Below are positions 1 to 64,000 of a stretch of 64,000 bases of DNA, one piece after another (position 1 is the first letter of the stretch; each line of letters begins with the position of its first letter). Location: positions 55,784-119,783 of IMG/VR virus record IMGVR_UViG_3300044846_005309. One strand, written 5' to 3'. The notes below the pieces were generated by a model, which saw only the letters and a list, made by a program, of their open reading frames with translations, was not told where the DNA came from and made no database searches. This DNA comes from a virus. The position numbers were made by a program, and so were the translations under genes.

Positions 1-2
1 AT

Positions 3-815
3 AATGAAGTAGATGAATTATTTAATTTTATCAGGCCCACTACTGTAGTGCATTTAGCTGCAAAAGTGGGTGGTATATTAGATAATATTAAAAACCCTAT
101 AAGTTTTTACGAAAACAATATAGATATTAATACAAATGTAGTTAAATGCGCCTACAAGTATGGGTGTACACGTTTTGTCGGGGTGCTCAGTACTTGTATA
201 TACCCCGATAACTTAAATCCAGACTGCTACCCTTTAACAGAAGATAAAATACATGACGGACCTCCAACTATAACTAATTTTTCATATGGTTACGCTAAAC
301 GTTGTTTAGATGTACATCTTAAGTGTTATCAAAAACAACATAATTTGCAGTATAATAGTTTAATACCATGTAATCTTTATTCAGAGTACGATCATTTTGA
401 AGGGGATAAAGCTCATTTCGTGACTAGTCTTGTACGTAAAATAGCCTTAGCGAAAATCAATAAAAAAGATAGTATAGAACTGTACGGTACGGGTAAGCCT
501 TTAAGACAATTCATGCATGCTGAAGATTTTGCAAGAGCAATTATACAGTATACAAAAGGGGAATATTATGCGGATTTAAACATAGCAACACCTGAAGTTT
601 ATACTATTAAACAAATAGCTGAAATAGCTCTTGAAGCATGTGATGCAACTTCTTTAAAAATTAACTGGGATAGGTCTAAGCCTGACGGGCAACACAGAAA
701 AGATGTCACTGATAATAAGTTTAAACAATTTTTTCCACACTTTAAATATACTACTTTAAAGGATGGTATAAAGAGAACTTTTGATAATTATTATCATGGT
801 ATGGTTATTAAATGA
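3..815 (+). CDS. GDP-L-fucose/colitose synthase-like epimerase-reductase (5' truncated by window edge)
   Basis: VVHLAAKVGGI, STCIYP, YGYAKR (YxxxK), LYGTGKPLRQF and KPDGQHRK motifs of the Fcl/ColC family; frame is open back to the window start. Confidence 0.85.
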   Translation, partial: NEVDELFNFIRPTTVVHLAAKVGGILDNIKNPISFYENNIDINTNVVKCAYKYGCTRFVGVLSTCIYPDNLNPDCYPLTEDKIHDGPPTITNFSYGYAKRCLDVHLKCYQKQHNLQYNSLIPCNLYSEYDHFEGDKAHFVTSLVRKIALAKINKKDSIELYGTGKPLRQFMHAEDFARAIIQYTKGEYYADLNIATPEVYTIKQIAEIALEACDATSLKINWDRSKPDGQHRKDVTDNKFKQFFPHFKYTTLKDGIKRTFDNYYHGMVIK

Positions 816-1974
816 ATCTAATTTTACTTGGAAGGACCGTCTTAAGATTTGCGCGTTCTTCTTAAACAAAAAGAAATTCTGGACAATGGCAGATGAGGTC
901 TCAAAATTTGAGACTAGAATGGCTGAGTATGTTGGCAGTAAATATGCTATTTTTGTATCGAGTGGCTCAACTGCGAACACTTTAATAGCTATGCACTTAA
1001 AAGATAGGTTAAGGGCAGAAGGAAAAAATATCGTTATTTTTCCTTCTACTACATGGATTACTTCAGTTTCCCCGTTTCTTAGAGAAGGCTTTACCCCGCA
1101 CTTTATAGATATTACTTTAAAAGACTTAAGTTTAGATTTAGAAAAACTCGAAGAATATTTAAAACTTAACTGCAATAAAGTTGCATGTGTATTTGTAACG
1201 AGCTTATTAGGTTTCAGTCCAAATATAGATAAACTTTATGATTTAAGTGTAAAATATGGAGTCAAAATAATGTTAGACAACTGCGAGTCTACTTTCACTC
1301 GTTATAAAGAACGTAATATTTCTTTTTATTTTACCTCTACTACTAGTACATATTTTGGTCATCAAATACAAAGTGTAGAGGGCGGTTTTGTGTTTACAAA
1401 CTGCAAAAAAGAAAGGGATTACTTTCTTATGGCCAGAAATCACGGAATGGTACGCAGTCTTTCTACGGAAGAAGATAAAATTCCTTTCCGCAATCTAGAT
1501 GTTGATAGTCGTTTTGATTTTAATTTATTAGGAAATAATTTTAGAAATACTAATATTAACGCATACATTGGTCAGTTAGACATTAAAAGAGCAACCAAAT
1601 ATACTAAAAAAAGAAAAGAATTGTATAGTTTTTATTTAGATAAAGTAAAAAATATTTCCCTTTTACAAACAATTGAAATGAGAACAGGATTATACGAAGA
1701 TGTACCTTTTTCTTTTCCTATAATTTTTACCGAAGGTGGAATAAAAAAAGATATTGAAACCCGGGTACTCGGTGCAGATATTGAAACTAGGCCTATTATT
1801 TCAGGCAATCTTTTAAGACAAACTTGTCTTAAAGAAATTGCAGATGCTAGGTCTTTTCCAGTAAGCGATTTTATACATAAAAATGGTTTTTATGTAGGGC
1901 TACATAATAGAGTTACTAAAAAACACGTTACTGAGCTTGTAGAAATTCTAAAAACCGGCCTGTCATATTTTTAA
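796..1974 (+). CDS. DegT/DnrJ-family PLP enzyme, ColD-type GDP-4-keto-6-deoxymannose 3-dehydratase
   Basis: SSGSTAN, DNCES, GHQIQSVEGG (His in place of the usual Schiff-base Lys), ETRPIISGNLLRQ; ATG at 796 chosen as start. Confidence 0.75.
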   Translation: MVWLLNESNFTWKDRLKICAFFLNKKKFWTMADEVSKFETRMAEYVGSKYAIFVSSGSTANTLIAMHLKDRLRAEGKNIVIFPSTTWITSVSPFLREGFTPHFIDITLKDLSLDLEKLEEYLKLNCNKVACVFVTSLLGFSPNIDKLYDLSVKYGVKIMLDNCESTFTRYKERNISFYFTSTTSTYFGHQIQSVEGGFVFTNCKKERDYFLMARNHGMVRSLSTEEDKIPFRNLDVDSRFDFNLLGNNFRNTNINAYIGQLDIKRATKYTKKRKELYSFYLDKVKNISLLQTIEMRTGLYEDVPFSFPIIFTEGGIKKDIETRVLGADIETRPIISGNLLRQTCLKEIADARSFPVSDFIHKNGFYVGLHNRVTKKHVTELVEILKTGLSYF

Positions 1975-2778
1975 CCAACTCTCTGGTATTACATCTTTGG
2001 GATCAATAACACCTTCATAGGCAGGTCCAAACCATTTTTTAGGCCCGACCACTATTTTTTTAGGGTTAATATTTAACCAAGCAGCCCACCAGCTAAATGA
2101 ACTGTTAGCTATTACGTTATGCGCGCACATACTCATTGCACACATATCTTCAAAAGGATTAGTAAGCGTAGAAAAAAATACTCTTGAATCTTGTGCAAAA
2201 GCTTGTTTGCACCATTCAATATCATCAGAGAAAATTAAATAATATTTAGTTTTAATTGACTTACAAGCTTTTATATAATACTCCTGCGGCATAAGTGGGT
2301 GATGTTCTTGTTTATGTACGTAATCCCCTCTACGTAAATGTAAGGAGGTCGTATTTTCAGGCTCTATATTTAACTGCTTAAACAATTGCACAGCTTGTTC
2401 CTTAATTTCAGGCTTGAATTGAAAATTGTCTATAATGTAATTTTTATTATGAATGAAATATTTTTCACTTTGAAAATAGCCAGCTAAATCAGTATTATCA
2501 GGCTGTTCTAGTACTTTACTATCATAATGAAACCAGCGCTCATTATAAACGTTTAATTTCATCTGGCCTAGTTCTTCTATAGTTATAGAAGGAGTTTTAA
2601 TAATAAAACCTTCTGCTATAGATCTGTTCATACAATTATAATTAATATCAAAGTATGAAGGCCTTAAAGGAATTTTTACTTCATACCCTTTACTTTTACC
2701 TAAAGACAATAAAACTGCATACTGAAACATAGAATTGCCTATGTTACCGTGCACCCCCAATTTAGAGTATGTTATCAT
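1963..2778 (-). CDS. GT11 alpha-1,2-fucosyl/colitosyltransferase-like
   Basis: GNIGNSMFQY, GYFQSEKYF, HLRRGDY, FSDDIEWC, NSSFSWW motifs. Confidence 0.85.
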   Translation of the reverse strand: MITYSKLGVHGNIGNSMFQYAVLLSLGKSKGYEVKIPLRPSYFDINYNCMNRSIAEGFIIKTPSITIEELGQMKLNVYNERWFHYDSKVLEQPDNTDLAGYFQSEKYFIHNKNYIIDNFQFKPEIKEQAVQLFKQLNIEPENTTSLHLRRGDYVHKQEHHPLMPQEYYIKACKSIKTKYYLIFSDDIEWCKQAFAQDSRVFFSTLTNPFEDMCAMSMCAHNVIANSSFSWWAAWLNINPKKIVVGPKKWFGPAYEGVIDPKDVIPESWLKI

Positions 2779-2789
2779 TTTAAAAAAAA

Positions 2790-3542
2790 TTATTCTATCC
2801 AATTCCAATTTTTAATTTCTTGTTTTAATTCTTCTTTAGTTAATTTTGAAACTCTGTTGTATTCATTTAAGTTAGAAGCAATATATGGATTGTGGTTATA
2901 AGAAGTATCTTTTCTTTCATGAGTTAAGTGCAATAAAGGATCTGAGACTCTACCAAACTTATAACCAAGTCGGCTGAATCTTGTATAAATTTCATTATCT
3001 TCATACCCCAGCCCTTTAAAGTTTTCGTTGGCGCCACCGCCCTCCCAAAAAACAGAAGCATTAAAAAAGACCGCTCCACCAACTGAATGCGGGTTAAATA
3101 AAGTGCAATGCTCTAAAGTAACATGTTCTGTACTTGCTGTACTTTTAATTTTTTCATGAAATTGTTTAGGTACATCGTAAAACCGACCATCATATGGATA
3201 AACAATATCAGCATCCTTATTCATAATAATTTTTGTAGCTTTTTTAAGCTGGTTAGGAGTAAACAAAACGTCTGCATCATAATGCGCGATTATAGAGGTT
3301 TTCGCGTATTTTGCAGCTAAATTTACACCCCGTTGCCTATTAAAAAATTCTTCTGTTTTACAAAAAACGTACCCGCAGTTGTATTTATTTGCTAATTTAG
3401 GGGATACGTCTTGCTCACAAAGCACAATATTTGTGTCAAAGTTGGTTTGCAAATATGGGATAGTAATATCTAAATTTTTAACTCTATCTTCACTATCTAC
3501 TTTAATTGCAATTAAAAATGTAACGTTTTTTAAGTCTACCAT
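2790..3542 (-). CDS. glycosyltransferase (GT2/GT7 galactosyltransferase-like)
   Basis: FNRQRGVN, DAD motif, GGANENFKGLGYEDNE. Confidence 0.75.
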   Translation of the reverse strand: MVDLKNVTFLIAIKVDSEDRVKNLDITIPYLQTNFDTNIVLCEQDVSPKLANKYNCGYVFCKTEEFFNRQRGVNLAAKYAKTSIIAHYDADVLFTPNQLKKATKIIMNKDADIVYPYDGRFYDVPKQFHEKIKSTASTEHVTLEHCTLFNPHSVGGAVFFNASVFWEGGGANENFKGLGYEDNEIYTRFSRLGYKFGRVSDPLLHLTHERKDTSYNHNPYIASNLNEYNRVSKLTKEELKQEIKNWNWIE

Positions 3543-3590
3543 ATTTTTATTTACAGTAGATTTAAAATTATTACACTCTAATATTAGCAT

Positions 3591-5414
3591 ATGCGGTATA
3601 TTCATTTTAAGAGGCTTAAAGCTACTAATTTTCTTTCTATTGGTAAGAAGCCTGTTGAAGTTGTATTCCGTCCCGGTCTTAATATTATTACCGGCCGTAA
3701 TTTTGATAAAGCTGATCGAGCTAACGGAGTAGGCAAATCAACTATTGCAGATGCAATGCATTTTGCATTGTATGGAAGCACCATAAGAGAACTAAAGAAA
3801 GAAAACATAGTAAATGATCAAGCCCCGGATAGTCTTTGTGAAGTAGAACTCGAGTTTGTTTGCATACAAGGAGAAACTAGTAACACTTATAAGATAGTAA
3901 GAACGCTCAATCCAACCAAATGTTATCTCTTTATGAACGATCAAGAAATAACTCGTTCAGGGGTACCGCAAACTACTGAGTATATTGTTGATATAATTAA
4001 AACTTCTTCTGAAGTTTTCCAGAATAGTGTAGTAATGACTATTAACAACACTGTACCTTTTATGGCGCAGAAAAAAGTTGAAAAGCGCAAATTCATTGAA
4101 GGCATACTCGGGCTTGAAGTGTTCGGTAATATGCTGCTTTTTGCACGTCATGACTACAATGAAACCAAACGTAATCTAGAAGTAGAAACAACTAAATTTG
4201 AAGAGATAAATCGCTCTTTACAGGATAATATAAAACAAAAAGAACTTTACGACGCAAACAAAGAAAAGAGACTTGAAACGCTTAAAGTACGTCAAACTAA
4301 TAATAGTAATGAGCTTTTTCTGCTTAAAGAAAAATTAGATAAGTTTGAGCCGGTAGATAGTGAAGCTAAAGCAAAACTAGAAGAAGAGCTTAAAAATTTT
4401 ACTAATGCTAAAAAAATATTAGCCGGAAATTTGCTAGAAACGGAAAGACTTATTACCGAGGCTAACACCCATATTAAAATTAATACCGATCGTAATAAAA
4501 AAATAAAAAAAGTAAACAGTCTATGCCCCCATTGCGGAAAAGATTTGGCCGAAGCTGTCAATACTCAATACGAAAAAGATAAAAATGATTGTATAAGAGA
4601 AATTGAAAAGTACGAAGAAGTACTAAAAACTAATACCCCTAAACACAAGGATATTACTAGTAAAATTAGTAAATTAGAAGAAAATTTAATTAAACTGCAA
4701 AACAGGTTTAACGAGTTTGTTATACGCAAAAAAGAAATAGAAAATATAAATTCAAGAATTACCCAGTTAGACGCATGGCAACAGCAACTATCTATAGATA
4801 TAGACAATCTTAATAAGGATTCAAATAATTTTGAAAAGATTATTCTAGATATAACGTCCCGCATAAACGAAACCAAAACTGGTATAACCGCTTTGCAGAC
4901 ACGTATTGAAATAATTGAAAACGCTAAACTAATAGTTTCAGAAGAAGGAGTAAAATCCTATATAGTTAAGAAGATTATTGAAGTATTAAACACTAGATTA
5001 GGGTTCTACTTGAAAAAACTTGAAAGTAACAGTATTGTGCGTTTTAATGAGTTTTTTGAAGAAATTATTACTAACGAGCGAGGCAAAGAATGTAGCTATT
5101 TTAATTTTTCAGGAGCTGAGCGTAAGGCTATAGATCTAGCCATGCTTTTTACTTTTCAGGATATAAGAAGAGCACAGGCTCAAGTATGTCTTAATTTATC
5201 TATGTTTGACGAGCTTTTTGACTCGTCTTTGGATGAAAAAGGTATTGAGTTAGTACTTGATATTCTTAAAGAAAGAGTAGATAACTATAATGAAGCTATT
5301 TATATTATTTCTCACCGTAAAGAAAGTAAAAAGTACTGTATAGGCGGAGAAATAATCTTCTTAGTAAAGAAAAACGGCATTACCACACGAACAACTAACT
5401 ATGACTTATCCTAA
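3591..5414 (+). CDS. recombination endonuclease ATPase subunit (T4 gp46/SbcC/Rad50-like)
   Basis: NFLSIG, Walker A NGVGKST, coiled coil with CPHC zinc hook, FSGAE signature, FDELFDSSLD Walker B, ISH. Confidence 0.92.
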   Translation: MRYIHFKRLKATNFLSIGKKPVEVVFRPGLNIITGRNFDKADRANGVGKSTIADAMHFALYGSTIRELKKENIVNDQAPDSLCEVELEFVCIQGETSNTYKIVRTLNPTKCYLFMNDQEITRSGVPQTTEYIVDIIKTSSEVFQNSVVMTINNTVPFMAQKKVEKRKFIEGILGLEVFGNMLLFARHDYNETKRNLEVETTKFEEINRSLQDNIKQKELYDANKEKRLETLKVRQTNNSNELFLLKEKLDKFEPVDSEAKAKLEEELKNFTNAKKILAGNLLETERLITEANTHIKINTDRNKKIKKVNSLCPHCGKDLAEAVNTQYEKDKNDCIREIEKYEEVLKTNTPKHKDITSKISKLEENLIKLQNRFNEFVIRKKEIENINSRITQLDAWQQQLSIDIDNLNKDSNNFEKIILDITSRINETKTGITALQTRIEIIENAKLIVSEEGVKSYIVKKIIEVLNTRLGFYLKKLESNSIVRFNEFFEEIITNERGKECSYFNFSGAERKAIDLAMLFTFQDIRRAQAQVCLNLSMFDELFDSSLDEKGIELVLDILKERVDNYNEAIYIISHRKESKKYCIGGEIIFLVKKNGITTRTTNYDLS

Positions 5415-6576
5415 TTTCGGCAATGTATTTGGAGCTCCGCAACTACCATTTGGCGTACCAGCTGTCGGTAACCCTATGGTCAACGCAGCACCTCAACAGG
5501 TTATGCAACACGGTGGGATGCCTAACGGCTTAGATCGAGCTATTAGTTTTGCTGCCGACCATCAAGGTTGCGGGTTCTGGAGAATGCATTGGCCGGAATT
5601 ACTAATTAACGGGCAGCAACTTGGAATTATTAACAATAATAATTTCATGATTTTGCAAGAGAACTTTTATGGTGGTATTAAGAGCGTACGTGTTCAAAGA
5701 CAGGTAACCCCTACTCAGCTGCAATTTGTAAAGTTTTTAAGAGAGCTTTCTAATAAAACTAACAAATTTAAAATTTATTACGAAATTGATGATGTTATTT
5801 TTCCAGAAGATATTCCTGTGTATAACAAGGCTCGAGAGGCATTTGTAGACCCAGTTATAGGGGCTACAGCTATAGAAATAATGAAACATTGCGATATGAT
5901 TACTACCCCGACTGCCTACATGTCTCAGTATTATCAAAAAAGAAGCGGGGTACCTGCAATAGTACTACCTAATTATATACCTAAGTTTTGGCTAGATAGA
6001 TTTTATACAAAATCTAAAATAGTTGAAAATTTTGATAGAAATAGAAAGCGGCCACGGGTAGGTTATGTCGGTAGCCCTACTCATTTCAATATTGCAAAAT
6101 TACCCGGGGTTCAAGATGACTTTAAAGGTATTGTAGAAGTTATTATTAAAACAGTAAAAAACTTTAAATGGGTGTTGATGGGGGGTCTCCCACAAGAACT
6201 TGAACACTATGTGCGTACCGGAGAAATTGAATACCAGCCCTGGGCTCGTATTTTTGATTACCCTTCAGTCTATGATAGTTTGAATCTTAATGTAGCTATT
6301 GCACCTATTCAAAATAATCCTTTTAATCTGGCAAAAGCTAATATTAAATACATTGAAGCAGGGGCGTTAGGTATCCCGTGTGTATGTCAAGATCTCGAGC
6401 CGTATAAAATTGCTCCTTTGCGTTTTAACACAGGGGATGAAATGATTGATAAAATTAAAAAATTGACTTCTGATAGAAAAACTTACCTCACCGAATCTGA
6501 TAATGCCCGCAAAGTTGCATGTAAATACTGGCTGGAAGATCATATTGATGAGTACGTAAAGCTATATTTTACTTGA
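5401..6576 (+). CDS. glycosyltransferase (GT-B/GT4-like)
   Basis: GCGFWR, YEIDD, VGYVGSPTH, IAPIQNNPFNLAKANIKYIEAGALGIP. Confidence 0.7.
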   Translation: MTYPNFGNVFGAPQLPFGVPAVGNPMVNAAPQQVMQHGGMPNGLDRAISFAADHQGCGFWRMHWPELLINGQQLGIINNNNFMILQENFYGGIKSVRVQRQVTPTQLQFVKFLRELSNKTNKFKIYYEIDDVIFPEDIPVYNKAREAFVDPVIGATAIEIMKHCDMITTPTAYMSQYYQKRSGVPAIVLPNYIPKFWLDRFYTKSKIVENFDRNRKRPRVGYVGSPTHFNIAKLPGVQDDFKGIVEVIIKTVKNFKWVLMGGLPQELEHYVRTGEIEYQPWARIFDYPSVYDSLNLNVAIAPIQNNPFNLAKANIKYIEAGALGIPCVCQDLEPYKIAPLRFNTGDEMIDKIKKLTSDRKTYLTESDNARKVACKYWLEDHIDEYVKLYFT

Positions 6577-6608
6577 ACTTTATGTAAGGTCATACGACAA
6601 TATGACCT

Positions 6609-9173
6609 ATGTACCGTAACGTTTATTATAGCTCTCGAGACGGGTTGATCCATCTCTTTACTTGGAATGATAAAGGAGAGCGAGTTATCAAGAAGATGGC
6701 ATTTCAGCCGTATTTTTACGTTGAGACGAATTCTGATAACGTAGACGCTGTATCTATCTTTAATACTAAACTAAAGAAAAAGGTTTTTCGCAATAGTTTT
6801 GATCGTAATAAAGCTGCGCAAGATGGAGCTATCAAGCGGCTTTACCATAATATTCAAGTAGAGCAGCAATTTTTAATAGATCAATTTAGTGAACAATACG
6901 ATAAACCCGAATTTACTGCTAACCCTATTAAGGTGTGTTTTCTGGATATCGAAGTATTCAGCCCTGATGAATTTCCGGAAGCTAAAGATGCAAAGCACCC
7001 TATCAATCTAATTACCATCTATGATAATTTATCTAAAACGTTTTACACATGGGGAACTAAGCCGTATACCTCTAAGCGTCAAAATGTAGTATATACAGAA
7101 TGCTCGAGCGAAGCCGATCTTCTAGAAAAGTTTTTAGAGTTTTGGGAGAATGGGTATTACCCGGACATTCTATCAGGGTGGAATACGGACTTTTTCGATT
7201 TTCCGTATTTAATTAACCGTATTACTAACTTACTCGGGGAAGATGCCGCAAAGCGGTTATCCCCGCTTAAGAGTCTGTGGTGCCGGAAAGGTATTTTTGT
7301 AAAGGGTCAAGAACTAGACCGCTGGTATATTCATGGCCTTGCAGCTATGGACTATCTTGAAGTCTACAAAGGTTTCGCTCGCGGGTTGCTTGAGTCATAT
7401 GCTCTCAACTTTGTTGCGCAGCACGAGCTAGGAGAAGGTAAGTTGGCTATTAACGCAACTAATCTAGCTACTCTTTCAGAGTCTGATTGGAATAATTTTG
7501 TAGATTATAACATTCAAGACGTTGACCTACTTGTGCGTATGGAGAACAAGCTTCAATTCTTTAAGATTATACGTATGTTAGCGTATAAGGGATTAACTAA
7601 TTTCGAAAGCGCGCTTGGTAAAGTCTCTATTGTAACTGGCTGCGTCTCCCTAGAAGCCCGTAAACATGGTATGGTTATACCTACGTTTGTAGAAGGGCCC
7701 ACAAGAGAAGCTATTGAAGGAGGTTATGTAAGAGATCCTGAACGAGGTCTTAAGACTGCTGTAGTTAGCTACGATGCTAACTCACTATATCCTAATACTA
7801 TCATTACTCTTAATATCTCCCCCGAAACTAAGGTAGGTAAAATTGTTAGTAGAGATAATGAAAATACCAACATACTTTTAACGAGTGGTAAAGAGTATAA
7901 ATTACCTAATGCTAAGTTTGAACAATTTGTAGCTTTGGAAAAACTGGCTATTTCTAAGGCTAATGTGTTATACACTCAAAAGAAGAAAGGAGTTGTGCCT
8001 TCTCTTATTGACGGGCTATATGCAGAACGAGTTGCTAACAAAAATCAGTACGTAGAGTATAAGAAAAAACTCAGTAAGTTAATTCCAGATACTGATGATT
8101 ATAGAGCGTGTAAGACTTTTATGGAAAGAGCGGATACTATTCAATACGTTATCAAAATTTTGCTTAATTCTATTTATGGTGTTTTTGCTAATAAATTTTC
8201 TCCTATTTGCGATAGTGATCATGCTGGGAGTATTACTCTCACGGGGCAATCTGTGGTTAAACAAGCAAGTGTTATCCTGGATGAATATGCTAAAACAAGA
8301 CATAGTATTGGGACTTCTCTTACTATTTACGGGGATACTGACAGTACTCACATTACTATACAGCCTATACTCGATAAGTTAAAATTAAAAATATTTCAGA
8401 ATAATAAAGTTACGCCTGAAGGGTTAGATCTTATTGATAAAGATATGGGGACATATCTTAATGATGAGATTAAAAAGTGGTCTGCTTCAGAGTTCAAATC
8501 AGTCGATCCTCGTTATTTCTTTAAACGAGAATCAATTTGTGATGTAGGGGTGTACCTAGAAAAGAAGCGCTATATTATTCACGTACTCAATGATGAAGGG
8601 GCAGACGTAAATAAGTTTAAATACGTAGGTGTCGAGATTGCTCGTTCTACCACACCTAAAAAAGCTAAAGAACTTATTAAGAAAGTAATTGAAACGTCCC
8701 TAGTAATGCAGGACCAGATTAATGCTAATAACCTTTACAAGCAAACCTACGAAAGCTTTAAGAAATTACAAATTGATGATATAGCTATTAGAGGGGGGTT
8801 AAGTGATTTAGAAAAGTATGAGAGTAAATGTGAGTACCCTTTTAAAATTGCTAAAGGCACTCCTAATCACGTAAAAGGTGCAATTTACTTTAATCACCTA
8901 CTTAGAAAGATGGGTTTAGATACAAAATACGAAAAAATTACTTCAGGGGGTAAGGTTAAAAAGATTTACGTTGCTCCTAATCGTTACCAAATCGATACGC
9001 TTTGCTATACCGCAACCTACCCAGTAGAATTTACTGAGTTTCAGGTAGATTATATTGAAATGTTTGATACACTTATTAAACCGCCTATCTTAGCAGTTTA
9101 TGAGGCTATTGGTTGGCGACTGCCCGATGTTGTTAATGAATCTGAAACCGATCTTTTTTCTTTATTCTCATGA
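6609..9173 (+). CDS. family B DNA polymerase (T4 gp43-like)
   Basis: Exo motifs DIEV, GWNTDFFDFPY, YNIQDV; polymerase motifs YDANSLYP, KILLNSIYG, YGDTDS, KKRY. Confidence 0.97.
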   Translation: MYRNVYYSSRDGLIHLFTWNDKGERVIKKMAFQPYFYVETNSDNVDAVSIFNTKLKKKVFRNSFDRNKAAQDGAIKRLYHNIQVEQQFLIDQFSEQYDKPEFTANPIKVCFLDIEVFSPDEFPEAKDAKHPINLITIYDNLSKTFYTWGTKPYTSKRQNVVYTECSSEADLLEKFLEFWENGYYPDILSGWNTDFFDFPYLINRITNLLGEDAAKRLSPLKSLWCRKGIFVKGQELDRWYIHGLAAMDYLEVYKGFARGLLESYALNFVAQHELGEGKLAINATNLATLSESDWNNFVDYNIQDVDLLVRMENKLQFFKIIRMLAYKGLTNFESALGKVSIVTGCVSLEARKHGMVIPTFVEGPTREAIEGGYVRDPERGLKTAVVSYDANSLYPNTIITLNISPETKVGKIVSRDNENTNILLTSGKEYKLPNAKFEQFVALEKLAISKANVLYTQKKKGVVPSLIDGLYAERVANKNQYVEYKKKLSKLIPDTDDYRACKTFMERADTIQYVIKILLNSIYGVFANKFSPICDSDHAGSITLTGQSVVKQASVILDEYAKTRHSIGTSLTIYGDTDSTHITIQPILDKLKLKIFQNNKVTPEGLDLIDKDMGTYLNDEIKKWSASEFKSVDPRYFFKRESICDVGVYLEKKRYIIHVLNDEGADVNKFKYVGVEIARSTTPKKAKELIKKVIETSLVMQDQINANNLYKQTYESFKKLQIDDIAIRGGLSDLEKYESKCEYPFKIAKGTPNHVKGAIYFNHLLRKMGLDTKYEKITSGGKVKKIYVAPNRYQIDTLCYTATYPVEFTEFQVDYIEMFDTLIKPPILAVYEAIGWRLPDVVNESETDLFSLFS

Positions 9174-9979
9174 TTAAAATCTCACACGAATCCCCTCTTA
9201 GTATGCTTGAGATCTCTCGGACATACAACGATTATGACTATGCTCTGGTACATCTTTTCGAGACTAACCCTGAGTATTTTTCTTTTTTTAAAGAAAGTTT
9301 AAAGTTAAACCGAACTGTTCTTCTAGATAATTCTATTTTTGAACTCGGTGTTGCTTTCGAAACAAAAAAATATATTAATTGGATTAATAATTTGGAGCCT
9401 ACAGAGTATATTATACCCGACGTACTTGAAAATTGCGATAAAACCATTCAAGAAGCAAAATACTGGATGGGTGGTGCAATTTTTTCTTGTTATAGTGATT
9501 CTGTACCGATCGGAGTTATACAAGGTAAGACCTATGCAGAATTTGTTAAATGCTACACTGCTTTAGATTATTTAGGGGTAGAGAAACTAGCTATTTCCTT
9601 TGATTATAGTTACTATTTAACGGTTTTTCCGCATCCTAATAAATGGGTAAGTTATGCCATGGGAAGAGTGATGACTCTAAAAAGACTTTTGGACGATGGT
9701 GTCATTAATACCAAGAAGCCACACCACCTACTTGGCTGCGCACATCCTCGCGAATATAGTTTTTATAACGATCCCTCTTTTAATTGGATCAAGACTTTAG
9801 ATACTTCATCTCCTATTGTACACGGTATTAAGAAAGTAGGTTATGGAGATCTTTTTGCAAACTGGACAAAAGAAAAAACTAAACTCGTCGACCTACTAGA
9901 TTGTGTTCCCGATGAAGAGCAAGAACAATGGATAGCAGAAAATATAAGAGACTTTAGAAAGTTTGTCCATAATGGATAA
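9170..9979 (+). CDS. TGT-like barrel protein, candidate divergent DpdA (7-deazaguanine transglycosylase)
   Basis: LLDNS, IPDV, GVIQG, HHLLG and LDTSS motifs resemble tRNA-guanine transglycosylase/DpdA barrels; overlaps the polymerase stop and sits with queF and a purN-like gene. Confidence 0.5.
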   Translation: MIKISHESPLSMLEISRTYNDYDYALVHLFETNPEYFSFFKESLKLNRTVLLDNSIFELGVAFETKKYINWINNLEPTEYIIPDVLENCDKTIQEAKYWMGGAIFSCYSDSVPIGVIQGKTYAEFVKCYTALDYLGVEKLAISFDYSYYLTVFPHPNKWVSYAMGRVMTLKRLLDDGVINTKKPHHLLGCAHPREYSFYNDPSFNWIKTLDTSSPIVHGIKKVGYGDLFANWTKEKTKLVDLLDCVPDEEQEQWIAENIRDFRKFVHNG

Positions 9980-10205
9980 GACGATTGAAACTTTAACTGA
10001 AATTGTACGAATTAATTATCCACATTTATTAGACGGAGATACAAAAATAATCGACTATTGCTTTTGGAACGCAACAAGCAATAAAGAATTACCCGTCAAA
10101 AAACTAGAAAATGTTAAATCCTATAAACTTACCCATGACAATTTTGATTTAGTGCTTGTAATTTTTTTCAGTGATAATACAATAGGTTTTAGATTAAAAA
10201 TATGA
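9972..10205 (+). CDS. hypothetical protein
   Basis: Small ORF overlapping both neighbouring genes in the operon. Confidence 0.55.
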   Translation: MDKTIETLTEIVRINYPHLLDGDTKIIDYCFWNATSNKELPVKKLENVKSYKLTHDNFDLVLVIFFSDNTIGFRLKI

Positions 10206-10795
10206 AAAAAGACTTTTACTGGAAAGCGCTTTTTTCTCAAAGCGGGTCTGAGATACTAGAGGTTTCAACTCGAGTTGGGCGCTTCCCGAATGCAATTATT
10301 ACTAACAAGCCTTTAGAAGATATGGATCGTATTAATCCTAGACTTCTAGAGTTAGCTTTTGATCGGTTTATTTTTATTTCTCAAAAGCCATCGATAGAGG
10401 AATACAAAGAATCTATTAGACGGGCTGATATGGTAACATTACACGGTTTTTTACGTATTTTACCTTCTCAAATTTGTGGCCGTTATAGGATTTTTAATGG
10501 TCACCCAGGCCTTATTACTAAGTTTCCTGCGCTTAAAGGTAAAGATCCTCAGAAAAAAGTTTGGGATAACTATGCAAATACACCATACAAGCTTCATGGA
10601 CATGTTATACATGAAGTTATACCTGAAGTAGATGCTGGTAAGGTTGTTTCTGAAAAACAGTTTTATAGCGAAAACATCTATACCGATTTTAATAATATCG
10701 ATTCTTATATTGCTAAGCTGCACAGTCTGGCAATTGAAAATTGGGTTGAGTTTATTAAAAAACGTATTATACTAAATAATTCTTATGCGAAATAA
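10202..10795 (+). CDS. PurN-like formyltransferase (candidate DpdN, preQ1 formyltransferase)
   Basis: FSQSGS, LHGFLRIL, IFNGHPGL, HEVIPEVDAGKV formyltransferase motifs. Confidence 0.75.
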   Translation: MKKDFYWKALFSQSGSEILEVSTRVGRFPNAIITNKPLEDMDRINPRLLELAFDRFIFISQKPSIEEYKESIRRADMVTLHGFLRILPSQICGRYRIFNGHPGLITKFPALKGKDPQKKVWDNYANTPYKLHGHVIHEVIPEVDAGKVVSEKQFYSENIYTDFNNIDSYIAKLHSLAIENWVEFIKKRIILNNSYAK

Positions 10796-11354
10796 TTACA
10801 AAGCATGTATTTGTGGTGCGCATTCTCAAGGTAAAACTACATTAGTTAATGCTCTTAAAAAAGAAACTTTTTTAACGAGTGAATGTCATTTTTCCTTTCG
10901 TACCAATCTTACAAGGGGTTTGAAAGACTTAAACATACCTATTAATGAGAACGGCACGTCTTTGACACAATACTTAGTCATGGCAAGGCATTTAGAATAT
11001 GCTACTGCTCCAGGTAATTGGATTTTAGATCGCGGAGCTTTAGATGGCATTGCTTATACGGGGTATTTTTACGAAAAAGAACAAGTAAAAAAGGAAGTAT
11101 ATGAAGCTGCTGTAGAAATATATAGAGATGTAATTAAGTTGTATGACAAGATTTTTTATATTGTACCTGAGTTAAATCTAGAAGATGATGGGGTACGTAG
11201 TACAAATAAAGAGTTTTTTGAAAGCGTGGTTAAGCAGTTTGAGTTCTACGTTAAGCATAACTCTATGCCTTCTGACAAATTTAAATTCGTTATGGGCTCT
11301 AAACAAGAGCGAGTAGAAACTGTAATTAATGAAATTAAAAAAGACTTTCAATGA
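10785..11354 (+). CDS. P-loop nucleotide kinase-like protein (AAA_28/dNMP-kinase-like)
   Basis: GAHSQGKTT Walker A, LDRGALD, EDDGVR. Confidence 0.75.
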   Translation: MRNNYKACICGAHSQGKTTLVNALKKETFLTSECHFSFRTNLTRGLKDLNIPINENGTSLTQYLVMARHLEYATAPGNWILDRGALDGIAYTGYFYEKEQVKKEVYEAAVEIYRDVIKLYDKIFYIVPELNLEDDGVRSTNKEFFESVVKQFEFYVKHNSMPSDKFKFVMGSKQERVETVINEIKKDFQ

Positions 11355-12277
11355 ATACTAATAATATCGATAAAGTACTCGGTCAAAGAGTAGATTCTCC
11401 TACTACCTATACGCCCGATATTCTCGTACGAGAAGAGCGTCAACGTAACCGTACATATCTTAATATCCAGAATCAAAACCTGCCATTCGTGGGTTATGAT
11501 ATATGGAATGGTTATGAGTGTAGTGCAATGACTGAAAACGGATTGCCTGTCGCGTGCGTAGCTAAAGTTGTTTATACTGCAACTAATCCTTATATCGTCG
11601 AATCTAAGTCAATGAAGCTATATTGGAACGGTTTTAACATGCAGCCTATGGGTAAAACTGTAAAGGAAGTTCTTAAAAATATTAAGACTACTGCAGAAAA
11701 AGATCTTAGCGCTCTTCTAGAGACTGACGTAAAAGTCCAGTTGTTCTCTCAAGTACTCAACGATAATATTACTGAAGATTACGTATCATCTAGAGCTCGC
11801 TGGGAAATTAAATATACCAACGACTGTTGGGGTACTCTTGAAACTCTGCCCGGCGCGGATAAAATTAAGTTTGAGGTTTTTAACGAAGATTCTAACTTAC
11901 TTGAAGTTTACTCTGAGGAAAAAGAAGGGTTCGATTATTTTAGAAGCTCCTTACTTCGCTCTAATTGCAAGATTACTAAGCAGCCTGACTCAGGAGACAT
12001 TTATATCTATTATAAGGGTAATTACAAGATAACCCCTTACTCTCTTCTTAAGTGGATCGTTTCATTTCGGAATGAATGTCACTTTCACGAAGAAATTTGT
12101 GAAGCAGCGTATAAGCGTCTCTGGGATGTATTGCACCCTAAGGAACTTCTTGTAACTTGTTTCTATGCCCGGCGTGGTGGTTGGGATATTGTACCGACTC
12201 GTGCTAATAAAAAGAGTCTGCTTGATAAAGACCTTATTAACCCCAAGTCTCCTTATTTTAAGTTCCCTCGTCAATAA
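11351..12277 (+). CDS. queF: 7-cyano-7-deazaguanine (preQ0) reductase QueF
   Basis: QueF motif VESKSMKLYWN, catalytic SNCKITKQPD, FHEEICE, YARRGG. Confidence 0.9.
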   Translation: MNTNNIDKVLGQRVDSPTTYTPDILVREERQRNRTYLNIQNQNLPFVGYDIWNGYECSAMTENGLPVACVAKVVYTATNPYIVESKSMKLYWNGFNMQPMGKTVKEVLKNIKTTAEKDLSALLETDVKVQLFSQVLNDNITEDYVSSRARWEIKYTNDCWGTLETLPGADKIKFEVFNEDSNLLEVYSEEKEGFDYFRSSLLRSNCKITKQPDSGDIYIYYKGNYKITPYSLLKWIVSFRNECHFHEEICEAAYKRLWDVLHPKELLVTCFYARRGGWDIVPTRANKKSLLDKDLINPKSPYFKFPRQ

Positions 12278-12312
12278 CTTGATATTAACTAAAAACACTA
12301 TAATATAACTAT

Positions 12313-12660
12313 ATGGACAATAAAATCATTGTATTTCTTGATAATATTCAGCGTACTATCGTAGCCACGCTTGTATCTGATAATGGTACTAGTATTACCG
12401 TTACTAAGCCTGCTATTCTTAATGTGAGCCCTACCCCTGAAAAGAAGCTCCAGGTGCAGCTGTATCCAGTTATCTTTAGAGAGTTTCTGAAGGATAGAGA
12501 TGTTTTTCCTACCTGGACTTACAGCAAGACTGCGGTTACTACAACCGACAGCCTAGATCTCGAGCCTAACTTGATTCTTCAGTATAATGAGATGTTTAAG
12601 GTAGTTAAGAACGAGCCTGCTCCTACTATCAAGCTGTTCGACGCAGACGAGAACAACTAA
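12313..12660 (+). CDS. hypothetical protein
   Basis: Clean ORF ending 1 nt before uvsX. Confidence 0.6.
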   Translation: MDNKIIVFLDNIQRTIVATLVSDNGTSITVTKPAILNVSPTPEKKLQVQLYPVIFREFLKDRDVFPTWTYSKTAVTTTDSLDLEPNLILQYNEMFKVVKNEPAPTIKLFDADENN

Positions 12661-12661
12661 T

Positions 12662-13798
12662 ATGGCTCGTAAAAGCAATAACGAAGAAACCAAGGTCTCC
12701 AGCCTCAAGGACATCTTTGAGGCTGTAGATGCTTTAAATGCTGATGCATCTTTACTTTCAGAAGAAAATTCTCTATCTATTGTTAATGATTGGATAGACA
12801 CCGGTTCATATGCTCTCAATGCTATATTTTCTGGCTCACTCTACGGCGGAGTACCTGTCGGTCGTATTACTGGGTTTTCTGGCCCTTCTGGGGCTGGAAA
12901 GACACTTATCATTAACAAAATCATCGCTAATGCTCAAAAGAAGGGCTATTTTGCGGCTATATGGGATACCGAAGCAGCTGTCGATCGTCAATCTGCTGAA
13001 GGTGTTGGTATTGACGCTAAAAGAGTCAAGTATTATCCTGTTGAAACCGTAGAAGATTGTCGCAACCAAATTGCGACTTTTCTAGATAAAATCATTGCTG
13101 CAAAAGATCCTAATCTCAAAGTTATTATTGCTATTGATAGTCTAGGTAATCTTGCCAGCGCTAAAGAGCTACGAGATGTAACTGAAGGTAAGGACGCAGC
13201 AGATATGGGCACAAAGGCAAAAGCGATGAAATCTATGATGCGCGCTCTTACCTTTAAAGCAGCTAAGGCACGCGTGCCTATTCTGTTTACTAATCATATC
13301 TACGATAATCCTACATCTATGTACCCTGAACTAGTTAAAAAACAGTCTGGTGGTTCAGGTCCAGTCTATCTTGCATCTCTTCTTGTACAGTTAGCCACAC
13401 GTAATGAAAAGATTGATAAGAACGAAGATCAGGAAGCTATCGGAGTTGCACATAATGTTAGTGGTGTAACGCTATCAGCAATGACAGTAAAGAACCGATT
13501 CGTGCCTCCCTTTCTCAAGGCTGAACTTTATAACAATTTCCGTACCGGCCTATCCCGTTATGCAGGATTGGCTGATATGGCGATTGCTATGGGAGTCGTG
13601 ACCGGAGATAAAACCTATACTCTAGGTACTGATAAGATCGGTTATAGAAAAAACTGGGAAAACGACACAGAGTTTTGGGACAAAAAAGCGCTACCTCTCC
13701 TTGAAAAAGCTTTCAAGGAGAAAGTTTGCTACGGTAACGCTGCTATTGACAGTACGGACGAAACGTTAGAAGCGGAACCAGAAGAAACAAATACCTAA
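12662..13798 (+). CDS. uvsX: UvsX/RecA-like recombinase
   Basis: IDTGSYALN, GPSGAGKT, DTEAA, IDSLGNL, FTNHIY, SGGSG, KNRF. Confidence 0.92.
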   Translation: MARKSNNEETKVSSLKDIFEAVDALNADASLLSEENSLSIVNDWIDTGSYALNAIFSGSLYGGVPVGRITGFSGPSGAGKTLIINKIIANAQKKGYFAAIWDTEAAVDRQSAEGVGIDAKRVKYYPVETVEDCRNQIATFLDKIIAAKDPNLKVIIAIDSLGNLASAKELRDVTEGKDAADMGTKAKAMKSMMRALTFKAAKARVPILFTNHIYDNPTSMYPELVKKQSGGSGPVYLASLLVQLATRNEKIDKNEDQEAIGVAHNVSGVTLSAMTVKNRFVPPFLKAELYNNFRTGLSRYAGLADMAIAMGVVTGDKTYTLGTDKIGYRKNWENDTEFWDKKALPLLEKAFKEKVCYGNAAIDSTDETLEAEPEETNT

Positions 13799-13801
13799 AA
13801 T

Positions 13802-13829
13802 AAAAGCTAAGGGCAACCTTAGCTTTTTT
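13802..13829 (+). terminator. intrinsic terminator after uvsX
   Basis: AAAAGCTAAGG-GCAA-CCTTAGCTTTTTT hairpin with U-tract. Confidence 0.8.
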
Positions 13830-13852
13830 AGTTTATACACTATAATAATGCT

Positions 13853-15196
13853 ATGAAGAAAGAAACCCTTCGAGTTAATACTGATTTCTTTGAGAACATC
13901 GTGGCATGTCAGTGTTTAACTAATTCGTACTATGCATCTTTAGTTTTTGACCATCTTAACCCAGAAAATTTTAAAAACGCGGGTAACAAACTAGTAATTA
14001 CTATTATTAAAGATTTTTTCGGTAAACGTAGAACTTTACCTACTCTTACCGAAATTAAGACTTATCTATCAAAGCAGGAAGACCTTAAACTTTTTAAAGA
14101 AACGGTAACTACCTATAAGCAATACGACACTAATGTCAATATTGACGAGCTTATTGCTAATACTGAAATTTTCTTTAAAGAAAGAGCGGTTTATAATACA
14201 GTACTTAAAATAGTAGATGATGTTACTAATGAACGTTCAGACTATGGTAAATTCTTAAGCTGGTTTGAACGAGCCTGTAATATTACTCTAGTAAATGATA
14301 TTGGGCTAGATTTTTACGGAGATTACGAAAGAGTAATCAGAGAGCTGAGTGTACAAAACGAAGTAATACCAACAGGCTGGAACTTTATAGACAGTAAAAT
14401 CGGAGGAGGGCTAATGAAGAACGGACGCGCTCTTTATTTATTTCTTGGTCCTACCAACGTAGGTAAGAGTATATTTTTAGGTAATGTAGCTAGTAATATG
14501 GCTCAAAGAGGTCTTACTACCGTGCTTATTTCCCTTGAAATGCCTGAAATGATGTATGCAAAAAGAATTAGTAGCCACCTTTCAAAAATACCAATTAATA
14601 ATATACAAGAGCAGACTTCTTCACTAGAAACCTTCTTTAAAGAGAACGTAGAGACTCATAAACGTAAGCTTATTATTAAAGAGTTTCCGCCTAAAAGCGT
14701 TACAGTCGGAGGTATTAAAGCATATATAGAGTCTCTTGTAAAAGCAGGTATAAAGCCTGAGGTGTTAGTAATTGATTATTTGGGTCTTATCAAATCCAAT
14801 GACGGAGATAATTCATACTCGCAAGGTAAAGCTGCAGCAGAAGAGCTTAGAGCATTGTCATATTATTTTAATATGCCAGTAGTAAGCGCTATACAGACTA
14901 ACAGAGAAGGTATGGAGAATCCAAGCCTAGATACAGTGTCAGAGTCTTTAGGTGTAGCATTTACTGCAGATGTGGTGTGGTCTATTCATCAAGAAGAAGG
15001 AGATCAAGAACTGGGCATAATTAAAGTCGGAGGTATTAAGAACCGTTTAGGACCTAAACATGGGGCCACAGCAATGCGTATTGATTATACTACTCTTTCG
15101 CTTTCTGAAGAAAAAGATTATATAGGATTAACCAAGAACGGGGAAGATTCTAATGAAATATCTAATTTAGAAGCAAAACTGGAAAAACTTTCGTAA
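13853..15196 (+). CDS. replicative DNA helicase (T4 gp41/DnaB-like)
   Basis: IPTGW, GPTNVGKS, ISLEM, IDYLGLI, SAIQTNREG, KNRLG. Confidence 0.92.
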   Translation: MKKETLRVNTDFFENIVACQCLTNSYYASLVFDHLNPENFKNAGNKLVITIIKDFFGKRRTLPTLTEIKTYLSKQEDLKLFKETVTTYKQYDTNVNIDELIANTEIFFKERAVYNTVLKIVDDVTNERSDYGKFLSWFERACNITLVNDIGLDFYGDYERVIRELSVQNEVIPTGWNFIDSKIGGGLMKNGRALYLFLGPTNVGKSIFLGNVASNMAQRGLTTVLISLEMPEMMYAKRISSHLSKIPINNIQEQTSSLETFFKENVETHKRKLIIKEFPPKSVTVGGIKAYIESLVKAGIKPEVLVIDYLGLIKSNDGDNSYSQGKAAAEELRALSYYFNMPVVSAIQTNREGMENPSLDTVSESLGVAFTADVVWSIHQEEGDQELGIIKVGGIKNRLGPKHGATAMRIDYTTLSLSEEKDYIGLTKNGEDSNEISNLEAKLEKLS

Positions 15197-15212
15197 CTAG
15201 CTAAATAGACAA

Positions 15213-16124
15213 GTGGATCCAAAGAAGATATTTGTTTTTACAGACTCCGACTTAGACGGAGCGGCCAGTCTTTTAACCTTACACTGGGCTCTAAAAGCCA
15301 ACCCTGGCGATATAAAATTCCATACAGTTACAGTTTCAAATTTTAGAAAAGAATTTTTACTTTGGGCAGCAGAGAACAGTATAGAGAACTACGATGCGGT
15401 ATATTTTTTGGATCTAGATACAAGTACAAGTTTTGACTTAATTGATAGCAAAAAGTCTATTATTATAGATCACCACGAAACACACGATACAAGCAAATAT
15501 AAAAATGCTACAACTAATGTTGTGGTTACGTCCTCTTGTGCGAAGTTACTCTATTTACATTTTAAAGACAAACTAACGTCTTTAAATAACGAGCAAAAAT
15601 ATTTAATAGCGTTAGCTAATGACTATGACAGTTATGCCTTTAAACTGCCTGAGTCATATAATCTTAACTGTGCCTTTTCAAACTCTCAAAAAACACTAGG
15701 TAAGAACAAGACCTACAAATTTTTAGAACGTTTTTATAATGGTTTTACCGGGTTTACCTCATTAGAAAACAATATTATAAAAGAATATGTAACCGGTAGA
15801 GATGCAGCTATATCTACTTTACAAATCTATTCAGGCAATGTACCTATAAGCAAGCAAAACTTACAGATTACCGGGACAATGGGTACCAAATATATAAACG
15901 ATATTTGCGACCATCTTCTTAAAACTTATAATTCAGATATCGTATTTTTTGTTAACACAAATAGTTCTCACGTTTCTTTTAGAAAAAAGAAAACTTGTAA
16001 TGTAAATTTAGCTAAACTAGCTGAGTTTTTATGTGGTGGTGGCGGCCACGAATACGCAGCTGGTGGAAAGATCACGGAAAAATTTATGAATTTTTCTAAA
16101 CAATTGTCCCTAATTACAGCTTAA
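15213..16124 (+). CDS. DHH/DHHA1 phosphoesterase
   Basis: DSDLDG, IIDHH, GGGGHEYAAG. Confidence 0.85.
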   Translation: MDPKKIFVFTDSDLDGAASLLTLHWALKANPGDIKFHTVTVSNFRKEFLLWAAENSIENYDAVYFLDLDTSTSFDLIDSKKSIIIDHHETHDTSKYKNATTNVVVTSSCAKLLYLHFKDKLTSLNNEQKYLIALANDYDSYAFKLPESYNLNCAFSNSQKTLGKNKTYKFLERFYNGFTGFTSLENNIIKEYVTGRDAAISTLQIYSGNVPISKQNLQITGTMGTKYINDICDHLLKTYNSDIVFFVNTNSSHVSFRKKKTCNVNLAKLAEFLCGGGGHEYAAGGKITEKFMNFSKQLSLITA

Positions 16125-16125
16125 C

Positions 16126-16422
16126 ATGTCTGGAGTAATTGGAGCATTAGAACAAGCTGTTGTAGATAATCCTTTAGATAGTCTAACTAAGGATGAAACA
16201 GAATATGAAATTTTAAAATTTTGTTCTTTTTGCTCTATATTGCATAACAAAAAATTAAACAACGTCACCGTGTTCACTCTTATTGTCAAGAACAATATCT
16301 ACAAAAAGATATTCATGAAACTAATACAAGTTGACAATGAAAAAGAAGCGTTTATTGTGTTTTTAAAGTATAATTCAAATTTATGCCGTAGCAAAGTTGT
16401 ACGAGAGGTATTAAAATCATGA
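16126..16422 (+). CDS. hypothetical protein
   Basis: ORF tightly packed in the operon. Confidence 0.55.
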   Translation: MSGVIGALEQAVVDNPLDSLTKDETEYEILKFCSFCSILHNKKLNNVTVFTLIVKNNIYKKIFMKLIQVDNEKEAFIVFLKYNSNLCRSKVVREVLKS

Positions 16423-16428
16423 AGGCTA

Positions 16429-17070
16429 ATGAACGCACCTTACATTTACAATACCTACTTAAGCGTATCGCGAGGGCTTCAGAACAAGCCATGGCGTGCT
16501 CGTAAAGATTTTGACGGGTTTGATATTACAATCGACGGAGTAGCTTGTAAAAAATTAGAACTTTTTTTCAAGAAATTTCCGCAGATAGACGTAAAAGAGT
16601 TTTTTAATGCTCCTTATCTCATCTATAAAGACGAGCAGCATTTTCCTTTAAAATTTTACACAACCCAGAAAGCAATCGCGGTATATTCAGCAGTACAAAA
16701 GCAAAAATTAGAAGAATCCCCTGACACTCAAAATCAGATTGATAATATTAAGAAAAGCCTCAAACATATTGGGTTGACATGTTTAGAGCGTAAAATAGCC
16801 TTCGATAGATACTGCTTCGAGAAAAACGGATACACGTATACCCCGATTATTGATTACAGTAATAAACTAATTAACATTTACGTACTGATTAAGTTGCCTT
16901 CTTTCGATAGTATGATAAACTCTTTTAACCTTCAAGATAAGGAGCTTTACCTAAAAAACATACACAATAGCATTGGTAAGTTTAAACTGCGATTGAATAT
17001 GTCTACTAGAGCAAAGAACCTAATTGACGAAGGTTTCAAAATACTAACCAAAAATACTCAAAATTACTAA
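16429..17070 (+). CDS. hypothetical protein (size and position resemble T4 gp59 helicase loader)
   Basis: Immediately upstream of the gp32-like gene; function inferred from synteny only. Confidence 0.35.
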   Translation: MNAPYIYNTYLSVSRGLQNKPWRARKDFDGFDITIDGVACKKLELFFKKFPQIDVKEFFNAPYLIYKDEQHFPLKFYTTQKAIAVYSAVQKQKLEESPDTQNQIDNIKKSLKHIGLTCLERKIAFDRYCFEKNGYTYTPIIDYSNKLINIYVLIKLPSFDSMINSFNLQDKELYLKNIHNSIGKFKLRLNMSTRAKNLIDEGFKILTKNTQNY

Positions 17071-17072
17071 TT

Positions 17073-18017
17073 ATGAAACCTACATTTAATACCAATATGT
17101 TCGAAAGCATTAAGAGCGCGCTCGAAAATGCTAAAAATAAGCAAGGAGACGGCGCTAGTTATAAGAATATTCTGCAAATTGCAGCACCTGCTACTTACGT
17201 GGTGCGTTTGCTTCCTAACGTTAAGAACCCTGCTGAGACGTTTTTGCATTATTATCATCACGGCTGGAATAGTATCTCCACTGGCAAGTACTTTAGTGTA
17301 ACTTCTCCGTCGACTTGGGGAGAGCGGTGCCCTGTAAGCGAGCTTTACTTTAAGATCCTTCGCGAGGGCAGTGATGAAGAGAAGAACCGTGCTAAGGAAC
17401 ATCTTAAGCGTAAGGAAAACTGGATGGTTAATGTTTATGTTGTAAGCGATCCCAAAAACCCTGATAATAATGGTACTGTTAAGGTTCTTCGTTATGGCCG
17501 CCAACTCAATAAGATTATTGAAGCGGCTATCAATGGAGATGATGCGGCGGAGTACGGCGCTAAGATTTTTGATCTTAGCGAGAATGGATGCAGTCTACGT
17601 ATTAAAGCTGAGCTTGTTTCGGACAAGCCAGGTGCCCCTAAGTACCCTACGTATACCGCGTCTAAGTTTCTTAGCCCTGCTGCTATCGATGGTATTGATG
17701 AAGACAAGATCAATGAGGTCTATAATAACATCTACGATCTACAGACCTTTTTGGATCACAAATCAGCTGATGAGTTGAAAGAGGTTATTAATGTACACTT
17801 CTACGGTCAGGAGGCTGCTGCAGCGGCACCAGCGCCTGAGGTTAAGGCTACAGAAGACGTAGAGGAAGATGTCCCTTATGAAGCTCCTAAGCCTGTTGTT
17901 AAGCCTGTAGCAGCTACTCCCAGTCCAGTTAAGGCTGCCCCTAAGACTGAAGTAAAGAGCACTAAGTCGAATGATGAAGCAGTAATGGCTATTCTCAACG
18001 GCTTGGAAGATCTTTAA
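17073..18017 (+). CDS. single-stranded DNA-binding protein (T4 gp32-like)
   Basis: VRLLP, CPVSE, NVYVVSDPKNPDNNGTVK, YTASKF, acidic flexible C-terminus. Confidence 0.88.
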   Translation: MKPTFNTNMFESIKSALENAKNKQGDGASYKNILQIAAPATYVVRLLPNVKNPAETFLHYYHHGWNSISTGKYFSVTSPSTWGERCPVSELYFKILREGSDEEKNRAKEHLKRKENWMVNVYVVSDPKNPDNNGTVKVLRYGRQLNKIIEAAINGDDAAEYGAKIFDLSENGCSLRIKAELVSDKPGAPKYPTYTASKFLSPAAIDGIDEDKINEVYNNIYDLQTFLDHKSADELKEVINVHFYGQEAAAAAPAPEVKATEDVEEDVPYEAPKPVVKPVAATPSPVKAAPKTEVKSTKSNDEAVMAILNGLEDL

Positions 18018-18020
18018 GAT

Positions 18021-18548
18021 ATGACTGAACAGCAAAGAAGAGAACAAATTATGAAAATGAGGCAGCAGGCGCAAGGGCCTGCTGCGCCCTCTCTTTCTGA
18101 TGCTGATGCTATGAAAATGGCAGGCAGCACCAACGGGCTCACGCAAGAGCAAATGATTGCTATTGCTATGTTTGGCAAAGTGGTGCAAAATGATGTAAAC
18201 ACAATTAAAAAAGCTGGATTGGGTGATATGAAAGTCAGTGATGTGGATATGTCTAAAGTCATGCCTTCAGGTATTGCTAAAGCTGCCGGTATGGTTATTC
18301 CTCAAATACCGGCAGCTATGCCTGTTAATCCGCCTGTAGTACCAGTAATGCCGCAAATGGCTTTACCTTTAGTGAGTCAGCCTGTTGCAGCTAATTCCGA
18401 CTCTCAATTAGAGTTTAATTTTGACAAAAAAGCTCGTTACGAAGATATTATTGAACATATTGAAAAACTAGAAAAAAAGCTTATTATGGTTAATGAAAAG
18501 CTTGATCTTCTTCTAGAAGATAAAAAAAAATTAGTAACGAACCCATAA
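18021..18548 (+). CDS. hypothetical protein
   Basis: Pro/Met-rich ORF with C-terminal coiled coil, in operon. Confidence 0.55.
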   Translation: MTEQQRREQIMKMRQQAQGPAAPSLSDADAMKMAGSTNGLTQEQMIAIAMFGKVVQNDVNTIKKAGLGDMKVSDVDMSKVMPSGIAKAAGMVIPQIPAAMPVNPPVVPVMPQMALPLVSQPVAANSDSQLEFNFDKKARYEDIIEHIEKLEKKLIMVNEKLDLLLEDKKKLVTNP

Positions 18549-18549
18549 T

Positions 18550-19284
18550 ATGGAACTTAAACTGGTTAAGAAAGATTTTGCAGATAACTTCTTAAATGTT
18601 ATTAGCAAAACAGTCGACATTGCTTCTATTAAAGCAAATTCAAACGGTATTTATACGGTTTGTAATAAACCCGATACTAGTATTATCCTTCTTGGCAAAT
18701 ACAATACTCCCTTAGATCTTACTGAAGAGGTTACTCTTAATATAGGAGATATTAAAAAACTATTAAGAGTGGTAGATTGTATTGAAGACGAAAATGTTGT
18801 ATTTAAGATTAATAGTAATAATCTTACCTACAAATCCCCCAGTGTCCAGTTTAAGTACCACTTTTTAGATGATTCTATTGTACCTAAAGTTTCTCTTAAA
18901 AAAGAGAAAATAGAAAATCTAGAGCTTGATACTTTCTTTGATCTTGACTATAAAAAGTTTCAAGAGATTCTTAAGGCTAGTTCATTTACTACTGATACTA
19001 ATAAAATTTATATTTTCGGTCAACCTGATGGTTGCTATTGCGAACTAGGAGACAAAGAAAAAAGCAATACCGATAGCATTGTACTTAAGATTTGTGATAC
19101 AATAGAAGGACAGCCTTTGTCTCACGTAATACCGTTTAATCTTGATATTTTTAGAGTGATATCTGGTATACGCTTCGAGAGAGCGCGTATCGGTATTAAT
19201 CTTAAGTTTAAAGTGCTTTCTTTTTTTATTAAACCAACTAACGAGACAGAATTTAAATTTATTATTTCGGGTCTAGTTAAGTAA
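18550..19284 (+). CDS. sliding clamp (T4 gp45-like)
   Basis: About 240 aa with a two-repeat beta/alpha pattern (FKYHFLDD, ILKASS), in the replication block. Confidence 0.65.
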   Translation: MELKLVKKDFADNFLNVISKTVDIASIKANSNGIYTVCNKPDTSIILLGKYNTPLDLTEEVTLNIGDIKKLLRVVDCIEDENVVFKINSNNLTYKSPSVQFKYHFLDDSIVPKVSLKKEKIENLELDTFFDLDYKKFQEILKASSFTTDTNKIYIFGQPDGCYCELGDKEKSNTDSIVLKICDTIEGQPLSHVIPFNLDIFRVISGIRFERARIGINLKFKVLSFFIKPTNETEFKFIISGLVK

Positions 19285-19622
19285 TGGCTAATAAAATTAC
19301 AACACAGAGTTATTTTATAAAACGACTTAAAGATAGCGGTTATGTCGTTTATAAAATATTTGACGAGTATAATGAAGCTGATCCCCGCTCGTGGACTGTT
19401 ATGATTGATCCAGGTAATGCATCTATTTTTTGTACTTGTTACGTGAACGATCAATCTATGTTTGGAGAGACTTATTTTGAAATCTACGATGGTGGTCAAT
19501 ATATACCTGAAAAGTTTAAGTTGAAGACAGATTCAATTGAGGTTATAATAAGCTATTTAGTTAAACATGGAATCAATAACAAATCAGACAACTACAACAG
19601 CAAGTCGAATTCAAACATATAA
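19284..19622 (+). CDS. hypothetical protein
   Basis: ORF coupled (TAATG) to the clamp gene. Confidence 0.6.
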   Translation: MANKITTQSYFIKRLKDSGYVVYKIFDEYNEADPRSWTVMIDPGNASIFCTCYVNDQSMFGETYFEIYDGGQYIPEKFKLKTDSIEVIISYLVKHGINNKSDNYNSKSNSNI

Positions 19623-19632
19623 TTTTACCAAT

Positions 19633-20295
19633 ATGAGCAAAAACGGTCTACAACACCCCCTTCTGCCTACTGCTAATAGTAGTATGCTTGTTAGTGATAG
19701 CGAGAAGAAGGAGATTATTGAAAAAGCGGCTATAGCTTATGAAGGCTTTCTTGATGCTCTACGCATAGACTGGCGCAACGATGTAAATAGTGCGGACACA
19801 CCTCGTCGTGTCGCTAAGTCTTATGTTTGCGATCTTATTAAGGGCTGCTATGAAGGACCCCCTAAGATCACTACATTTCCTTCTGATGGATATGACGGTA
19901 TTGTAAGTCAAATGAATATCCCGGTTACGTCTATGTGCTCTCATCACCATCTTGCTTTTACTGGTGTAGCGCATGTTGCTTATATCCCTGATAAAAACGG
20001 TCAAGTTATTGGACTTTCTAAATTAAATCGCATTGTTGAACATTATGCACGTAGGCCTCAAATACAAGAAGGACTGACAGTGCAGGTACATAATGCTATT
20101 AATGAACTCTGTAAGGGTAACCAAGGGGTTGCCGTTGTTCTTAAGTGTGCACATACTTGCGCATGCCATCGCGGTGTAAAACATCACGGTTGTTCTATGA
20201 TCACTTCGAAGCTTTCCGGTAGTTTTATGAACGAAGGGGCAGCTCGCAAAGAGTTTTACGATTTTATTGCTTCTGCAGAGCGTAGCAGTAAATAA
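19633..20295 (+). CDS. folE: GTP cyclohydrolase I
   Basis: DTPRRVAK, SMCSHH, GLSKLNR, RRPQIQE, HTCACHRG; start at MSKNG chosen. Confidence 0.93.
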   Translation: MSKNGLQHPLLPTANSSMLVSDSEKKEIIEKAAIAYEGFLDALRIDWRNDVNSADTPRRVAKSYVCDLIKGCYEGPPKITTFPSDGYDGIVSQMNIPVTSMCSHHHLAFTGVAHVAYIPDKNGQVIGLSKLNRIVEHYARRPQIQEGLTVQVHNAINELCKGNQGVAVVLKCAHTCACHRGVKHHGCSMITSKLSGSFMNEGAARKEFYDFIASAERSSK

Positions 20296-20300
20296 TATAA

Positions 20301-20759
20301 ATGGCTGATACAAATAAAGAAGCAGCTAAGCAAAAAAGCAAAAAACAGTCTAAGAAAAAGACTGTTACTACAAGTATAGCTCAAACTTCAGAGGTAGTAG
20401 GGGGGTCTTCTTTGTCGACACAAAGTTCCCCTCTTACTGCTACTGGGTTAACTGATAACGATCAAAGACGCTTGCAAGAAATGGTAATGCTTGCAAATAT
20501 AGAGTATAATAAAATTAAAAACAAAATAATAAAAGAAAAACGACGGGAAATTGAGTCACTAGACGGCCAAATTAAAGAATTCTTAGGGCCTTACATGCTT
20601 ATTGGCTATGACTTAAATAATAACCCGGTTGAAATTGTATCAGCTAATACTGCCGCAGAAAACGACGCGTTGCTTGAACGTTTTAGAAGGGTAATGTTTA
20701 AGATCAATCAAAATATTACCAATTCCAATGGCGATGACCCGTTTGGCAACAGTAATTAA
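20301..20759 (+). CDS. hypothetical protein
   Basis: ORF in operon with basic, low-complexity N-terminus. Confidence 0.55.
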   Translation: MADTNKEAAKQKSKKQSKKKTVTTSIAQTSEVVGGSSLSTQSSPLTATGLTDNDQRRLQEMVMLANIEYNKIKNKIIKEKRREIESLDGQIKEFLGPYMLIGYDLNNNPVEIVSANTAAENDALLERFRRVMFKINQNITNSNGDDPFGNSN

Positions 20760-21090
20760 GCACTTAAAGCTCTTTTTCCTTCCAAAACACCGGTTTATAT
20801 ATGTAGTTTTGGAAGGAAGGCTTAAGGGAGAGTGGTTAGTTAAAGTAAAACAAGAAAAAGACTCGATTATTTTCTTCTCTTTACCCGATAAACATATAAG
20901 AACTGTAAAAAAAGCAGATTTTGACTGGGGTATTGCAAATAAAATACTAGAACCAGTTGACGTTTTGCCCAAAAGCGTGTACAATGTTTGTATAGCTGAG
21001 TATAACCATAAAAAAACCAATGTCGACCTCAACAATTCTACTAATCGATGGGAACAACACCTTGCACAGGACGCATTGGGTAGCAAATAA
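20728..21090 (+). CDS. hypothetical protein
   Basis: ORF overlapping both neighbours on the same strand. Confidence 0.5.
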   Translation: MAMTRLATVIKHLKLFFLPKHRFIYVVLEGRLKGEWLVKVKQEKDSIIFFSLPDKHIRTVKKADFDWGIANKILEPVDVLPKSVYNVCIAEYNHKKTNVDLNNSTNRWEQHLAQDALGSK

Positions 21091-21940
21091 CAATGGACGC
21101 CAGTTAATTAATTCAAAAGGGGAAAATGTTGGTTGTCTTTTCACTTTTTTAAAGACTATTAAGTCTTACGCAGAGCAGTTTAATACAAGTGATATCTACA
21201 TAGCCTGGGATCGTAAGCTAACTAACGAGGTTAACTTCAGAAAAGAACTTACCGACGGTAGCTATAAGGGAAACCGTGATCACGAACGTAATAAAAACGT
21301 ATATGACAGCATGAACCCTGTTATTGAAGCTACCGCTGCTTTAGGAATTAAAAATATATTCCCTGGTAAGCTAGAAGCTGATGATGTAATTGGATGGCTT
21401 GCTAGTAATTTAACCGGTAAGAAGGTAATAGTAAGCGTGGATAAAGATTTTATCCAACTTATCTCTGAAAACGTAAGCTATTACAACCCTATTAAGAAAT
21501 TCTTAATAGACGTCAATAATTTTTCAGAACACTACGATATGTCCCCTAAAGAATTTCTTTATTATAAAGCTATTATAGGGGATATTTCAGATAATATTAC
21601 TGGTATTGAAGGTTTTGGTAAGGTTAAAGGTGTAAAACTTGCAAAAGCATTCGAAGCTAACGACGAAGACACTATAGCACCGTATAAAGAACAGGTTTAT
21701 AACAATCTTAAACTTATAGACTTGACTTATGGGGTTAAATCTTTTCCGGAAGAGGTAAAGCTCTATAATGAGCAGCTTGTTACACTTAAGAACACTCACC
21801 CTGAATTCGTTAAATTTAAAGAAATTTGCGAAAACTATGAGTTTGCATCTATAATTGATAAAATGCCGAGTTGGCAACGAGTTTTTAATCAAAAAAACAC
21901 TGCGGATGTTTTGACCGAGTATTTTAAAGTGTTCTCGTAA
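21020..21940 (+). CDS. 5'-3' exonuclease / T4 RNase H-like flap endonuclease
   Basis: LLIDGNN, YKGNR, EADDVIG, SVDKDFIQL, GDISDNITGIEGFG. Confidence 0.9.
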   Translation: MSTSTILLIDGNNTLHRTHWVANNNGRQLINSKGENVGCLFTFLKTIKSYAEQFNTSDIYIAWDRKLTNEVNFRKELTDGSYKGNRDHERNKNVYDSMNPVIEATAALGIKNIFPGKLEADDVIGWLASNLTGKKVIVSVDKDFIQLISENVSYYNPIKKFLIDVNNFSEHYDMSPKEFLYYKAIIGDISDNITGIEGFGKVKGVKLAKAFEANDEDTIAPYKEQVYNNLKLIDLTYGVKSFPEEVKLYNEQLVTLKNTHPEFVKFKEICENYEFASIIDKMPSWQRVFNQKNTADVLTEYFKVFS

Positions 21941-21949
21941 GTATAGTAT

Positions 21950-22141
21950 ATGTATACTACAGTAGCTCCGCGGCCAGAAACATGCAATACGTGCGGTCAA
22001 CCATCAGTTCATCCGAAAGTTATGAAAATAACACGTGGTACGCAGATAGTAACTGAAGCGCATTGGATTTGTTCTAGATGTTCTAATAGATTTAAGATTG
22101 GAACCCTAAGTATAGAAGAGCGTGAAAAGAAGAAAAACTAA
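21950..22141 (+). CDS. small zinc-ribbon protein
   Basis: CNTC...CSRC; TAAGTA motif upstream. Confidence 0.6.
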   Translation: MYTTVAPRPETCNTCGQPSVHPKVMKITRGTQIVTEAHWICSRCSNRFKIGTLSIEEREKKKN

Positions 22142-22520
22142 AAAACTCTTAGACGAAGCTTCGTATTACACTGGAGCCTACAGTGGCCAGCAATCTCCTG
22201 AAACAGTTTCAGCGTATGAGTTTGCAAAAGATAGTGTTCCTACGCTGAATAAACTAGGAACTCTAAAAGACCAAAAACCTGGCATACCCACTCCACAAGA
22301 ATTACCGTTTCCAATGCAAGATTCGGTAAGAGAGCTTGCAGATTTATATTTAAAAGCTCAAGATCTACGTAACAAAGCAAGAAATGCCGAAGCTCTTCCA
22401 CTTTTTAAGAACAAAAAAGAAGAACTTGATGTGTTCCGTCGTCAGCTTAACGGTATAATGGTAACTTGCAAGAAATTAGCAGCGCAGTTAGACAACTTTA
22501 CTCTTGCACCTAAGCAATAA
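22122..22520 (+). CDS. hypothetical protein
   Basis: ORF, GTG start. Confidence 0.5.
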   Translation: MKRRKTKKLLDEASYYTGAYSGQQSPETVSAYEFAKDSVPTLNKLGTLKDQKPGIPTPQELPFPMQDSVRELADLYLKAQDLRNKARNAEALPLFKNKKEELDVFRRQLNGIMVTCKKLAAQLDNFTLAPKQ

Positions 22521-22541
22521 GTCTCTTTAATACGCGTCATC

Positions 22542-22967
22542 ATGAATGACTCGTTAAAAGTATTCCTTATATCATCAGTAAAAACAGCATTAATTTCCGG
22601 GGTTATTGCAGGAATTGCGTTTTTACTCAGTGGAAATATTATTGTTTGGTTTGTGGTAGGTATGGCTTCGCAGTATGTACTGTTCTACTTGCTTAATAGC
22701 TATCTAGAATATAAAGTTGTACGGGACTCTCGGGTGTTTCAGCTAAAAGAAGCTGAAATTATGGCGCAAAATACCGTCACAGTAGAATGCGCGTCGTGTA
22801 AGAAAGAAAGCGAAGTATTAGTTAAGTTTGGACAATCAAATTATTACACCTGCGGTCATTGTGATACAAAAAATTCTATATTTTTATTTGCAGAAACTGC
22901 AGTAACAACCGAACCTAAATACGACTCTACTCCTGCTATCAATACTTCTTCTACAAATGGACTCTAA
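22542..22967 (+). CDS. membrane protein with C-terminal zinc ribbon
   Basis: Two hydrophobic N-terminal segments, CASC...CGHC. Confidence 0.6.
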   Translation: MNDSLKVFLISSVKTALISGVIAGIAFLLSGNIIVWFVVGMASQYVLFYLLNSYLEYKVVRDSRVFQLKEAEIMAQNTVTVECASCKKESEVLVKFGQSNYYTCGHCDTKNSIFLFAETAVTTEPKYDSTPAINTSSTNGL

Positions 22968-23250
22968 TACTAATACAAAAAATATTTCGATGTATGAATT
23001 TGCCCGCTGGGCTGCACTGCTTGAAGCGGTCGATATTATCGCGGAAAAATGTGAAGACCGCGGAATCGATTTTGATAGCCCAGAAGGAATAAAATACATT
23101 AAACCTCTCGATATACAGGATTATGTTAATAACAGAACCGACACTTTGATAATGAAAATTAAAACTGCTCGTAACATTGAAAAGAATCTTATGAGTATCA
23201 AACAACTACAAATTGAGAAACAACTAAAAACCTTAGAAATAACTGAATAA
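22957..23250 (+). CDS. hypothetical protein
   Basis: ORF in operon. Confidence 0.55.
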   Translation: MDSNTNTKNISMYEFARWAALLEAVDIIAEKCEDRGIDFDSPEGIKYIKPLDIQDYVNNRTDTLIMKIKTARNIEKNLMSIKQLQIEKQLKTLEITE

Positions 23251-23252
23251 TT

Positions 23253-23450
23253 ATGGCATACTCAGCTAGACAGACTCCTGCAAACGGTATACAAGTGTTT
23301 GATGCCTTAACAGGCACACCGCATTTTTATATTTCTACTATAAATCGCAAAGTCCATTCGTTTTTCATAAATGGTAACACACTTACAATTTCATTCGAAA
23401 ACAACGTAACCGAAATCTGGGACCTCACTAAACGCTATAAAATTCGATGA
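23253..23450 (+). CDS. hypothetical protein
   Basis: Small ORF, ATGA-coupled to the next gene. Confidence 0.5.
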   Translation: MAYSARQTPANGIQVFDALTGTPHFYISTINRKVHSFFINGNTLTISFENNVTEIWDLTKRYKIR

Positions 23451-23695
23451 TTAATTCTGGCTATTACATAGTAGATAAATCTATTAAGTATATGAACGCT
23501 AGAAACCCTCTAGAAGAAGGGCTTTTCTATGACGGAGACAAGAACTGGTCTCGTAACCCCAATCACGCTAAGGTTTACGGTACAGCTGAATTGGCAATAG
23601 AAAAAGCACGGGATTTACAGAAGGAGGGGCCCGTTAAAGTGCTATATATCGAAATTAACGGTACTAACGTAGGAGTAGGAGAGATCCAATTCTAG
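23447..23695 (+). CDS. hypothetical protein
   Basis: Small ORF in operon. Confidence 0.5.
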   Translation: MINSGYYIVDKSIKYMNARNPLEEGLFYDGDKNWSRNPNHAKVYGTAELAIEKARDLQKEGPVKVLYIEINGTNVGVGEIQF

Positions 23696-23711
23696 TTTCA
23701 TAAGTATCTGC

Positions 23712-24074
23712 ATGAAGATAGTTGTACCTTTAGTACAGTTCCAACAGCAACTCAGGATATTTCATTGGCAAACCGAGAGTTACGCTCAACATAAAGCTTT
23801 AGGTAAAGCATATGAAGCCCTTGATGCCTTAATAGATGGTTTTGTTGAGACGTTTATGGGCAAATACGGGCGCTTGAAATCGACCGAAGGCAACTATACT
23901 ATTACTCTTAACAATCTAGAAGGTAATGATATTAATAAAACTATTGATGAATTTATCACTTATCTAGAAACGTACGAGAGCGAACTTGAAGAAAGTGATA
24001 CTGATCTTTTCAACATTAGAGATGAAATGAAAGGTCAATGTAACACGTTAAAGTATCTATTGACATTAAAATAA
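23712..24074 (+). CDS. ferritin/Dps-like four-helix protein (DUF5856-like)
   Basis: FHWQTESYAQHKALG...DGFVETFMGKYG...NIRDEM...YLLTLK. Confidence 0.75.
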   Translation: MKIVVPLVQFQQQLRIFHWQTESYAQHKALGKAYEALDALIDGFVETFMGKYGRLKSTEGNYTITLNNLEGNDINKTIDEFITYLETYESELEESDTDLFNIRDEMKGQCNTLKYLLTLK

Positions 24075-24123
24075 TAATTTAAGCTTGCTTTTGAGCCAAA
24101 ATAGCTCAAAATGAATAGCTTAA

Positions 24124-24705
24124 ATGAAAGTTGTACAGCCAGACGCTAAAACTAGTCTTCTTCTCAACCGTAACTACCAAGCTTTTGCTTTTTGTTCGGC
24201 TAGAGCGGCGATCCGTCATTTTATGACTGGTAAAGTAAAAGGGCTAGATGCAGAAAACAATACTCACGAATTTGATACCTGGTCCACTCCTTATGTTCAA
24301 CTTCATGCAGATCAGCCCGCTCTACGTAGTGCAAGTCAAACATGGGCTATACCTACTGTTTTAGTTTGTACCAATCATTTCGGTTTTCACCCTCGCAAAG
24401 GAGACAACGTTTCGCTAAAAAATCTTTTTAATATCTATAAAGGTACTTGCCAGTTTTGTTTAAAGCCGATACCATTCAGTCATGCTACTAAGGACCACCT
24501 TTATCCAAAATCTAAAGGCGGTACTAATCACGATTTTAATATGGTTCTAGCATGCCGTAAATGTAATAGCGAGAAAGATAACATCTTTCCTTACTATGAT
24601 ATTAACGGTAACGAGGTAAAACCACGTAAGTTAATGCATTCCGGTGTGTTCATTCCAGATATCCAAGATGTTAGAGAAGAATGGAAACCTTTCCTTTATA
24701 TGTAA
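24124..24705 (+). CDS. HNH endonuclease
   Basis: CQFC, TKDHLYPKSKGG, NMVLACRKCNSEK. Confidence 0.85.
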   Translation: MKVVQPDAKTSLLLNRNYQAFAFCSARAAIRHFMTGKVKGLDAENNTHEFDTWSTPYVQLHADQPALRSASQTWAIPTVLVCTNHFGFHPRKGDNVSLKNLFNIYKGTCQFCLKPIPFSHATKDHLYPKSKGGTNHDFNMVLACRKCNSEKDNIFPYYDINGNEVKPRKLMHSGVFIPDIQDVREEWKPFLYM

Positions 24706-24713
24706 AAAAGTGC

Positions 24714-24741
24714 TTGACTTTAAGAGAAAAAGTACCATTAT
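24714..24741 (+). promoter_or_regulatory. sigma70-like promoter of the tRNA array
   Basis: TTGACT-16 bp (ending GTAC)-CATTAT; same architecture recurs at 32032, 32352 and 33788. Confidence 0.7.
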
Positions 24742-24761
24742 ATGTAAATATTAAATAACAA

Positions 24762-24848
24762 ATGATCAAATCCATAACCAGTTCAACAATTAATCCAGCA
24801 CAATGCGATACATTCGCCTGGGTTCATTATGAACTGGGCAGGGTTTAA
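24762..24848 (+). CDS. putative attenuator leader peptide MIKSITSSTINPAQCDTFAWVHYELGRV
   Basis: ATG 20 nt after the -10 box; 28 codons encode all 20 amino acids; stop codon lies in the antiterminator 5' arm. Confidence 0.75.
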   Translation: MIKSITSSTINPAQCDTFAWVHYELGRV

Positions 24849-24880
24849 AGCAAATTTTCTAACGAAAAACTTTAAACCCT
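24840..24880 (+). promoter_or_regulatory. antiterminator stem
   Basis: AGGGTTTAAAG (24840-24850) is the perfect reverse complement of CTTTAAACCCT (24870-24880), which overlaps the terminator 5' arm. Confidence 0.75.
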
Positions 24881-24905
24881 AGGCCTTAAAAACCTAGGGT
24901 TTTTT
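24874..24905 (+). terminator. intrinsic terminator (attenuator)
   Basis: AAACCCTAGG-9 nt loop-CCTAGGGTTT running into a 6-T tract. Confidence 0.8.
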
Positions 24906-25131
24906 AATGCGAGCTGCCGCTAACCAAGCAGCCAAGACGTCTTATAAGAGGCATCCAAACCGGCGAATAAAAAGCCGATAGGGGTGAGATCAATAAGTTC
25001 TTTATTAGATGAAATAGAGCGGCCCCGGACGCTCTTTAAAACAATTCGCCGGGCCTTTTTCCTGCCTGCACTGAAGTCTGGGTCCATATCCAGGAAGCAG
25101 CAATGCTCTAGGTGCAGCGTGGGACTATTTT

Positions 25132-25206
25132 GCCTCTATAGCACAGTGGTAGTGCAACAGTTTTGTAAACTGTAGGTCGTTGGTTCGAATCCGACTGGAG
25201 GCTCCA
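25132..25206 (+). tRNA. tRNA-Thr(UGU)
   Basis: Cloverleaf, ACAGT-TT TGT AA-ACTGT, GTTCGAATC, CCA end. Confidence 0.92.
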
Positions 25207-25221
25207 TTTTCAACGACTCGT

Positions 25222-25587
25222 TTATACAGCATTGTATGCTGTGTTGTAATCTCGATTTTTATTTTGAAGCAATCTATATAAAACTTTGTCGTTCCCCGTT
25301 TGTTTTACTTCAGCATCATTTATATACTTATTTACAGTGTTGTAATCTTTATTAAGCCAAGCAATAGTACCTAAATAGTATTTTACTATACCTTGAGAAT
25401 CGTCGGTTTTAGCTTGGGTAGCTGCTTTATTCATCATAGATATAGCTTCTTGCGTTTTACCTTGAATAGCTAATTCTTGAGCAGCATGCCAAGTGTCTAG
25501 TGAAGGAATATTTAGCGGGTTAGTGTTACCCGTATAATTTTCGATTAACGATGAAAGATACAAATTTACCCTTTTATCAAATTTCAT
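25222..25587 (-). CDS. hypothetical helical (TPR-like) protein inside the tRNA array
   Basis: Antisense ORF filling the gap between two tRNAs; TAAATA upstream on the minus strand. Confidence 0.55.
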   Translation of the reverse strand: MKFDKRVNLYLSSLIENYTGNTNPLNIPSLDTWHAAQELAIQGKTQEAISMMNKAATQAKTDDSQGIVKYYLGTIAWLNKDYNTVNKYINDAEVKQTGNDKVLYRLLQNKNRDYNTAYNAV

Positions 25588-25601
25588 ATACAATATTTAT
25601 T

Positions 25602-25693
25602 GGAAGCGTGGGTGAGTGGATAAAAATCGCTTGTCTTGAAAACAAGAATCGGTGATGAGCCGGTCGTAGGTTCGAATCCTACCGCTTCCGCCA
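25602..25693 (+). tRNA. tRNA-Ser(UGA)
   Basis: CTTGT-CT TGA AA-ACAAG, long variable arm, GCCA end. Confidence 0.92.
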
Positions 25694-25698
25694 ATTTT

Positions 25699-25897
25699 GC
25701 GCGAGGGGTAACCAATAGTCGGTTCTTCAATGGGCCAGTACCCTGAGTGGGCTGAGAAATACCAAGCACAAACAGGAAACCCGTGCCGGACTAGTACGGA
25801 AGTAGGAAGAGATGCATCTCGCTCCCTACAAGTCGGGGTTGGACGAAATTGCTTGGGGCTCTAAGAAGGTAAGGTTGACAGCCTCCCTCGCGCGCCA
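25699..25897 (+). ncRNA. unidentified ~200-nt RNA with tRNA-like acceptor stem and CCA end
   Basis: 5' GCGCGAGGG pairs with 3' CCCTCGCGC, followed by GCCA; GC-rich; flanked by T-rich spacers like the tRNAs. Confidence 0.6.
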
Positions 25898-25902
25898 TTT
25901 TT

Positions 25903-25987
25903 GGGAGTATGGCACAGCGGCAACTGCAGGAGACTGTAAATCTCCCGCCTTCGGGCTTCATTGGTTCGAGTCCAATTGCTCCCACCA
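25903..25987 (+). tRNA. tRNA-Tyr(GUA)
   Basis: GGAGA-CT GTA AA-TCTCC, variable arm, ACCA. Confidence 0.92.
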
Positions 25988-25993
25988 CTTTAA

Positions 25994-26075
25994 GCGGACG
26001 TGTCGTAATGGTAGCCGAGATGGTCTTAGAAGCCATTGCTTATGCGTGTGGGTTCGAGTCCCTCCGTCCGCACCA
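25994..26075 (+). tRNA. tRNA-Leu(UAG)
   Basis: ATGGT-CT TAG AA-GCCAT, variable arm, ACCA. Confidence 0.9.
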
Positions 26076-26094
26076 CTTTAAAATAAATATTATT

Positions 26095-26376
26095 ATGAAA
26101 ACACTAGCATTGCTTATTATTAGTTTGACTATGACCGGCTGCTACGCATCCCCGGTTATTCGTGGCCCTCGAGTAATTGTTGTTGATCCGCATCCTCGGG
26201 TAATTATTGTTGAACCAGCTCCTCGAGTAATTGTAACGAGAGAATACCCTCGTTATCCTAGTGTTTCGTGGCATATTGATGTAAATTTTGGACGGGGTCA
26301 CGGTCATGGCCATGTTTACGGCCCTATTCGTGGTCATTCGAATCCTGGCATTTGGCGTCACTATCGCCATTGGTAA
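26095..26376 (+). CDS. small lipoprotein-like protein (Pro/Arg/His/Gly-rich)
   Basis: MKTLALLIISLTMTGC signal with lipobox; PRVI repeats; start at 26095 because the longer ORF overlaps tRNAs. Confidence 0.6.
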   Translation: MKTLALLIISLTMTGCYASPVIRGPRVIVVDPHPRVIIVEPAPRVIVTREYPRYPSVSWHIDVNFGRGHGHGHVYGPIRGHSNPGIWRHYRHW

Positions 26377-26379
26377 TTT

Positions 26380-26467
26380 GGAAGGATGGCTGAGCGGCCT
26401 ATAGCAGAAGTTTACTAAACTTCCGAAGAGCAATCTTCCGGGGGTTCGAATCCCTCTCCTTCCGCCA
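26380..26467 (+). tRNA. tRNA-Ser(ACU)
   Basis: GAAGT-TT ACT AA-ACTTC, long variable arm, G73, CCA. Confidence 0.85.
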
Positions 26468-26469
26468 TC

Positions 26470-26546
26470 GCGCCAGTGTCGTTGAAAGGCTAAACTACTG
26501 TTTGCAAAACAGTTACATGCAGGTTCGATTCCTGTCTGGCGCTCCA
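26470..26546 (+). tRNA. tRNA-Cys(GCA)
   Basis: ACTGT-TT GCA AA-ACAGT, U73, CCA. Confidence 0.88.
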
Positions 26547-26551
26547 TTTAT

Positions 26552-26628
26552 GGCGATTGTAGCTCAATGGTCAGAGTATTCGATTGTGATTCGAAGGGTT
26601 GCGAGTTCGAGTCTCGTCAGTCGCCCCA
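26552..26628 (+). tRNA. tRNA-His(GUG)
   Basis: TTCGA-TT GTG AT-TCGAA, G-1:C73, CCA. Confidence 0.92.
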
Positions 26629-26666
26629 AATATTTGATTTAGAACGTATCTAAACTAAATTTTAAT

Positions 26667-27341
26667 ATGAGTTTAGTTTTTGAAAAAATACTACCTTTAG
26701 TTAATAAAATTACCGAAAAATTTAATTTGGTATCATATGAAATTACAGAAGAAGGTATTAAGGATTACGACTGGTATAATAAAATTTTTTATTCTTTTAA
26801 CAAATTTAGAAGAGCTCATATAGAAGTTCTAGATCGTAGAGAACAAAACAATATGTGGATAATGCATACCACCGTTTTTCCGCATTTAGATGATGATGCG
26901 CCTATATTTGGTTTCGATATAATTTGTACAGGTAATAAGGTGTCTGGAGTGTTTCATGATCTATCTATTACAACTAACCCTAACCATCCATTACAGGTAA
27001 ACTTTAAAAAACTAGTTAGTAATTTAACTTGGAAAAGAGAAAGAGAATTACCCGAATGGGGCAAAGCAATTTTTTCGGAAGATATGATCGCCGCAGGTGG
27101 AAGTAATACTGAACAAGAACTACAGCAAATAGTGGATGTCTGTTTAGAAAGCTTAGATGTTTATTTGAGAAACATAGGAGCTACAAATTTTCCAAGTCCA
27201 ATTTCATCCAAAGAAATGCAGAATAGATATTGCAAGTATCAAAAGATGAATCCATACCCAGTTAAGATGTTAACTAATTTTGGATTGACAGAAGAGCAGG
27301 CTCGTCAGTTTGTTGAAAAACATCTCTTTCCTGAAGTTTAA
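26667..27341 (+). CDS. ferredoxin-dependent bilin reductase (PcyA/PcyX-like)
   Basis: FRRAHIE, WIMHTTVFP, PIFGFDII, FHDLS, RELPEWGKAIFS, QNRYC..QKMNP. Confidence 0.85.
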   Translation: MSLVFEKILPLVNKITEKFNLVSYEITEEGIKDYDWYNKIFYSFNKFRRAHIEVLDRREQNNMWIMHTTVFPHLDDDAPIFGFDIICTGNKVSGVFHDLSITTNPNHPLQVNFKKLVSNLTWKRERELPEWGKAIFSEDMIAAGGSNTEQELQQIVDVCLESLDVYLRNIGATNFPSPISSKEMQNRYCKYQKMNPYPVKMLTNFGLTEEQARQFVEKHLFPEV

Positions 27342-27364
27342 TCCTTTTTTCTGTAAATATTGCT

Positions 27365-27970
27365 ATGAAATATATAGCAATATTTTTTGCATTATTACTA
27401 ACTAGTTTTGCACAAAATTTAAAAGTATCTACTAAGACTACAAACTACACTCTAACCACTAATGACACTAACACTCTTATTGCATTTATGAGTGTTAATG
27501 CCCCCTTAGTGAGAATGACTGTACCTTCAGAAACGTCTTCAAGAAATACCTTTCCTACCGGGGCTAGAATATACGGTACATCTTTAACAAACTCGATAGT
27601 TCACATAACCGGTTCATCAGGCGTGACAATTATAAGTCCTGAAAACTCATTTCGTAGTAAAAACTATGGTTCAAGATGGGAGCTTATAAAATTATCAAAG
27701 AATATGTGGTTACTTGAAGGAGATTTATATTCCTTAGAAATGAATGCTTTTATTGGAGATGATGTAGTAATAAAAGCAGTTGTTGATGCCGATGCTACAG
27801 GTCCTTTCATTTATAAGTGGTATAAAAATGGAGTACTAATACCGGATGCTACTTTTGCTAGTTTAAAACTTAATAATATAGACCTTTCAACTTCTGGAAA
27901 GTATTATGCCATAGTAAGTAATAGAGCAGGTTCTTACACGGGAGAAACGACTACTTTAATAGTTAGATAA
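27365..27970 (+). CDS. secreted protein with C-terminal immunoglobulin domain
   Basis: Signal peptide; YKWYKNG...SGKYYAIVSNRAG Ig I-set pattern. Confidence 0.75.
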   Translation: MKYIAIFFALLLTSFAQNLKVSTKTTNYTLTTNDTNTLIAFMSVNAPLVRMTVPSETSSRNTFPTGARIYGTSLTNSIVHITGSSGVTIISPENSFRSKNYGSRWELIKLSKNMWLLEGDLYSLEMNAFIGDDVVIKAVVDADATGPFIYKWYKNGVLIPDATFASLKLNNIDLSTSGKYYAIVSNRAGSYTGETTTLIVR

Positions 27971-27988
27971 CTGCATAAGTATATTAGT

Positions 27989-28345
27989 ATGAAAAAACTA
28001 ATATCTGCTATATTCGCAAGTATTGTATTGACCTCTGCAGTAGTAGCGCAAGTCGCGCCCGTACCTAACCCAGATGTCTCAGAGACAGTACTAACAAATA
28101 CAAAAGTTACTTTGACAGCCACTGCTGATGGTACAGCCCCAATTACATATGCTTGGTTCAAGGGTACTACCCAAGTAGCAACAGGCTCTACTCTAGTTTT
28201 TAATAGTATTCAAACTGCCGATGCAGGGGTATACAAGGCTGTAGCTACTAACCCAGGCGGTTCAACTGATAGTAATCTCGCAACGCTTGTTGTTATTACC
28301 CCAGTTGCTCCTTTCAATGTAAAGATTACTATTACTAAGGGTTAA
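27989..28345 (+). CDS. secreted single immunoglobulin-domain protein
   Basis: Signal peptide; GTAPITYAWFKG...DAGVYKAVATNPGG. Confidence 0.8.
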   Translation: MKKLISAIFASIVLTSAVVAQVAPVPNPDVSETVLTNTKVTLTATADGTAPITYAWFKGTTQVATGSTLVFNSIQTADAGVYKAVATNPGGSTDSNLATLVVITPVAPFNVKITITKG

Positions 28346-28352
28346 TTTTTTT

Positions 28353-28427
28353 ACGGACGTGGTATAGTGGTCGTGCAGCAGCCTCCAAACCTGCCCTAAG
28401 AGAGTTCGATTCTCTCCGTCCGTGCCA
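28353..28427 (+). tRNA. tRNA-Trp(CCA)
   Basis: GCAGC-CT CCA AA-CCTGC, GTTCGATTC, GCCA. Confidence 0.85.
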
Positions 28428-28431
28428 CTTT

Positions 28432-28752
28432 ATGAGATTTATAGCTATATTTCTCTTTGCTTCAATAGCTTACTGTTCTGATACAATTACGTTTTCGTCG
28501 TATCAGGCCCCTAAGCTATACAATTATAGTTATTCCTATAGTAAGGATAGAGACGATGATAGACACTATAGTAAGGATAGAGACGATGATAGACACTATA
28601 GTTGGGATAGAAAATATAGCTATAAAGATGATAAGTATGAATATGGTCATCCTTCTATTCCTGAGCCTTCTACTTGGACTTTACTTGCTGGCGTGTGCGC
28701 CTTGTCGGCAGCATTTATTAAACGGCGTAAAACGCTTACTAGTAAACCCTAA
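28432..28752 (+). CDS. PEP-CTERM sorting-domain protein
   Basis: Signal peptide; C-terminal IPEPSTW + hydrophobic helix + KRRK. Confidence 0.85.
   Translation: MRFIAIFLFASIAYCSDTITFSSYQAPKLYNYSYSYSKDRDDDRHYSKDRDDDRHYSWDRKYSYKDDKYEYGHPSIPEPSTWTLLAGVCALSAAFIKRRKTLTSKP
28536..28602 (+). repeat. 30-bp tandem repeat (YSKDRDDDRH x2 plus partial copy)
   Basis: CTATAGTAAGGATAGAGACGATGATAGACA occurs twice exactly, in frame in the PEP-CTERM gene. Confidence 0.9.
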
Positions 28753-28984
28753 ATGTTTACTCGCGATAGCAATAACTATACTAGTTACTATAGTAGCGGT
28801 TTTTACAGTTAGCGGTAAGAAAGAGATTGGGGTATTTAACAGAGAAATCAAATGCCCTAATGCCGTTAAGAATGAATATGGTATCTTTTTAGCAAGTGGA
28901 GACTGCAAATGTTCAGAATGCTCGCCTAAAACAACTCCACCCACTCCTTTGAATGCGCCAGTTGTAAGCGATTCAAAATAATCT

Positions 28985-29062
28985 GGGGTGGTAGCTCAAT
29001 TGGTTAGTAGCGACAGCCTGTCACGCTGTAGGCTGCGGGTTCGAGTCCCGTCCATCCCGCCA
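28985..29062 (+). tRNA. tRNA-Asp(GUC)
   Basis: ACAGC-CT GTC AC-GCTGT, GCCA. Confidence 0.92.
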
Positions 29063-29068
29063 TTTTTT

Positions 29069-29143
29069 TGCCCAGTAGCTCAGTGGCAGAGCATGCGACT
29101 GTTAATCGCGTGGTCGTTGGTTCGATCCCAACTTGGGCAGCCA
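29069..29143 (+). tRNA. tRNA-Asn(GUU)
   Basis: TGCGA-CT GTT AA-TCGCG, GCCA. Confidence 0.92.
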
Positions 29144-29184
29144 TTTTAGTGGAAAATAGTGTAAGTATGAGTATATTATAGTCT

Positions 29185-29261
29185 CGGCCGTTAGCACAGC
29201 CTGGTAGTGCGTTCGCCTTGGGCGCGAAAGGTCGCAAGTTCGAGTCTTGCACGGCCGACCA
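29185..29261 (+). tRNA. tRNA-Pro(UGG)
   Basis: CGG start, TTCGC-CT TGG GC-GCGAA, ACCA. Confidence 0.9.
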
Positions 29262-29267
29262 TTTTAT

Positions 29268-29341
29268 TGACTCGTGGTGTAACGGTAGCACAAGAGACTT
29301 TGACTCTCTTTGTTGGGGTTCGAATCCCTACGAGTCAGCCA
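29268..29341 (+). tRNA. tRNA-Gln(UUG)
   Basis: AGAGA-CT TTG AC-TCTCT, GCCA. Confidence 0.92.
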
Positions 29342-29375
29342 TTTGAAAAATAAGTCTTTTTTGGTAAATGTTAGT

Positions 29376-29936
29376 ATGGAGCATTTTCATTATAAAATAC
29401 CCGGCTGGTTTACATTTCCTAAATTGTATTCCACTATGGTTGATAGATCTTTTTCAGGCTCTCATTTTGTAGAGGTTGGTACTTGGCAAGGCTCATCTGC
29501 TGCTTACATGGCTGTAGAAATTATTAACTCCGGTAAAAACATTAAATTTGATTGTATTGACATATGGGGTCGTTATTCAATTGACGGGCTTAATACTAAA
29601 ACCCCTGAGCTTTTACCGGATAATACCGTAGAACAACTTTTCTTAAAAAATATAGAACCAGTTAAACATATAATCAATCCAATAAAAACTCCATCTACTG
29701 AAGGGGCTAAGCTTTATAAAAATGAGTCTTTGGATTTTGTTTTTATTGATGCTAACCATGTTTATGAAGCTGTAAAAGACGATCTACATGCATGGTATAA
29801 TAAAGTTAAACCGGGCGGGTTTATTGCTGGTCATGACTATTATAATGATGCAGGTGTAAAGCGAGCTGTTGATGAATTTTTTAAAGATAAAAATTTGTAC
29901 TTAGGAGAAGGCTGCTGGTTATATTTTAAACAATGA
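29376..29936 (+). CDS. class I SAM methyltransferase (Methyltransf_24-like)
   Basis: VEVGTWQGSS, DFVFIDANHVYE, KVKPGGFIAGHDY. Confidence 0.85.
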   Translation: MEHFHYKIPGWFTFPKLYSTMVDRSFSGSHFVEVGTWQGSSAAYMAVEIINSGKNIKFDCIDIWGRYSIDGLNTKTPELLPDNTVEQLFLKNIEPVKHIINPIKTPSTEGAKLYKNESLDFVFIDANHVYEAVKDDLHAWYNKVKPGGFIAGHDYYNDAGVKRAVDEFFKDKNLYLGEGCWLYFKQ

Positions 29937-30592
29937 AATACGAGCATTTAAAACAGCAAGACGATTTTGTTTACACTGAAATTTTTGATTGGAATGTTTA
30001 TCAAGCGCTGCCTGATGAAATATATAATCAGAATATTTTAGATATAGGGGGTCATTATGGAATGTTTAGTTTATTCTGCAATGAATATAATCCTAAACAA
30101 ATTATCACAGTTGAAGCCAGCCCTATTAATTTTATTAAATTACTTAACAACACAAAAAATATACGTAATTTAAAAGCGATTAATGCTGCTGTTACAGTTA
30201 AAACTGGAGATTTTATTACTATTAGTAATGATGGATGCCAATCTCAAATTAATAAAGGCAACACTAACGTTAGTACGGTCTCATTAGTTGACGTAGTAAA
30301 CTGGTTTCCTGATAATGAAGATATAGTGCTAAAGATGGATATCGAAGGAGCAGAGTATCCTTTATTTTTTAATAGTCCTTCGTTTATTTTCAGACGTTTC
30401 AATAAAATTTATATTGAATTACATGAAGAAAGTATTGCGGGCCCGGGTAATTCTATTAAAAGACTCGACTCGTTTATACAAAAAGAGTTAAAATTTAAAT
30501 CTGTTTGGGAAGGGCGATTTTTTACTAATACAGATACCGGTAAACAGTCTAATAATGATATAGCTGTATTTAAATACGAACGAGCTTTATAA
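29933..30592 (+). CDS. FkbM-family methyltransferase
   Basis: LDIGGHYG, VEAS, LKMDIEGAE, IELH. Confidence 0.85.
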   Translation: MKYEHLKQQDDFVYTEIFDWNVYQALPDEIYNQNILDIGGHYGMFSLFCNEYNPKQIITVEASPINFIKLLNNTKNIRNLKAINAAVTVKTGDFITISNDGCQSQINKGNTNVSTVSLVDVVNWFPDNEDIVLKMDIEGAEYPLFFNSPSFIFRRFNKIYIELHEESIAGPGNSIKRLDSFIQKELKFKSVWEGRFFTNTDTGKQSNNDIAVFKYERAL

Positions 30593-30595
30593 ATT

Positions 30596-31210
30596 ATGAA
30601 TCCTTTGCTGTCTATTTTAGTTTGTACTATTAATAAACGAGCTTCTTTATTTGAGCGGTTAGATAAAAAAATTAGAAACCAGCTAACAATAGAAACCGAG
30701 TATTTAGTTAATTTAGATGACGGTAAATTGTCAATAGGAAATAAAAGAGAAGAATTAAAATTACAATCGACTGGTAAATATATAGTATATATAGATGATG
30801 ATGATCATATAAGCAAAAATTATGTAAAAAATATACTTTCTGTTATTAAAGGTCATGAGCCAGATGCAATAGGCATAAAATGCATATACACTGTAAATTT
30901 TAAACAAAAATCTTATTTTGTATCGACTAATAATACATCTGAATTAACTACTAAAGGTGTACATTGTAGACCTATAGGGCATTTAAACCCGGTAAAACGA
31001 GAAATAGCTATAAAAGCACCATTTCCAGATCTTTATTATGGAGAAGATAGAAAATATTCTAATGAAATAAAACCTCATATAAAAACAGAAGTTTTAGCGA
31101 AAAACACTCTTTATTGGTATGACTATAGGCCGAATAGTTCAGAGTCTATAAAAAAAGATATTGAAGTAAAAAGTTTAGGGCTAAAGTTAATTGAAAACAA
31201 TATTATATAG
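30596..31210 (+). CDS. GT2 glycosyltransferase
   Basis: LSILVCT, SIGNKR, YIDDDD, GED. Confidence 0.75.
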   Translation: MNPLLSILVCTINKRASLFERLDKKIRNQLTIETEYLVNLDDGKLSIGNKREELKLQSTGKYIVYIDDDDHISKNYVKNILSVIKGHEPDAIGIKCIYTVNFKQKSYFVSTNNTSELTTKGVHCRPIGHLNPVKREIAIKAPFPDLYYGEDRKYSNEIKPHIKTEVLAKNTLYWYDYRPNSSESIKKDIEVKSLGLKLIENNII

Positions 31211-31215
31211 TTTAC

Positions 31216-31290
31216 GCGTGAGTAGCTCAATGGTAGAGCACCTCGTTGCCAACGAGGATGTTGCAGGTTCGAGTCCTGTCTCACGCACCA
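31216..31290 (+). tRNA. tRNA-Gly(GCC)
   Basis: CCTCG-TT GCC AA-CGAGG, ACCA. Confidence 0.92.
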
Positions 31291-31300
31291 TTTTAAAAAT

Positions 31301-31996
31301 ATGCTTTATACAGTAATAATACCTACATACAATAAAATTGATAATTTAAAATATTGTATAGAGAGTATACAACAATATACCTCTTTAAATGATATTGAAA
31401 TTATTGTAATTTCTAACGGGTGTAAAGACGGCACAGTAGAGTACATGCAAAAACTAGAAGGGCCATTTAAAATTGTACATTGGCCTGAGCCGTTAGGGTA
31501 TATTAATAGTGTTAATATAGGGATAAGTCTTAGTAAGGGAAATTATATAGTTTTATTAAATAATGACACCATTCTAAATGGTAAAGGCTGGTTATCATAT
31601 TTAATAGATCCTTTTAATCAAATTTCAACCGCAGGCATTACTGGGCCATATAAAGGATATTGGAATAAGTACCCGTGGTTAATGTTTTTTTGTGTAGCAA
31701 TAAAAAGAGATGTATTTAAAAAAATCGGTTTGTTAGATATTAATTTTCACCCAGGCTACGGAGAAGATGTAGATTTTTGTATACGAGCTGGAAAAGCCGG
31801 GTTCACTATCCATCAAGTACCTGAACAGCGGCTAACACAAGATAAAAATATTAGTACATTAAAACATGGTAAATTTCCTATTTACCATGCAAGTAATACG
31901 ACTTTTAAAGACGATCCTTACTACAGTGATTATTTAACTAACTCTAAAGAACTACTCACTAAAAAGTACGGGTTAAGATGCTCCGAAGTTAGCTAA
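31301..31996 (+). CDS. GT2 glycosyltransferase
   Basis: VIIPTYN, LLNNDT, GYGEDVDFCIRA; paralogue of 62541-63233. Confidence 0.85.
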   Translation: MLYTVIIPTYNKIDNLKYCIESIQQYTSLNDIEIIVISNGCKDGTVEYMQKLEGPFKIVHWPEPLGYINSVNIGISLSKGNYIVLLNNDTILNGKGWLSYLIDPFNQISTAGITGPYKGYWNKYPWLMFFCVAIKRDVFKKIGLLDINFHPGYGEDVDFCIRAGKAGFTIHQVPEQRLTQDKNISTLKHGKFPIYHASNTTFKDDPYYSDYLTNSKELLTKKYGLRCSEVS

Positions 31997-32031
31997 TTTA
32001 CCTATTAAAGCACTATTATTTAAAATAAAGC

Positions 32032-32074
32032 TTGAGGTTTAAGATTAAAGTACTACTATATGTCTTGTTCTTTT
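32032..32074 (+). promoter_or_regulatory. tRNA sub-cluster promoter with boxA-like element
   Basis: TTGAGG-16 bp (GTAC)-TACTAT, then TGTTCTTTT. Confidence 0.6.
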
Positions 32075-32093
32075 GATACTTAAACAATTTTTT

Positions 32094-32187
32094 GGTCCCA
32101 TAGTGTAACTGGAAGCACCGACAGCCTTATAAACTGTGCGCACCTGATTAGTGCCGAGCGGGGGTTCGATTCCCTCTGGGACTACCA
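32094..32187 (+). tRNA. tRNA-Ile(UAU) with long variable arm
   Basis: ACAGC-CT TAT AA-ACTGT, ~20-nt variable arm (GCAC/GTGC stem), ACCA. Confidence 0.8.
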
Positions 32188-32191
32188 TTTT

Positions 32192-32267
32192 GCGGTAGTA
32201 GCTCAATTGGTAGAGCGCCATCCTTCCAAGCTGGATGTTGCAGGTTCGAGCCCTGTCTACCGCACCA
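32192..32267 (+). tRNA. tRNA-Gly(UCC)
   Basis: CT TCC AA anticodon loop, GTTCGAGCC, ACCA. Confidence 0.9.
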
Positions 32268-32268
32268 T

Positions 32269-32343
32269 GCTCCCGTCGTTCAACGGATAGGACAACCGCC
32301 TTCTAAGCAGTTTATGGGGGTTCGATTCCCTCCGGGAGTGCCA
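32269..32343 (+). tRNA. tRNA-Arg(UCU)
   Basis: CT TCT AA anticodon loop, GTTCGATTC, GCCA. Confidence 0.9.
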
Positions 32344-32351
32344 TTTTTATC

Positions 32352-32394
32352 TTGACTTTTGGTACAAAAGTACCATTATATATTTTGTTCTTTT
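32352..32394 (+). promoter_or_regulatory. tRNA sub-cluster promoter with boxA-like element
   Basis: TTGACT-16 bp (GTAC)-CATTAT, then TGTTCTTTT. Confidence 0.65.
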
Positions 32395-32400
32395 ATTGAC

Positions 32401-32476
32401 GGGCCTGTAGCACAATTGGCGGTGCGCCTCCTTTGCAAGGAGAGGGTTAGGGGTTCAAATCCCCTCTGGTCCACCA
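32401..32476 (+). tRNA. tRNA-Ala(UGC)
   Basis: G3:U70 pair, CTCC-TT TGC AA-GGAG, ACCA. Confidence 0.9.
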
Positions 32477-32558
32477 TTTTCGTACGAAAAAGCCACCAGT
32501 CTAATTAACTGTCCTACCAGCCGTGGCAATTCTCTATGGTAGGGAAGAGACCATTTTC

Positions 32559-32634
32559 GCCTCTATAGCTCAACGGTTAGAGCTGCTGCCTTTTAAGCAG
32601 TAGGTTCAGAGTTCAAATCTCTGTGGAGGCACCA
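32559..32634 (+). tRNA. tRNA-Lys(UUU)
   Basis: GCTGC-CT TTT AA-GCAGT, ACCA. Confidence 0.92.
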
Positions 32635-32655
32635 ATTTTCGTTCTTTAATATTTT

Positions 32656-33059
32656 GGGCGTGTTCTGGATTCTACTTAATAGTGGACTTATTAGAAGCAA
32701 GCAAGGTTGTTAGACCTTATAAAACTAGCAAAAAACATAAATGGCATTGTAAATAGCCTTAAGGGTGCTTTTGCTGCTCCGGTTGCTGCTCTCGCAGCAT
32801 TCTTCAGCACAGAAGAACTCCAATTCGCAGCCTAAGAATTGCGATCGTTATAGTATAGATTCTCGCTATATATTATAACGTTGACTAGCGAGGATGTTGT
32901 TTGAGGTACTTGGAATAAATAAAACAACATTAAAGCTGTTCCTAAAGTACTATACATTGCGTATTAACAGTGTTAAGTACTTATATATTAATACTAAGCT
33001 TGTAGAAACTAGTCGGAAAAGTATTAGGCACGCGGGTTCGACTCCCGCCACGTCCACCA
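32656..33059 (+). ncRNA. ssrA: tmRNA
   Basis: 5' GGGCGTG..GGATTC; 3' GCGGGTTCGACTCCCGCCACGTCCACCA with G3:U70 Ala acceptor; internal tag ORF 32743-32835 ending ...LQFAA*. Confidence 0.9.
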
Positions 33060-33069
33060 ATTTGTATAT

Positions 33070-33147
33070 AGGGTCATAGCTTAATTGGTTCAAAGCATCC
33101 GATTGATAATCGGAAGAGTCCTGGTTCAATTCCTGGTGGCCCTACCA
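33070..33147 (+). tRNA. tRNA-Ile(GAU)
   Basis: TCCGA-TT GAT AA-TCGGA, ACCA. Confidence 0.9.
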
Positions 33148-33148
33148 T

Positions 33149-33224
33149 AGGAGGGTGGATCGATAGGTAAGACAGGAGTTTCATAAGCTCTTTCATATGG
33201 GTTCAAATCCCATCCCTCCTACCA
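33149..33224 (+). tRNA. tRNA-Met(CAU), elongator (Ile2 not excluded)
   Basis: GGAGT-TT CAT AA-GCTCT, ACCA. Confidence 0.8.
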
Positions 33225-33263
33225 ATTTAATTGCATTTTATTTAGTAACTATTAAGTTTAATT

Positions 33264-33791
33264 ATGAGTCTCAAAGAATTAACTAAAGCAAAGCATGAGA
33301 CAGCTGAAAAGCTGCCTTTTATAAATAAAATTTTTCAGAAAAAAGTTACCCCAGAAGAGTACCTTAAATATCTTTATCAGATGCAGCCGGTTTACGAAGC
33401 TTTAGAAAATAAAGCTAAAGCTTTAGGTATTCTTAATGATCTTAAGGGTTTAGAGCGCGCATCTCGAATACAAGAAGATATTAACGAGCTACAAGAAACT
33501 ACCTCTCTTAAGTACTATATGCATTTTCCTGTGACAGATGAATATTTAAATTATTTAAAACAAATGTCAGACCCTAAAAAAGTCCTGGCTCATTTATATG
33601 TTAGACATATGGGAGATCTTTATGGTGGTCAAATGCTTAGACTGTGTGTACCTGGTTCAGCCAAGTGGTACTGGTTTGATAACGCCCCAGAACTTATCTC
33701 TAAGTTGAGAGGCTTAATTACAGTAGATCTTGCAGATGAAGCTAATGTAGCCTTTGATTATTCAATTAAAATAATTGAACAATTGTCTTGA
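33264..33791 (+). CDS. heme oxygenase (HemO/Ho1-like)
   Basis: LKELTKAKHETAE (proximal His), YEALE, AHLYVRHMGDLYGGQ, EANVAF. Confidence 0.9.
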   Translation: MSLKELTKAKHETAEKLPFINKIFQKKVTPEEYLKYLYQMQPVYEALENKAKALGILNDLKGLERASRIQEDINELQETTSLKYYMHFPVTDEYLNYLKQMSDPKKVLAHLYVRHMGDLYGGQMLRLCVPGSAKWYWFDNAPELISKLRGLITVDLADEANVAFDYSIKIIEQLS

Positions 33792-33830
33792 CTTTAAAGG
33801 GCCGGGTACCATAATAGTCTTTGTTCTTTT
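33788..33830 (+). promoter_or_regulatory. tRNA sub-cluster promoter with boxA-like element
   Basis: TTGACT-16 bp (GTAC)-CATAAT, then TGTTCTTTT. Confidence 0.65.
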
Positions 33831-33837
33831 AAATAAC

Positions 33838-33914
33838 GCTCGCTTAGCTCAGTTGGTTAGAGCAGGATCTTTACATGGTCAAGGTCGTGGGTTCAAGTCC
33901 TACAGCGAGCACCA
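33838..33914 (+). tRNA. tRNA-Val(UAC)
   Basis: GATC-TT TAC AT-GGTC, ACCA. Confidence 0.9.
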
Positions 33915-33918
33915 TTTT

Positions 33919-34163
33919 CGAAACTCGACTAGGCGAGTATAAATAGAATTTAAGCCTAGTGCGGCTGCTGATACCGTCGACGCTACCAGCAGCATATCGT
34001 CTCGCGTCAGTGACAGTGCACAGTCATAAAGTGTTCCTAGTATAGCCGCTTTCATGGATATATTATACATGCTGATCATAGAAAGAGTGACAAAAACATA
34101 TATGTATTTGCGAAGTATATGTACAAATCACCGCCTATAGCAATAGGGCTAGCGAGACACCCC
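33919..34163 (+). ncRNA. unidentified structured RNA between tRNA-Val and tRNA-fMet
   Basis: No long ORF; stems ACTAGGC/GCCTAGT, GCTGCTG/CAGCAGC and long-range GTCTCGC/GCGAGAC. Confidence 0.45.
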
Positions 34164-34169
34164 TTTTCT

Positions 34170-34245
34170 TGCAGAGTGGAGCAGTAGTAGCTCGACTGGC
34201 TCATAACCAGTAGGTCGACGTGTGCAATTCCGTCCTCTGCATCCA
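34170..34245 (+). tRNA. tRNA-Met(CAU), initiator-like
   Basis: GTGGAGCAGT D-arm, ACTGG-CT CAT AA-CCAGT, atypical T-loop, CCA. Confidence 0.75.
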
Positions 34246-34251
34246 ATTTAT

Positions 34252-34326
34252 GCCGCTATCTTCTAACGGTTAGGAAGGCGCCCTTTCACGGCGATAATCG
34301 GGGTTCGATTCCCCGTAGCGGTACCA
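34252..34326 (+). tRNA. tRNA-Glu(UUC)
   Basis: CGCC-CT TTC AC-GGCG, ACCA. Confidence 0.9.
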
Positions 34327-34346
34327 ATTTCTAATAAACTTATTGA

Positions 34347-35162
34347 TCAAACCGGGTTAACTGGAAGTTCTGGGTTATCATATGATAACGGTTTCCATTC
34401 AGGGTAAACAAATATGTCCCCATGCCATGCAAAAGTATTGCGCCGGTCATTATAATATACGTTTGTAGCGTTACTTAATACTCCTACCCACCAACAATAC
34501 GTACCTTCACTTAGTACTAAATTGTTAAAATTTTTTCCAAAATTAAGGGTTTCAACAGGAACGTCTGACGTATAAAGTTTAAGCTTATATTTTTCTAAAA
34601 GAAATTGTACGTCAGGGTGTTGCAGGCTATCTGAAGTAATGTACCCGCCGTGACAACCACTTTGATAAAGCCTCTCTATAGCATCTACGTAGTACTGCAA
34701 AGGTAAACGCTGCCTTCTTTTAGCTACGTCCCCTAGACGAAAAATAACAAATATTTCATTATCGGGTCTTGGGATATAAGTTAAATTAAACATATCTTTT
34801 ATTTGATTTTTATACGGTAAAACAAAATCTTTTAATTGAAAATAATCTTGAAAATGATATTGAGCGTCCGTTACATAGGCTCTATTCAACAATTCAACAA
34901 AATTTAAATCATGTATAGGGATATAAGGTAATTCAAATTTACGCGTAGTTTCTAGAGGGCTAGATTTTACAGATGACCATGCTTCGTTGAACCCGGTAGT
35001 TATTGGCTGCGGCTTATCCGGACTTAAAGGAAAGTGAGGCAACAAAGGATCTACGTTAAAATATAAATTATGTTTTTTAGCAAATACGTAAGCAGCGGTA
35101 TACATTAACAAACAATTGCCTAAACGATTTCCCCATCCATATTCTATCGTTACCATATCCAT
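34347..35162 (-). CDS. GT11-like glycosyltransferase
   Basis: NRLGN, DYFQ, FRLGD, TSD, SEGTYCWW. Confidence 0.7.
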   Translation of the reverse strand: MDMVTIEYGWGNRLGNCLLMYTAAYVFAKKHNLYFNVDPLLPHFPLSPDKPQPITTGFNEAWSSVKSSPLETTRKFELPYIPIHDLNFVELLNRAYVTDAQYHFQDYFQLKDFVLPYKNQIKDMFNLTYIPRPDNEIFVIFRLGDVAKRRQRLPLQYYVDAIERLYQSGCHGGYITSDSLQHPDVQFLLEKYKLKLYTSDVPVETLNFGKNFNNLVLSEGTYCWWVGVLSNATNVYYNDRRNTFAWHGDIFVYPEWKPLSYDNPELPVNPV

Positions 35163-35212
35163 ATTGATACTGGTAAGTTGATAATTCCATAAAGTATTAT
35201 AAATTTAATTGT

Positions 35213-35935
35213 ATGAAGAAACTAATCGCATTCATTACCTTGGCTGTATTTGCCAGTGTAGGTTTTGCTGCTCCTGCGCCTAGCGTAGTTAGCGGCGGAA
35301 TCGACCTCGGCTTTAAATCCAAGCTCATTGAACAGGGTAAAGTAACCGGCACCAATTATATTGTTGCTGGTGCAAACGTTGAAGTAGCAAGCTTTGGGCT
35401 TGGCGTTACAACTTATAACGCTTATGAGGGTTCAACCGCAACTGGTATCAGTTCCGGACTCTTTAAGCGTGTAGATGTAGCAGCAACCTATAAGTTTACT
35501 TCTACTCTTGCTGACTTGCACCTTGGTGCTACCTATAGAAATGCTAGTAAGAACGCTAGTCTTGCTAATGTGCGCGACAACGTACTTCCGTCTGTCAAGC
35601 TCAGTGGTAAAGTGTTCGGGACATTTCCTTGGGACGTAACACTGCTCAATGACACTAAGAATCGTAGCAACAACTACGAAGGCAATATCAAGCTACCGCT
35701 TGGTACTAAGGCCTTTAAGGTTGTACCTGCTGTTGGAGTAGGTTTTAACGATCCGGGCACTGCCACTATTGCAGCGCTTAGAAGCGTTAAGAAGTACTAC
35801 AATGGTGGTCTCGGTGTAGCGTATGTTATTGCCGGTGGTACCTTTAGCGTGAATGGATATGTCCAGCGCGTTAATCTTACCGATAATTACGGACAGGTAA
35901 CTGGCTACGACGCAGGCTATAGCTTTAGATTCTAA
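35213..35935 (+). CDS. outer-membrane beta-barrel protein
   Basis: Signal peptide, alternating beta-strand pattern, C-terminal AGYSFRF beta-signal. Confidence 0.75.
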   Translation: MKKLIAFITLAVFASVGFAAPAPSVVSGGIDLGFKSKLIEQGKVTGTNYIVAGANVEVASFGLGVTTYNAYEGSTATGISSGLFKRVDVAATYKFTSTLADLHLGATYRNASKNASLANVRDNVLPSVKLSGKVFGTFPWDVTLLNDTKNRSNNYEGNIKLPLGTKAFKVVPAVGVGFNDPGTATIAALRSVKKYYNGGLGVAYVIAGGTFSVNGYVQRVNLTDNYGQVTGYDAGYSFRF

Positions 35936-35958
35936 AAGCTATTTTAGTGTAGTAATTG

Positions 35959-35985
35959 ACCCCTCGCGAAAGTGAGGGGTTTTTT
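35959..35985 (+). terminator. intrinsic terminator
   Basis: ACCCCTCGC-GAAA-GTGAGGGGT followed by a T-run. Confidence 0.8.
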
Positions 35986-36184
35986 ATTCTTCGATATGAA
36001 ACTGTAAAGCTCTATTAAGTTTTTGAGCAAACTTCTTTTTATCTATTCCCGCTTTTTCCTGTTTTCTGATCTCTTCTTTTAAAGCTTTTATAAAAGTTTC
36101 TGAAAGATTAAAATTTCTAGGATAGAACAGGCGTTGTTCTTTTTTTAACATACCATATTGCTCCATTAACTCTTGAAATTTCAT
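35984..36184 (-). CDS. hypothetical protein
   Basis: MKFQELMEQY... ORF with TAAGTA upstream. Confidence 0.5.
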   Translation of the reverse strand: MKFQELMEQYGMLKKEQRLFYPRNFNLSETFIKALKEEIRKQEKAGIDKKKFAQKLNRALQFHIEE

Positions 36185-36210
36185 AAACGTATTATACAAT
36201 ACTTATCGTT

Positions 36211-37167
36211 ATGGTAGGCAATTACAACGAACATACTCACGCATTAAATTATAGGGACGTGTATCTAGTTCCTAATTTCAGTGAATTAAAGTCTCGAACT
36301 GAAGCTGATACATCTGTAAAGATAAGAGACTTTAAATTTACTCTACCCGTCATGCCTTCTAATATGAAGGCAGTGGTGGATTTTGAAACATATCACTTGT
36401 ATGCCGATCTAGGTCTGGCGCCGATCATGCATCGTTTTGATATGCCTAACGTTGAAGTTCTTCGTCGTATTATTACGCCTTGGAGAGCTATTAGCGTGGG
36501 AGTTAAAGAAAGAGATAAGAAAGAACTAGAAGAATGTAAACATATTACAGAAGCTCCTGCTTGTATCTGTATTGATATTGCCCACGGACATTGCAAAGAA
36601 ATGCTTAATATGATTACGTTTGTACGAGACCTGTTCCCGGATGTTATAATTATAGCGGGTAATGTCACGACCCCTTTAGCTTGTAATGATCTTGCAGTCT
36701 GGGGTGCAGATATGGTTAAGGTTGGTATCGGGCCCGGTCAAGTATGCTCAACTAAGAATAAGACCGGGTTTCATGTACCAATGTTTACAGCAGTTAAGGA
36801 ATGCGCTGCTATGTCCCCGGTACCCGTTATTGCCGATGGTGGATTTAGAGAGAACGGAGATATTGCAAAAGCATTAGTTGCCGGCGCAACTTTCTGTATG
36901 ATCGGTGGAATGTTTGCGGGCTGCTCGGATTCTCCTGCTACAATTGTGAACGGTAAAAAAGAGTATTACGGCAGTGCTTCTGAAAGAAACAAGGGATCCG
37001 TTAGGAACATCGAGGGATTCACTACGCATCTAACACCTACAGACACTATTACTAGTAAAGTTCGAGAAATCCGAGAAGACTTGCAATCCGCTATCAGTTA
37101 TGCTGGTGGTAAAGATCTTTCTGCACTTGATCTTTCGAAAGTACAGTATAGAATAGTAAACAATTAA
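36211..37167 (+). CDS. guaC: GMP reductase
   Basis: PSNM, IDIAHGH, IAGNV, KVGIGPGQVCST, IADGG, EYYGSAS, LQSAISYAGG; no CBS domains. Confidence 0.9.
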   Translation: MVGNYNEHTHALNYRDVYLVPNFSELKSRTEADTSVKIRDFKFTLPVMPSNMKAVVDFETYHLYADLGLAPIMHRFDMPNVEVLRRIITPWRAISVGVKERDKKELEECKHITEAPACICIDIAHGHCKEMLNMITFVRDLFPDVIIIAGNVTTPLACNDLAVWGADMVKVGIGPGQVCSTKNKTGFHVPMFTAVKECAAMSPVPVIADGGFRENGDIAKALVAGATFCMIGGMFAGCSDSPATIVNGKKEYYGSASERNKGSVRNIEGFTTHLTPTDTITSKVREIREDLQSAISYAGGKDLSALDLSKVQYRIVNN

Positions 37168-37168
37168 T

Positions 37169-37657
37169 ATGTCAAAAGAAGAATACGTTCAACTCGAAGC
37201 GGTCCGTGAGGCCCTCGAAAAAGTAGTCAAAGATGAGAACGCTATCGAAAAAGTTCTCGATCTTTTGAGTGATGCTGCAGTACAGGTAGATGAAGCTAAA
37301 CAAGCTGAAGAGCCTGAGGCTTCTGATACTAATGAAACCGAAGAATCCGACGAGCCTAAGATTAAGAAGCAATACGGTATTCTTGTTTCTGACAAGGATG
37401 GCGTTATTAATAAAGACCTAGTAGGGTGGGTTTTCCAGATGCCTGAAAACGAAGATACTAGAGATGTAGTAGAGCTTATTAAGAAAGCTGCATATAATTA
37501 TAATGCTTCGAAGAAAGGCCGTAAATACCCAGTAAGCACTATCGGTCAGTCAATCGAGGGAGTGGGTAATAAGTTTTTTAAGCCTTACAATGTAAGCCTT
37601 AAGACTAAGGAACCGGTGCTTGTAATTACTACGGATAACGTTTTGCCGCGTAGTTAA
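37169..37657 (+). CDS. hypothetical protein
   Basis: ORF starting 1 nt after the guaC stop. Confidence 0.6.
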   Translation: MSKEEYVQLEAVREALEKVVKDENAIEKVLDLLSDAAVQVDEAKQAEEPEASDTNETEESDEPKIKKQYGILVSDKDGVINKDLVGWVFQMPENEDTRDVVELIKKAAYNYNASKKGRKYPVSTIGQSIEGVGNKFFKPYNVSLKTKEPVLVITTDNVLPRS

Positions 37658-37696
37658 AACTCTGTTAGAGTTTAAAATAGAAAACTGAGCTCAAGC

Positions 37697-39379
37697 TCAG
37701 TTTTCTTTTCGTAATTCTGCTTTATAATGAGCAAATCTATGGTGATTTATAGGAGATGCTAAAAGTACCGCGCTTTTAATTTTACCTTTTTTAGCCTCTT
37801 GATACATATGAGACATCCAAGTTTGCTCAAAAGGATGATCCCACTTAGTATCGAGAAACATTTTGGTATTACCCTGTCTTGTTACTAGTTGAGGCCAGTT
37901 ACAATAGTATATCTCTCCGTCGGCATAGCTGAGCCCTTCAAGCGTATGTATATTGTTAAATTTAGTCAAAGGCGCATTAGGATCTAAACCAGACTCTGGT
38001 AATTTTGGTTTTTCGGGCCAAAATTGCTCTCTAATTTTTTGCGGAACATTATACCATGTCCATTGAGTTTTGTTGTCGCCGAAAAACTCGGTAAAGCTAA
38101 GTTTTAAAAAGTCATATTTTTGCTTTGCGACAATTTTGTGTATTTTATCGTAAAGATTAGGACAATACCTTGTAAAGCCGGATGCGCACAATTCTTTATT
38201 TTCCTCCTTTAAGAGCATATCATCTTCTAGAAATATATAAAAATCATGATTAGACTGATCAAAATGTTCTGCTATAAATTGACGGCCACCGCAAATACCT
38301 AAATTGTCCTTTTTAATATGTGTAAAATTATACTTTTTACAGAGTTCAGCATACTTAGGAGTAGTCTCAAGGTCAGTACTATTATCCAATAAATAGTTGA
38401 CTGTGTCAGTTATAAACCTAGGCTGCTTTAAATATGATTGTACTAATGTATCAAACTGATCAGGAGAATTAAAAGTAATCACATATAAAGCAGTAGTAGT
38501 ATTGGTAAGATCTAAAGGAATGTTTGTAGCTTTAGGGGTTTCAAGAAATACTTTATCATTTTTTAATTGCTCTGCAAAATACCCTATTAACCCATTGTCT
38601 TCAATCATAAACCTACGATATAATTCAGGTTCAAGATGAGACATAATAGTAAAAATACTCTCTTCAGTACCCATGTAACCTTCTTGAAGAGAATTAGCTA
38701 ACAAATGATAATACATATTGTTAGCTTTTTTTATAGCATCAATATGACCACCAAATAAACCGCCTCTACACACATAAGAAACATAATCCACTTGAGCATA
38801 TTTGTTCATTCCGTTTCTATCAAAGCCATGTATTTCGGTGTTACCTACATACGGAAATGAAAGAAAGAAAAAATCTTTTAAAAATGGAGTAATTTTGTTT
38901 AAAATTTTATCATGTGTAAAATAACCCGGATGCACTGTGTTTGTAATACCTCCATCAAGCCAAATAAAATATTCTGAATTGAAAGGATTAAAACAAGTCT
39001 GATCATGCAGCATAAACATCTTAGACATAACCATAGGGTTATAATATTCTAAGGTAGCCTGTGTACTATTACGCAGCCATTCGGCCTGAGACAGCCACTT
39101 TTCGCTTTTTCTTATATTTTGTATCTTATCGTAAAAATCAAACTTAGTTTTAAACTCTTCTACTTCTTTTATATAGACACGGGTATTTTCTGGTTTGCGA
39201 TTTTGCCAAACAATATTTTCATACTGTTTTTCGATATAAATTGACATATTAACATCGATCTGTAATAACTTTATAAAATTGTCAATATAATGCTGAAAGG
39301 GTCTTTTAAATCCTTCCCCAGCATCATGCCTCTTAAGATCCCAAATACCTGTTACAACTGTTAAATTATTCTTGGTCAT
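37697..39379 (-). CDS. HtrL/YibB-like glycosyltransferase fused to a second GT-A-like domain
   Basis: TVVTGIWDL, SKMFML, WLDGGI, GGLFGG, GTEE; second domain NLGICGGR, FLEDD. Confidence 0.65.
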   Translation of the reverse strand: MTKNNLTVVTGIWDLKRHDAGEGFKRPFQHYIDNFIKLLQIDVNMSIYIEKQYENIVWQNRKPENTRVYIKEVEEFKTKFDFYDKIQNIRKSEKWLSQAEWLRNSTQATLEYYNPMVMSKMFMLHDQTCFNPFNSEYFIWLDGGITNTVHPGYFTHDKILNKITPFLKDFFFLSFPYVGNTEIHGFDRNGMNKYAQVDYVSYVCRGGLFGGHIDAIKKANNMYYHLLANSLQEGYMGTEESIFTIMSHLEPELYRRFMIEDNGLIGYFAEQLKNDKVFLETPKATNIPLDLTNTTTALYVITFNSPDQFDTLVQSYLKQPRFITDTVNYLLDNSTDLETTPKYAELCKKYNFTHIKKDNLGICGGRQFIAEHFDQSNHDFYIFLEDDMLLKEENKELCASGFTRYCPNLYDKIHKIVAKQKYDFLKLSFTEFFGDNKTQWTWYNVPQKIREQFWPEKPKLPESGLDPNAPLTKFNNIHTLEGLSYADGEIYYCNWPQLVTRQGNTKMFLDTKWDHPFEQTWMSHMYQEAKKGKIKSAVLLASPINHHRFAHYKAELRKEN

Positions 39380-40259
39380 GTATATGTTTTAAAATTTTGT
39401 AAAAACTATTAGCATCTTCAGTTAAATAACTAGTTATCTCCCCTGGAGAATAAAACCACCACATATCGAATTTATGTAAATCGTACTTTTCAGGAAATAC
39501 TGAATATAAACAATTAAATAAGTGCTCTTCAAAACAATGTATTTTATTGTCTATAGTTCCTTTTAGTAATTTTTCGTATAGAAAAAAGTTTTCTAAAACA
39601 TCTTCCTTATAACCGCCAAATAATCCCGCTACAAGATGGTCTACAATATGAGATTTTTTATTAAATATTTTTTCAGTCAAACTTGCAAGTGCAGAATTGT
39701 CTCCTTGTGCGAGTAAAGAGCAGTAAAACAATTTACCCTTTTGTACCATTTTAGGCAAATTACGGCCTAGTTTAGGATTAAAAATATTGTTGCTATTAAG
39801 TGGGTAATAACGTTCTTTTGGATGGGTTCTTAAAAGTTCTACCCCGCCTACCTTTTCAGGTATTATACCATGATGAGTAAGCCCTGCGTCTATCCACATA
39901 TATATGTCGTCGTTAGTTAAATTTTTTTCTATAGCGTCTTTTAACCAATACATTTTATTGAAACATAAAATTTCATTACGATCGTTAGGTATAGTTTTAT
40001 AAAATGTTTTTTTCCAATTTATGTACTGTTCAAAATGTATGAATTGTTCTAATTCGTACTCGAACACAAATAAATTTTTAAAATACGGGGTTAAGAGCGT
40101 TCTATAATTTTCAACATTTTCTTTTTTACAATATAAAATTAAACTATGCCCTAAATTACCTATATTAATAAGAGAGGGTAAGAAAAACTCTATATCGCGA
40201 CCGCGGCCGCCTATTACAGTTTCACAGTTATTACTATAAATTGCAGTTACAAAAATCAT
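39366..40259 (-). CDS. HtrL/YibB-like glycosyltransferase
   Basis: FVTAIY, NKMYWL, WIDAGL, AGLFGG, FEE. Confidence 0.6.
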   Translation of the reverse strand: MIFVTAIYSNNCETVIGGRGRDIEFFLPSLINIGNLGHSLILYCKKENVENYRTLLTPYFKNLFVFEYELEQFIHFEQYINWKKTFYKTIPNDRNEILCFNKMYWLKDAIEKNLTNDDIYMWIDAGLTHHGIIPEKVGGVELLRTHPKERYYPLNSNNIFNPKLGRNLPKMVQKGKLFYCSLLAQGDNSALASLTEKIFNKKSHIVDHLVAGLFGGYKEDVLENFFLYEKLLKGTIDNKIHCFEEHLFNCLYSVFPEKYDLHKFDMWWFYSPGEITSYLTEDANSFYKILKHIHDQE

Positions 40260-40963
40260 TTTCTTAAGTTTTTACAATGTTCAAAATCCAATAAAGAAGT
40301 TGGCAGTTTATGCGGAGAATATAAATTCCAATTATATGTTATTACATAATGATTATTATCATTTGTAAAGTTTATATCTGAGTATATAGGTCTTTGTGTT
40401 ATGAGCGGGGTAATAGGAGAATATGCTTTACCAAGAGGATAAATAAATTCATCTAAAAATACGTCGATAGGTACTTGGGCGTGATTGGGGTCAGGATCTT
40501 CGTAATAGTCTATAATCTTTTTCGCTACAAAACGGTTATAAATTAACCCCACTGTACCGTATATACCTCTGTGTATATCTAAGTTTTTTAAAGGTAATTC
40601 ACTTAAATTTATTAATTTATCTTCTACTTTACTTACAGGTCTATGAAAAGCAGGTCCTAGATTAATAATATTACAAGACATGTCATTTAATTGTTTATTT
40701 AAAGCCGGTAAAAATTCTTTAACATACGGCATAAAAAATAAATCATCCTCAAAAGTTACAATATATTCATCACTACTTTCCAATAGTTTTCTAGCTATTT
40801 CTTTATGAGATAATAAACAACCAGTATAACTATTTGTATCTATTGCTTCAAACACTCTATACTTCCAATTCATATAGGACATTTCTGCAACAGCACACTT
40901 TAGACGTTCAGGGCGTCTTTTTAAATTTATGACATAAGTAGGATAACTTTCTATATTTTTCAT
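40256..40963 (-). CDS. GT25-family glycosyltransferase
   Basis: YVINLKRRPERL, FEAID, GCLLSH, FEDD. Confidence 0.8.
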   Translation of the reverse strand: MKNIESYPTYVINLKRRPERLKCAVAEMSYMNWKYRVFEAIDTNSYTGCLLSHKEIARKLLESSDEYIVTFEDDLFFMPYVKEFLPALNKQLNDMSCNIINLGPAFHRPVSKVEDKLINLSELPLKNLDIHRGIYGTVGLIYNRFVAKKIIDYYEDPDPNHAQVPIDVFLDEFIYPLGKAYSPITPLITQRPIYSDINFTNDNNHYVITYNWNLYSPHKLPTSLLDFEHCKNLRK

Positions 40964-42192
40964 ATATTGCCTGTAATAGGTTCAGCCCAACCTTTGCTTA
41001 TACTATGAGGCCACACTATCCAGCTAGATGGTTTAACATCGGTATTAAACTCTCTCCATATTTTACAATATTTGTCTGGATCGTTAAACATACGAGCAAT
41101 TTCCTCTTTATCAGCGTCTCTTCTATATAAATCTTTACCTTCTCCATCCTTAAACGCAACACACCAAAAATCATAATCCTTCTCAGGTACTTGTTCATAC
41201 CTCAGATCTATACAATGTTTAAATATTCTACATATAGAGGCTTCCCAATCAATTACAGGAGGGTTAGGCGGGTAATTTCTATCTAAAGTGTATTGTTGCA
41301 CACCTCTAAGTTTAAAGCTTATTCCAGCGTAGCGTTCATAGTCATGCAAAGTTCTTTCTGTGCCAAAACCATATGGGCCAAAATCTATATCTCTCTTTTC
41401 CCCGTCCATTTCGAAAAGCTTACGGTTACGCAAATGGCATAGATTATTACTTTCTATCCAGGTACTATGATCATCCCAGTGTTTAGTTCTTCCCTTACGA
41501 GTATATTCATGCCAAGCAATAATCTTGTGCGGATGAAAAAGATCATAACCCCACGTGTAAGCTCTTACAGCAATACTAATTTCTTCTCCGTGAAAATAGT
41601 AATTAGGGTCATGAGGCACCTCTTTACAGAACTGTCCTAAAGTAAAACAAAAATGCGCCGAATAAAAACGAGACGGAACAGGCTCAGTTCTTTGCATGTA
41701 ATCATCTATAGAAGCTGGTAAAAAGAAAATGGCGCCTTCAGGTATAAAACGATCAAAATCCATTTTCCAAGGTATCATATGCCTTCCGGCAGGATCGTTT
41801 TCAGGGTCAAAACTTGATATATAACCTGTTAATAAAGGCTTTTTATGTCCTTTTGCCTGTAACTGCTTAAGCATTCCTATTACCGATTCATCCCAATCCT
41901 TAACAAAACGATGATGGGAATCTAGTTGTAAAGTATACGTTTCTCCCTTATATTGTTGCTGTATTAAATTACGTATCCAACACGCTCCTTTAGCTTCTTT
42001 ATAAGGAACATCTAAAATTTGTATATTAGCGAAGTTTTTTAATTCGTCAATATTTTCGTCTTTACTGTGCTGCCACCCTATACAAAAATGCAATCTTTCC
42101 GGATGCTTTGCGTTAGTAATACAGCTTAGAACTGTAGGAACTAGTTGCGGATCTCTATAAGCAGCTATCTGTATAAAAATGGTTTCTTCCAT
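40960..42192 (-). CDS. GT60-like polypeptide GlcNAc-transferase
   Basis: IFIQIAAYRD, LQLDSHHRF, FHGEEISIAVRAYTWGYD, YGFGTERTL. Confidence 0.75.
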   Translation of the reverse strand: MEETIFIQIAAYRDPQLVPTVLSCITNAKHPERLHFCIGWQHSKDENIDELKNFANIQILDVPYKEAKGACWIRNLIQQQYKGETYTLQLDSHHRFVKDWDESVIGMLKQLQAKGHKKPLLTGYISSFDPENDPAGRHMIPWKMDFDRFIPEGAIFFLPASIDDYMQRTEPVPSRFYSAHFCFTLGQFCKEVPHDPNYYFHGEEISIAVRAYTWGYDLFHPHKIIAWHEYTRKGRTKHWDDHSTWIESNNLCHLRNRKLFEMDGEKRDIDFGPYGFGTERTLHDYERYAGISFKLRGVQQYTLDRNYPPNPPVIDWEASICRIFKHCIDLRYEQVPEKDYDFWCVAFKDGEGKDLYRRDADKEEIARMFNDPDKYCKIWREFNTDVKPSSWIVWPHSISKGWAEPITGNI

Positions 42193-42233
42193 ACGAAGAA
42201 ACTTATAAATGTTAGAGCACTACTCAACTAACT

Positions 42234-44267
42234 TTAACCCGGAACTCCATTAATAGGGCCGTTAGGATTACTATTCAAATTGCCGCCTGCACTGTTATAA
42301 TGTGTAGCCGGGGCGGTTGCAGTAGCAGCAGAAGTTTCTGCGTTAACAGCACCTGCAGCAGCAGTGCGAACAGCGGCAGCATTAGCAACTAAAGTAAGAG
42401 GAAGATTTTTAAAGTAGTGAGTGTGTGGTTGATTAATAGTAAGTACCCCGCCAGAAATCGTACCGCCAGTTATTGTCACTACATTTCCGCTAGAAATAAC
42501 ACCGCCACCTGGTTTAGTTATAATGCCATTACTAATAATAGCATTACTAATAGTGTAGCCTGTATCTTGTATAGTGGTAGATTCTGTAACTTGAAACTCG
42601 TATGGCGCGGTAACATGTTGTAAATAGACTTCCCCGTTAGTATAACTACCGCCCCCTATCACCACATTTTTAGATATACCTAAATTATCATCAATAACAA
42701 CTTGAGCTTTATTACGAGTACGTATAGCTATAATATCCGCTATTACTGAAAGATTAGTGCCTCCGTCAAGATTGAAATCTTCTTTGGAAGCAATATTAAC
42801 TTGTGTACCAGCTATAGCCATAATAGTACCACCTAAATTTATAGGCCCGGTAGTTTTAGTGTCTATACCTCCTGATCCAACCACTAAAGAATATCTATTA
42901 CCAATAGTCTGAGTAAAATTACCTCCTGGCGGGTCGTCGACGTATGTATATTCAATTAAATCTATATCAGCTTCAGTTAATATAGTACCTGAATTATTTA
43001 CGTTTCGAAATTGATTAACTTTTTTAGGGGTATCGTTGATTCTATAACTAGCTACATCATTAAAAATTAATCCTGTATTACTAAATTGATGTTTAGTAAC
43101 TGTTTGTATAAAATTACCGCCGTAGCCGAGTTCTCTTTCTGCTTCAGCTAATGCTTGTACATTAGACTCAATAACCGACTGTAAAGAAGACTTATCTGAG
43201 GTATTTTCAGGCTGAGCTAAGATGTCTGCAATATTTTTATAAACCTCATGCCATTTTTTGAGGGCATTAAAATTTAAACTACCTATTTTTAAAAGATAGT
43301 CTCCTTTTACTATATTATCATAATCTCTACCTATATAATGATTGCTGTGGCCATTAATAGTTTCAAATTTATCCTTTAACGTAAGTTGTTGTAGGTTTTT
43401 TGGGCTAAATAAAGAATTATAAGCATTATTAAATTCTATAAACCCCCCAGCGAAATGGGTAATCTTAAACCGTTCTCTATCCATGGTATTAATAATTTCT
43501 ATAGCAGCACCACGTTGATTAATAACCATTTTATTACGGTAAGTTTGAGTGCTAATATCTTCTCCGCGTATATTAGGACTCATATTTTCAAACGCTCCAG
43601 GGTAATCTTGAGCGCTACCGTCTTCCGTCATGAATATACTTTTAAAATCATCTTCTCCAGAAGCGGATCCGACATAAACCGGATACGTTGCAATACCGTC
43701 TCTAAAAAATACCCAAACATGCGCGCCTACGTTAGGAACAGCAAAGACTCCTTTAGCAGCATTAGAATAGGTTGAAGGCCTGTAACTGCTACCATATGGA
43801 TTGAGTTTAGAGGTTTTATTACTTTGCGTGTCAGTAAAAGCATCCGTCACTCTAAAGTTATATTTTTCAAAAACTGCCCCGGGCTTTTCACCAAAACTTT
43901 CAGCATTAAGTTCATATTCCGTTGCGGTAGTAGAATTATTAGTACCGGTTAAACTAGACGCAAAAGTTGCATCTGAAACTGTAGCTGTTTCATAAAATGC
44001 ATTATACGTACCTGATGCAGACCCACCAGCAATTGGACTGCAATACTCAGCCCACGGAAGCTCGTCTCTCAGTTCGTCTATAATAAGACTTAAATCGGAA
44101 TTAATATTAAGCCCGGGAAATTTAAAATGACGATCTTGTTTTAATTGATTCCATTTATTATATACGTTAATACTAACATGAGGCACCCATACCTTAATAC
44201 GCCCTCTATATTCAGGGTCGTTATTTTGTACGCAAATACCCAAATAAATATTATTATAAGATTTCAT
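42234..44267 (-). CDS. baseplate hub/central spike (T4 gp5-like)
   Basis: NNDPEYRGRIKVWVP, VPNVGAHVWVFFRDG OB-fold; beta-helix-like C-terminal repeats; HTH tip motif. Confidence 0.8.
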   Translation of the reverse strand: MKSYNNIYLGICVQNNDPEYRGRIKVWVPHVSINVYNKWNQLKQDRHFKFPGLNINSDLSLIIDELRDELPWAEYCSPIAGGSASGTYNAFYETATVSDATFASSLTGTNNSTTATEYELNAESFGEKPGAVFEKYNFRVTDAFTDTQSNKTSKLNPYGSSYRPSTYSNAAKGVFAVPNVGAHVWVFFRDGIATYPVYVGSASGEDDFKSIFMTEDGSAQDYPGAFENMSPNIRGEDISTQTYRNKMVINQRGAAIEIINTMDRERFKITHFAGGFIEFNNAYNSLFSPKNLQQLTLKDKFETINGHSNHYIGRDYDNIVKGDYLLKIGSLNFNALKKWHEVYKNIADILAQPENTSDKSSLQSVIESNVQALAEAERELGYGGNFIQTVTKHQFSNTGLIFNDVASYRINDTPKKVNQFRNVNNSGTILTEADIDLIEYTYVDDPPGGNFTQTIGNRYSLVVGSGGIDTKTTGPINLGGTIMAIAGTQVNIASKEDFNLDGGTNLSVIADIIAIRTRNKAQVVIDDNLGISKNVVIGGGSYTNGEVYLQHVTAPYEFQVTESTTIQDTGYTISNAIISNGIITKPGGGVISSGNVVTITGGTISGGVLTINQPHTHYFKNLPLTLVANAAAVRTAAAGAVNAETSAATATAPATHYNSAGGNLNSNPNGPINGVPG

Positions 44268-45088
44268 TAATACTGTATTATTTCTCTTTCCGCGATAAGA
44301 GTGTTAGTGGTTAACTGTTTATAGCTTTGTACGTTAGAATTTGTAAAATTTACATTTATATCTATATCTTCACAAGTTGCACTAACACTCCATGCATATG
44401 GGGTTAATAAATTACCTATAATATTAGTATTAAAAGGTAAGAAGTTAGCTAATTGCGGATAAAGACTATTTATAGATTCTAAAATAGAGTCGCTTGAATT
44501 TACTCTTCTTTCGTAGTCTGTATTAGCCATTATTAAATTACCGTTTACCCCTGAACCAGGAGCTACGTCAGTACCTGTCCCAGGGCCTATTCTTTCTATA
44601 TTATTAACAAAAAGCGTATTAGCTGCTGTGTAAAATTTAATAATACTACTTGATAGTCCATGTACAAGTAAACTATCGATAATAGAACTATATATTTTTG
44701 TATTAGTATTTTCGTTAGTGTTATATGCAGTTAAGTAATATAACGTGCCCACACTTTCTGAAAACAAACGATAATAAAGACTGTCTTCAGTAATTAATCT
44801 ATATACAGTAGGAGAAGAATAATACATTGCTTCATCCCACCAAAACTTACCCCAGAGTACAGGCAGCTCATCTATAGTAGTAGTTATAGAAAATGTTTGG
44901 TTATTTTGAGATATACCTTCAAGTTCTTTAAAAAAATCTACTTTGGATCCAATCGGGTTAGAAGAAAATTGTGTTAAATAATATGCTTTGGTTATATACT
45001 GTTCGGTTTCAAAACCAGGAAAAGTATAGCCATACCAAAATATACTGGTATTATATACATCAAAGGTTCTTACTACAGTAGTAGCCAT
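44267..45088 (-). CDS. hypothetical (structural-module) protein
   Basis: ORF coupled to the gp5-like gene. Confidence 0.55.
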   Translation of the reverse strand: MATTVVRTFDVYNTSIFWYGYTFPGFETEQYITKAYYLTQFSSNPIGSKVDFFKELEGISQNNQTFSITTTIDELPVLWGKFWWDEAMYYSSPTVYRLITEDSLYYRLFSESVGTLYYLTAYNTNENTNTKIYSSIIDSLLVHGLSSSIIKFYTAANTLFVNNIERIGPGTGTDVAPGSGVNGNLIMANTDYERRVNSSDSILESINSLYPQLANFLPFNTNIIGNLLTPYAWSVSATCEDIDINVNFTNSNVQSYKQLTTNTLIAEREIIQY

Positions 45089-45102
45089 CTTATATTATTT
45101 AC

Positions 45103-46629
45103 CTACGCTACCTCATCATCAATCTTAAGATTGCGACTTGCATAAGGTTTAACTGCGGTTATTGTATTGGTGTATCCGGTTTGGGTAAATTCGTGTACAA
45201 CACGCGTAACAAACCATTGGCCTAAAAATTTTTCATCAAAGTCATTATCAATATTGCCTGTAGGTCTGTCTAACCCTATAAAACGATTAACCTGTCTTAA
45301 CGTACTTCCTGGTACATTAAAAGTAAGGCATTCATTTAAGAAGAGCCCGCTTTCAAGCATTACGTTGCGTCCTTCTGGATAGCGTTCTATTTTTGTTTCC
45401 CCGTAAGAATAAGCCGTGTTTATAGTTATTCCTTCAGTTTTATTCTTATTAAGAGCCAACAAAGCATACGGATTTAATGCGTATTTAAATTTGCTAATGT
45501 AATTTTGTTGGAAATAATTTTTGACGTTTTCTATAGTATTTTCTTTTAAATCCATTACGAATTCTTTACGACCTATATGGTTAGAACAAACCGCTGTATT
45601 AACTAACATTGTATTACTGTCTATAGCGGACATGTTAACAAATTGATAATTATTAACTGTGCTTAGCTGTCCCATAGTTACGTTGCGGCGTCCTGTCGGA
45701 TCTGGCGGGGTATAAGGCACAGAAGGTATAATGACACTGTTTGCTTCTGATGAACTAATATAAAATTGTTCAAGTTGATACTCTCCTGCTAAGCGAGAGT
45801 TGTTTACCGCTTTGTTTAAAAGAGAGGTTATAGAAAGTAAATTCCAAGTTTTATCGTATCTATCTCTAAAAAGTATTCCTACATCACCGGAATTTTCACC
45901 TTCTTTTGTGTCACATACATGTCTTTTAACTAAAAAATCTAAATTTGTAGAAACTACACTTTCAACTGTTGGGGTATAAAATATTTTACTAGCACCTATG
46001 TCCCATTCTTCAGAAAATTTTTGAGTACTAAGTTTATTATTAAGAGCGTATTTTATAAGGCTCTGTATAGCAAGACCTGTAGGAACTCTACGCTTTAAAT
46101 CTGGTAGTTGAGAAGAACGTCCGTTATATTCTGGATAGAGTTCATATAAAACTTCATTAGTGCTCCAATTTGCATTTATTTCAGTACAAAACTGATAATC
46201 TGTTTCCCAAAAATATAGTTTTAAATTTTTCTCGCGAGGCTCGTTACCGGGTATATCTTCTGTATCATACACAGTAAAAATATACCTCATATTCCAGAAC
46301 GATGGTTCAAAGACATCTTGTTCTATAAAATTAGTCTCAACAACAGGTTTAATGTTAACAAATAAAAGGTCTCTACCGTCGTTACGAAACTTATAATTAA
46401 GTTCTGGTGGAGTAAATTCATTAGGTCTTTTTTCTAAAACATTGTATCCGTTTTGTAGTACTATGCTGCCTTGTTTGTACCATTCATGAGTACTTTCTTC
46501 TATAATTAAAGACAATATTGAACTCGCATTGATAGGAAACGCAATACCTTGTGTATTATAAAGTGTTATGCTTACTTCATAATCTTGATTATTAAGTCTT
46601 AATCTATTCTTTACAGTATTATTTTCCAT
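45103..46629 (-). CDS. baseplate hub protein (gp27-like)
   Basis: IEES N-terminal motif, C-terminal GQWFVTRVVHEF...Y.NTITAVK; synteny. Confidence 0.6.
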   Translation of the reverse strand: MENNTVKNRLRLNNQDYEVSITLYNTQGIAFPINASSILSLIIEESTHEWYKQGSIVLQNGYNVLEKRPNEFTPPELNYKFRNDGRDLLFVNIKPVVETNFIEQDVFEPSFWNMRYIFTVYDTEDIPGNEPREKNLKLYFWETDYQFCTEINANWSTNEVLYELYPEYNGRSSQLPDLKRRVPTGLAIQSLIKYALNNKLSTQKFSEEWDIGASKIFYTPTVESVVSTNLDFLVKRHVCDTKEGENSGDVGILFRDRYDKTWNLLSITSLLNKAVNNSRLAGEYQLEQFYISSSEANSVIIPSVPYTPPDPTGRRNVTMGQLSTVNNYQFVNMSAIDSNTMLVNTAVCSNHIGRKEFVMDLKENTIENVKNYFQQNYISKFKYALNPYALLALNKNKTEGITINTAYSYGETKIERYPEGRNVMLESGLFLNECLTFNVPGSTLRQVNRFIGLDRPTGNIDNDFDEKFLGQWFVTRVVHEFTQTGYTNTITAVKPYASRNLKIDDEVA

Positions 46630-46991
46630 TATTGCTGTAAGCTTTGTAAAACCGAACGAACATATTCAGGTTTTAATATTTTTAATTTTGTACCAGCTGT
46701 AGGATAGTTTACTGGATTAATAATATGATTTACAGAACAAATTACCCACCAAAGATAAATTGTACCATAGACTTTGTATGATATAAAAGTATAAGGTAAA
46801 TTATCGTTAGGTACTACGTATGTGCTATATACAGTTTCATTTATATCTTCAGGAAAATTAACTTTTCTTAAAATATTATAAAAGTACTGCCCGGCTTTAT
46901 TTTGATATACATTAAAAATATTCTCATACCTAAACTGATCTAAGGTAGGTAGATTATTTATATCGTTTTGTTTTTGAGGATCGTCTGTCAT
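46629..46991 (-). CDS. baseplate wedge protein (gp53-like)
   Basis: ISYKVYGTIYLWWVICSVNHIINP...GTKLKI. Confidence 0.8.
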   Translation of the reverse strand: MTDDPQKQNDINNLPTLDQFRYENIFNVYQNKAGQYFYNILRKVNFPEDINETVYSTYVVPNDNLPYTFISYKVYGTIYLWWVICSVNHIINPVNYPTAGTKLKILKPEYVRSVLQSLQQ

Positions 46992-46992
46992 A

Positions 46993-48216
46993 CTATATTC
47001 CCCCTACAGTTACTTTATAAGTTGGATCTTCAACAAATTGGAAAATATTACGAGCATTTTTTAAGAGTCCTTGCAAAGTAAATTGCACTCTATAAGCTTC
47101 AGGAATCATTTTTATATAAGGACTTACTGCTCCGTTTTCACTAACTTCTCCGGTATCTATATTAATTAAACGAGTAGTACCGACATTAGTAATACTAAAA
47201 GACTGAACATAGCATATAGGCAATTGCTTATAACCAGTTACAGTTGCACTATATAAACACGGCGGGTCTAGCAAATTAATACCTTTTCTATTTGCTAAGT
47301 TTTGATATGTAAGCAAATAACAAAATTCCCAATTGCGTCTAATATCTTTTACATCATGCGTGTTTAATAAATAAAAAGCTACTTCTATTTTATCAGAATC
47401 AGTACCTGTAAACGATTGAGGTACTTCTCTGATTACAAGACCGCCACCTAAAGATAAGGCTGCTGTTGTTGCTCCAGTGTAAAAGTCTTTTAACCCTGAA
47501 ACAGCGTTACCACCATCTCCTCCTTTGCTCGGGGCAGCAGTAGGGCTACCTTTACCTTTCATTCCTTTAAACATTTCTGCTAAACCACCACCTGCTTTTA
47601 TAATACTGTCTTTAAGGGCAGTAGACTCTCCCCACGAGTTATTAGGAGAAGCCATATTAGACGCGTTTAAGTAAGGCAAATTATAAGTCCAACCGGTTGG
47701 ATCTAAAGCGTAAAGGCCGGTATATGGTTTGAGACCGCTTTGTTCATCCGCACCGGAAACTAAATCTTGTTGAGCCGCTCTATTTAAAGCTTCTTCATTT
47801 GCTTTTGCGGCTGTTTCATTTGCTTCCTGTCCTAAACCCCCAAAAAGTGTTTTTAGAGAAGCTAATACTGCTTCTCCGGACTGTTGTATAGCTGTACCTG
47901 TTCTTTGTATATTAGGTACAAATTCTTGTTTTATTACGTTTAAATTATCTGCCTCGCCCCTTAACATATATAGAAAACCTGATACTTCGCTTGAAAGTGC
48001 AAGTTTATATTCTGTTAGCTGCAACATTGGCACTATCTCTCTCGCGACAGGCTGCGAAAGAGTCCAGCGATATGCTCTATGCACATCTACTAATCCAGGT
48101 ATACCTCTACTAAAGTGCGTACTATCCTCATTTTGAGGGACACTAATGTTTGGCACTAGTTTAGGGGCACCTAGTTTTTGGAATTCTTTTTTATAAAGAT
48201 TTGCTTCGTATGCCAT
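46993..48216 (-). CDS. baseplate/tail-tube cap-like structural protein
   Basis: Position in the baseplate module; C-terminal PPCLY...IPEAYRVQFTL; assignment tentative. Confidence 0.4.
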   Translation of the reverse strand: MAYEANLYKKEFQKLGAPKLVPNISVPQNEDSTHFSRGIPGLVDVHRAYRWTLSQPVAREIVPMLQLTEYKLALSSEVSGFLYMLRGEADNLNVIKQEFVPNIQRTGTAIQQSGEAVLASLKTLFGGLGQEANETAAKANEEALNRAAQQDLVSGADEQSGLKPYTGLYALDPTGWTYNLPYLNASNMASPNNSWGESTALKDSIIKAGGGLAEMFKGMKGKGSPTAAPSKGGDGGNAVSGLKDFYTGATTAALSLGGGLVIREVPQSFTGTDSDKIEVAFYLLNTHDVKDIRRNWEFCYLLTYQNLANRKGINLLDPPCLYSATVTGYKQLPICYVQSFSITNVGTTRLINIDTGEVSENGAVSPYIKMIPEAYRVQFTLQGLLKNARNIFQFVEDPTYKVTVGGI

Positions 48217-51209
48217 TAAATTAGTCCTCTAGAATAAATTAATTTATGTCTATACTTATTACGCTCTATATACGGTATATCTCTTTCAGAGCTATTTTGA
48301 AATATATTAGTAGTAGTTGAGCCGCCAGTAATTGTATTCACACCAGCAACAGTGGAATTATCAATAACTTGAGATTGATTGTTATTATTTTTCAAAGTTT
48401 CTATTAAAATTTCAATTTTTTCTACTAGTTCTGAGCCGGGCATACCAGGTAGCTTTGAGAGCGGAGATTCAAGTGGCAGCTTAGATTTAGTATCAGGCTT
48501 TAAAGGTATTACCGCTTCAGTGCCGTGTAAGGTCATATCATAACCTTCTTCTGGACCTGAATACACCCCACCGAAACGAGCTTTTGTAGATGGGATAGAA
48601 GTTTCTACTTCTTCGTAAATGTTAAAAGGATTGTTTTTATACTGTAATTTTTCTGTTGTTTCTTTGGTAAAAGCTATAGCTTGACGCTGAGCGCTTTTAT
48701 CTTTTCCCATAATTCTATCCCCTGCAGTTACGTAATTATTCCAAAGAGTTTGTTTCATGTCTTCACTTAACTCTTTACGAGCTTTTATTTGTTTTTCGAA
48801 CCATTTTAAATTGTTATTTAATTCAGCCCAAAGTTTTGGCTCAAAGCGGTCTTTGTTATCTTCTTGAAGATAATCTTCTTTTAACTGGGTTAATATTTTT
48901 ACCACATCTTTTGACGGCTGTTTTTGTTTAGAATTTTTTGGCTGTATTGTTTGTTTTGCTGTACTGATTTGATCTGGGGTTAAGTCTCCTACTTTTTTAC
49001 CGCTTTCAGTATTGCCAGTTTCGTTAGAATTTGAATTTAAAGGTACAATGGCTTCAGTACCGTGCATTTCTACAAGGTACCCGTCTTTTGAACCAGAAAA
49101 TACACCGCCTGTCTTGCCTTTAGGTATTTTATTTTGCACCGGGTCAGTGTTCATAAACCCAGGCATGTCTGCAGTAGGTTCATTAGCCTTAACCGGTATC
49201 TCATTACCTGGCAGTTCTTTTGATGAGTAACGACGAGCCCATTCATCATTTTGTTTTTGAGCAGAGATATAACCTAACGGAGAATTAATTTTTGGTTTAA
49301 TTTTCCATGTTTTTACATCGTTGCGTTTATATTGCTTTGCCCACGCTCGCATAGCTACATCATTAGAAGAGCTTTTAATTTGGGAAAAAACAGACGTTGA
49401 TTTTGCTGCTGTTGAATCTTCTGCTTCAGGCTCAATACCTGCAGGTTGTAGCCAATCTGGTTCTGTCTTAGCAGCAGACGGAAGTGCCTGTTCTGGGGAA
49501 GAAGCTGTTGAAGACTGAGCTGGGCCTGGAGCATTAACAGACGGCCTTGCAACGGCTGCAGCCGCTGCTCGAGTTTGAGGTGCACTTACAGCTGGAGCGA
49601 CTGGCGGTCTTGATGCTGCGGCCGCCGCTGCTCGAGTTTGAGGTGCACTTACAGCTGGAGCGACTGGCGGTCTTGATGCTGCGGCCGCCGCCGCTCGAGT
49701 TTGTGGTTGAGCTGCAGCTGGTGCTGGAGCGGTTGGTGCTACAGGAGTTGCAGGTGTTGCATCTGATTGACCTCCGCTTTCACTATCTAACCCTAAAAAT
49801 TTTGAAACTTTATCTATGATAAAATCTGGAACGAAAGGCAATTTTTTAAGAAAATTTAAAGTACCTTTCATTAAGTCTTTAAACTTGTCAGAGAGATATT
49901 TGGTTAAGCGGGATAGTAAACTACCTCCAGAGCTTTTAGGTACATCTATAGCTTTTGCGGGGTCTTCTTTACCGCCTTCTTCCCCGCCAAACATGTCTAT
50001 AACTAAACCTACACCACTTGCAAGTAATGATACTACTGTGCCTGCGCCCGGGAAGAAACCAGCAACTCCAGCAACTGTATCTAATAGCCCTTTAAATATA
50101 TTACCTGATTTAAAATTTGTAAATGCGCTAGCAAAAGAAAACAAACTACCTATTACCGGTAAGAATTTTAATTTAGATAAAACTTTAGGCGCAAACTTTA
50201 CTACTGCTTGAGTTAAAATTGATAATATACTTCCTTCTTTAGTTGCTTCTCCTTTTTTAGAGTCTTCAGTTTGCCCGGTTAAATCTCTTGCTGCGTTAAG
50301 AAAACCTAAACCAATAGATATAGCGGTACCAATTCCAGGCACTAAAGTTGCAACTCCTGATGCTAAATCTATTACCCCGCCTATAAAATCTCCTTCCTTT
50401 ATACGGCTGATTGCCGAACCAAAATCAATAATAGTACCTATTATCGGTAATCTTCTAGCTATAGGTTTTATGAATTTTATTAGAGATGGAAATAATTTAG
50501 CAGCTTCTAAAGCTAATTTTTTACCGAATATCATTGTACCGAGTTTACCAAACTCTTTCATAAGACCCTTAAAGGGTCCATCATTAAACCAACTACCTAC
50601 CGCTAAAGCTAAAGCAGCAGCTAAGCCACTTGCTAAGGGTAGTAGTTTTTTACCAAAAACACTTGAAAACAAACTACTTGCATCACTATCTCCACCACCG
50701 CCTTTTTGGGTAATTTCGTTTTTACCTTTCGCGCTTATACTAAGAGTTTCGAAAATCTTCTTTAAGTCATTTAAGACCTCTGGTTCTATTCTTTTAATTA
50801 TTACAGGCTGAGGTTTTATTTCTTTTAAAGCTTCTGCAGCTTCTTCCCCTGTAGTATCTTCTCGATCAGGTTCGTTTTTACTTTTTGCACTAGCACCAAG
50901 AGTAATAAGAGCTTTTCTTAATTCTTCATCGGTAATAATATTAGTACTATCCTTTTTAGATGTAGCTGTAGTTTTTTGCTGTTTTTTGACAAACTTTTCT
51001 ATTTTATCATGTATTTTAGATAAAAAGTCTGTTTGTAACTTATTCTCTTCTATTAAACTTTTTATCGTAGCTGTAAAATTAGCCGGTATTTGTATTTTAA
51101 CAGGTTTATCTGTTTTCTCTTTCGCTTCTTGTACAATATCAGCTAGATCCGATTTCTTAGCGGTTTTTTTCGGTTTAGGGGTATTTTCAGGAACTGCATC
51201 CTCAGCCAT
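48216..51209 (-). CDS. tape-measure-like protein
   Basis: Repeated amphipathic KxLPxIG/PGxGT segments, Ala/Pro linker, two GGVxSG..GY....HGTEA..PL motifs; tail-module context. Confidence 0.55.
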   Translation of the reverse strand: MAEDAVPENTPKPKKTAKKSDLADIVQEAKEKTDKPVKIQIPANFTATIKSLIEENKLQTDFLSKIHDKIEKFVKKQQKTTATSKKDSTNIITDEELRKALITLGASAKSKNEPDREDTTGEEAAEALKEIKPQPVIIKRIEPEVLNDLKKIFETLSISAKGKNEITQKGGGGDSDASSLFSSVFGKKLLPLASGLAAALALAVGSWFNDGPFKGLMKEFGKLGTMIFGKKLALEAAKLFPSLIKFIKPIARRLPIIGTIIDFGSAISRIKEGDFIGGVIDLASGVATLVPGIGTAISIGLGFLNAARDLTGQTEDSKKGEATKEGSILSILTQAVVKFAPKVLSKLKFLPVIGSLFSFASAFTNFKSGNIFKGLLDTVAGVAGFFPGAGTVVSLLASGVGLVIDMFGGEEGGKEDPAKAIDVPKSSGGSLLSRLTKYLSDKFKDLMKGTLNFLKKLPFVPDFIIDKVSKFLGLDSESGGQSDATPATPVAPTAPAPAAAQPQTRAAAAAASRPPVAPAVSAPQTRAAAAAASRPPVAPAVSAPQTRAAAAAVARPSVNAPGPAQSSTASSPEQALPSAAKTEPDWLQPAGIEPEAEDSTAAKSTSVFSQIKSSSNDVAMRAWAKQYKRNDVKTWKIKPKINSPLGYISAQKQNDEWARRYSSKELPGNEIPVKANEPTADMPGFMNTDPVQNKIPKGKTGGVFSGSKDGYLVEMHGTEAIVPLNSNSNETGNTESGKKVGDLTPDQISTAKQTIQPKNSKQKQPSKDVVKILTQLKEDYLQEDNKDRFEPKLWAELNNNLKWFEKQIKARKELSEDMKQTLWNNYVTAGDRIMGKDKSAQRQAIAFTKETTEKLQYKNNPFNIYEEVETSIPSTKARFGGVYSGPEEGYDMTLHGTEAVIPLKPDTKSKLPLESPLSKLPGMPGSELVEKIEILIETLKNNNNQSQVIDNSTVAGVNTITGGSTTTNIFQNSSERDIPYIERNKYRHKLIYSRGLI
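49561..49703 (-). repeat. 63-bp tandem repeat (PQTRAAAAAASRPPVAPAVSA) x2 plus partial copy
   Basis: Near-exact duplication 49561-49623 / 49624-49686, in frame. Confidence 0.85.
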
Positions 51210-51244
51210 ATTAAATACTTAGGTATGCAACGTAGCTTCAGGTA

Positions 51245-52030
51245 TTAACTTATCGAAAACATACTTGCATCTATAGTAATATCTACAGCTCTGACGGTAC
51301 CGTCTTTATCAATCCCTTCGAACCGCGTAACCTTGCGTTGCTGCTCAGCAACATCTTCAAGATAGGTTATTATACCACGTACAACAGAAGCAGGTAGTTT
51401 TTCTAGAACTTGATACTTTTTACCAAATGTAAGATTTTTATAGTTTATATCCTGAGGTTTGCCGTCTATAACAATACTTATTTCTTTAATAAATTTAGAA
51501 ACTTCCCCCATGAAAGCTTCTCCTAAAGATTCATTAATAGTAGTATCCTCTGTTCTTTTTTCCCTTAGTTCTCTTTCAAGTTGATATTGTTCGAATAGAG
51601 TAGGAGCTCCGACTTTAATAATAAAACTATCTAGCGTAAAAACGGTGCTTTCGGGTATATTTATTTGTAATGCTCTTTCTTTAAAAGTAGCCAAATTAAT
51701 TTTATACTCTACCCCGTCTAGTTCTGTGCTATATTCTGTTCCATAACCGTTAATACGGTACTGCAGTAAAATTGATAAACTATCGATAGTCGTAAGCTGA
51801 TTAAGAATTTCTTTCTCGGTACAATTTTCAGTAATAATACTATATGCTGCCGCTACAAAACGAGATTGAAAAATAGGATTATCTACCGCGGCTTTCAGTA
51901 TAAGCTTTTGCTGGCCTGTAGTTATACTTTTAAACTTTACTTCTCTTTTTAAACTAGGTACATATAAAGAAATAGTATTTTCTTTATTAATTGCATCTAA
52001 AACTGAAAATACGCTATTAATATCATTCAT
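51245..52030 (-). CDS. baseplate hub assembly protein (gp26-like)
   Basis: VPSLKREVKFKSITTGQQK, LTTID..ILLQYR. Confidence 0.6.
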   Translation of the reverse strand: MNDINSVFSVLDAINKENTISLYVPSLKREVKFKSITTGQQKLILKAAVDNPIFQSRFVAAAYSIITENCTEKEILNQLTTIDSLSILLQYRINGYGTEYSTELDGVEYKINLATFKERALQINIPESTVFTLDSFIIKVGAPTLFEQYQLERELREKRTEDTTINESLGEAFMGEVSKFIKEISIVIDGKPQDINYKNLTFGKKYQVLEKLPASVVRGIITYLEDVAEQQRKVTRFEGIDKDGTVRAVDITIDASMFSIS

Positions 52031-52063
52031 AAAAACATTTAGATTTCAACCCCTGTTTGTCAA

Positions 52064-52984
52064 CTATCCGTTTAAATTAAACTGAGATTCGGTAAAGCTA
52101 CCTATAGTGCTTTTAGCAGGCATTTCACTATTAGATTGTTGGTTTTCTTGCAAGTATAAAGACCAGTATAAGTACAACTCCGCTGGTGCTAATTTATCTA
52201 AATAATCTCCTTGAAAGTTTAATTTTGAAATTAAATTGTAGTTAAGTTTATAAAAATTATTCAAATCATCAGTAAAGAGTAATTTATTAATATGCAAAAG
52301 AGTACGAATATCTGTTGAGAGTGGTATGTCGACTGCCGGGATCTTACTGAACGGAGATTCTATATAAAGCAATTTATTTCGAGTTAAAGTTAGTTCAGTA
52401 TCGTAAAGGTTTTTAATAATTTTATTGTTAATATCAGCTGGTAAATTTTCAATTAATTTGCAACGTTCTTCGAAATTAATCTCGTTAAATTTTAAAATCT
52501 TACCCTCAACATTTATTTGATCCACGCTTGATGCTAACTGGTATATATACAAATTTTCAATATTCTCAGTTAGAAAATACTTTTCGTCTCTTGCTTTTAC
52601 TATAGAATGGTTAACCTCTATATTCTTATAGGTTGTAGTGTTAGTATATTGTATTTCGCTAAGCTTATCAAAAATAGTATCGAGTTTAATTGTATACTGA
52701 AATTCTTTACTAGTTTCCTTACAAACGGCATTAACCTTTAAGTCCGGATTAATGCTTACTGCCCGGGCATTTACTAATAATATAAGCTTATCAATAATAT
52801 TAAGTCCTTCCTGAAGTATCCCAGGTACTATTTGTTCAACTACGTAGTTTGAATGTTGTATAAAAGAAGAACTGTCATTGTTATAAAGGGATTTAATTAA
52901 ATCTTTATAGTCTTTTGAGTTTATTTCTTTTGCCCAGACTAATTTATTAAATCCAGGTAATTTAACACTATAAGTAAATCCCAT
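52064..52984 (-). CDS. baseplate hub assembly protein (gp26/gp51-like paralogue)
   Basis: LNIIDKLILLVNARAVS; C-terminal YKLNYNL...LAPAELYLY. Confidence 0.5.
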   Translation of the reverse strand: MGFTYSVKLPGFNKLVWAKEINSKDYKDLIKSLYNNDSSSFIQHSNYVVEQIVPGILQEGLNIIDKLILLVNARAVSINPDLKVNAVCKETSKEFQYTIKLDTIFDKLSEIQYTNTTTYKNIEVNHSIVKARDEKYFLTENIENLYIYQLASSVDQINVEGKILKFNEINFEERCKLIENLPADINNKIIKNLYDTELTLTRNKLLYIESPFSKIPAVDIPLSTDIRTLLHINKLLFTDDLNNFYKLNYNLISKLNFQGDYLDKLAPAELYLYWSLYLQENQQSNSEMPAKSTIGSFTESQFNLNG

Positions 52985-53040
52985 TTAATTTATTTATTAC
53001 CAAATAAAAAAACCTCTACTATCCGATAGACTGTCTTATA

Positions 53041-53742
53041 TTAAAGCGACTTAATTGTATAGTAATTATACGCCCATTCAGTAGCTACGGTTTTAGTATC
53101 AGCCCGTCCCCATGTAAGGGTTTCTGCGTCAAAAGAAGTAGGGGCGCAATCAAAAAAAGTATATACTTTACGCAAAATTTCTCTTTTGTTAGCGCGACTG
53201 TTATACATCGCAACAGTTATATTAGTTTTAATATTATAATTTGAATTTTGATTACGGGCAAATAACCCATAATGGGAAACAGCAACAACCCATGGTCTTA
53301 AAACTGTATCAATAAAAGAGTCAGTTGTTTCTAAAAAAGTTACACGAAGCGGTCCTTTACTCGCACGAGCTGTACTTACTACCCCAGACATTATACCGCC
53401 TGCTAGGTCTCCAAACTCTTCCGCAAGCCCCACTCTTTTAGAGCCAAGAGATTCATTAGGTAAAGTAATTCCATTAGCAAAAAAACATTTCTTATTGTAG
53501 GTTTGTCCTTCTAATTGCCCTGTTAGTTTTGCACCTGTGTTAGTTATTGTCCATTTATTAGGCTCAAATTGAGAAATTTGTTCATCGGTAAATGCCTTTA
53601 AACCGTTAGGAAATGAATCAATTGAGATTATAAAATTTGAATTTACCGGTATGCTAGTACTTGGATCAGACAAAAATTGCTGAAATAGGGACAAATCAGA
53701 CTCAGGAGAATCTGGATTGGCTTTAGGTCCGAGTATTTGCAT
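53041..53742 (-). CDS. tail-tube-fold protein (gp19/gp54-like)
   Basis: ITLPNE, VTFLET, YTFFDCAP, WAYNYY. Confidence 0.6.
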   Translation of the reverse strand: MQILGPKANPDSPESDLSLFQQFLSDPSTSIPVNSNFIISIDSFPNGLKAFTDEQISQFEPNKWTITNTGAKLTGQLEGQTYNKKCFFANGITLPNESLGSKRVGLAEEFGDLAGGIMSGVVSTARASKGPLRVTFLETTDSFIDTVLRPWVVAVSHYGLFARNQNSNYNIKTNITVAMYNSRANKREILRKVYTFFDCAPTSFDAETLTWGRADTKTVATEWAYNYYTIKSL

Positions 53743-53773
53743 ATATTTGTATTAATCTTTTTAAAACTAGTTT

Positions 53774-54544
53774 TTAAGGCCCACGGCCACGTAAATTTGC
53801 TAATTCGTTTAACGATTCGCTAAGTTGCTCTACAGCATTTAAAATTGGCTGAGTTCTAGCTATTTCTCGCTCTATACGTTGTCTAGCTCTACCCTGCAAA
53901 TCATCTAGTACTTTATCTCCTGTACTCTCCTCAGGAAGCCCTTCTACCCCTTGGGTTAATTCTCGAGTGCTTGTTAGTCCACGTGCTACGCCTACACCAT
54001 TACCTACTTTTTCTGAAACCCAATATTGATAAGCTATATTGGCTGTTACGTCTTGTACTGCCCCGGATCCTGTCATATTAAAGTTTATAGGTCCGACGTT
54101 TGTCACGAAACAACCTAATAAATTATAAGTTATTATTGGGTTTAATTTGTCGTCGAGTAAAGCTAGAGTAATTTTATATTTTTGTAAATCTCGAGGCCTT
54201 AAAAACCCTGCAGATGTTTCTTGATCGAAAGTGTCCTCCATGGACTTTTCAAAAAGTTTTCTAAGATTATAATCTTGCGAACAATAAAAAGTCGCGGTCC
54301 AATTACTAGAACTATCGAACATTACATCTCCGGGTATATTAAAATTTAACCCCATAAAAGCAGCATTTTGCACGGCAATACTCTTACCGGGCAACGTTGC
54401 AGTTTTAAGAAATACTAAATCCTTTTCTTCAATTTGATCTATACCGTTTACAATAAAACTTATTATTCTCAATTGATAATCTCTTGCAAAATTACGGGTA
54501 CTGGCTTGCTGGTAAAAGTCTTGTATTGTCTGATTAATTGCCAT
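53774..54544 (-). CDS. tail-tube-fold protein (gp19 paralogue)
   Basis: QTIQDFYQ, TATLPGK, WTATF, YNLLGCF, IAYQYW. Confidence 0.7.
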   Translation of the reverse strand: MAINQTIQDFYQQASTRNFARDYQLRIISFIVNGIDQIEEKDLVFLKTATLPGKSIAVQNAAFMGLNFNIPGDVMFDSSSNWTATFYCSQDYNLRKLFEKSMEDTFDQETSAGFLRPRDLQKYKITLALLDDKLNPIITYNLLGCFVTNVGPINFNMTGSGAVQDVTANIAYQYWVSEKVGNGVGVARGLTSTRELTQGVEGLPEESTGDKVLDDLQGRARQRIEREIARTQPILNAVEQLSESLNELANLRGRGP

Positions 54545-54566
54545 GTTCTATAATACTTATTAACGA

Positions 54567-55100
54567 TTATATTGTATTGTCTGAAATAACGTATTGAAAG
54601 GCTAGATTGACAGAGCAGGTTGCTAATTCGCCCCCGTTTCCGACTGAAAAACCCATAGAGCCAATTCCAACAGGGTAACATCCAACTAATTTGTAATTTC
54701 TTATTTCTTTTAAATAACTATCAAGCAATACAAATTCTATATCTGATAGAGAAGTAGTATTAATATGTTTATGCTCGTCAAATGTTTGACGACTCCAAGA
54801 TTCTAATATATCTCTTAAAACAAATTGAGAATCACAATAAAACGTTACTGACCAGCTAGTACTCTCAGGGTAACTAGAAGTCATAGGTACGTTAAAATCA
54901 AATGCCTTAAAACTTACTGAAGAGTAAGAAATATTACGGGAAGGTATAGTACCGCCTTGAGCGTATATTAATAAGTCACTATTATTTTCATTAAATACCC
55001 CGGTAATGTTTTTTATACGAAAAGTATTAGTACGAGCAAAACTACGTGTTACTGCCGTCTGGTAAAAATCTTTTATTCCGTATCCTTGGGGTGGGGCCAT
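54567..55100 (-). CDS. tail-tube-fold protein (gp19 paralogue)
   Basis: IKDFYQ, TIPSR, WSVTFY, YKLVGCYP, LAFQY. Confidence 0.7.
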   Translation of the reverse strand: MAPPQGYGIKDFYQTAVTRSFARTNTFRIKNITGVFNENNSDLLIYAQGGTIPSRNISYSSVSFKAFDFNVPMTSSYPESTSWSVTFYCDSQFVLRDILESWSRQTFDEHKHINTTSLSDIEFVLLDSYLKEIRNYKLVGCYPVGIGSMGFSVGNGGELATCSVNLAFQYVISDNTI

Positions 55101-55125
55101 TTAATATACTTAATACTTGAACAAT

Positions 55126-55153
55126 AAAAAAGCCTCACTTTCGCGAGGCTTTT
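55126..55153 (-). terminator. intrinsic terminator after the tail tube gene
   Basis: On the minus strand AAAAGCCTCGC-GAAA-GTGAGGC followed by a T-run. Confidence 0.8.
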
Positions 55154-55186
55154 GTTGCAAACTATAATTTAAAGCACTACAGACTA

Positions 55187-55759
55187 TTAAAGCTGTATTC
55201 CAATATTAACCTGAAGAGACGACTGTGTTACGAAGTTAACGTGTCTCCAGTAATGGTAAGCTAACGTTGCAGAGAAGGTAGTAGGAGCCCCTGCACCGGT
55301 GGCGTCATAACCTTCAATAGCACCTAAGCCTACAATATAAACACCAAATAGTCTATAAACGTTGACTACATTTTGTTTATCATCAAGCTGCTCTAGTTGA
55401 ATAACTTTATCAGTACCACGTGTGTAAAGATCGCCTGTACTGGTTGCGTCATCAAACACTCCGTTAATTTGCCAATTTTCTAATTTACTGCGAATAATGC
55501 CTCTTAAGTCATTACGGAACGTGACGCTCCAACTTTCAGACCCCGGGTACGTAACAGTACCAGGGGTGTTGAAGTTTAGACCCATATAAGGCACGGCTTG
55601 ATTGGTGATCTGACGGTTCGGAAGCTGTTTTGTAGTTATATATACAAAATCATTTTCGTTGAACGTGTCTTCTCCTATAGAGGTAACACGCATCATAAAG
55701 TCACGTGAAAAACCTCTGGTCTGTGCTACTCTGTAGAAATCTTGAATTGTTTGTGACAT
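55187..55759 (-). CDS. major tail tube protein (T4 gp19-like)
   Basis: Directly after the sheath gene; QLPNR, WSVTFRND, LENW, YRLFGVY, LAYHYW. Confidence 0.8.
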   Translation of the reverse strand: MSQTIQDFYRVAQTRGFSRDFMMRVTSIGEDTFNENDFVYITTKQLPNRQITNQAVPYMGLNFNTPGTVTYPGSESWSVTFRNDLRGIIRSKLENWQINGVFDDATSTGDLYTRGTDKVIQLEQLDDKQNVVNVYRLFGVYIVGLGAIEGYDATGAGAPTTFSATLAYHYWRHVNFVTQSSLQVNIGIQL

Positions 55760-55780
55760 ATTGTTTAAATACTTAGGTTA

Positions 55781-58165
55781 TTAAGCTTGTAAAAGCTCGT
55801 TAAAGTCTTGAGAAGTTTTGGTTGCATAGAAATTTACTAAGATAAACTCAGCAGTACGTACTGGTTTAATATAAATGTCGACCACCATTGTGTTATCGTC
55901 AATTACATTAGCAGTATTGTTTGTTTCATTGCATACAATGAGATAATCGTAAAGACCTTGTGTATTTTTAGCTGTTTCAAAGAGAGGGGACAGAGTATTT
56001 ACCGTGCGACTACGTGTGAATGTAGTGTTAGGTTCGAATACAAAGTATCTCATTGTGCGTAGGGTAGCCTTTTCCAGATAAAGGAATAGACGGCGTACGT
56101 TAATGCGATCAAATGCACTCGGAGCTTTTAGTAAGGTCTTTTGACCGAATACTGTATAGCCTTCGTTAGGGAAGAACACTACAGGATTTAGAGAGATCTT
56201 ATAAAGCAAGTCACGCTGTTTCTGCTGCGGGTTAACACCTAGATCAGTTAAGCCGTTAATAACGCCACGAGTTAGACCAGCTGGTGCAACCCATGGGTAT
56301 GATAGAGCGTCACTAGCTGTCATCATTGCTGCAGCATAACCAGAGAACGGTACCCATACATTCTTTGAAGTAAAGATATCGTTAATCTTGGCCCAGTTTG
56401 CATAAGCTGTAGCATAGCTTGTATTGTATGCTGTATAGCTATTGCGTAATGGCCAATATATGTTTTGGGAGAAGTTCTTTGACTTATCGTCAAGGGTCTT
56501 ATAATTTTCCCCGGTAACGAAAATCTGACGTAGTGGGTCAGAAATGAATAAGCAATCCTTACGACGGTTTCTTGTAAAGCTTTCAAACTGAGCGGTAATA
56601 GTATTCCAGTTATCAAGTAATACACTTGTTGTTACTGGGTTACCGTTCGAAGCTGTAAGAGCGTTAACGTAACTTTGTAGGGTAGCACTTACAACTGTAT
56701 CGTCGAAGTCTGCTGTGCCCGCTGCAACTGTTGTTGCAGCAATTGTTGAAAGACCGCCGTCGACTACTAGATCAATGTCAACTACATCAGTATTTTCAGC
56801 TAGATTAAGAACGTAATCAAGCTTTGTGCTTACAGTACCAATAACTTTATTTTGATTGGTTGGTAGAGTTTCTGCATAGGTACCAACTGCATATAGGTTA
56901 TTAGCTGGTTTAAAGGAGCCTACGGTGAGATAAGCAGAAGCTTGAGTATAGAATGTGTAGTCCGGATCTGCGCTAGTAGAATTAGTAATAGTAGAGATTG
57001 TTGTATCCTTAAAGACTCTTACTCTCTTTGTTGAATTACCATTTGCATCCAGCCATACAGTCTTATCAGAAATGTTTGGATTTACTAATACTTGCAGATT
57101 GTTTGAATTGTCATTTGTAGCGGTCTGCAAGAAGAATGAAATTGGCTGACCACCTTGTTGATCCTGTACAGTGCGTTGACTATAAAGAGATCCGGTATAA
57201 CCTTCCTGTAGAACATACTGTAAAGTAGTAGTAGTTGGTGAGAAAGGAGAAGGACGTACACGGAAAAGTGATAAGATTAATGTATCACTATAACCTGATG
57301 CTGCGATATTGAATGTAGGAAGATCTTCAACGTCTTTGGATAAGCTGTTAATATTTGAAGTATATGTAGCGCTTAACGAGAAACCAATACGGTTATCAGG
57401 TATAAAAGTATAATTTTGATTAGAAGCTAAAGCATTGTCTGAGAAGTAGTTTGAGCCTACTGACCAAATATGGCCTGCATCATCATAGTCGGTAGCAGGG
57501 TTATTACTGTAACTATCTCCAATATTGAGGTAGTAACCTTCAAACTTTTCGTTAATAGTGGTCTTGGCTTTGTTAAGTACGATTAAACCTGCAGCACTTA
57601 AGGAGTTTAATGCTCCGTTACCGGAAACAATAAAACTACTTAAACCAACGTTACCGGTAGTTGCCTTCCAGGTAAAATTACCCTGGGCAATACTTTGATA
57701 TTGGGTTTCGGTAAGCTTTACCAGGGCAGGCTCTCCGAAATAGTAACCTTGAGCAGAGCTTAATGGAACAGTACCCGCTACTGCACCGGAAGCAGGGTAG
57801 GTCGAAATTTCACTAGCAGCAGGAACTGCAACTACTGGATAAGCAAGAGCGCTGTATTCGCTAGCTGTACCTTCGCCACCTGCGGCGCCGTAAGGCAAGC
57901 GGGCGACTTTTACAGTAGGATTGCCACCGTTAGTAAGAAGCTGTCTTACTGTGTAATAAAAATAGCGTTCAGCCGCATTGGTTGGTGTGCCGTAGATTTG
58001 TTCGAAATCTGTAAGAGAGGTGAGCTCAACAATCTCATAAGTAGGGCCCTGAGGGGCAAAACCTGTGATAAGCACATTTGTGCCGGCTGGTGTAATTGCT
58101 CTTGTAGAAAGATCGATTTCACGAACTTCTACACCTGGGGAATTAATAGTGCGTACGTTTGCCAT
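55781..58165 (-). CDS. tail sheath protein (T4 gp18-like)
   Basis: SPGVEVREIDLS, PWVAPAGLTRG, FGQKTL, AFDRINVRRLF, FEPN, IYIKPVRTAEFI. Confidence 0.95.
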   Translation of the reverse strand: MANVRTINSPGVEVREIDLSTRAITPAGTNVLITGFAPQGPTYEIVELTSLTDFEQIYGTPTNAAERYFYYTVRQLLTNGGNPTVKVARLPYGAAGGEGTASEYSALAYPVVAVPAASEISTYPASGAVAGTVPLSSAQGYYFGEPALVKLTETQYQSIAQGNFTWKATTGNVGLSSFIVSGNGALNSLSAAGLIVLNKAKTTINEKFEGYYLNIGDSYSNNPATDYDDAGHIWSVGSNYFSDNALASNQNYTFIPDNRIGFSLSATYTSNINSLSKDVEDLPTFNIAASGYSDTLILSLFRVRPSPFSPTTTTLQYVLQEGYTGSLYSQRTVQDQQGGQPISFFLQTATNDNSNNLQVLVNPNISDKTVWLDANGNSTKRVRVFKDTTISTITNSTSADPDYTFYTQASAYLTVGSFKPANNLYAVGTYAETLPTNQNKVIGTVSTKLDYVLNLAENTDVVDIDLVVDGGLSTIAATTVAAGTADFDDTVVSATLQSYVNALTASNGNPVTTSVLLDNWNTITAQFESFTRNRRKDCLFISDPLRQIFVTGENYKTLDDKSKNFSQNIYWPLRNSYTAYNTSYATAYANWAKINDIFTSKNVWVPFSGYAAAMMTASDALSYPWVAPAGLTRGVINGLTDLGVNPQQKQRDLLYKISLNPVVFFPNEGYTVFGQKTLLKAPSAFDRINVRRLFLYLEKATLRTMRYFVFEPNTTFTRSRTVNTLSPLFETAKNTQGLYDYLIVCNETNNTANVIDDNTMVVDIYIKPVRTAEFILVNFYATKTSQDFNELLQA

Positions 58166-58215
58166 AGTAGGTAATACTATTATTTACTATTTTTAGACTT
58201 GATTTTTGCTTTTTT

Positions 58216-58794
58216 TTATAACAATTTGACATCTAGCTGCCCAAAAACAAACGTAAAAGAAGATTCAATTTGTTCCCCGTCTCTATAGCTATAGCCGATT
58301 TCCCCTAAACCTGTGATAAACGCCCCGGAGTAATCAAATTGTATTTTTTTATTATTATACTCGTCCAATCCGTATACTGTTATATTGGTTTTATAGCTTG
58401 TAGTGGTGTTGCCATCTGGATCTGGAATATTGCTAAAATTATATGAACTGTTTTTACTATCATTAATTAAATTAAGCCATTTCCACAAAACCCACCAATT
58501 ACTATAATAGTTGTCTATAGTAAAATTAACAGTTACCGCACCATAGGCCGGTCTTGCATAACTAGTAAATTTAGCGCCTTGTCCGCCGTACGGTGTATCT
58601 ACTTCTGGTATAGCAATTGTAGGTACAACACTTCCGTAGACTGAATACTGTAGACTATCTAGATTTAGATAGTCAGTATTTCTATCTCCAGGACTAACTT
58701 TATTAATCTCTTTAAGTACGTTCGGTAAATTTAAGACAAGCAGAAACTTGTCTTTTCTATTTTTATTAAGAATCGATTGCTGAATAGCGCTCAT
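58216..58794 (-). CDS. tail completion/tube terminator (gp3-like)
   Basis: VPTIAIP, YGAVTVNFTIDNYYSNW...WL, AFITGLG. Confidence 0.6.
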   Translation of the reverse strand: MSAIQQSILNKNRKDKFLLVLNLPNVLKEINKVSPGDRNTDYLNLDSLQYSVYGSVVPTIAIPEVDTPYGGQGAKFTSYARPAYGAVTVNFTIDNYYSNWWVLWKWLNLINDSKNSSYNFSNIPDPDGNTTTSYKTNITVYGLDEYNNKKIQFDYSGAFITGLGEIGYSYRDGEQIESSFTFVFGQLDVKLL

Positions 58795-60731
58795 TCATTA
58801 ATTTTATTGGCTCTTTCAATAGGGGTATTTCTTGAAGAAGATTTAAAATTATTTATAGCTCTATTAAAAGCACTATAAAATTCATTTACCGGAGTTACGT
58901 TTTTCATTGGCCCCTTCGTTCTCGGTGTTTTTGCAGGTACAATTTGACCACCCGGGGAAGGTACTAAAGCAGTAGATGGTTCAATAGCAAGTTGCTGTTC
59001 CGGCTCTGCTTGTGGCGCTTGTTTTGGTTGTTCCCCGCTAGCATGCTGCACAATTGCTTGAGCTTGAGCTTCTGCTTGATTAATTATTTGTACAACCTGT
59101 TCTGGGCTTTTTGAAGAAGCAGCTTCTAGCGCTTCTTTAAGACGTGCTTCAAGTTCTTTTATTTCTCTATTAAGAGCTGCTCTTTCTCTTGCCAATGCTT
59201 TTTGGCTAGGGTCATTTCCTTTCACTTTTTGCGCACCGCCACCCCCACCCCCGCCACCGCCGCCCCCTCCGCCTCCTCCTCCACCACCACCGCCTCCTCC
59301 ACCGCCTCCGCCTTCAGGTATAGGGTTAGAAGGTGCAGTAACCGTTTGAGCTGCTGCATTTGCAGTAGCTACAGCTCGATTAAGAACTTGTACAATTTGT
59401 CGAGTGTTATTATTTTGAGCAGCTCTACGTGCTTGTTCAAGCATTGTTCTTAAAGATTGTACTCGTTGGCGGAGTTCTGTTAATTGTTGCTGCGTTATAA
59501 TCGCGCGTTTTCTGCCATAACCACCTCCGCCGCCTCCACCACCTCCGCCTCCACCTCCGCCCCCGCCTCCACCGTGTACACTTATATTTATACCACCCGG
59601 GCCATAACCACCCGGGCCATAACCACCCGGGCCTGGTCCAGGGCCTGGCGTCGGGCTGGGTGGGTTGCCGGAATAACCGCCAGATAAACTACCTGTGCCG
59701 GTTCCACCACCACCACCCCCACCACCAAATCTATTAAGAGCTGCCTTAATTAAAGGCACAACTGCAGTACCTGCGGGCCCAAATGCGATAGCTCCGATAG
59801 CAGCCCAAGGACCGTATTTACCTACCCATTTACTTAAACGGCCAAGAGCTCCGGCTCCTATAGTCTTTACCCCGCTCCAGGTATCTTTTGCTACTTTTTC
59901 TAGACCTCTTCCGAGACTTTTTGCGCCACGACCAAGACTTCTAGCTGCGCTGCTAGCAGCATTTTTTATACCTTGCCAGACACCCTCTTCGTGAGTATTT
60001 TCATCAAATAAATAGAGGTCTTGATATGCTTCAAGTAAAACTTTCGGGGAGTATATTTCATTAACATGCTCTGTAATAATATTTGTGTCTCCATTAGAAT
60101 CAACAAATTCTTGTAGTTTTCTTATAGAGACTATATCCCCAGTTTCATAAAAATGTTTTACACATTCATTAATAATAATTTCTTCTATAGTAGTTTCACC
60201 AACAGGGGTAGAAGAAGAATATTTTTTTATGATTTGATTAATTGCATTTGTATCATTAGTACTAGCTGCTTGCTGTAATTCAGCTAAAGCTTTAGGATTT
60301 GTTTTAGCAATTTGCTGTACAAGAGTGTCAATTACTGAAGGTAATTCGTTTTGCGGAATTTGCTGGGCAGCTTGCTGTATAGTTTCAGTGCCTTGTTGAG
60401 CTGGCTGCTGACCAGCCTGCTGAGCAGGGGCTGCTTGCTGAGCTTGAGCTGGAGCTGCTTGTTGAGGTGCTTGCTGTGCTGGTTGCTGGGCAGGGGCTGC
60501 TTGTTGGGCTGGTTGTTGAGCTTGAGCCGGAGCTGCTTGCTGGGCAGGCTGCTGAGCCGGAACTGCTTGTTGAGCTGGTTGGGCAGCAGGAGCAGGAGCA
60601 CCTGAAGCAACTGGTGCTTCAGTCAGATAACTTTCAACTAAAGAACTAATATAACTATAATTTTGCTCCGCCATCCAGTTTTGGAATCTAGCAAGCTCAT
60701 ATTTCTCTTGAAGAGGGCCCAAGTTTTTCAT
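58791..60731 (-). CDS. low-complexity Gln/Ala/Pro- and poly-Gly-rich protein (probably virion-associated)
   Basis: Long intact ORF with QQPAQQAAPA repeats, GPGGY repeats and long Gly runs. Confidence 0.65.
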   Translation of the reverse strand: MKNLGPLQEKYELARFQNWMAEQNYSYISSLVESYLTEAPVASGAPAPAAQPAQQAVPAQQPAQQAAPAQAQQPAQQAAPAQQPAQQAPQQAAPAQAQQAAPAQQAGQQPAQQGTETIQQAAQQIPQNELPSVIDTLVQQIAKTNPKALAELQQAASTNDTNAINQIIKKYSSSTPVGETTIEEIIINECVKHFYETGDIVSIRKLQEFVDSNGDTNIITEHVNEIYSPKVLLEAYQDLYLFDENTHEEGVWQGIKNAASSAARSLGRGAKSLGRGLEKVAKDTWSGVKTIGAGALGRLSKWVGKYGPWAAIGAIAFGPAGTAVVPLIKAALNRFGGGGGGGGTGTGSLSGGYSGNPPSPTPGPGPGPGGYGPGGYGPGGINISVHGGGGGGGGGGGGGGGGGGYGRKRAIITQQQLTELRQRVQSLRTMLEQARRAAQNNNTRQIVQVLNRAVATANAAAQTVTAPSNPIPEGGGGGGGGGGGGGGGGGGGGGGGGGGAQKVKGNDPSQKALARERAALNREIKELEARLKEALEAASSKSPEQVVQIINQAEAQAQAIVQHASGEQPKQAPQAEPEQQLAIEPSTALVPSPGGQIVPAKTPRTKGPMKNVTPVNEFYSAFNRAINNFKSSSRNTPIERANKINE

Positions 60732-60734
60732 GTG

Positions 60735-61784
60735 TTAATATTTACGTAAATAGTAGCTATTTGTTTGAGAATTAAATCCAATCTCTATGTTGCTTGTACT
60801 TAATTTGCGTGGCAGTTTGGATCTATCTAAGTTGTAACGGTTAATTATTTCTTCTGCCTTTGCATTAGATATAGGTGTTATAGAATTATGTTGTTCTTTC
60901 TTTCTATGAATAACATCAATATCATCTCCGAGTTTATGCATTTGCGCGACGACCCCTATACTCTTTCTATTTGGATCTGTTAAGCGCCTATCCCAGGATC
61001 CCATTTTTCTATGATGCGGTCCGCGTTTTGTCGACATTTTTAAAAAATTCTTAAACGTGTCAACCATTTCTTTCTGAACACTATCTAGAGAAAGCTCTTG
61101 GTCTTTTTTAGCAAGAACCCCTTTTACTAACCTTTCCACGTCTCCGGATCTTCTAAGCTCTTTAAAAGCTAGATTCTCAGGGGAAAATTCTCCGCCTTTC
61201 TCTAAGCCTACCTTACGAAAGTTTAAAAATTTTTCTTTAGCTTTTTCAGCACACTCTACATCGCAATCCGGGGTGAGAGCAAAATTAATCATGTCAAGCA
61301 TTGCCTGTTTTTTCTTATTAACCTGTTCAACATCTATATTTGCTTTCTCTTTTGTTGGCTTAGGTTCGGTTATCCATTCATTATTCTTTAACGAATATAC
61401 CCCTGTAGAATGATGTGGCTCGGACATATCCTGCACATATAATTCAACATCATACCCTTTAATTGTTATATCTCTAGTTGTATTCCAAACTGTTTTTTTA
61501 GCATTGAAATAGTCTTTCAATAATTCTTTATCGGCATTATATGTATCGTAATCTGTAATAATATGTAGATCGAAATCACTATATTTGGTATAATTGTAAT
61601 TAGCTAGCGATCCAGTTAAAGTAATATCCTCTATATCAACATCTACATCTATAAATTCTAAGAAAGCTTCTGCTATCTCTAAAAGTTTATCTTTAATTTC
61701 TGGCTTAAGAGTTTTGTTTATCCATATTTGTGGATTAAGTTCAGTATGAAACTCATAGGTTAAGTCTTTTGCAGACGGCAGCAT
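60735..61784 (-). CDS. Pol-beta-superfamily nucleotidyltransferase
   Basis: TGSLANYNYTKYSDFDLH (GS...DxD), VELYVQD; start at MLPSAK chosen. Confidence 0.75.
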   Translation of the reverse strand: MLPSAKDLTYEFHTELNPQIWINKTLKPEIKDKLLEIAEAFLEFIDVDVDIEDITLTGSLANYNYTKYSDFDLHIITDYDTYNADKELLKDYFNAKKTVWNTTRDITIKGYDVELYVQDMSEPHHSTGVYSLKNNEWITEPKPTKEKANIDVEQVNKKKQAMLDMINFALTPDCDVECAEKAKEKFLNFRKVGLEKGGEFSPENLAFKELRRSGDVERLVKGVLAKKDQELSLDSVQKEMVDTFKNFLKMSTKRGPHHRKMGSWDRRLTDPNRKSIGVVAQMHKLGDDIDVIHRKKEQHNSITPISNAKAEEIINRYNLDRSKLPRKLSTSNIEIGFNSQTNSYYLRKY

Positions 61785-61804
61785 AGTAAGTAAATATTTA
61801 CTGA

Positions 61805-62554
61805 ATGAGCCGATTTTTAAAGTTATTAGAAGAAGCAAAGATAGCTAATAACCCAGCTATCTATACTAAAAAACTAGATACTCTAATTAACTACTTAAAG
61901 GATAAAGAAAAAGTATTACTACTTACAACCAGTAACCGTTGGGAAGGCGACAAGGAGCAACCTAAGAGTACACAACTAGCAGAGTTTGTTAAAAAAGAAG
62001 TCGGTAACAATGCAGAATTAATTGACGTAAGCAAACTTACAATATATTGCTGTGAGGGTAATGTGAGTAAAATGGACGGTAATAATTGTGGAGTTAAAGA
62101 CGCAGCTTTAAAAGACAAAGAAAAAAACCCTACCGGGGATCACCGTTGCTGGGCATCTATAAACAATAAAGATGATGAATTATGGAAAGTATCTAAACCT
62201 TTATTTGAAGCTGATGCTGTAATATTTTTTGTGAGTGTGCGCTGGGGACAAGCTAATAGTGTTTATCAAAAATTAATTGAACGTCTAAACTGGATAGAGA
62301 ATAGACATACAACTTTAGAAGAAGATAATATAATAGAAGGTAAAGACGCTGGTATTGTAGTTATAGGTCAAAACTGGAACGGTACAGCTGTCTTAGATAC
62401 CCAGAAAAAAGTATTAGACTTTTACGGCTTTAACGTGCCTGATGAGTTAAGCTTTAACTGGCAATATACCGACGATACTTTAGATGAAACTCAAGAGAGC
62501 TATAAAAAAGCTCCAGAAGCGTTTGAAAAGTCTTTCGACATTAAACTGAAGTAA
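61805..62554 (+). CDS. flavodoxin-fold NADPH-dependent FMN reductase-like protein
   Basis: TTSNR, IYCCEGNVS, HRCWAS, ADAVIFFVSVRWG, KLIERL. Confidence 0.65.
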   Translation: MSRFLKLLEEAKIANNPAIYTKKLDTLINYLKDKEKVLLLTTSNRWEGDKEQPKSTQLAEFVKKEVGNNAELIDVSKLTIYCCEGNVSKMDGNNCGVKDAALKDKEKNPTGDHRCWASINNKDDELWKVSKPLFEADAVIFFVSVRWGQANSVYQKLIERLNWIENRHTTLEEDNIIEGKDAGIVVIGQNWNGTAVLDTQKKVLDFYGFNVPDELSFNWQYTDDTLDETQESYKKAPEAFEKSFDIKLK

Positions 62555-63233
62555 CTGGCCCGTAACGCTCTTCTATAATTTTCATATTGCGGGCATACGT
62601 AACTTGCTGGTTAGGATTAGCATTAACCGTTGACCCGCCTTCGTGAAAGATGGGGAACGGTCCCGCAACTTTATTAGTACCTACAACTCCGTCTAGTCTT
62701 ACTTCAGGCACTTGGTGTATACTGTACCCTGCATTGTACGCTCGAATGCAAAAATCAATATCTTCTCCACAGCCAGGGGTAAAAGTCTCATCAAGTAAAC
62801 CGACTTTGTTTATTACTTCTCTTTTAATAGCCGCGCAAAAGAAAAGCACCCAGGGCTTATGGCCTTGATAGCGTTTAATAAGCCCAGTAACTCCTGCTTT
62901 AGGGTGATTATTAAAAGGTTCAAGAAGTTGATCTAGCCAAGACTTATCAAATAAGACAGTATCGTTGTTAAGCAATATAACATAATCTCCAGTAGCAGCT
63001 GACATACCCATATTAACCGCTTTAGGGTACCCTAAAGGTTTAGGCCACTGAACCATATGAAAATGTTTATTTTTATACTCTGCTTCAAAAAGTACTTTTG
63101 TATAATCTGTACAGCCATTTGATACTATAATCACTTCCCCATCTGTCAAATCAGTATTATCTTTAACACTTTTAAGACATTTATTAAGAAGGTCCCAACG
63201 ATTGAGTGTTGGTATTACTATAGAAAATTTCAT
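62541..63233 (-). CDS. GT2 glycosyltransferase
   Basis: SIVIPT, LLNNDT, GCGEDIDFCIRA. Confidence 0.85.
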   Translation of the reverse strand: MKFSIVIPTLNRWDLLNKCLKSVKDNTDLTDGEVIIVSNGCTDYTKVLFEAEYKNKHFHMVQWPKPLGYPKAVNMGMSAATGDYVILLNNDTVLFDKSWLDQLLEPFNNHPKAGVTGLIKRYQGHKPWVLFFCAAIKREVINKVGLLDETFTPGCGEDIDFCIRAYNAGYSIHQVPEVRLDGVVGTNKVAGPFPIFHEGGSTVNANPNQQVTYARNMKIIEERYGPVTSV

Positions 63234-63808
63234 AGCTTGTAAGAGATACTATGAAAAAAGCTTCCTAATTTATTACAGGTAGCATACCAGACCCTACGGG
63301 AAAACCACCGATAGGGTTTAGTATGAAAAACATATTTGTTATACCAAACGTTATTTTGTCTTTCAATTTCTCCTGCCCAGTTTTTCTCTCTTTGTTTACG
63401 TTCTGTATTATCTTCTTTAGTAAACTCAAACAGTTCGATTCTGACAAGATTTCCTTCGTTAAATATTGCTTTAAATTCTACCCAGCAGTCATACTTGTCC
63501 TGCACGTCTATAATAGAATCATAAAAATATATTTCCCCGTGATACCCAATAGCTTGTAAATAAGGGTCTTTTGTTTCTAGACGTCCCATTCTATCAATCC
63601 ATTTTTTAGCTTTTGGATCTCCTTCTATCCATGTTTCAGTCTTATAGAGTTGTCTAAACAACTTACCGTCTTGTATAAAATAAGACCCCATTACATTATC
63701 TAAATCTTTGGTTTGAAAAATCCATGTGTTTTTATCAAGACCAAGAGCGATCATTTCTTCCGAATAAGGAAGATTGCCAGATACACTGATATTATCGAAC
63801 ATTCCCAT
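63230..63808 (-). CDS. conserved phage hypothetical protein
   Basis: MGMFDNI...FQTKDL...YHGEIYFY...WVEFKAIF pattern. Confidence 0.6.
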   Translation of the reverse strand: MGMFDNISVSGNLPYSEEMIALGLDKNTWIFQTKDLDNVMGSYFIQDGKLFRQLYKTETWIEGDPKAKKWIDRMGRLETKDPYLQAIGYHGEIYFYDSIIDVQDKYDCWVEFKAIFNEGNLVRIELFEFTKEDNTERKQREKNWAGEIERQNNVWYNKYVFHTKPYRWFSRRVWYATCNKLGSFFHSISYKL

Positions 63809-63854
63809 ATAAATATTTTAGTGTAATTTTTTAGAAAATCAATAAGTAATAACA

Positions 63855-64000
63855 ATGCATTCCAAGCAAAATAAAAAATTATTAGAAATGTATACATTGC
63901 TCAAAGAAGACAATGATACTGTTTCTGGGCTTGGAGGGGATTTTGTTGTCGAGGATAAAGCAGCTCTTGATTGGAAACAAGTAGGACTATACGAGCCGGA
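63855..64000 (+). CDS. hypothetical protein (3' truncated by window edge)
   Basis: ATG after TAAGTA motif; frame open to the window end (MHSKQNKKLLEMYTLLKED...). Confidence 0.5.
   Translation, partial: MHSKQNKKLLEMYTLLKEDNDTVSGLGGDFVVEDKAALDWKQVGLYEP

Follow-up and report, generated by a model that had tools for sequence, protein, structure and literature searches.

A candidate DpdA3/DpdN guanine-replacement module in the DNA polymerase operon of an uncultured T4-like phage, and its kinase partner

Directly 3' of the family-B DNA polymerase gene of an uncultured T4-like phage, five overlapping genes occupy positions 9170–12277 (+) of the window, the whole 64,000-nt stretch of viral DNA analyzed here (Table 1). 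They raise the question of which base this cassette would bring into the phage DNA, and whether guanine would be exchanged before or after replication. The original prediction placed the cassette behind a gp43-like polymerase and proposed that the phage replaces guanine with formyl-preQ1 (fdPreQ1) or a relative. ORF calling confirmed the arrangement: polB, ORF269, ORF80, ORF197, ORF189, and ORF308 overlap in that order by 4, 17, 4, 11, and 4 nt, the first being the overlap of the polB stop with the DpdA3 (ORF269) start, and the polymerase matched DNA_pol_B (9e-23) and DNA_pol_B_exo1 (4e-17) in Pfam and phrog_262 (5e-186) in PHROG. The first convincing terminator-like hairpin was found only past UvsX, at 13802–13827, and promoter-like sites were no more frequent than by chance (26 versus 25.9 ± 5.6 in shuffles). 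DpdA3 adjoined polB in 56 of 56 loci of the set L005–L074 with at least 2.6 kb upstream.

Table 1. Genes of the candidate module and the adjoining polymerase gene. Positions are those of the window; those prefixed C1 are on the same contig.
Gene	Assignment	Position	Strand	Remark
polB	T4 gp43-like family-B DNA polymerase	6609-9173	+	context, outside the pathway
ORF269	DpdA3-type 7-deazaguanine transglycosylase, 269 aa	9170-9979	+	predicted, minimal TGT barrel
ORF80	80 aa, TTG start, no family match	9963-10205	+	
ORF197	DpdN-type formyltransferase (PurN paralogue), 197 aa	10202-10795	+	predicted
ORF189	AAA_28 P-loop kinase, nucleoside/nucleotide-kinase fold, 189 aa	10785-11354	+	
ORF308	bimodular (type II) QueF	11351-12277	+	QueF_N + QueF
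FolE	GTP cyclohydrolase I, first step GTP to preQ0	19567-20295	+	GTP_cyclohydroI
QueC		C1:39182-39814	-	206.9 bits; upstream of window
QueE	divergent	C1:44527-45330	-	upstream of window
QueD		C1:45351-45743	-	upstream of window

ORF269 had no match in Pfam or NCBIfam and matched phrog_19058 in PHROG (1e-45). Its AF2 model was confident (pLDDT 91.3); all 50 Foldseek matches listed were tRNA-guanine transglycosylases (TGTs) or bacterial DpdA (E = 7.7e-9), the latter sharing the TGT barrel (PDB 7UI4, rank 44), and the model aligned with Z. mobilis TGT over 235 of 269 residues (VIA-align Z 17.8, rmsd 3.3 Å). These structural matches indicate that the TGT-like barrel originally proposed for this ORF is real. 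With 47% identity to the DpdA of Flavobacterium phage immuto_2-6A (E = 3e-85) and ~40% to the homologue of the Campylobacter Firehammervirus CP220 (gp056), ORF269 is assigned, by modeled fold and sequence, to the DpdA subfamily DpdA3. Residues D53, F57, D84, H185/H186, and D211 were invariant across 30 relatives and align with the invariant D72, F76, D114, H196, and D215 of DpdA1 of the phage 9g type, an Asp/Phe/Asp/His/Asp pattern common to both, at an hhalign E of 0.0055 and a probability of just 6.7%. ORF269 is predicted to swap guanine for preQ1 or formyl-preQ1 at the C1' of deoxyribose.

The proposed PurN-like formyltransferase was likewise borne out. ORF197 matched Pfam Formyl_trans_N (31.7 bits versus a cut-off of 26.1) and was 41% identical to immuto DpdN (E = 5e-46); against the PurN equivalog model of NCBIfam it scored 37.4 bits, far under the cut-off of 150.1. 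Its residues N99, H101, and D144 did not vary among 21 relatives, and they fall on the N-x-H and D of PurN chains with solved structures (best E = 7.9e-12); DpdN was present in 50 of 50 clade loci extending far enough. ORF197 is predicted to be of the DpdN type and to add a formyl group to the 7-aminomethyl of preQ1. N10-formyl-tetrahydrofolate is the established formyl donor of PurN and, by analogy, would be that of DpdN.

As expected for the cassette, ORF308 contained QueF_N (1.8e-26) and QueF (1.7e-16) in Pfam; it matched TIGR03138 (2.6e-63) at 214 bits, under the cut-off of 293, and was 40% identical to immuto QueF. It is predicted to be the NADPH-dependent reductase of preQ0 to preQ1. FolE is present (GTP_cyclohydroI E = 3.1e-46) and, in tblastn, 58% identical to that of immuto; the position first given for it, 19633, falls inside its ORF. 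QueC, QueD, and QueE had correctly been placed outside the window, and all three were found upstream on the same contig; the five best NCBIfam matches of the divergent QueE were, without exception, to QueE models (E between 2e-12 and 1e-6), none of them reaching its curated cut-off. Judged by these matches, the contig encodes the whole preQ1 pathway.

The small ORF80 was overlooked in the original prediction and had no match in Pfam, PHROG, or NCBIfam. Its relatives were found in 67 loci (36–82% identity), always between DpdA3 and DpdN and confined to loci with a T4-like backbone (67/67); it bore no relation to the ORF of 50 aa that takes this position in immuto (E = 0.54).

The cassette shares the gene order of immuto_2-6A, i.e. 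DpdA3, small ORF, DpdN, AAA_28 kinase, and QueF, with 35% identity for the kinase in addition to the values given above, and FolE, QueD, QueE, and QueC occur in both. We are therefore highly confident that it is a guanine-replacement module orthologous to the DpdA3/DpdN system of that phage, a further member of a system already known. The immuto cluster is the one cluster for which formyl-dPreQ1 DNA has been demonstrated, with 345,000 fdPreQ1 per 10^6 nt and undetectable dG (Cui 2023, PMC10516641), whereas the present module is known from its genes. The setting also differs: immuto has a family-A polymerase, while here the module is joined through overlapping stops and starts to a T4-like replication operon (polB, UvsX, gp41-like helicase, gp32), and no MazG-like or PRTase neighbor was found. 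Only 7 of the 35 immuto region proteins compared with the contig had relatives there (DpdA3, DpdN, kinase, QueF, FolE, QueD, and QueE); thus, the module is common to different backbones.

In the pathway that we infer, preQ0 would be made from GTP by FolE, QueD, QueE, and QueC and reduced to preQ1 by QueF. At a deoxyribose, the minimal TGT barrel of DpdA3, with its catalytic aspartates, would put the 7-deazaguanine in place of guanine, and DpdN, with its N-H-D triad, would formylate the 7-aminomethyl group. The expected outcome is virion DNA with formyl-dPreQ1 in place of dG, a base assigned by orthology at 35–47% identity. The gene-for-gene correspondence with immuto, including DpdA3, DpdN, and the preQ1 pathway complete on the contig, supports the replacement of guanine originally proposed.

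The remaining member of the cassette, ORF189, proved to be the P-loop kinase anticipated, matching Pfam AAA_28 (43.2 bits versus a cut-off of 27; E = 6e-11) and phrog_2107 "thymidylate kinase" (2e-24); its homologues are immuto gp68 and CP220 gp057 (34% identity to the latter). Its profile matched NadR ribosylnicotinamide kinase (4e-6), deoxyguanosine/deoxynucleoside kinases (1e-4), and thymidylate kinases (3e-3) in the PDB, and in Foldseek its model (pLDDT 90.8) left deoxynucleoside kinases, NadR, and thymidylate kinases roughly tied (E = 1e-6 to 1e-5). Sequence and fold do not separate nucleoside from nucleotide substrates, and ORF189 is predicted to phosphorylate a modified deoxynucleoside or deoxynucleotide.

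Linkage of such kinases to DpdA3 was counted within 2.5 kb in three cultured phages and in loci from two IMG/VR scans, of which the 80 best each were taken rather than a random sample; clustering of DpdA3 at 90% identity gave 54 lineages in which both flanks reached 1.5 kb or more. A kinase-type gene was found in all 54 (AAA_28 in 45, DUF3310 in 6, AAA_18 P-loop in 3, none in 0), and clustering at 70% gave the same picture in 20 lineages (AAA_28 in 14, AAA_28 with DUF3310 in 1, DUF3310 in 2, AAA_18 in 3, none in 0). Three unrelated protein types occupy the kinase place beside DpdA3. In Campylobacter phages, DpdA3 and the kinase lie 62 nt apart in 14 of 14 records holding both, with no DpdN or QueF, and DpdA3-kinase-QueF loci without DpdN were also found. 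Its presence beside DpdA3 in these phages, and in each of the evaluable lineages sampled, links the kinase to DpdA3 itself rather than to formylation.

In eight loci without AAA_28, the slot between DpdN and QueF holds a DUF3310 ORF of 84–114 aa. This family matches T7 gp1.7, a protein annotated as "nucleotide kinase", over residues 120–182 (E = 1e-7 for this single sequence), and the ORFs of 84–87 aa, which span just part of gp1.7, may not be kinases; AAA_28 and DUF3310 need not be equivalent, because one locus (L091) carries both. Among 31 longer DpdN relatives, 15 were DpdA3-DpdN fusions, 3 were DpdN-AAA_28 fusions, and in 3 DpdN was preceded by an N-terminal part of ~170 aa, which in two cases carries precomputed kinase families (PF02223 in both, PF13521 also in one) and in the third has only a weak AAA_28 match (E = 0.0055). 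DpdA3-DUF3310 fusions were seen in P0221, P0218, and L091. The 9g-type DpdA1 differed in having no clear P-loop kinase neighbor in 18 control loci, a small set of low diversity (no clear AAA_28, with one weak match at E = 8e-4, no AAA_18, and one DUF3310).

Two other phages with complete replacement carry DpdA3 beside a P-loop protein. CP220, whose product is dADG, has an HD + AAA_33 protein upstream, and its DpdA3-kinase pair lies between tail genes. Cellulophaga phage phiST, whose product is dDG, has a DpdA3 that is distantly related (27% identity across 72% of the query), with a small AAA_18 P-loop protein and MazG directly upstream and a DNA polymerase downstream; it differs from the present module in that the P-loop protein is unrelated to the AAA_28 kinase (E = 0.10) and that QueF and DpdN are absent. 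Together with the PRA-PH/MazG-like protein of immuto, the MazG of phiST and the HD + P-loop proteins of CP220 place a dNTP-hydrolase-type neighbor in all three cultured complete-replacement phages. Among lineages with long flanks, just 7 of 46 had such a neighbor. On the contig, no MazG, HD, or PRA-PH protein was found, and in five related T4-like records neither MazG (0/5) nor HD (0/5) was found; no dGTP-removing enzyme was found in any of these six records, which are 37–65% complete.

Pre-replicative base replacement is established in phages: T4 uses a dCTPase, dCMP hydroxymethylase, and gp1 kinase, and Z-genome phages use MazZ, PurZ, and DatZ. If pre-replicative, the present system would be alike in pairing a base-altering enzyme with a dedicated kinase and, in immuto, phiST, and CP220, with a dNTP hydrolase; it would differ in that the base is altered by TGT-fold transglycosylation, which to our knowledge has not been seen on free nucleotides, and in that no dNTP hydrolase was found in the clade. 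At close to an even chance, we tentatively lean toward exchange on free deoxynucleotides or deoxynucleosides. DpdA3 exchange, and probably formylation too, would then take place on free deoxyguanosine or dGMP rather than on finished DNA, the DpdA3-associated kinase would phosphorylate the modified product, and the phage polymerase would incorporate the resulting triphosphate.

The published route, to which we give somewhat less than an even chance, has the same module and product but holds that insertion by DpdA3 is post-replicative, as stated in the only paper found on DpdA3 (Cui 2023, PMC10516641). DpdA3 would be a very efficient DNA transglycosylase that puts preQ1 into newly made phage DNA, DpdN would formylate free preQ1 or dPreQ1 in DNA, and the kinase would serve general nucleotide supply or salvage, as T4 gene 1 does, or a side function. 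We know of no characterized member of the TGT/DpdA superfamily that acts on anything but a polynucleotide, and DpdA3 keeps the same fold and catalytic set as its DNA- and tRNA-acting relatives; therefore, its sequence gives no argument for a mononucleotide substrate. Complete pre-replicative replacement would also be expected to need dGTP removal, for which no enzyme was found in the clade. The DpdA3-DpdN fusions are compatible with either route. Against the published route, it leaves no role for a kinase-type gene that neighbors DpdA3 in 54 of 54 lineages, that in some loci gives way to an unrelated family in this slot, and that also occurs as a fusion with DpdN. Moreover, complete modification has been reported only for DpdA3 phages, attempts to obtain DpdA3 activity on DNA in E. 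coli did not succeed, and the ADG nucleoside was detected in CP220-infected cells (PMC10516641). DNA-level DpdA enzymes, in contrast, modify partially, up to ~27–30% (PMC10516641, PMC6884629), phage 9g DpdA replacing up to ~27% of dG (as cited in PMC6884629); they are longer than DpdA3, which has no Pfam TGT match, and bacterial DpdA needs the DpdB ATPase.

The original prediction read both the kinase and the polymerase linkage as signs of a pre-replicative route. The latter argument is not supported, because the dpdA of 9g also lies two genes away from its polymerase and the DpdA3 of CP220 amid tail genes, so that this linkage does not discriminate between the routes. The kinase argument is strengthened by the 54 lineages and the Campylobacter pairs, although the route itself stays conjectural and is contrary to print. 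Neither the main text of Cui 2023 (PMC10516641) nor Hutinet 2019 (PMC6884629) uses the word "kinase" (0 occurrences in each); thus, the kinase-DpdA3 linkage was not weighed there.

With either route, G might be replaced by a different 7-deazaguanine, such as plain dPreQ1 or a further derivative, if DpdN has another acceptor or is inactive or if ORF80 adds a step. The product is assigned by orthology, ORF80 is clade-specific, and the function of DpdN in print is a prediction without validation (Cui 2023, PMC10516641). We consider this improbable in view of the invariant PurN triad, the retention of DpdN throughout the clade, and its fusions to DpdA3. That the module instead serves tRNA, with ORF269 raising preQ1/queuosine-type modification on GUN-anticodon tRNAs including the phage's own, is very unlikely: the window has 22 tRNAs, including all four of the Q family (Tyr-GTA, His-GTG, Asp-GTC, and Asn-GTT), and Q-boosting has been raised for phages with que genes and without DpdA (Hutinet 2019, PMC6884629), but the DNA of immuto, CP220, and phiST, which encode close homologues, is fully modified, ORF269 is much shorter than tRNA TGTs (269 aa versus 337–382 residues in the matched chains), and Q synthesis has no step for a formyltransferase or kinase.

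For DpdA3 phages, the constant kinase partner hints that the guanine swap may occur on free nucleotides and not on finished DNA.

The cassette lies within a run of six plus-strand ORFs (6609-12277), led by the polymerase gene, in which successive stop and start codons overlap by 4, 17, 4, 11 and 4 nt. A promoter scan of 6000-14000 found no excess of promoter-like sites over chance, and no good terminator-like hairpin occurs before 13802-13827, past UvsX. Taken together with the overlaps, these results indicate that the cassette can be read as belonging to the replication operon. Downstream lie the genes for UvsX, a DnaB/gp41-like helicase, a DHH phosphoesterase, gp32 and FolE (19567-20295), and ORF115 (12313-12660) matched in the Atlas only viral hypothetical clusters, plus a weak Sm_like lead. 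The source IMG/VR virus record has 119,783 bases (window, bases 55784-119783) and a CheckV completeness of 57%.

Features of the replication-operon cassette and of related loci and fusion proteins (L, IMG/VR DpdA3 loci; P, protein-collection representatives)
Feature	Location or representative	Strand	Basis
Family-B DNA polymerase	6609-9173	+	DNA_pol_B and exonuclease domain; phrog_262, 5e-186
ORF269, DpdA3	9170-9979	+	Fold and relatives; no Pfam/NCBIfam match
ORF80	9963-10205	+	
ORF197, predicted DpdN	10202-10795	+	Formyl_trans_N (PF00551), 31.7 bits (cut-off 26.1)
ORF189, predicted kinase	10785-11354	+	AAA_28, 43.2 bits (cut-off 27)
ORF308, predicted QueF	11351-12277	+	QueF_N and QueF
CP220 DpdA3	54681-55433		
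CP220 kinase	55496-55927		
DUF3310 ORFs in kinase slot	L115:8303-8557; L130:4408-4671; 6 more loci		
DpdN-AAA_28 kinase fusions	P0274, P0285, P0292		
DpdN with N-terminal part of about 170 aa	P0275, P0279, P0282		

Several other features were seen in the window. A 391-aa glycosyltransferase-like ORF (5401-6576; phrog_7162, 5e-23) is flanked by an SbcC/gp46-like gene and the DNA polymerase gene; its product may act on DNA or on a sugar of the host surface. An array of 22 tRNAs (25132-34326, + strand) includes all queuosine-family anticodons (Tyr-GTA, His-GTG, Asp-GTC and Asn-GTT), and a phage tmRNA (32656-33059; 103.5 bits), for which ARAGORN predicts a tag peptide, was also found. A Pistol ribozyme match (33923-33974; 39.8 bits against a gathering score of 34.5, E 8e-4) sits inside the array, right after tRNA-Val.

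The original prediction placed a TGT-like barrel at 9170-9979, and a structure search bore this out: the fold is that of TGT, and the sequence relatives are DpdA3 proteins. ORF269 is 47% identical to the DpdA of Flavobacterium phage immuto_2-6A (immuto; E 3e-85), about 40% identical to DpdA3 of Campylobacter phage CP220 (E 2e-37) and 27% identical to DpdA3 of Cellulophaga phage phiST (E 3e-5). ORF269 belongs to the DpdA3 subfamily of the TGT/DpdA superfamily, a name given to such proteins by Cui et al. 2023 (PMC10516641), who themselves term DpdA3 a distant homologue. ORF269 had no Pfam match (TGT model PF01702 included) or NCBIfam match at E <= 0.01, nor did a PDB search with a profile of 30 relatives yield any chain at E <= 10, so a fold search was needed. 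The AlphaFold model built from the 30 relatives had a pLDDT of 91.3, and each of the 50 Foldseek matches listed from the PDB (best E 7.7e-9) was either a tRNA-guanine transglycosylase or a bacterial DpdA. VIA-align superimposed 235 of the 269 residues on Zymomonas mobilis TGT with a Z score of 17.8 and an rmsd of 3.3 A.

We found that D53, F57, D84, H185/H186 and D211 of ORF269 are invariant across the 30 relatives. In a profile-profile alignment to which hhalign gave a probability of only 6.7% (E 0.0055), they pair with the invariant D72, F76, D114, H196 and D215 of 9g-type DpdA1, a phage family acting on DNA that served as our control. In bacterial DpdA, Asp95 and Asp256 have been described as acid/base and nucleophile, and Asp130 and His181 as base-binding residues; F57 follows D53 by four residues, the spacing of Asp95 and Phe99. 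The pattern of invariant residues in the ORF269 sequence agrees with the roles of Asp95, Phe99, Asp130, His181 and Asp256, and exchange of guanine for a 7-deazaguanine is the activity predicted for this protein.

Two further properties were considered as indicators of the DpdA3 substrate and were set aside. The structural zinc site is a Cys/His motif. Its conservation in both TGT and bacterial DpdA has been published. Across the 30 relatives, ORF269 has no cysteine cluster past D211, and its sole invariant cysteine is C128. Since the 9g-type DpdA1 alignment likewise lacks a Cys cluster, absence of the zinc site was rejected as a mark of an enzyme that does not act on DNA and has no bearing on the substrate. 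Net charge and pI were examined as signs of DNA binding and did not discriminate, the median pI being 5.46 for DpdA3 (n=107) and 5.77 for 9g-type DpdA1 (n=11).

ORF197 is 41% identical to immuto DpdN (E 5e-46), and its gene is adjacent to DpdA3 and in the QueF neighbourhood. The catalytic residues of PurN are N-x-H ... D. N99, H101 and D144 of ORF197 are invariant in 21 sequences and align with 'N-x-HPS' and 'ElDaG' of solved PurN chains (best E 7.9e-12). Cui et al. 2023 (PMC10516641) recognized DpdN by its being co-encoded with DpdA and FolE-to-QueF, and predicted it, without a test, as the source of the formyl group. As a relative of the immuto protein that is co-encoded with DpdA3 and FolE-to-QueF, ORF197 is accordingly a predicted DpdN. 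It was rejected as PurN proper, as TIGR00639 scored 37.4 bits (cut-off 150.1) and covered residues 73-154 only. The N-terminal loop of the family (FSQ[ST]GSE) aligns with SGxGSN of the PurN chains and carries an invariant Glu; examined as a possible pointer to a phosphorylated substrate, the loop allowed no conclusion.

ORF308 combines PF14819 (1.8e-26) and PF14489 (1.7e-16) in one chain, which corresponds to the bimodular type II of QueF; its TIGR03138 score of 214, below the cut-off of 293, marks it as a divergent member. The original prediction left QueC, QueD and QueE to be sought outside the window, and all three were located upstream of it on the same contig: QueC (206.9 bits), QueD (63.6 bits) and a divergent QueE. 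The last was missed by the Pfam Radical_SAM model, and its five best NCBIfam matches were all QueE models, each scoring under its cut-off.

We compared the cassette with that of immuto, in which DpdA (264 aa), a 50-aa ORF, a formyltransferase (175 aa), a 'thymidylate kinase' (174 aa) and QueF (306 aa) follow one another. The DpdA, DpdN, kinase and QueF proteins of the two phages are 47, 41, 35 and 40% identical, respectively, whereas ORF80 and the 50-aa ORF are unrelated. Judged from these relationships, the whole cassette of the window is orthologous to the immuto formyl-dPreQ1 cluster. Of the 35 proteins compared from the immuto region, the contig encodes relatives of seven only (FolE, QueD, QueE, DpdA, formyltransferase, kinase and QueF), and the immuto polymerase is of family A, whereas that of the window is of family B; the module is thus shared across phage backbones. 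In immuto DNA, dG was undetectable and formyl-dPreQ1 amounted to 345,000 per 10^6 nucleotides (Cui et al. 2023, PMC10516641). The gene set itself, of the DpdA3/DpdN kind, is already described, and the locus adds a new carrier; formyl-dPreQ1 is the virion base predicted by orthology for this uncultured T4-like clade.

Relatives of ORF269 were abundant at E <= 0.001, with 3931 among the 90% clusters of the protein collection and 3215 among the 50% representatives. Two IMG/VR scans, the second seeded with diverse representatives, confirmed 422 and 536 relatives; the best-scoring 80 loci of each scan were analyzed, with distant DpdA3 branches outside this sample, and all ORFs of all loci were searched with iterated HMMs. 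In the 70 closest loci (L005-L074), polB abuts DpdA3 in 56 of the 56 with enough upstream sequence, DpdN and the kinase are present in all 50 that reach 1.9 kb downstream, and QueF in all 49 that reach 2.9 kb. The 26 records of cultured relatives comprised 15 from Campylobacter, 5 Cellulophaga, 4 Flavobacterium, 1 Weizmannia and 1 Chryseobacterium phages. Mobile elements have disturbed two DpdA3 genes: P0123 carries a homing-endonuclease segment (phrog_314, 8e-32), and L131:6572-8231 holds two successive DpdA3-like ORFs. The representative P0221, used alone as an IMG/VR query, found no locus.

The product of the fourth cassette gene, ORF189, belongs to the nucleoside/nucleotide kinase fold. 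Across 26 relatives, its Walker A residues G11, G16, K17 and T19 do not vary. A profile search of the PDB gave NadR ribosylnicotinamide kinase as the best match (4e-6), followed by deoxyguanosine/deoxynucleoside kinases (1e-4) and thymidylate kinases (3e-3); with the structural model (pLDDT 90.8), deoxynucleoside kinases, NadR and thymidylate kinases were about level (E 1e-6 to 1e-5). Matches at such similar levels do not separate a nucleoside from an NMP kinase. The name 'thymidylate kinase' used in phage records and PHROG was rejected, as ORF189 had no PF02223 match at E <= 0.01; the immuto kinase scored 17.3 bits with this model (cut-off 27).

Kinase relatives occurred in 53 records of cultured phages (35 Streptomyces, 14 Campylobacter and 4 Flavobacterium), and DpdA3 and the kinase are neighbours in 14/14 Campylobacter and 4/4 Flavobacterium records with both. 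The Campylobacter phages differ from the window in having no DpdN or QueF, and their DNA contains dADG. In CP220 the DpdA3-kinase pair lies among tail genes, behind a single HD + AAA_33 P-loop protein; adjacency to the polymerase gene, from which a pre-replicative route had been argued, was therefore abandoned as an argument. In phiST, the distant DpdA3 is directly preceded by a small AAA_18 P-loop protein unrelated to the window kinase (E 0.10), with MazG two genes further upstream, and in immuto a PRA-PH/MazG-like protein is encoded two genes upstream of DpdA3. The 35 Streptomyces phage records gave no DpdA3 match; their kinase relative, 26-28% identical and named 'thymidylate kinase' (e.g. 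NC_048721, 68219-68791), is in eight rows among the matches listed part of a feature that also includes 'methyltransferase'.

We next considered lineages, defined as DpdA3 proteins clustered at 90% identity with 1.5 kb or more on each side, and sought a partner within 2.5 kb. Every one of the 54 lineages had such a partner: the AAA_28 kinase in 45, a DUF3310 ORF in 6 and an AAA_18 protein in 3. At 70% identity, the 20 lineages had AAA_28 (14), AAA_28 and DUF3310 (1), DUF3310 (2) or AAA_18 (3), and again none was without a partner. The gene orders were DpdA3-DpdN-kinase-QueF, DpdA3-kinase-QueF without DpdN, kinase-DpdA3, and DpdA3-DpdN-DUF3310-QueF. In the last, found in 8 loci, an ORF of 84-114 aa takes the exact AAA_28 kinase slot between DpdN and QueF; the two such ORFs scanned matched PF11753 (DUF3310) at E 2e-12 and 1e-8, and their HMM matched residues 120-182 of T7 gp1.7, annotated as 'nucleotide kinase'. 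T7 gp1.7 phosphorylates dGMP and dTMP. The small control set of 18 9g-type DpdA1 loci contained one weak AAA_28 match (E 8e-4, in a 374-aa ORF), no AAA_18 and one DUF3310. These data show that no other gene accompanies DpdA3 as constantly as one of kinase type, and that three unrelated families occur in that role.

Fusion proteins link the same partners. Longer or fused forms of the kinase were not found with the kinase as a single query, and surfaced only afterwards with the DpdN profile: 31 longer DpdN relatives comprised 15 DpdA3-DpdN, 3 DpdN-AAA_28, 3 N-terminally extended, 4 tandem DpdN and 6 other proteins. The N-terminal parts of P0275 and P0279 carried precomputed PF02223 and/or PF13521 matches, and that of P0282 a weak AAA_28 match only (E 0.0055). 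Among over-length DpdA3 proteins in the 150 best representatives, P0147 and P0253 are DpdA3-DpdN fusions, and P0221 and P0218 end, C-terminally, in a part matching DUF3310 or PHROG 'nucleotide kinase'. In locus L091, an AAA_28 kinase is followed by a DpdA3-DUF3310 fusion.

Our literature searches, which covered publications apart from their supplements, found none discussing a kinase beside DpdA3. The word 'kinase' is found nowhere in the main texts of Cui et al. 2023 (PMC10516641), whose Supplementary Data S1 gene tables may name the kinase, and of Hutinet et al. 2019 (PMC6884629). A separate observation concerns a short phosphoribosyltransferase-like ORF, seen among QueE, QueD and FolE at L001:8671-9066 and in 15 more DpdA3 loci, whose immuto copy matches Pribosyltran (1e-8); it could serve to recycle released guanine or to synthesize deazapurine ribonucleotides.

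Pre-replicative base replacement of the T4 or Z-genome type joins a remover of the canonical dNTP to a dedicated kinase coupled to the base-altering enzyme. The coupled kinase is seen here in 54 of 54 lineages, in the fusions and by comparison with the DpdA1 control. As for the remover, no MazG, HD or PRA-PH protein was found in the contig, nor a PRTase or DUF1599 protein, and MazG and HD were each present in 0 of 5 related T4-like records; as all six records are 37-65% complete, these counts do not establish that it is absent. Negative family searches are also weak in this T4-like phage, as the QueE that Radical_SAM missed was found by NCBIfam. The DHH/DHHA1 phosphoesterase within the replication operon (15213-16124) is retained in the T4-like clade (33 loci) and was not found in immuto-, CP220- or phiST-type loci; confined to that clade and with no tie to the pathway, it was rejected as a dGTPase stand-in.

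The route by which guanine is replaced has been viewed in both ways. A modified-dGTP route was earlier proposed for Campylobacter phages, before DpdA was known there (as cited in Hutinet et al. 2019, PMC6884629), and Cui et al. 2023 (PMC10516641) concluded from the presence of DpdA in every such phage that the modifications are all post-replicative. The latter paper also describes complete replacement in DpdA3 phages only and the occurrence of ADG as a free nucleoside in cells under infection, and states that DpdA3 activity could not be shown or tested in E. coli. These three observations, together with the constancy of the kinase companion, its three families and the kinase-DpdN fusion, give us a slight lean toward replacement at the nucleotide level, a reading that we hold tentatively; readings beyond both routes take up the remainder. 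DpdA3 would convert dG or dGMP and preQ1 to the dPreQ1 nucleoside or nucleotide and guanine. DpdA3, DpdN and the dedicated kinase, for which pairwise fusions exist, would form a coupled enzyme set that builds a pool of formyl-dPreQ1 nucleotides, and the phage polymerase would incorporate them. We infer all of these enzyme functions. DpdA3 may, with the same tentativeness, be no DNA transglycosylase and instead the first TGT-fold base exchanger acting on a free deoxynucleoside or deoxynucleotide.

The published reading, in which DpdA3 acts on DNA, is a serious possibility that we consider only slightly less probable. To our knowledge, no TGT-fold enzyme acts on a free nucleotide, and the catalytic set of DpdA3 is unchanged. 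Consistent with action on DNA, too, are the missing MazG, HD and PRA-PH genes of the contig and the missing MazG and HD genes of the five related records, as far as genomes of such completeness can tell, and a dNTPase-type neighbour was found in just 7 of 46 long-flank lineages. However, a DNA-level exchange leaves the kinase idle, although it is the most constant companion of DpdA3 and is fused to DpdN.

Because the gene set was already described, the locus by itself only enlarges, by a large uncultured T4-like clade, the group of phages for which a swap of all guanine for formyl-dPreQ1 is predicted. The comparative result on the kinase, a partner in every evaluable lineage, drawn from three unrelated families and found in fusions, outweighs the locus, and it recasts the question of modification before or after replication as a few simple enzyme assays. 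The route decides how complete 7-deazaguanine DNA could be produced enzymatically, and at which point host defences could block it: through enzymes of the nucleotide pool or through glycosylases on DNA.

Follow-up and report, generated by a model that had tools for sequence, protein, structure and literature searches.

The stretch of DNA analyzed here (the window, 64,000 nucleotides) comes from the lake phage IMGVR_UViG_3300044846_005309, and at positions 24714-24905, ahead of the tRNA genes, it contains a control unit that, in our judgment and on the basis of sequence comparison, has about an even chance of being a ribosome-dependent transcription attenuator, which would gauge the overall speed of decoding and gate the phage tRNA operon. 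The layout proposed in the initial annotation of this DNA, in which a promoter, a short ORF, an antiterminator overlapping the stop codon, an intrinsic terminator and tRNA genes follow one another, was supported when 16 versions of the leader were compared. In all 16 leaders both the ORF and the alternative pairing, whose joint absence from homologs the annotation had regarded as fatal to its reading, were kept. The features of the unit are listed in Table 1.

Table 1. Features of the control unit and of the start of the tRNA operon (positions in the window)
Feature	Positions	Strand	Details
Sigma-70-like promoter	24714-24741	+	TTGACT 24714-24719, 16-nt spacer, CATTAT 24736-24741; 9/12 in the consensus scan
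Short A/T-rich 5' UTR without Shine-Dalgarno sequence (putative)	24748-24761	+	predicted transcription start
Leader ORF, 28 codons, MIKSITSSTINPAQCDTFAWVHYELGRV	24762-24848	+	ATG 24762; TAA 24846-24848, inside segment 1
Putative hairpin H0, self-complementary stretch within the ORF	24778-24837	+	fold z scores
Segment 1, antiterminator 5' arm including the stop codon, AGGGTTTAAAG	24840-24850	+	exact reverse complement of 24870-24880
Segment 2, antiterminator 3' arm and 5' part of the terminator stem	24870-24880	+	perfect 11-bp complement
Intrinsic terminator	24874-24905	+	10-bp stem (24874-24883/24893-24902), 9-nt loop, T6; -13.7 kcal/mol
Structured tRNA-operon leader	24906-25131	+	boxA-like CGCTCTTTA 25030-25038; GTTCTTT 24997-25003
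tRNA-Thr(UGU), first gene of the array	25132-25206	+	ARAGORN, Rfam

Homologs were sought via a neighboring protein and with DNA patterns, and the 16 leaders selected came from uncultured phages of approximately six clades (A-F), a grouping made visually on the basis of the peptides and alignments and not of a tree. Two loci were left out because they represent the same contig as another (L047, on the contig of L005, and L173, on that of L003), and others were omitted as ORF duplicates (L189 of L046, L226 of L050, L243 and L244 of L048, and L248 of L218). Also omitted were L188, the contig of which lacks the ORF; L002, whose contig stops after 67 nt of the query; L003, a deletion form; L051, an unrelated match; and 59 of 74 metagenome stretches, which were unrelated terminators.

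The promoter reported in the initial annotation was present, and it was accompanied by comparable elements in the other leaders. A -10-like hexamer (CATTAT, TACTAT or TATAAT) scored by script was found 19-20 nt 5' of the ATG in 14 of the 16 leaders, and in L218 and L184 a TATAAT was identified by eye in the flanks. The promoter and its spacing to the ATG, 19-20 nt past the -10 box and 20 nt in the window, were retained in 16/16 leaders. Further 5', most leaders possess TTGAC or TTGAT as a -35-like element. The consensus scan revealed no further promoter-like site on the + strand between 24742 and 25564. A GGAG, GAGG or AGGA motif was found upstream of just 1 of the 46 larger ORFs of the window, and the upstream regions of these ORFs resemble that of the leader ORF. 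Because the genes of this phage lack Shine-Dalgarno sequences, their absence ahead of the leader ORF is normal.

The ORF starting at ATG 24762 was found exactly as annotated: its 28 codons encode all 20 amino acids with 26 different codons, of which ACA and GTT alone occur more than once, and the translation agreed with the statement that the 17 residues at positions 11-27 include 16 different amino acids. All 16 leaders retained an ORF of 25-30 codons, and across them no stop occurred in the leader frame, as against 21 and 37 stops in the two other frames. Structure-preserving shuffles gave a probability of an open frame of 0.12-0.28 per sequence, and the product of the six clade-mean values was 8.8e-5. 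In every leader the stop codon lies in or just 5' of segment 1, 20-30 nt ahead of segment 2. The pN/pS ratio was approximately 1 in most leader pairs, indicating that the peptide sequence drifts almost neutrally. In common with leader attenuators, the unit has a short ORF with a usable start right after the promoter and an intrinsic terminator between this ORF and the genes that would be regulated; it contains no run of regulatory codons for an operon-related amino acid.

The pairing of 24840-24850 with 24870-24880, which had been described as perfect, is indeed so over 11 bp, and RNAfold gave this hairpin an energy of -13.8 kcal/mol. Across the 16 leaders, the antiterminator hairpin ranged from -10.9 to -14.8 kcal/mol with a loop of 14-19 nt, and the terminator, which was likewise present as annotated, ranged from -11.4 to -15.6 kcal/mol. 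In every leader, segment 2 shares 7 nt with the terminator arm, and the two stems thus cannot coexist; they are nearly iso-energetic, differing by no more than approximately 3 kcal/mol in each of the 16. A point against the attenuator reading is that the terminator, which equals the antiterminator in stability and has a free toehold of 3-4 nt, might displace the antiterminator without a ribosome. In the consensus scan the terminator appeared on the - strand alone, since its + strand loop of 9 nt is longer than the 8 nt that the scan allows. Segment 1 (GGTTTAAAG) was invariant in 15 distinct rows, in which the ORF upstream of it has diverged by approximately 50%, and it was retained both where the frame ends at a TAA inside it and where it ends at a TAG just before it. 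Segment 1 was not included in the pattern used for the metagenome search.

The initial annotation had also looked to relatives for covarying terminator and antiterminator stems, and the comparison bore this out for the terminator. One pair of the terminator stem is compensatory, being AU in 11 rows and GC in 4, with 97.3% of cells paired, and the terminator was the sole consensus helix given by RNAalifold over the 16 leaders. The antiterminator showed no covariation, which is a weakness of the attenuator reading: 9 of its 11 pairs never vary, with segment 2 being fixed by most of the search patterns used. Inner stems within the loop between segments 1 and 2 vary by clade (TTTTC/GAAAA, GAAAA/TTTTC and GTAA/TTAC), and they were excluded from the covariation count because they are out of register in the alignment. 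The idea that the inverted repeat is an operator in the DNA, bound by a dimeric protein, was considered and dropped, since its two halves lie 14 to 19 nt apart depending on the leader. Nor is GGGTTTAAAG a genome-wide repeat: it has 2 exact sites, both of them in the leader, and 12 sites at up to 1 mismatch versus 7.45 expected.

In the mechanism that we propose, segments 1 and 2 would pair if segment 2 emerges before any ribosome stands at the end of the ORF; the terminator would then be blocked, and RNA polymerase would go on to transcribe the boxA leader and, after it, the tRNAs. A ribosome at the last codons or the stop would cover segment 1 and leave segment 2, 20-30 nt further on, exposed, in which case segment 2 would pair with segment 3 and transcription would end. 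The unit would in this way measure how long a ribosome takes to traverse the ORF. Given that the ORF samples unusually many amino acids and codons, a delay in decoding nearly any one of these, possibly caused by starvation, tRNA loss or tRNA cleavage, would lead to read-through and to more phage tRNA, an arrangement that would place decoding capacity under negative feedback.

Under the amino-acid composition of the phage itself, the probability of 20 different amino acids in 28 residues is 6.7e-5. None of 15,980 windows of 28 residues from its larger ORFs reached 20, and among the 207 ORFs of the window that encode 20-40 aa, only 1 contained all 20. Because chance cases are expected over approximately 250,000 windows, this single count is not decisive and homologs were needed. 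The leaders of 25-30 codons contain 15-20 different amino acids, a number above three null models in every version, and the diversity z score was positive in 16/16 leaders under both dinucleotide and structure-preserving shuffles. All 20 amino acids were found only in the window and in L005, which belongs to the same clade; the other leaders contain 15-18, and L190 and L184 lie near the null mean. Without the discovery clade, the combined Z was 3.5-3.8, falling to 2.7-2.9 when no more than three lineages are counted as independent, and the combined p-values overstate independence because the clades are related. Among 14 peptides (L005 and L229 being left out as near-duplicates), Cys was present in 13 (3.2 expected) and Trp in 11 (3.8 expected), both at shifting positions; His was missing from 10 of these representative peptides, and Leu, Gly and Lys were depleted.

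The phage's own tRNAs read 21 of the 28 leader codons, compared with 68% of codons genome-wide (p = 0.28), and the array of the window contains neither an Ala nor a Phe tRNA, although codons for both amino acids occur in the leader ORF. The idea that the leader mirrors the array codon by codon was dropped, as there was no enrichment. The general tRNA-pool sensor put forward in the initial annotation gains statistical support from the diversity above null expectation and from the persistence of the rare Cys and Trp; against it, the complete set of 20 is not conserved and codons for the phage tRNAs are not enriched. That selection keeps the leader sampling as many aminoacyl-tRNA species as possible, Cys and Trp included, is a tentative proposal that we regard as possible and rather doubtful. 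Under it, a shortage of almost any tRNA, whether caused by starvation, by tRNA decay that the phage induces or by an anticodon nuclease of the host, would turn on the operon, which would be transcribed under boxA antitermination. The leader would then constitute a homeostat of tRNA supply, a kind of tRNA-gene control not found described in the literature searched.

Two parts of the locus, H0 and the boxA leader behind the terminator, go beyond the description in the initial annotation. The minimum-free-energy fold of 24748-24910 was -45.7 kcal/mol (z = -6.2), and the region 5' of segment 1 folded better than shuffled sequences in 16/16 leaders, with z scores of -1.7 to -5.3. Within H0, clades A and B have the CCA/TGG core alone in common, with no compensatory pairs, and RNAalifold over these two clades recovered only 4 pairs of the in-ORF stretch. 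In view of these 4 consensus pairs and the absence of compensatory change, the evidence for H0 consists of the per-sequence z scores. H0 is possibly a pause or timing element, and, as pure conjecture, a pause there may time the race in the proposed mechanism. Pairing of the 3' half of H0 with segment 1 was also considered and was dropped, as no complementarity was seen by eye.

The structured leader was retained 3' of the terminator in 14 of the 15 loci with downstream DNA, the exception being L184. PMC2724277 gives UGCUCUUUA as the boxA of rrn, and a boxA matching it was found ahead of the untranslated genes; the exact TGCTCTTTA occurs in L007, L048, L190, L188, L205, L243 and L244, and weaker variants occur in L218 and L242. 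No Rfam covariance model, whether of a riboswitch, a T-box or a known leader, matched within 24714-25131 at E<=1. The tRNA-Thr(UGU) gene also lies 3' of the leader in L003, L005, L007, L048, L049 and L050, and in L007, L048, L049 and L050 it is followed, after a gap of 6-7 nt, by tRNA-Ser and then by more tRNA genes. In the window, tRNA-Thr alone lies directly 3', followed by a 123-codon ORF (25222-25593, - strand) and a further promoter-like site. In L003, the ORF and terminator are deleted and the promoter is fused straight to the boxA leader, which shows, at the level of sequence, that the putative attenuator unit is dispensable. The direct fusion of promoter and leader in L003 speaks for the proposed gating; the dispensability of the unit and the gene order after tRNA-Thr in the window speak against it.

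Database searches extended little beyond this set. A blastn search with 24600-25250 against 50,697 phage records gave 84 matches, none with 80% query coverage, and all of the 60 matches listed (of the 84) lay over the tRNA-Thr part. A tblastn search with a 997-aa protein gave 13 records, all with less than 60% identity and at most 11% coverage, and no cultured relative was found among them. A 15-nt pattern from the structured leader matched at least 118 stretches, among which BLAST identified no homologs; a degenerate pattern matched 11 viral stretches, 5 of them already-known homologs and 6 unrelated coding DNA; and a two-part pattern matched 12 stretches in genome contigs, none of which was homologous, giving no clue to the host and no bacterial counterpart. 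No boxA leader of this kind was found in 39 more distant DUF5856 loci (L006 and L008-L045). Of 24 sequencing runs that matched, 19 were DNA runs that contained 96% or more of the words sampled, 16 of which may represent the source sample, and 3 were labeled RNA, with 5-7%. Over 23700-26400, two runs of doubtful RNA label resemble the DNA of a relative, and the one metatranscriptome run yielded contig fragments that cover the tRNAs, a single 193-nt fragment within the HNH gene, and none on the leader.

Explanations other than a gauge of decoding speed were also weighed. We hold it to be very improbable that a structured RNA leader is what is conserved and that the frame within it is open by chance, in which case the amino-acid count would be meaningless. 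Per-sequence probabilities of an open frame of 0.12-0.47 are compatible with this, as is the expectation of a 20-of-28 peptide somewhere among approximately 250,000 windows; however, the contrast between 0 in-frame stops and 21 and 37 in the other frames of the 16 leaders, the product of the clade-mean probabilities (8.8e-5) and the conservation of the ATG and its distance to the -10 box argue otherwise. The attenuator might alternatively sense only the loading of ribosomes and their keeping up with RNA polymerase (general coupling, as in pyrBI), with the amino-acid mix being a by-product. This scenario draws on the same structural evidence as our preferred explanation, and it would account for the lack of conservation of all 20 amino acids, for the two clades near the null and for codons that do not match the phage tRNAs. 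In addition, the composition derives in part from the G+C-richer self-complementary stretch, one stem of which, for instance, has CCA (Pro) on one side and TGG (Trp) on the other. Yet the excess of diversity survived shuffles that keep composition and base pairs in 16/16 leaders, and Cys and Trp persist at changing positions. We consider coupling alone unlikely.

We judge it similarly unlikely that the promoter, ORF and terminator make up a short transcript of their own, which would be a small gene or a small RNA with dual function, with the tRNAs being expressed through constitutive leak past the terminator or upstream transcription and the pairing of segments 1 and 2 being merely structural. 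The lack of switching covariation would be expected under this scenario, and the great stability of the whole 160-nt unit (z = -6.2), its single-stranded 5' end and variable middle hairpin, as in many small RNAs, and a terminator whose symmetry let the scan detect it on the - strand all agree with it. A peptide with a sequence-specific function, however, is at odds with a pN/pS of approximately 1, and a purely non-coding RNA is at odds with an ORF that is open in one specific frame. The 7-nt overlap that makes the stems exclusive in all leaders, the lack of any + strand promoter-like site from the terminator to 25564 in the window, and the position directly 5' of the boxA leader, kept in 14/15 loci, also argue against a separate transcript.

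Leader-peptide transcription attenuators of amino-acid operons (PMC1183508, PMC3082878) include trpL, hisL and pheL, and the multivalent thrL and ilvL. Such attenuators share with the phage element a promoter-proximal short ORF, an intrinsic terminator and an overlapping alternative pairing, which in the phage would likewise depend on the position of the ribosome. In contrast to them, the phage leader has no run of codons for a single amino acid, the mix being unusually even; it precedes tRNAs rather than biosynthetic enzymes; and it has three segments instead of four, so that read-through, not termination, would be expected of a phage leader left untranslated. A likeness also exists to two upstream ORFs that respond to general stress on translation, toiL of E. 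coli (PMC12121999) and that of the vmlR leader in Bacillus subtilis (PMC9226507): according to their abstracts, stalling on the upstream ORF remodels the leader RNA and induces a gene that helps translation, and toiL responds to stalls at different positions (PMC12121999). They differ in responding to antibiotics and in their targets, an ABCF protein or a toxin-antitoxin pair, and toiL works by occlusion of the ribosome-binding site and Rho (PMC12121999); broad amino-acid sampling is not claimed in either abstract. The trn array of Anabaena sp. PCC 7120 is likewise an extra tRNA array induced under impaired translation, as described in the available parts of PMC8421152 and PMC10272220, but it is controlled by a repressor, TrcR, which acts at direct repeats overlying the promoter (PMC8421152), and the words leader, terminator and those beginning with attenuat- are absent from the portion of PMC8421152 available. 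The boxA-like CGCTCTTTA resembles the rrn and lambda nut boxA, and the TGCTCTTTA of L007 and L048 is identical to the rrn boxA quoted in PMC2724277; an A-rich spacer with ATT comes next, as in rrn and nut in the available text of that paper. Unlike these, the phage site is a candidate from sequence, ahead of a tRNA array and partly within a hairpin.

For tRNA operons and for the tRNA arrays of phages, the literature searched yielded no description of either a leader-peptide attenuator or a boxA leader. How the expression of phage tRNA arrays is timed and dosed is largely unexplained, as is any direct coupling of tRNA transcription to decoding speed. The natural deletion in L003 and the many leader variants provide ready-made test material. 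If the proposed reading is true, leader-peptide attenuation would extend from one amino acid or pathway to the whole tRNA pool, and the element would be a compact elongation-rate sensor for synthetic biology. It would also provide a mechanism for the idea that phage tRNAs make up for the loss or cleavage of host tRNAs.

The leader upstream of the phage tRNA array comes from the record of an uncultured virus (119,783 bases, estimated completeness 57%), and the G+C content of the window is about 35%. The window is present in DNA sequencing runs labelled lake water metagenome, and positions 23700-26400 were covered without differences by one DNA run that is not flagged as a possible source. The initial annotation had described a promoter, a short ORF containing all 20 amino acids and 26 different codons, a pairing between the end of this ORF (segment 1) and a downstream segment 2, and an overlap of segment 2 with a terminator, and it proved correct in every detail that we checked against the sequence; 7 nt of the 5' arm of the terminator are common to segment 2. 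The consensus scan revealed no further plus-strand promoter between 24742 and 25564. The ORF has no Shine-Dalgarno sequence, and a similar motif was found in only 1 of the window's 46 larger ORFs, whose A/T-rich upstream regions resemble that of the leader; this points to a host that may initiate translation without a Shine-Dalgarno sequence.

Features of the leader and of the surrounding tRNA array (window positions)
Feature	Position	Strand	Description
HNH endonuclease gene	24124-24705		PF14279, PF01844; stops immediately upstream of the leader promoter or inside it
Promoter	24714-24741	+	TTGACT, 16-nt spacer, CATTAT; consensus scan
Leader ORF	ATG 24762 to TAA 24846-48	+	28 codons
Segment 1	24840-50	+	AGGGTTTAAAG; exact complement of segment 2 (24870-80)
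Terminator	arms 24874-83 and 24893-902	+	followed by T6; from the sequence
123-codon ORF	25222-25593	-	separates tRNA-Thr from tRNA-Ser
tRNA-Ser	26380-26467		called with anticodon ACT
Bilin reductase gene	26667-27341		ferredoxin-dependent (PF05996); between tRNA genes
tmRNA gene	32656-33059		full length, inside the tRNA array; Rfam 103.5 bits, ARAGORN tag peptide
Pistol ribozyme match	33923-33974		39.8 bits (gathering score 34.5), E 1.7e-4; 9 nt after tRNA-Val 33838-33914
tRNA, CAT anticodon	34170-34242		found by Rfam (49.2 bits), not by ARAGORN

The leader was matched by no cultured phage. Three approaches yielded homologous leaders from metagenome contigs and IMG/VR: the neighbouring DUF5856 protein, exact and gapped DNA patterns, and a metagenome scan with a pattern that covered only segment 2 and the terminator and placed no constraint on segment 1 or the ORF. 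This last pattern returned 74 stretches, comprising 15 homologous ones and 59 unrelated terminators. After removing duplicates and truncated contigs, 16 leaders were kept and assigned by eye to six clades: A (window, L005, L245), B (L046, L237, L181), C (L007, L205, L049), D (L048, L190, L229, L218, L242), E (L050) and F (L184).

The distance from the end of the -10-like hexamer to the ATG was 19-20 nt, as scored by script in 14 of the 16 leaders and read by eye in L218 and L184, and the ORF was 25-30 codons long in all of them. No in-frame stop occurred, versus 21 and 37 stops in the other two frames. In shuffles keeping base pairs and composition, the probability of an open frame was 0.12-0.28 per sequence, and multiplying the means of the six clades gave 8.8e-5. 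The peptide sequence is not conserved: most pairs had a pN/pS close to 1, and the window paired with L245 gave about 0.46. The stop codon is either a TAA inside segment 1 or a TAG just upstream, 20-30 nt ahead of segment 2, a placement that by itself is weak evidence because this site contains stops in two of the three frames in any case.

The initial annotation had named a shared ORF and covarying alternative stems in related phages as a check of its proposal. The ORF and the alternative pairing were retained in the 16 leaders, and covariation was confined to the terminator stem, where both partners of one pair had changed (11 rows with AU, 4 with GC). No antiterminator pair was changed on both sides; 9 of its 11 pairs are invariant and hence uninformative, and segment 2 was fixed by most search patterns. 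Across 15 distinct rows, GGTTTAAAG of segment 1 was invariant in both stop-codon frames, which therefore indicates a constraint on the nucleic acid and not on the peptide. In every leader the two alternative structures were nearly iso-energetic, with -10.9 to -14.8 kcal/mol for the segment 1:2 hairpin and -11.4 to -15.6 kcal/mol for the terminator. Segments 1 and 2 are separated by a long loop of variable size (14-19 nt), which argues against a protein operator at this repeat; the length of the loop also places segment 2 beyond the reach of a terminating ribosome. In addition, the middle and 3' part of the ORF are self-complementary, a feature absent from the initial description. The window leader folds at -45.7 kcal/mol (z -6.2), and the region upstream of segment 1 folded better than shuffles in all 16 leaders (z -1.7 to -5.3). 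The only part of this fold that could be aligned between clades A and B was a CCA/TGG core, without compensatory change.

Directly 3' of the terminator lies a conserved structured RNA (24906-25131), likewise missing from the initial annotation and without a match in Rfam. At 25030-38 it carries a boxA-like CGCTCTTTA with an A-rich segment including ATT behind it, and TGCTCTTTA is exact in L007, L048 and others; in PMC2724277, the rrn boxA is UGCUCUUUA and the lambda boxA is CGCUCUUA. This boxA leader was kept in 14 of the 15 loci with downstream DNA; in L184 an ORF takes its place after the terminator. Its 3' module (25059-25131) is optional, being missing in L003, L050, L237, L181 and L218; in L007 (9485-9695) and L188, about 200 nt are inserted at this site. 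The next gene is tRNA-Thr(UGU), and in L007, L048, L049 and L050 a tRNA-Ser lies 6-7 nt past it, with more tRNA genes downstream. In L003 (8645-8735), a natural deletion has brought the terminator's T tract directly behind codon 8 of the ORF, removing codon 9 to the ORF end, both hairpins and the terminator stem, and the promoter reads directly into the boxA leader. A terminator between the only visible promoter of an operon and an antitermination site, here the putative boxA, is in practice an attenuator. The last codons of the HNH gene recur upstream of the leader in L005, L046, L048, L049 and L050, and this gene therefore travels with the unit.

Under the amino-acid composition of the phage, the probability of 20 different amino acids in 28 residues with Met fixed was 6.7e-5. 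No such case occurred among 15,980 windows of 28 residues from the larger ORFs of the phage, and the leader was the only one among 207 window ORFs of 20-40 aa. Because about 250,000 scanned windows yield such a count by chance, the relatives were needed as a test. The 16 leaders contained 15-20 different amino acids each, where the expected means were 13.9-15.0 from proteome composition, 14.1-15.3 from dinucleotide shuffles kept open in frame, and 14.0-15.0 when such shuffles also kept predicted base pairs. The z value was positive in all 16 leaders under both shuffle nulls, with clade means of 3.1, 2.6, 1.9, 1.2, 2.4 and 0.5 under the structure-preserving null. Without the discovery clade, the combined Z over clades that are themselves related was 3.8 (structure-preserving) and 3.5 (dinucleotide), or 2.9 and 2.7 if only three lineages are independent.

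The composition of the leaders is flattened: Cys and Trp reach 4.1 and 3.0 times their proteome frequency and Thr and Ser twice, while Leu, Gly, Lys, Phe and Asp fall to half or less. Of 14 representative peptides, 13 contained Cys and 11 contained Trp, where 3.2 and 3.8 were expected, and both residues occupy positions that differ between clades. Codon diversity was high in most leaders (window 26/28, P 0.003) and only 18/27 in L184. The initial proposal of a general sensor of the tRNA pool thus gained from the uniformly positive z values, but all 20 amino acids were found only in the window and L005; His was missing from 10 of the 14 representative peptides, and L190, L229 and L184 were near the null. 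Leader codons showed no enrichment for those cognate to the phage's own tRNAs (21/28 vs 68% genome-wide, p 0.28), and Ala and Phe are used in the leader and have no tRNA in the window's array. A design that samples every amino acid is supported statistically, not proven, and is not universal in the leader family.

In its inferred way of working, the leader resembles the leader-peptide attenuators of amino-acid operons, but it lacks their defining run of regulatory codons. As far as the available parts of the sources go, the nearest systems in logic are the uORFs that sense general translation stress, vmlR (PMC9226507) and toiL (PMC12121999). The tRNA array of Anabaena is induced by translational stress through a repressor, TrcR, that acts at the promoter (PMC8421152, PMC10272220), and PMC8421152 contains none of the words attenuat-, leader or terminator. 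In the full-text literature outside subscription journals, we found no description of a tRNA operon or phage tRNA array with a boxA leader or a leader-peptide attenuator.

Which parts are present, how they are arranged, that the two stems exclude each other and that the whole is conserved can be read from the sequences, and the leader is a genuine regulatory unit that has been conserved. With about a dozen nucleotides on the 3' side of its A site shielded, a ribosome at the last codons would cover segment 1, where the stop lies. Segment 2, located 20-30 nt downstream, would remain available for pairing with segment 3, the other arm of the terminator, and transcription would end at 24905. With the ribosome absent or delayed, segment 1 would pair with segment 2 as soon as the latter emerges, and the polymerase would read on, gain the boxA-dependent modification and transcribe the tRNAs; an untranslated leader would be expected to read through, unlike that of trp. 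A point against this mechanism is that the terminator matches the antiterminator in stability and, in addition, has a free toehold. We consider it probable that the leader attenuates the phage tRNA operon in a ribosome-dependent manner, counting attenuation of any kind, and give even chances to the version based on decoding speed, in which output would be set by the time that a ribosome takes to cross the entire ORF, and the breadth of the codon sample would make this time sensitive to many tRNA species.

What the first reader, a model, noticed from the sequence alone, without database searches (positions are those of the whole stretch)
25699..25897. Unidentified ~200-nt CCA-ended RNA with a tRNA-like acceptor stem
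Seen: between tRNA-Ser and tRNA-Tyr, a GC-rich 199-nt unit whose ends form a 9-bp stem (GCGCGAGGG/CCCTCGCGC) plus G-CCA. It is preceded by a small T-arm-like hairpin (AGGTTGACAGCCT) and has internal stems (e.g. GAGATGCATCTC). It is delimited by the same T-rich spacers as the tRNAs, and I find no anticodon arm or tag ORF. Inference: a tRNA-processed phage ncRNA, possibly a decoy for tRNA-targeting defences or an aminoacylatable mimic.
Basis: partly seen in the sequence, partly recalled or inferred. Interest (0 to 1): 0.7.

Follow-up and report, generated by a model that had tools for sequence, protein, structure and literature searches.

The report
tRNA-shaped non-coding RNA in phage array
A lake phage carries, between two of its tRNA genes, a 199-base non-coding RNA gene built like a tRNA whose anticodon arm is replaced by a long folded arm; it matches no catalogued RNA family and its job is unknown.

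Summary
Window 25699-25897 (+) is a discrete 199-nt unit with a 9-bp GC-rich terminal stem, discriminator G and encoded CCA. It sits 5 nt after tRNA-Ser(UGA) and 5 nt before tRNA-Tyr.

ARAGORN and Rfam 15 find no tRNA, tmRNA, intron-bearing tRNA or other family there. The predicted fold is a cloverleaf-type four-way junction: a 9/3 acceptor/T branch, a D-like hairpin, and a 144-nt branched arm where the anticodon arm should be.

It is non-coding: the one homologue found (L090, 98% identical) has a 2-nt indel that breaks every frame. RNA-seq contigs from three studies cover the element, and two of them consist of it alone. One contig from another run joins tRNA-Ser directly to tRNA-Tyr, so the unit is a gain/loss cassette.

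Weak points:
- There is no covariation (0 of 53 pairs vary).
- The fold energy is not exceptional.
- The high conservation may partly reflect a recently shared block.
- The family is tiny.

Best reading: a stable RNA cut out by the tRNA-processing enzymes, with the tRNA-like part serving as scaffold and the arm as cargo. The classical analogues are T4 RNAC and RNAD. Function is untested.

Earlier notes of this scan describe similar tRNA-ended RNAs in other phages, but not this sequence.

The parts
25602..25693 (+). tRNA-Ser(UGA), upstream neighbour, ends in GCCA
   Evidence: ARAGORN; Rfam tRNA 56.2 bits; 100% identical in L090
25694..25698 (+). 5' spacer ATTTT (the leader that RNase P would remove)
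25699..25897 (+). the 199-nt RNA gene (whole unit)
   Evidence: homologue L090:176-376(-) 98% identical; RNA contigs 25717-25892, 25725-25893 and 25713-26039; a contig joining 25698 to 25902 lacks it
25699..25707 (+). 5' strand of the 9-bp acceptor-like stem P1; it pairs with 25885-25893
   Evidence: pair probability 1.0 in the window copy and 0.99 in L090
25710..25724 (+). D-arm-like hairpin (4-bp stem AACC/GGTT, 7-nt loop AATAGTC); 2 nt after P1 and 0 nt before the long arm
   Evidence: probability 0.73 / 0.64. The loop lacks the GG of tRNA D loops (direct reading; consensus recalled)
25725..25868 (+). 144-nt branched arm in place of an anticodon arm. Predicted helices (element positions): P2 27-30/167-170, P3 34-38/159-163, P3a 43-45/51-53, P4 64-69/153-158, P5 80-84/138-142, P5a 88-90/99-101, P6 104-108/127-131, P6a 111-114/119-122
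   Evidence: MFE. Helix probabilities in the window copy are 0.38-0.91, lowest for the inner helices P5 and P5a. No pair varies
25768..25774 (+). variable single-stranded linker of the arm. L090 has a 2-nt insertion and 3 substitutions here
25809..25820 (+). apical hairpin and 12-nt palindrome GAGATGCATCTC (loop TGCA)
25872..25884 (+). T-arm-like hairpin. It reads as 3 bp (AGG/CCT) with the 7-nt loop TTGACAG, which gives a 9/3 = 12-bp acceptor branch, or as 5 bp with a 3-nt loop
   Evidence: probability 0.76 / 0.70
25885..25897 (+). 3' strand of P1 (25885-25893), discriminator G (25894) and encoded CCA (25895-25897)
25898..25902 (+). 3' spacer TTTTT
   Evidence: one T fewer in the X23 contig
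25903..25987 (+). tRNA-Tyr(GUA), downstream neighbour
   Evidence: only 67% identical in L090

Best explanation
The stretch is a gene for a stable non-coding RNA of about 199 nt. It is transcribed together with the phage's tRNAs.

Its ends fold into a tRNA-like chassis:
- a 9-bp acceptor stem stacked on a 3-bp T-like stem, giving a 12-bp branch;
- a D-like hairpin;
- a four-way junction with linkers of 2/0/3/0 nt;
- a discriminator G and an encoded CCA.

The host's tRNA enzymes would cut it out. RNase P would measure the 12-bp branch and cleave after the ATTTT leader, and 3' trimming would stop at CCA. The chassis would then shield the RNA from decay.

The 144-nt arm in the anticodon-arm position is the working part, the cargo. 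It most likely binds a protein or another RNA. In effect this is a natural version of the laboratory 'tRNA scaffold'.

Shown here: discreteness, the lack of a conserved frame, presence in RNA libraries, and cassette gain/loss. Inferred: the fold, the processing route and the scaffold role. Unknown: what the arm does.
For: Array grammar:
- All 25 units of the array end in CCA, and most are separated by short T-rich spacers. This unit has 5-nt T-rich spacers on both sides.

Fold:
- The predicted fold has a cloverleaf-type junction. P1, the D-like hairpin, P2 and the T-like hairpin have probabilities of 0.73-1.0 in the window copy and 0.64-0.99 in L090.
- A 9/3 acceptor branch is processed, charged and used in E. 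coli in allo-tRNAs (PMC5389517, Results sections read).
- RNase P measures the acceptor/T stack from the elbow (PMC4919913, passages).
- Replacing the anticodon arm of a tRNA with a foreign RNA gives processed, stable chimeras in E. coli (PMC3753655, passages).

Non-coding:
- The 2-nt indel in L090 shifts all six frames, and the 44-codon ORF is truncated to 25 codons there.
- 0 of the 4 substitutions that fall inside the ORF are at third codon positions.

RNA:
- Contigs from three RNA-seq studies cover the element. Those of X21 (176 nt) and X22 (169 nt) lie wholly inside it and stop at 25892 and 25893.

Cassette:
- An X19 contig joins 25698 to 25902.
- Relative L081 has another small gene between tRNA-Ser and tRNA-Tyr.
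- L090 keeps the unit in synteny.

Variation:
- Taking L090 and the three RNA contigs together, 7 of the 9 changed sites or indels lie in regions the MFE leaves unpaired.

Not a known family:
- No Rfam family or ARAGORN gene fits.
Against: - No base pair is supported by covariation: 0 of 53 pairs vary between the two full-length copies.
- The one change inside a predicted helix (25860 T>A, in all three RNA contigs) turns a G-U pair of P3 into G-A.
- The fold energy is ordinary, z = -1.41.
- The T-like loop departs from the tRNA consensus at two positions and the D-like loop has no GG (direct reading against a recalled consensus). A tRNA-type elbow, which RNase P and the CCA enzymes use, is therefore not assured.
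- No 5' or 3' end was mapped. The RNA contigs start at 25713-25725, not at 25699.
- RNA libraries can hold DNA. The flanking genes cannot serve as a silent control, because relatives lack them.
- The 98% identity to L090 is shared by the 426-nt leader (98.4%) and by tRNA-Thr and tRNA-Ser (100%), so it may be one recently exchanged block rather than selection on this unit.
- Only one homologue outside near-identical records was found.
Confidence: 0.6

Rival explanations
1. Decoy or sponge for proteins that act on tRNA acceptor ends. The targets would be host defence toxins that modify or cut the CCA end or acceptor stem, or host enzymes such as RNase P, the CCA-adding enzyme or EF-Tu. The RNA offers a tRNA-like end without decoding capacity.
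For: It has an acceptor stem, a discriminator base and CCA but no anticodon arm. It sits in a phage tRNA array, and it is an accessory cassette that is present or absent among close relatives, as counter-defence genes often are. Earlier notes of this scan proposed the same for CCA-ended minihelices in other phages (untested leads).
Against: Nothing here tests binding. A decoy for acceptor ends would not need a conserved 144-nt arm. No anticodon loop exists, so anticodon nucleases are excluded as targets. No defence or counter-defence gene was identified beside it.
Confidence: 0.12
2. An aminoacylated tRNA mimic. The 9/3 branch with G73 and a long protruding arm would be charged, serine being the most plausible amino acid because SerRS reads a long extra arm and G73 rather than the anticodon. 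The charged RNA would act on the ribosome or in another aminoacyl-dependent process, as tmRNA or plant-virus tRNA-like structures do.
For: Allo-tRNAs with a 9/3 branch and G73 are charged with serine in E. coli (PMC5389517). The unit lies directly after tRNA-Ser(UGA), and the pair is kept together in L090. The phage also carries a tmRNA.
Against: There is no anticodon arm and no arm in a clear variable-arm position. G3:U70 is absent, so alanine charging is not expected. No conserved tag frame exists. Neither the tmRNA nor the tRNA-Sec model matches. No SmpB gene was found in the 119.8-kb record, which is only 57% complete.
Confidence: 0.1
3. A decaying tRNA gene that suffered an insertion in its anticodon arm (a pseudogene), or a mere spacer or processing signal without a function of its own.
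For: The T-like and D-like loops are degenerate (direct reading). The family is tiny. Relatives do without the unit. The high identity to L090 could be a recently shared block.
Against: All predicted helices are intact in both copies. The changes in L090 cluster in one linker. The sequence is nearly the same in RNA libraries of three studies, with 2-5 changes in 169-185 nt. Two RNA contigs consist of it alone.
Confidence: 0.1
4. A small protein gene: the 44-codon ORF at 25730-25864.
For: An ATG-to-TAA frame spans almost exactly the long arm.
Against: The frame is broken by a 2-nt insertion in L090. There is no Shine-Dalgarno sequence in front (direct reading). All 4 substitutions inside it fall at first or second codon positions.
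Confidence: 0.02

Closest known systems
Bacteriophage T4 RNAC and RNAD (species 1 and 2 RNAs; rnaC, rnaD)
   Same: They are small stable RNAs encoded inside a phage tRNA gene cluster, next to tRNA genes, with roles still unknown (passages of PMC3014915 and PMC9697503; T4 record). T4 rnaC also carries tRNA-like parts: a canonical T arm and paired ends in its MFE fold.
   Different: There is no sequence or model similarity. R1 gives only chance-level scores on the T4 region, at most 4.4 bits. The T4 RNAs are 139 and 119 nt, and their annotated ends are not CCA. The present RNA has a 9-bp stem, a degenerate T loop and an encoded CCA.
Engineered 'tRNA scaffold' chimeras (tRNA with the anticodon arm replaced by a cargo RNA)
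   Same: The layout is the same: acceptor stem, T and D arms kept, and the anticodon stem-loop replaced by an inserted structured RNA. The stated reason it works is recognition and precise processing by cellular tRNA enzymes and protection from decay (PMC3753655, passages).
   Different: That is a laboratory construct built on a true tRNA. Here the T and D loops are not canonical, and processing and stability are inferred, not shown.
Allo-tRNAs with 8/4 or 9/3 acceptor branches (Mukai et al. 2017, PMC5389517)
   Same: A 12-bp acceptor branch split 9/3 with G73. Such tRNAs occur in bacteria, and the related 8/4 forms occur in phage tRNA clusters. They are processed and charged in E. coli.
   Different: Allo-tRNAs keep an anticodon arm and a long variable arm and resemble tRNA-Sec. 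This RNA has neither, and it does not match the tRNA or tRNA-Sec models.
tmRNA (RF00023)
   Same: A tRNA-like domain whose ends enclose a long internal domain. It is encoded in phage tRNA arrays, including this one at 32656-33059.
   Different: No G3:U70, no canonical T arm, no conserved tag frame and no pseudoknot ring. It is half the size and has no model match.
Bacterial and phage Y RNAs of the YrlA type (RF02553)
   Same: Non-coding RNAs that contain a tRNA-like module and occur in phages (recalled; also a note of this scan).
   Different: In YrlA the termini form the Ro-binding stem and the tRNA-like module is internal (recalled). Here there is no RF02553 match on the element and no TROVE/Ro60 gene in the record.

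Membership tests
tRNA (RF00005) | Cloverleaf with an anticodon stem-loop; match to the tRNA covariance model or a tRNA finder | tested here: not met
   No ARAGORN call at default settings, with introns allowed, or at 70-80% thresholds. No RF00005 match on 25699-25897 at the gathering score or at E up to 10.
tRNA (RF00005) | 7-bp acceptor stem, discriminator base, CCA end, and a 12-bp acceptor/T stack | tested here: met
   9-bp stem + G + CCA. With the 3-bp T-like stem, the stack is 12 bp in a 9/3 split.
tRNA (RF00005) | Conserved T loop (T54 Psi55 C56 R57 A58, G53:C61) and D loop (G18 G19) that build the elbow | tested here: inconclusive
   Direct reading against a recalled consensus. Positions 53, 54, 55, 57 and 61 fit; positions 56 (G) and 58 (C) do not; the D-like loop AAUAGUC has no GG.
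Intron-containing tRNA (group I intron in the anticodon loop) | tRNA halves around an intron; match to an intron model | tested here: not met
   ARAGORN with introns finds nothing on the + strand there. No group I intron match in Rfam at E up to 10. Outside the 136-nt insert only a 4-bp stem remains, with no anticodon loop.
tmRNA (RF00023) | G3:U70 alanine identity pair | tested here: not met
   Position 3 pairs as G-C. The phage's real tmRNA at 32656-33059 has G3:U70 (alignment).
tmRNA (RF00023) | Conserved tag reading frame and a match to the tmRNA model | tested here: not met
   Every frame is shifted by the 2-nt indel in L090. No RF00023 match on the element. ARAGORN in tmRNA mode at the 80% threshold finds none.
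tmRNA (RF00023) | SmpB partner | tested here: inconclusive
   No PF01668 match in the 119.8-kb record, which is only 57% complete. A host SmpB could serve.
YrlA / Y RNA (RF02553) | Match to the model, and a Ro60 (TROVE) gene nearby | tested here: not met
   No RF02553 match on the element at E up to 10. No PF05731 match in the record (record incomplete).
T4 RNAC/RNAD-type stable RNAs of phage tRNA clusters (a kind, not a homologous family) | Encoded within a phage tRNA cluster and co-oriented with the tRNAs | tested here: met
   It lies between tRNA-Ser and tRNA-Tyr on the same strand, with 5-nt spacers.
T4 RNAC/RNAD-type stable RNAs of phage tRNA clusters (a kind, not a homologous family) | Accumulates as a discrete small stable RNA | tested here: inconclusive
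   RNA-seq contigs of three studies cover it, and two consist of it alone. These are contigs, not reads, so ends and abundance cannot be read.
T4 RNAC/RNAD-type stable RNAs of phage tRNA clusters (a kind, not a homologous family) | Sequence or structure homology to rnaC or rnaD | tested here: not met
   Model R1 on the T4 region with filters off: best score 4.4 bits, and not on rnaC or rnaD.
Allo-tRNA (9/3) | 9/3 split of a 12-bp acceptor branch | tested here: met
   9 bp plus 3 bp with a 7-nt loop. The MFE prefers the alternative of 5 bp with a 3-nt loop.
Allo-tRNA (9/3) | Anticodon arm, long variable arm, tRNA-Sec-like D arm | tested here: not met
   Only one arm lies between the D-like and T-like hairpins. 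No tRNA-Sec match.

The most novel reading that the evidence does not exclude
Phages have evolved their own 'tRNA scaffold'. A cloverleaf chassis with a 9/3 acceptor branch and an encoded CCA lets an unrelated 144-nt cargo RNA pass through the host's tRNA maturation, and possibly its charging, machinery. This unit is one member of a wider, uncatalogued class of tRNA-ended cargo RNAs that move as cassettes in phage tRNA arrays. The cargo, or the uncharged or seryl-charged end, would manipulate a host system such as a tRNA-end-targeting defence or a sensor of tRNA charging.
Probability: 0.15. Interest if true: 0.8.

Novelty: new variant of a known kind. Interest (0 to 1): 0.5.

Why it matters
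Small stable RNAs in phage tRNA clusters have been known since T4's RNAC and RNAD, and their roles are still unknown (PMC3014915 and PMC9697503, passages). This element shows the same theme in an uncultured lake phage with a clearer design: a tRNA chassis plus a long cargo arm, kept as a discrete cassette and visible in environmental RNA.

If the scaffold reading holds, it explains how phages can express and stabilise arbitrary structured RNAs without a dedicated promoter, terminator or processing enzyme. It also gives a simple search rule for more such genes: an array unit ending in N-CCA that no tRNA finder calls.

It also offers a compact natural test case for how far RNase P, the CCA enzymes and the synthetases tolerate a 9/3 branch with a degenerate elbow.

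Tried and rejected
Known families. Rfam 15 at gathering scores over the whole window and at E up to 10 over 25650-25950 gave nothing on the element. The weak rows (RsmY 10.4 bits, sn2343, HOTTIP_3) are chance-level. ARAGORN variants gave nothing on the + strand. Resemblances that I saw by eye to the TPP riboswitch, RNase P conserved regions, SRP RNA, 6S RNA and the sarcin-ricin loop were dropped, because no model matched and the strand order or pairing did not fit.

Homologue hunting.
- blastn (distant mode) of the element against 50,697 phage records: no match. A 4-kb query matched only tRNAs.
- 34 loci around bilin-reductase relatives and 31 around exonuclease relatives: none holds the element. 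The close relatives L050-L056 end before the array. A 24-nt match in L012, L014 and L016 lies in coding sequence.
- My first 16-mer gave 14 chance hits. It happened to span the variable linker.
- The neighbour protein P0001 has 4 relatives. The loci found with it, L081 and L082, lack the element.
- The tRNA-Ser 3' end found 22 viral loci, of which only L090 holds the element.
- Two further 16-mers found only L090 plus chance hits.
- A 20-mer in genome contigs gave 0 matches.
- Model R1 found nothing beyond the window and L090 in the 48 + 12 + 5 loci given to it out of about 130 held. It also found nothing in L081, in 12 further whole records or genomes (3 of the 5), or in 151 genomes of the family of G001. 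The tool notes that an empty answer there shows little.
- I did not run R1 on the remaining loci. blastn and nhmmer covered L002-L049, and blastn covered L050-L080.

Host clue. The tRNA-Ser 28-mer occurs in 5 bacterial genome records: candidate-phyla-radiation bacteria (Yanofskybacteria, Peribacteria) and Pelagibacteraceae. This is too scattered to name a host.

Expression.
- X19 shows no cover over the element. Its library is labelled RNA but is probably DNA, so I use only its joint.
- Parts without cover in X21-X23 are not used as evidence.
- Only 4 of the 24 listed runs were laid.

Covariation: none to count.

Loop-loop pairing. UAGUC (25716-25720) is complementary to GACUA (25789-25793), which would be a 5-bp kissing contact between the D-like loop and the P5a loop. 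By my rough count this has a chance probability of a few percent, and no sequence variation tests it. I keep it as an idea only.

Partner genes. No TROVE, SmpB or CCA-adding enzyme family was found in the record. The record is 57% complete.

Literature. Four searches turned up no description of this RNA. I saw listings and abstracts only, except for the passages and sections named above. Supplementary files were not opened. The supplementary figures of PMC5389517 on irregular tRNA polycistrons might show related forms.
Full report
WHAT IS THERE. The window is part of a 119,783-bp IMG/VR virus record that is estimated to be 57% complete. It encodes a family-B DNA polymerase, a DnaB-like helicase, a tail sheath and baseplate parts. 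It also encodes a bilin reductase and a haem oxygenase. The polymerase is only about 30% identical to that of any cultured phage. Eighteen of the 24 listed sequencing runs hold at least 0.98 of the sampled words of the stretch. All 18 are lake-water metagenomes, and all are marked as possible sources.

Between 25132 and 34326 lie 22 tRNA genes and a tmRNA called by ARAGORN. Rfam adds one more tRNA and a Pistol ribozyme match.

The finding lies between tRNA-Ser(UGA) at 25602-25693 and tRNA-Tyr at 25903-25987. A 9-bp stem (25699-25707 with 25885-25893, eight of its pairs G-C) is followed by G and CCA. The spacers are ATTTT and TTTTT. All 25 units of the array, counting this one, end in CCA, and most are separated by short T-rich spacers.

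IS IT MORE THAN CHANCE. The stem alone is not. Eleven places in the record have a perfect 9-bp stem closed by N-CCA, against a mean of 6.7 in 30 shuffles. The fold energy is unremarkable: -69.9 kcal/mol, z = -1.41, with 17 of 200 shuffles as good. The case rests on four other results.

First, a syntenic copy exists in another IMG/VR contig, at L090:176-376 on the minus strand. The gene order there is tRNA-Thr, tRNA-Ser, element, tRNA-Tyr, tRNA-Leu. That copy is 98% identical (197 of 201 aligned columns). In the same pair of contigs, tRNA-Tyr is 67% and tRNA-Leu 62% identical, and two upstream ORFs are 77% and 87% identical.

Second, five of the six differences in L090 sit in one linker at 25768-25771: a 2-nt insertion and three substitutions. 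The sixth is 25823 T>C.

Third, contigs from three RNA-seq runs of three studies cover the element with 2-5 changes. X21 has a 176-nt contig equal to 25717-25892, and X22 has a 169-nt contig equal to 25725-25893. Each of these lies wholly inside the element. X23 has a 383-nt contig that starts at 25713 and runs on through tRNA-Tyr.

Fourth, one contig of run X19 (labelled RNA, probably DNA) carries a tRNA-Ser identical to the window's and joins 25698 directly to 25902. It therefore lacks exactly this unit plus four T. Another relative, L081, has a small reverse-strand gene between tRNA-Ser and tRNA-Tyr instead. The unit is thus a discrete cassette that relatives either have or lack.

CAVEATS ON THESE POINTS. 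The 98% identity is not peculiar to the element. The 426-nt leader upstream is 98.4% identical, and tRNA-Thr and tRNA-Ser are 100% identical between the same two contigs. The whole stretch may therefore be one recently shared block. The binomial figure I computed (6.6e-8, for at most 5 differences at 13.6% divergence) assumes otherwise and should not be leaned on.

RNA libraries can contain DNA. The neighbouring protein genes cannot serve as a silent control, because relatives lack them: X23 skips 26040-26374, and L090 lacks the 25222-25593 gene. What remains is that two independent low-depth RNA assemblies produced contigs confined to the element, both stopping at 25892/25893 with no loose end listed there. 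The tool itself rates that as a weak hint of an RNA end. No contig reaches 25699.

IT IS NOT CODING AND NOT A KNOWN RNA. A 44-codon ORF (25730-25864) spans almost exactly the long arm. The 2-nt insertion in L090 shifts all frames and truncates this ORF to 25 codons. None of the four substitutions inside it falls at a third codon position.

ARAGORN finds no tRNA, intron-bearing tRNA or tmRNA on this strand, even at lowered thresholds. Rfam 15 gives nothing at gathering scores and only chance-level rows at E up to 10. Position 3 pairs as G-C, not G-U. The phage's genuine tmRNA has G3:U70.

No Ro60, SmpB or CCA-adding enzyme family is found in the incomplete record.

ANATOMY. In the MFE fold, the parts follow in this order:
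- P1, the 9-bp terminal stem;
- 2 unpaired nt;
- a D-like hairpin (4 bp, 7-nt loop);
- 0 nt;
- a long arm that opens with P2 (CUUC/GAAG, 25725-25728 with 25865-25868);
- 3 nt;
- a T-like hairpin at 25872-25884;
- 0 nt;
- the 3' strand of P1.

Linkers of 2/0/3/0 nt compare with 2/1/4-5/0 in a tRNA cloverleaf (recalled). The arm even starts at position 27, where a tRNA's anticodon stem starts.

The T-like hairpin can be read as 3 bp with a 7-nt loop. That makes the acceptor branch 9 + 3 = 12 bp, the length of the canonical 7 + 5 branch. This 9/3 split is documented in allo-tRNAs, which E. coli processes, charges and uses (PMC5389517; abstract and Results sections read).

The chassis helices are the stable part of the ensemble, with probabilities of 0.73-1.0 in the window copy and 0.64-0.99 in L090. 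The inner helices P5 and P5a are uncertain, at 0.13-0.50.

The arm (25725-25868) is predicted as a branched rod with two three-way junctions, a 9 x 9 internal loop whose 5' side is the variable linker, and an apical hairpin that is a 12-nt palindrome (25809-25820).

Of the nine changed sites or indels seen in L090 and the RNA contigs, seven lie in regions the MFE leaves unpaired. One is the terminal pair of P4. One (25860 T>A) breaks a G-U pair of P3. That is at best marginal support, roughly p = 0.06 by my own binomial estimate, and the linker changes are not independent. No pair covaries: 0 of 53.

The T-like loop fits the recalled tRNA consensus at positions 53, 54, 55, 57 and 61 but not at 56 and 58. 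The D-like loop has no GG. A five-base complementarity between the D-like loop and the P5a loop is noted but untested.

HOW IT MOST LIKELY WORKS. I commit to the scaffold reading at about 0.6. The unit is co-transcribed with its neighbours. There is no terminator-like site on the + strand between the units, and only a weak promoter-like match at 25565-25594. The host's tRNA machinery then excises it.

RNase P measures the acceptor/T stack from the elbow rather than reading sequence (PMC4919913, passages). The encoded CCA marks the 3' end, as it does for all the other units. The tRNA-like chassis then protects the RNA. This is what the engineered tRNA scaffold does when a foreign RNA replaces the anticodon arm (PMC3753655, passages). 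The arm is the functional cargo.

The processing steps, the stability and the role of the arm are inferred. None is shown.

The rivals are:
- a decoy for proteins that act on tRNA acceptor ends (0.12);
- an aminoacylated mimic, serine being the least unlikely identity given G73, the 9/3 branch and the protruding arm (0.10);
- a decaying tRNA or mere spacer (0.10);
- a small protein gene (0.02).

COMPARISON WITH WHAT IS KNOWN. The nearest classical case is T4 RNAC and RNAD. These are small stable RNAs in the T4 tRNA cluster whose roles are still unknown (PMC3014915 and PMC9697503, passages). In the T4 record they lie right after tRNA-Arg. The MFE fold of rnaC shows a canonical T arm and paired ends. 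So 'a tRNA-like stable RNA inside a phage tRNA cluster' is a known kind.

The present RNA is not homologous to them. It is not in Rfam. It differs in design: a 9/3 branch, an encoded CCA and a single long arm in the anticodon position. It is neither a tRNA, an allo-tRNA, a tmRNA nor a YrlA-type Y RNA by the tests listed in the membership table.

Earlier notes of this scan describe other uncatalogued tRNA-ended RNAs in phage tRNA arrays on other DNA. A sequence look-up found no look-alike of this one except the same stretch. I could not compare sequences, so whether they form one class is open.

HOW WIDE IS THE FAMILY. It is narrow in what I could search. The known copies are the window's record, L090, and near-identical sequences in three RNA runs. 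The following searches found nothing else:
- 50,697 phage records by blastn;
- IMG/VR by three exact words of the element;
- one species-representative genome set by a 20-mer;
- model R1 on 66 loci, 12 further whole records or genomes, and 151 genomes of one bacterial family.

Records very near the window's may be hidden by the tools.

VERDICT. This is a real, discrete, non-coding, probably expressed RNA gene with tRNA-like ends. It is a new family, and a new variant of an old, unsolved kind. The fold is plausible but unproven, and the function is unknown. I score interest at 0.5. The design is neat and testable and fits an emerging pattern. The evidence base, however, is two genomic copies and three contigs, with no covariation and no mapped ends.

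Noticed in passing
window 33923-33974 (+): Pistol ribozyme match (RF02679, 39.8 bits against a gathering score of 34.5), 9 nt after tRNA-Val (33838-33914). This is a self-cleaving ribozyme inside the tRNA array.
   Followed up: no
window 34170-34242 (+): Rfam calls a tRNA here (49.2 bits) that ARAGORN does not list.
   Followed up: no
window 32094-32187 (+): tRNA with a UAU anticodon and a long variable arm. Its acceptor branch is the ordinary 7/5, not 8/4 or 9/3. UAU is the commonest anticodon among allo-tRNAs in PMC5389517.
   Followed up: partly
window 24706-25131 (+): The 426-nt non-coding leader ahead of the first tRNA is 98.4% identical between the window and L090, while the HNH gene just upstream is 86.6% identical. 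Either the leader is strongly constrained or the stretch from leader to element is a recently exchanged block.
   Followed up: partly
window 25222-25593 (-) and 26095-26376 (+): Small genes inserted between tRNAs are variable. L090 lacks the 121-aa gene between tRNA-Thr and tRNA-Ser. The X23 contig skips 26040-26374, which holds the lipoprotein-like gene. In L081 the relative of the 121-aa gene sits after tRNA-His instead. The array is a hot spot of gene gain and loss.
   Followed up: partly
L081:827-941 (-): A 115-nt gap between tRNA-Arg(ACG) and tRNA-Leu in a relative's array. Its ends pair (GAACAG / CTGTTC) and it is GC-rich. It may be another unannotated structured RNA; it does not end in CCA.
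   Followed up: no
L002:419-857 and L003:3604-4042 (+): Permuted (two-piece) tmRNA genes with tag ANDELFALAA lie about 1.7 kb upstream of the bilin-reductase relatives in two IMG/VR contigs.
   Followed up: no
window 25666-25693 (+): The last 28 nt of tRNA-Ser(UGA) recur exactly in 22 IMG/VR contigs with quite different neighbours, and in 5 bacterial genome records (candidate-phyla-radiation bacteria and Pelagibacteraceae).
   Followed up: partly
window 26380-26467 (+): tRNA-Ser with the anticodon ACU, which has A at position 34. The same is present in relative L081 at 647-736.
   Followed up: no
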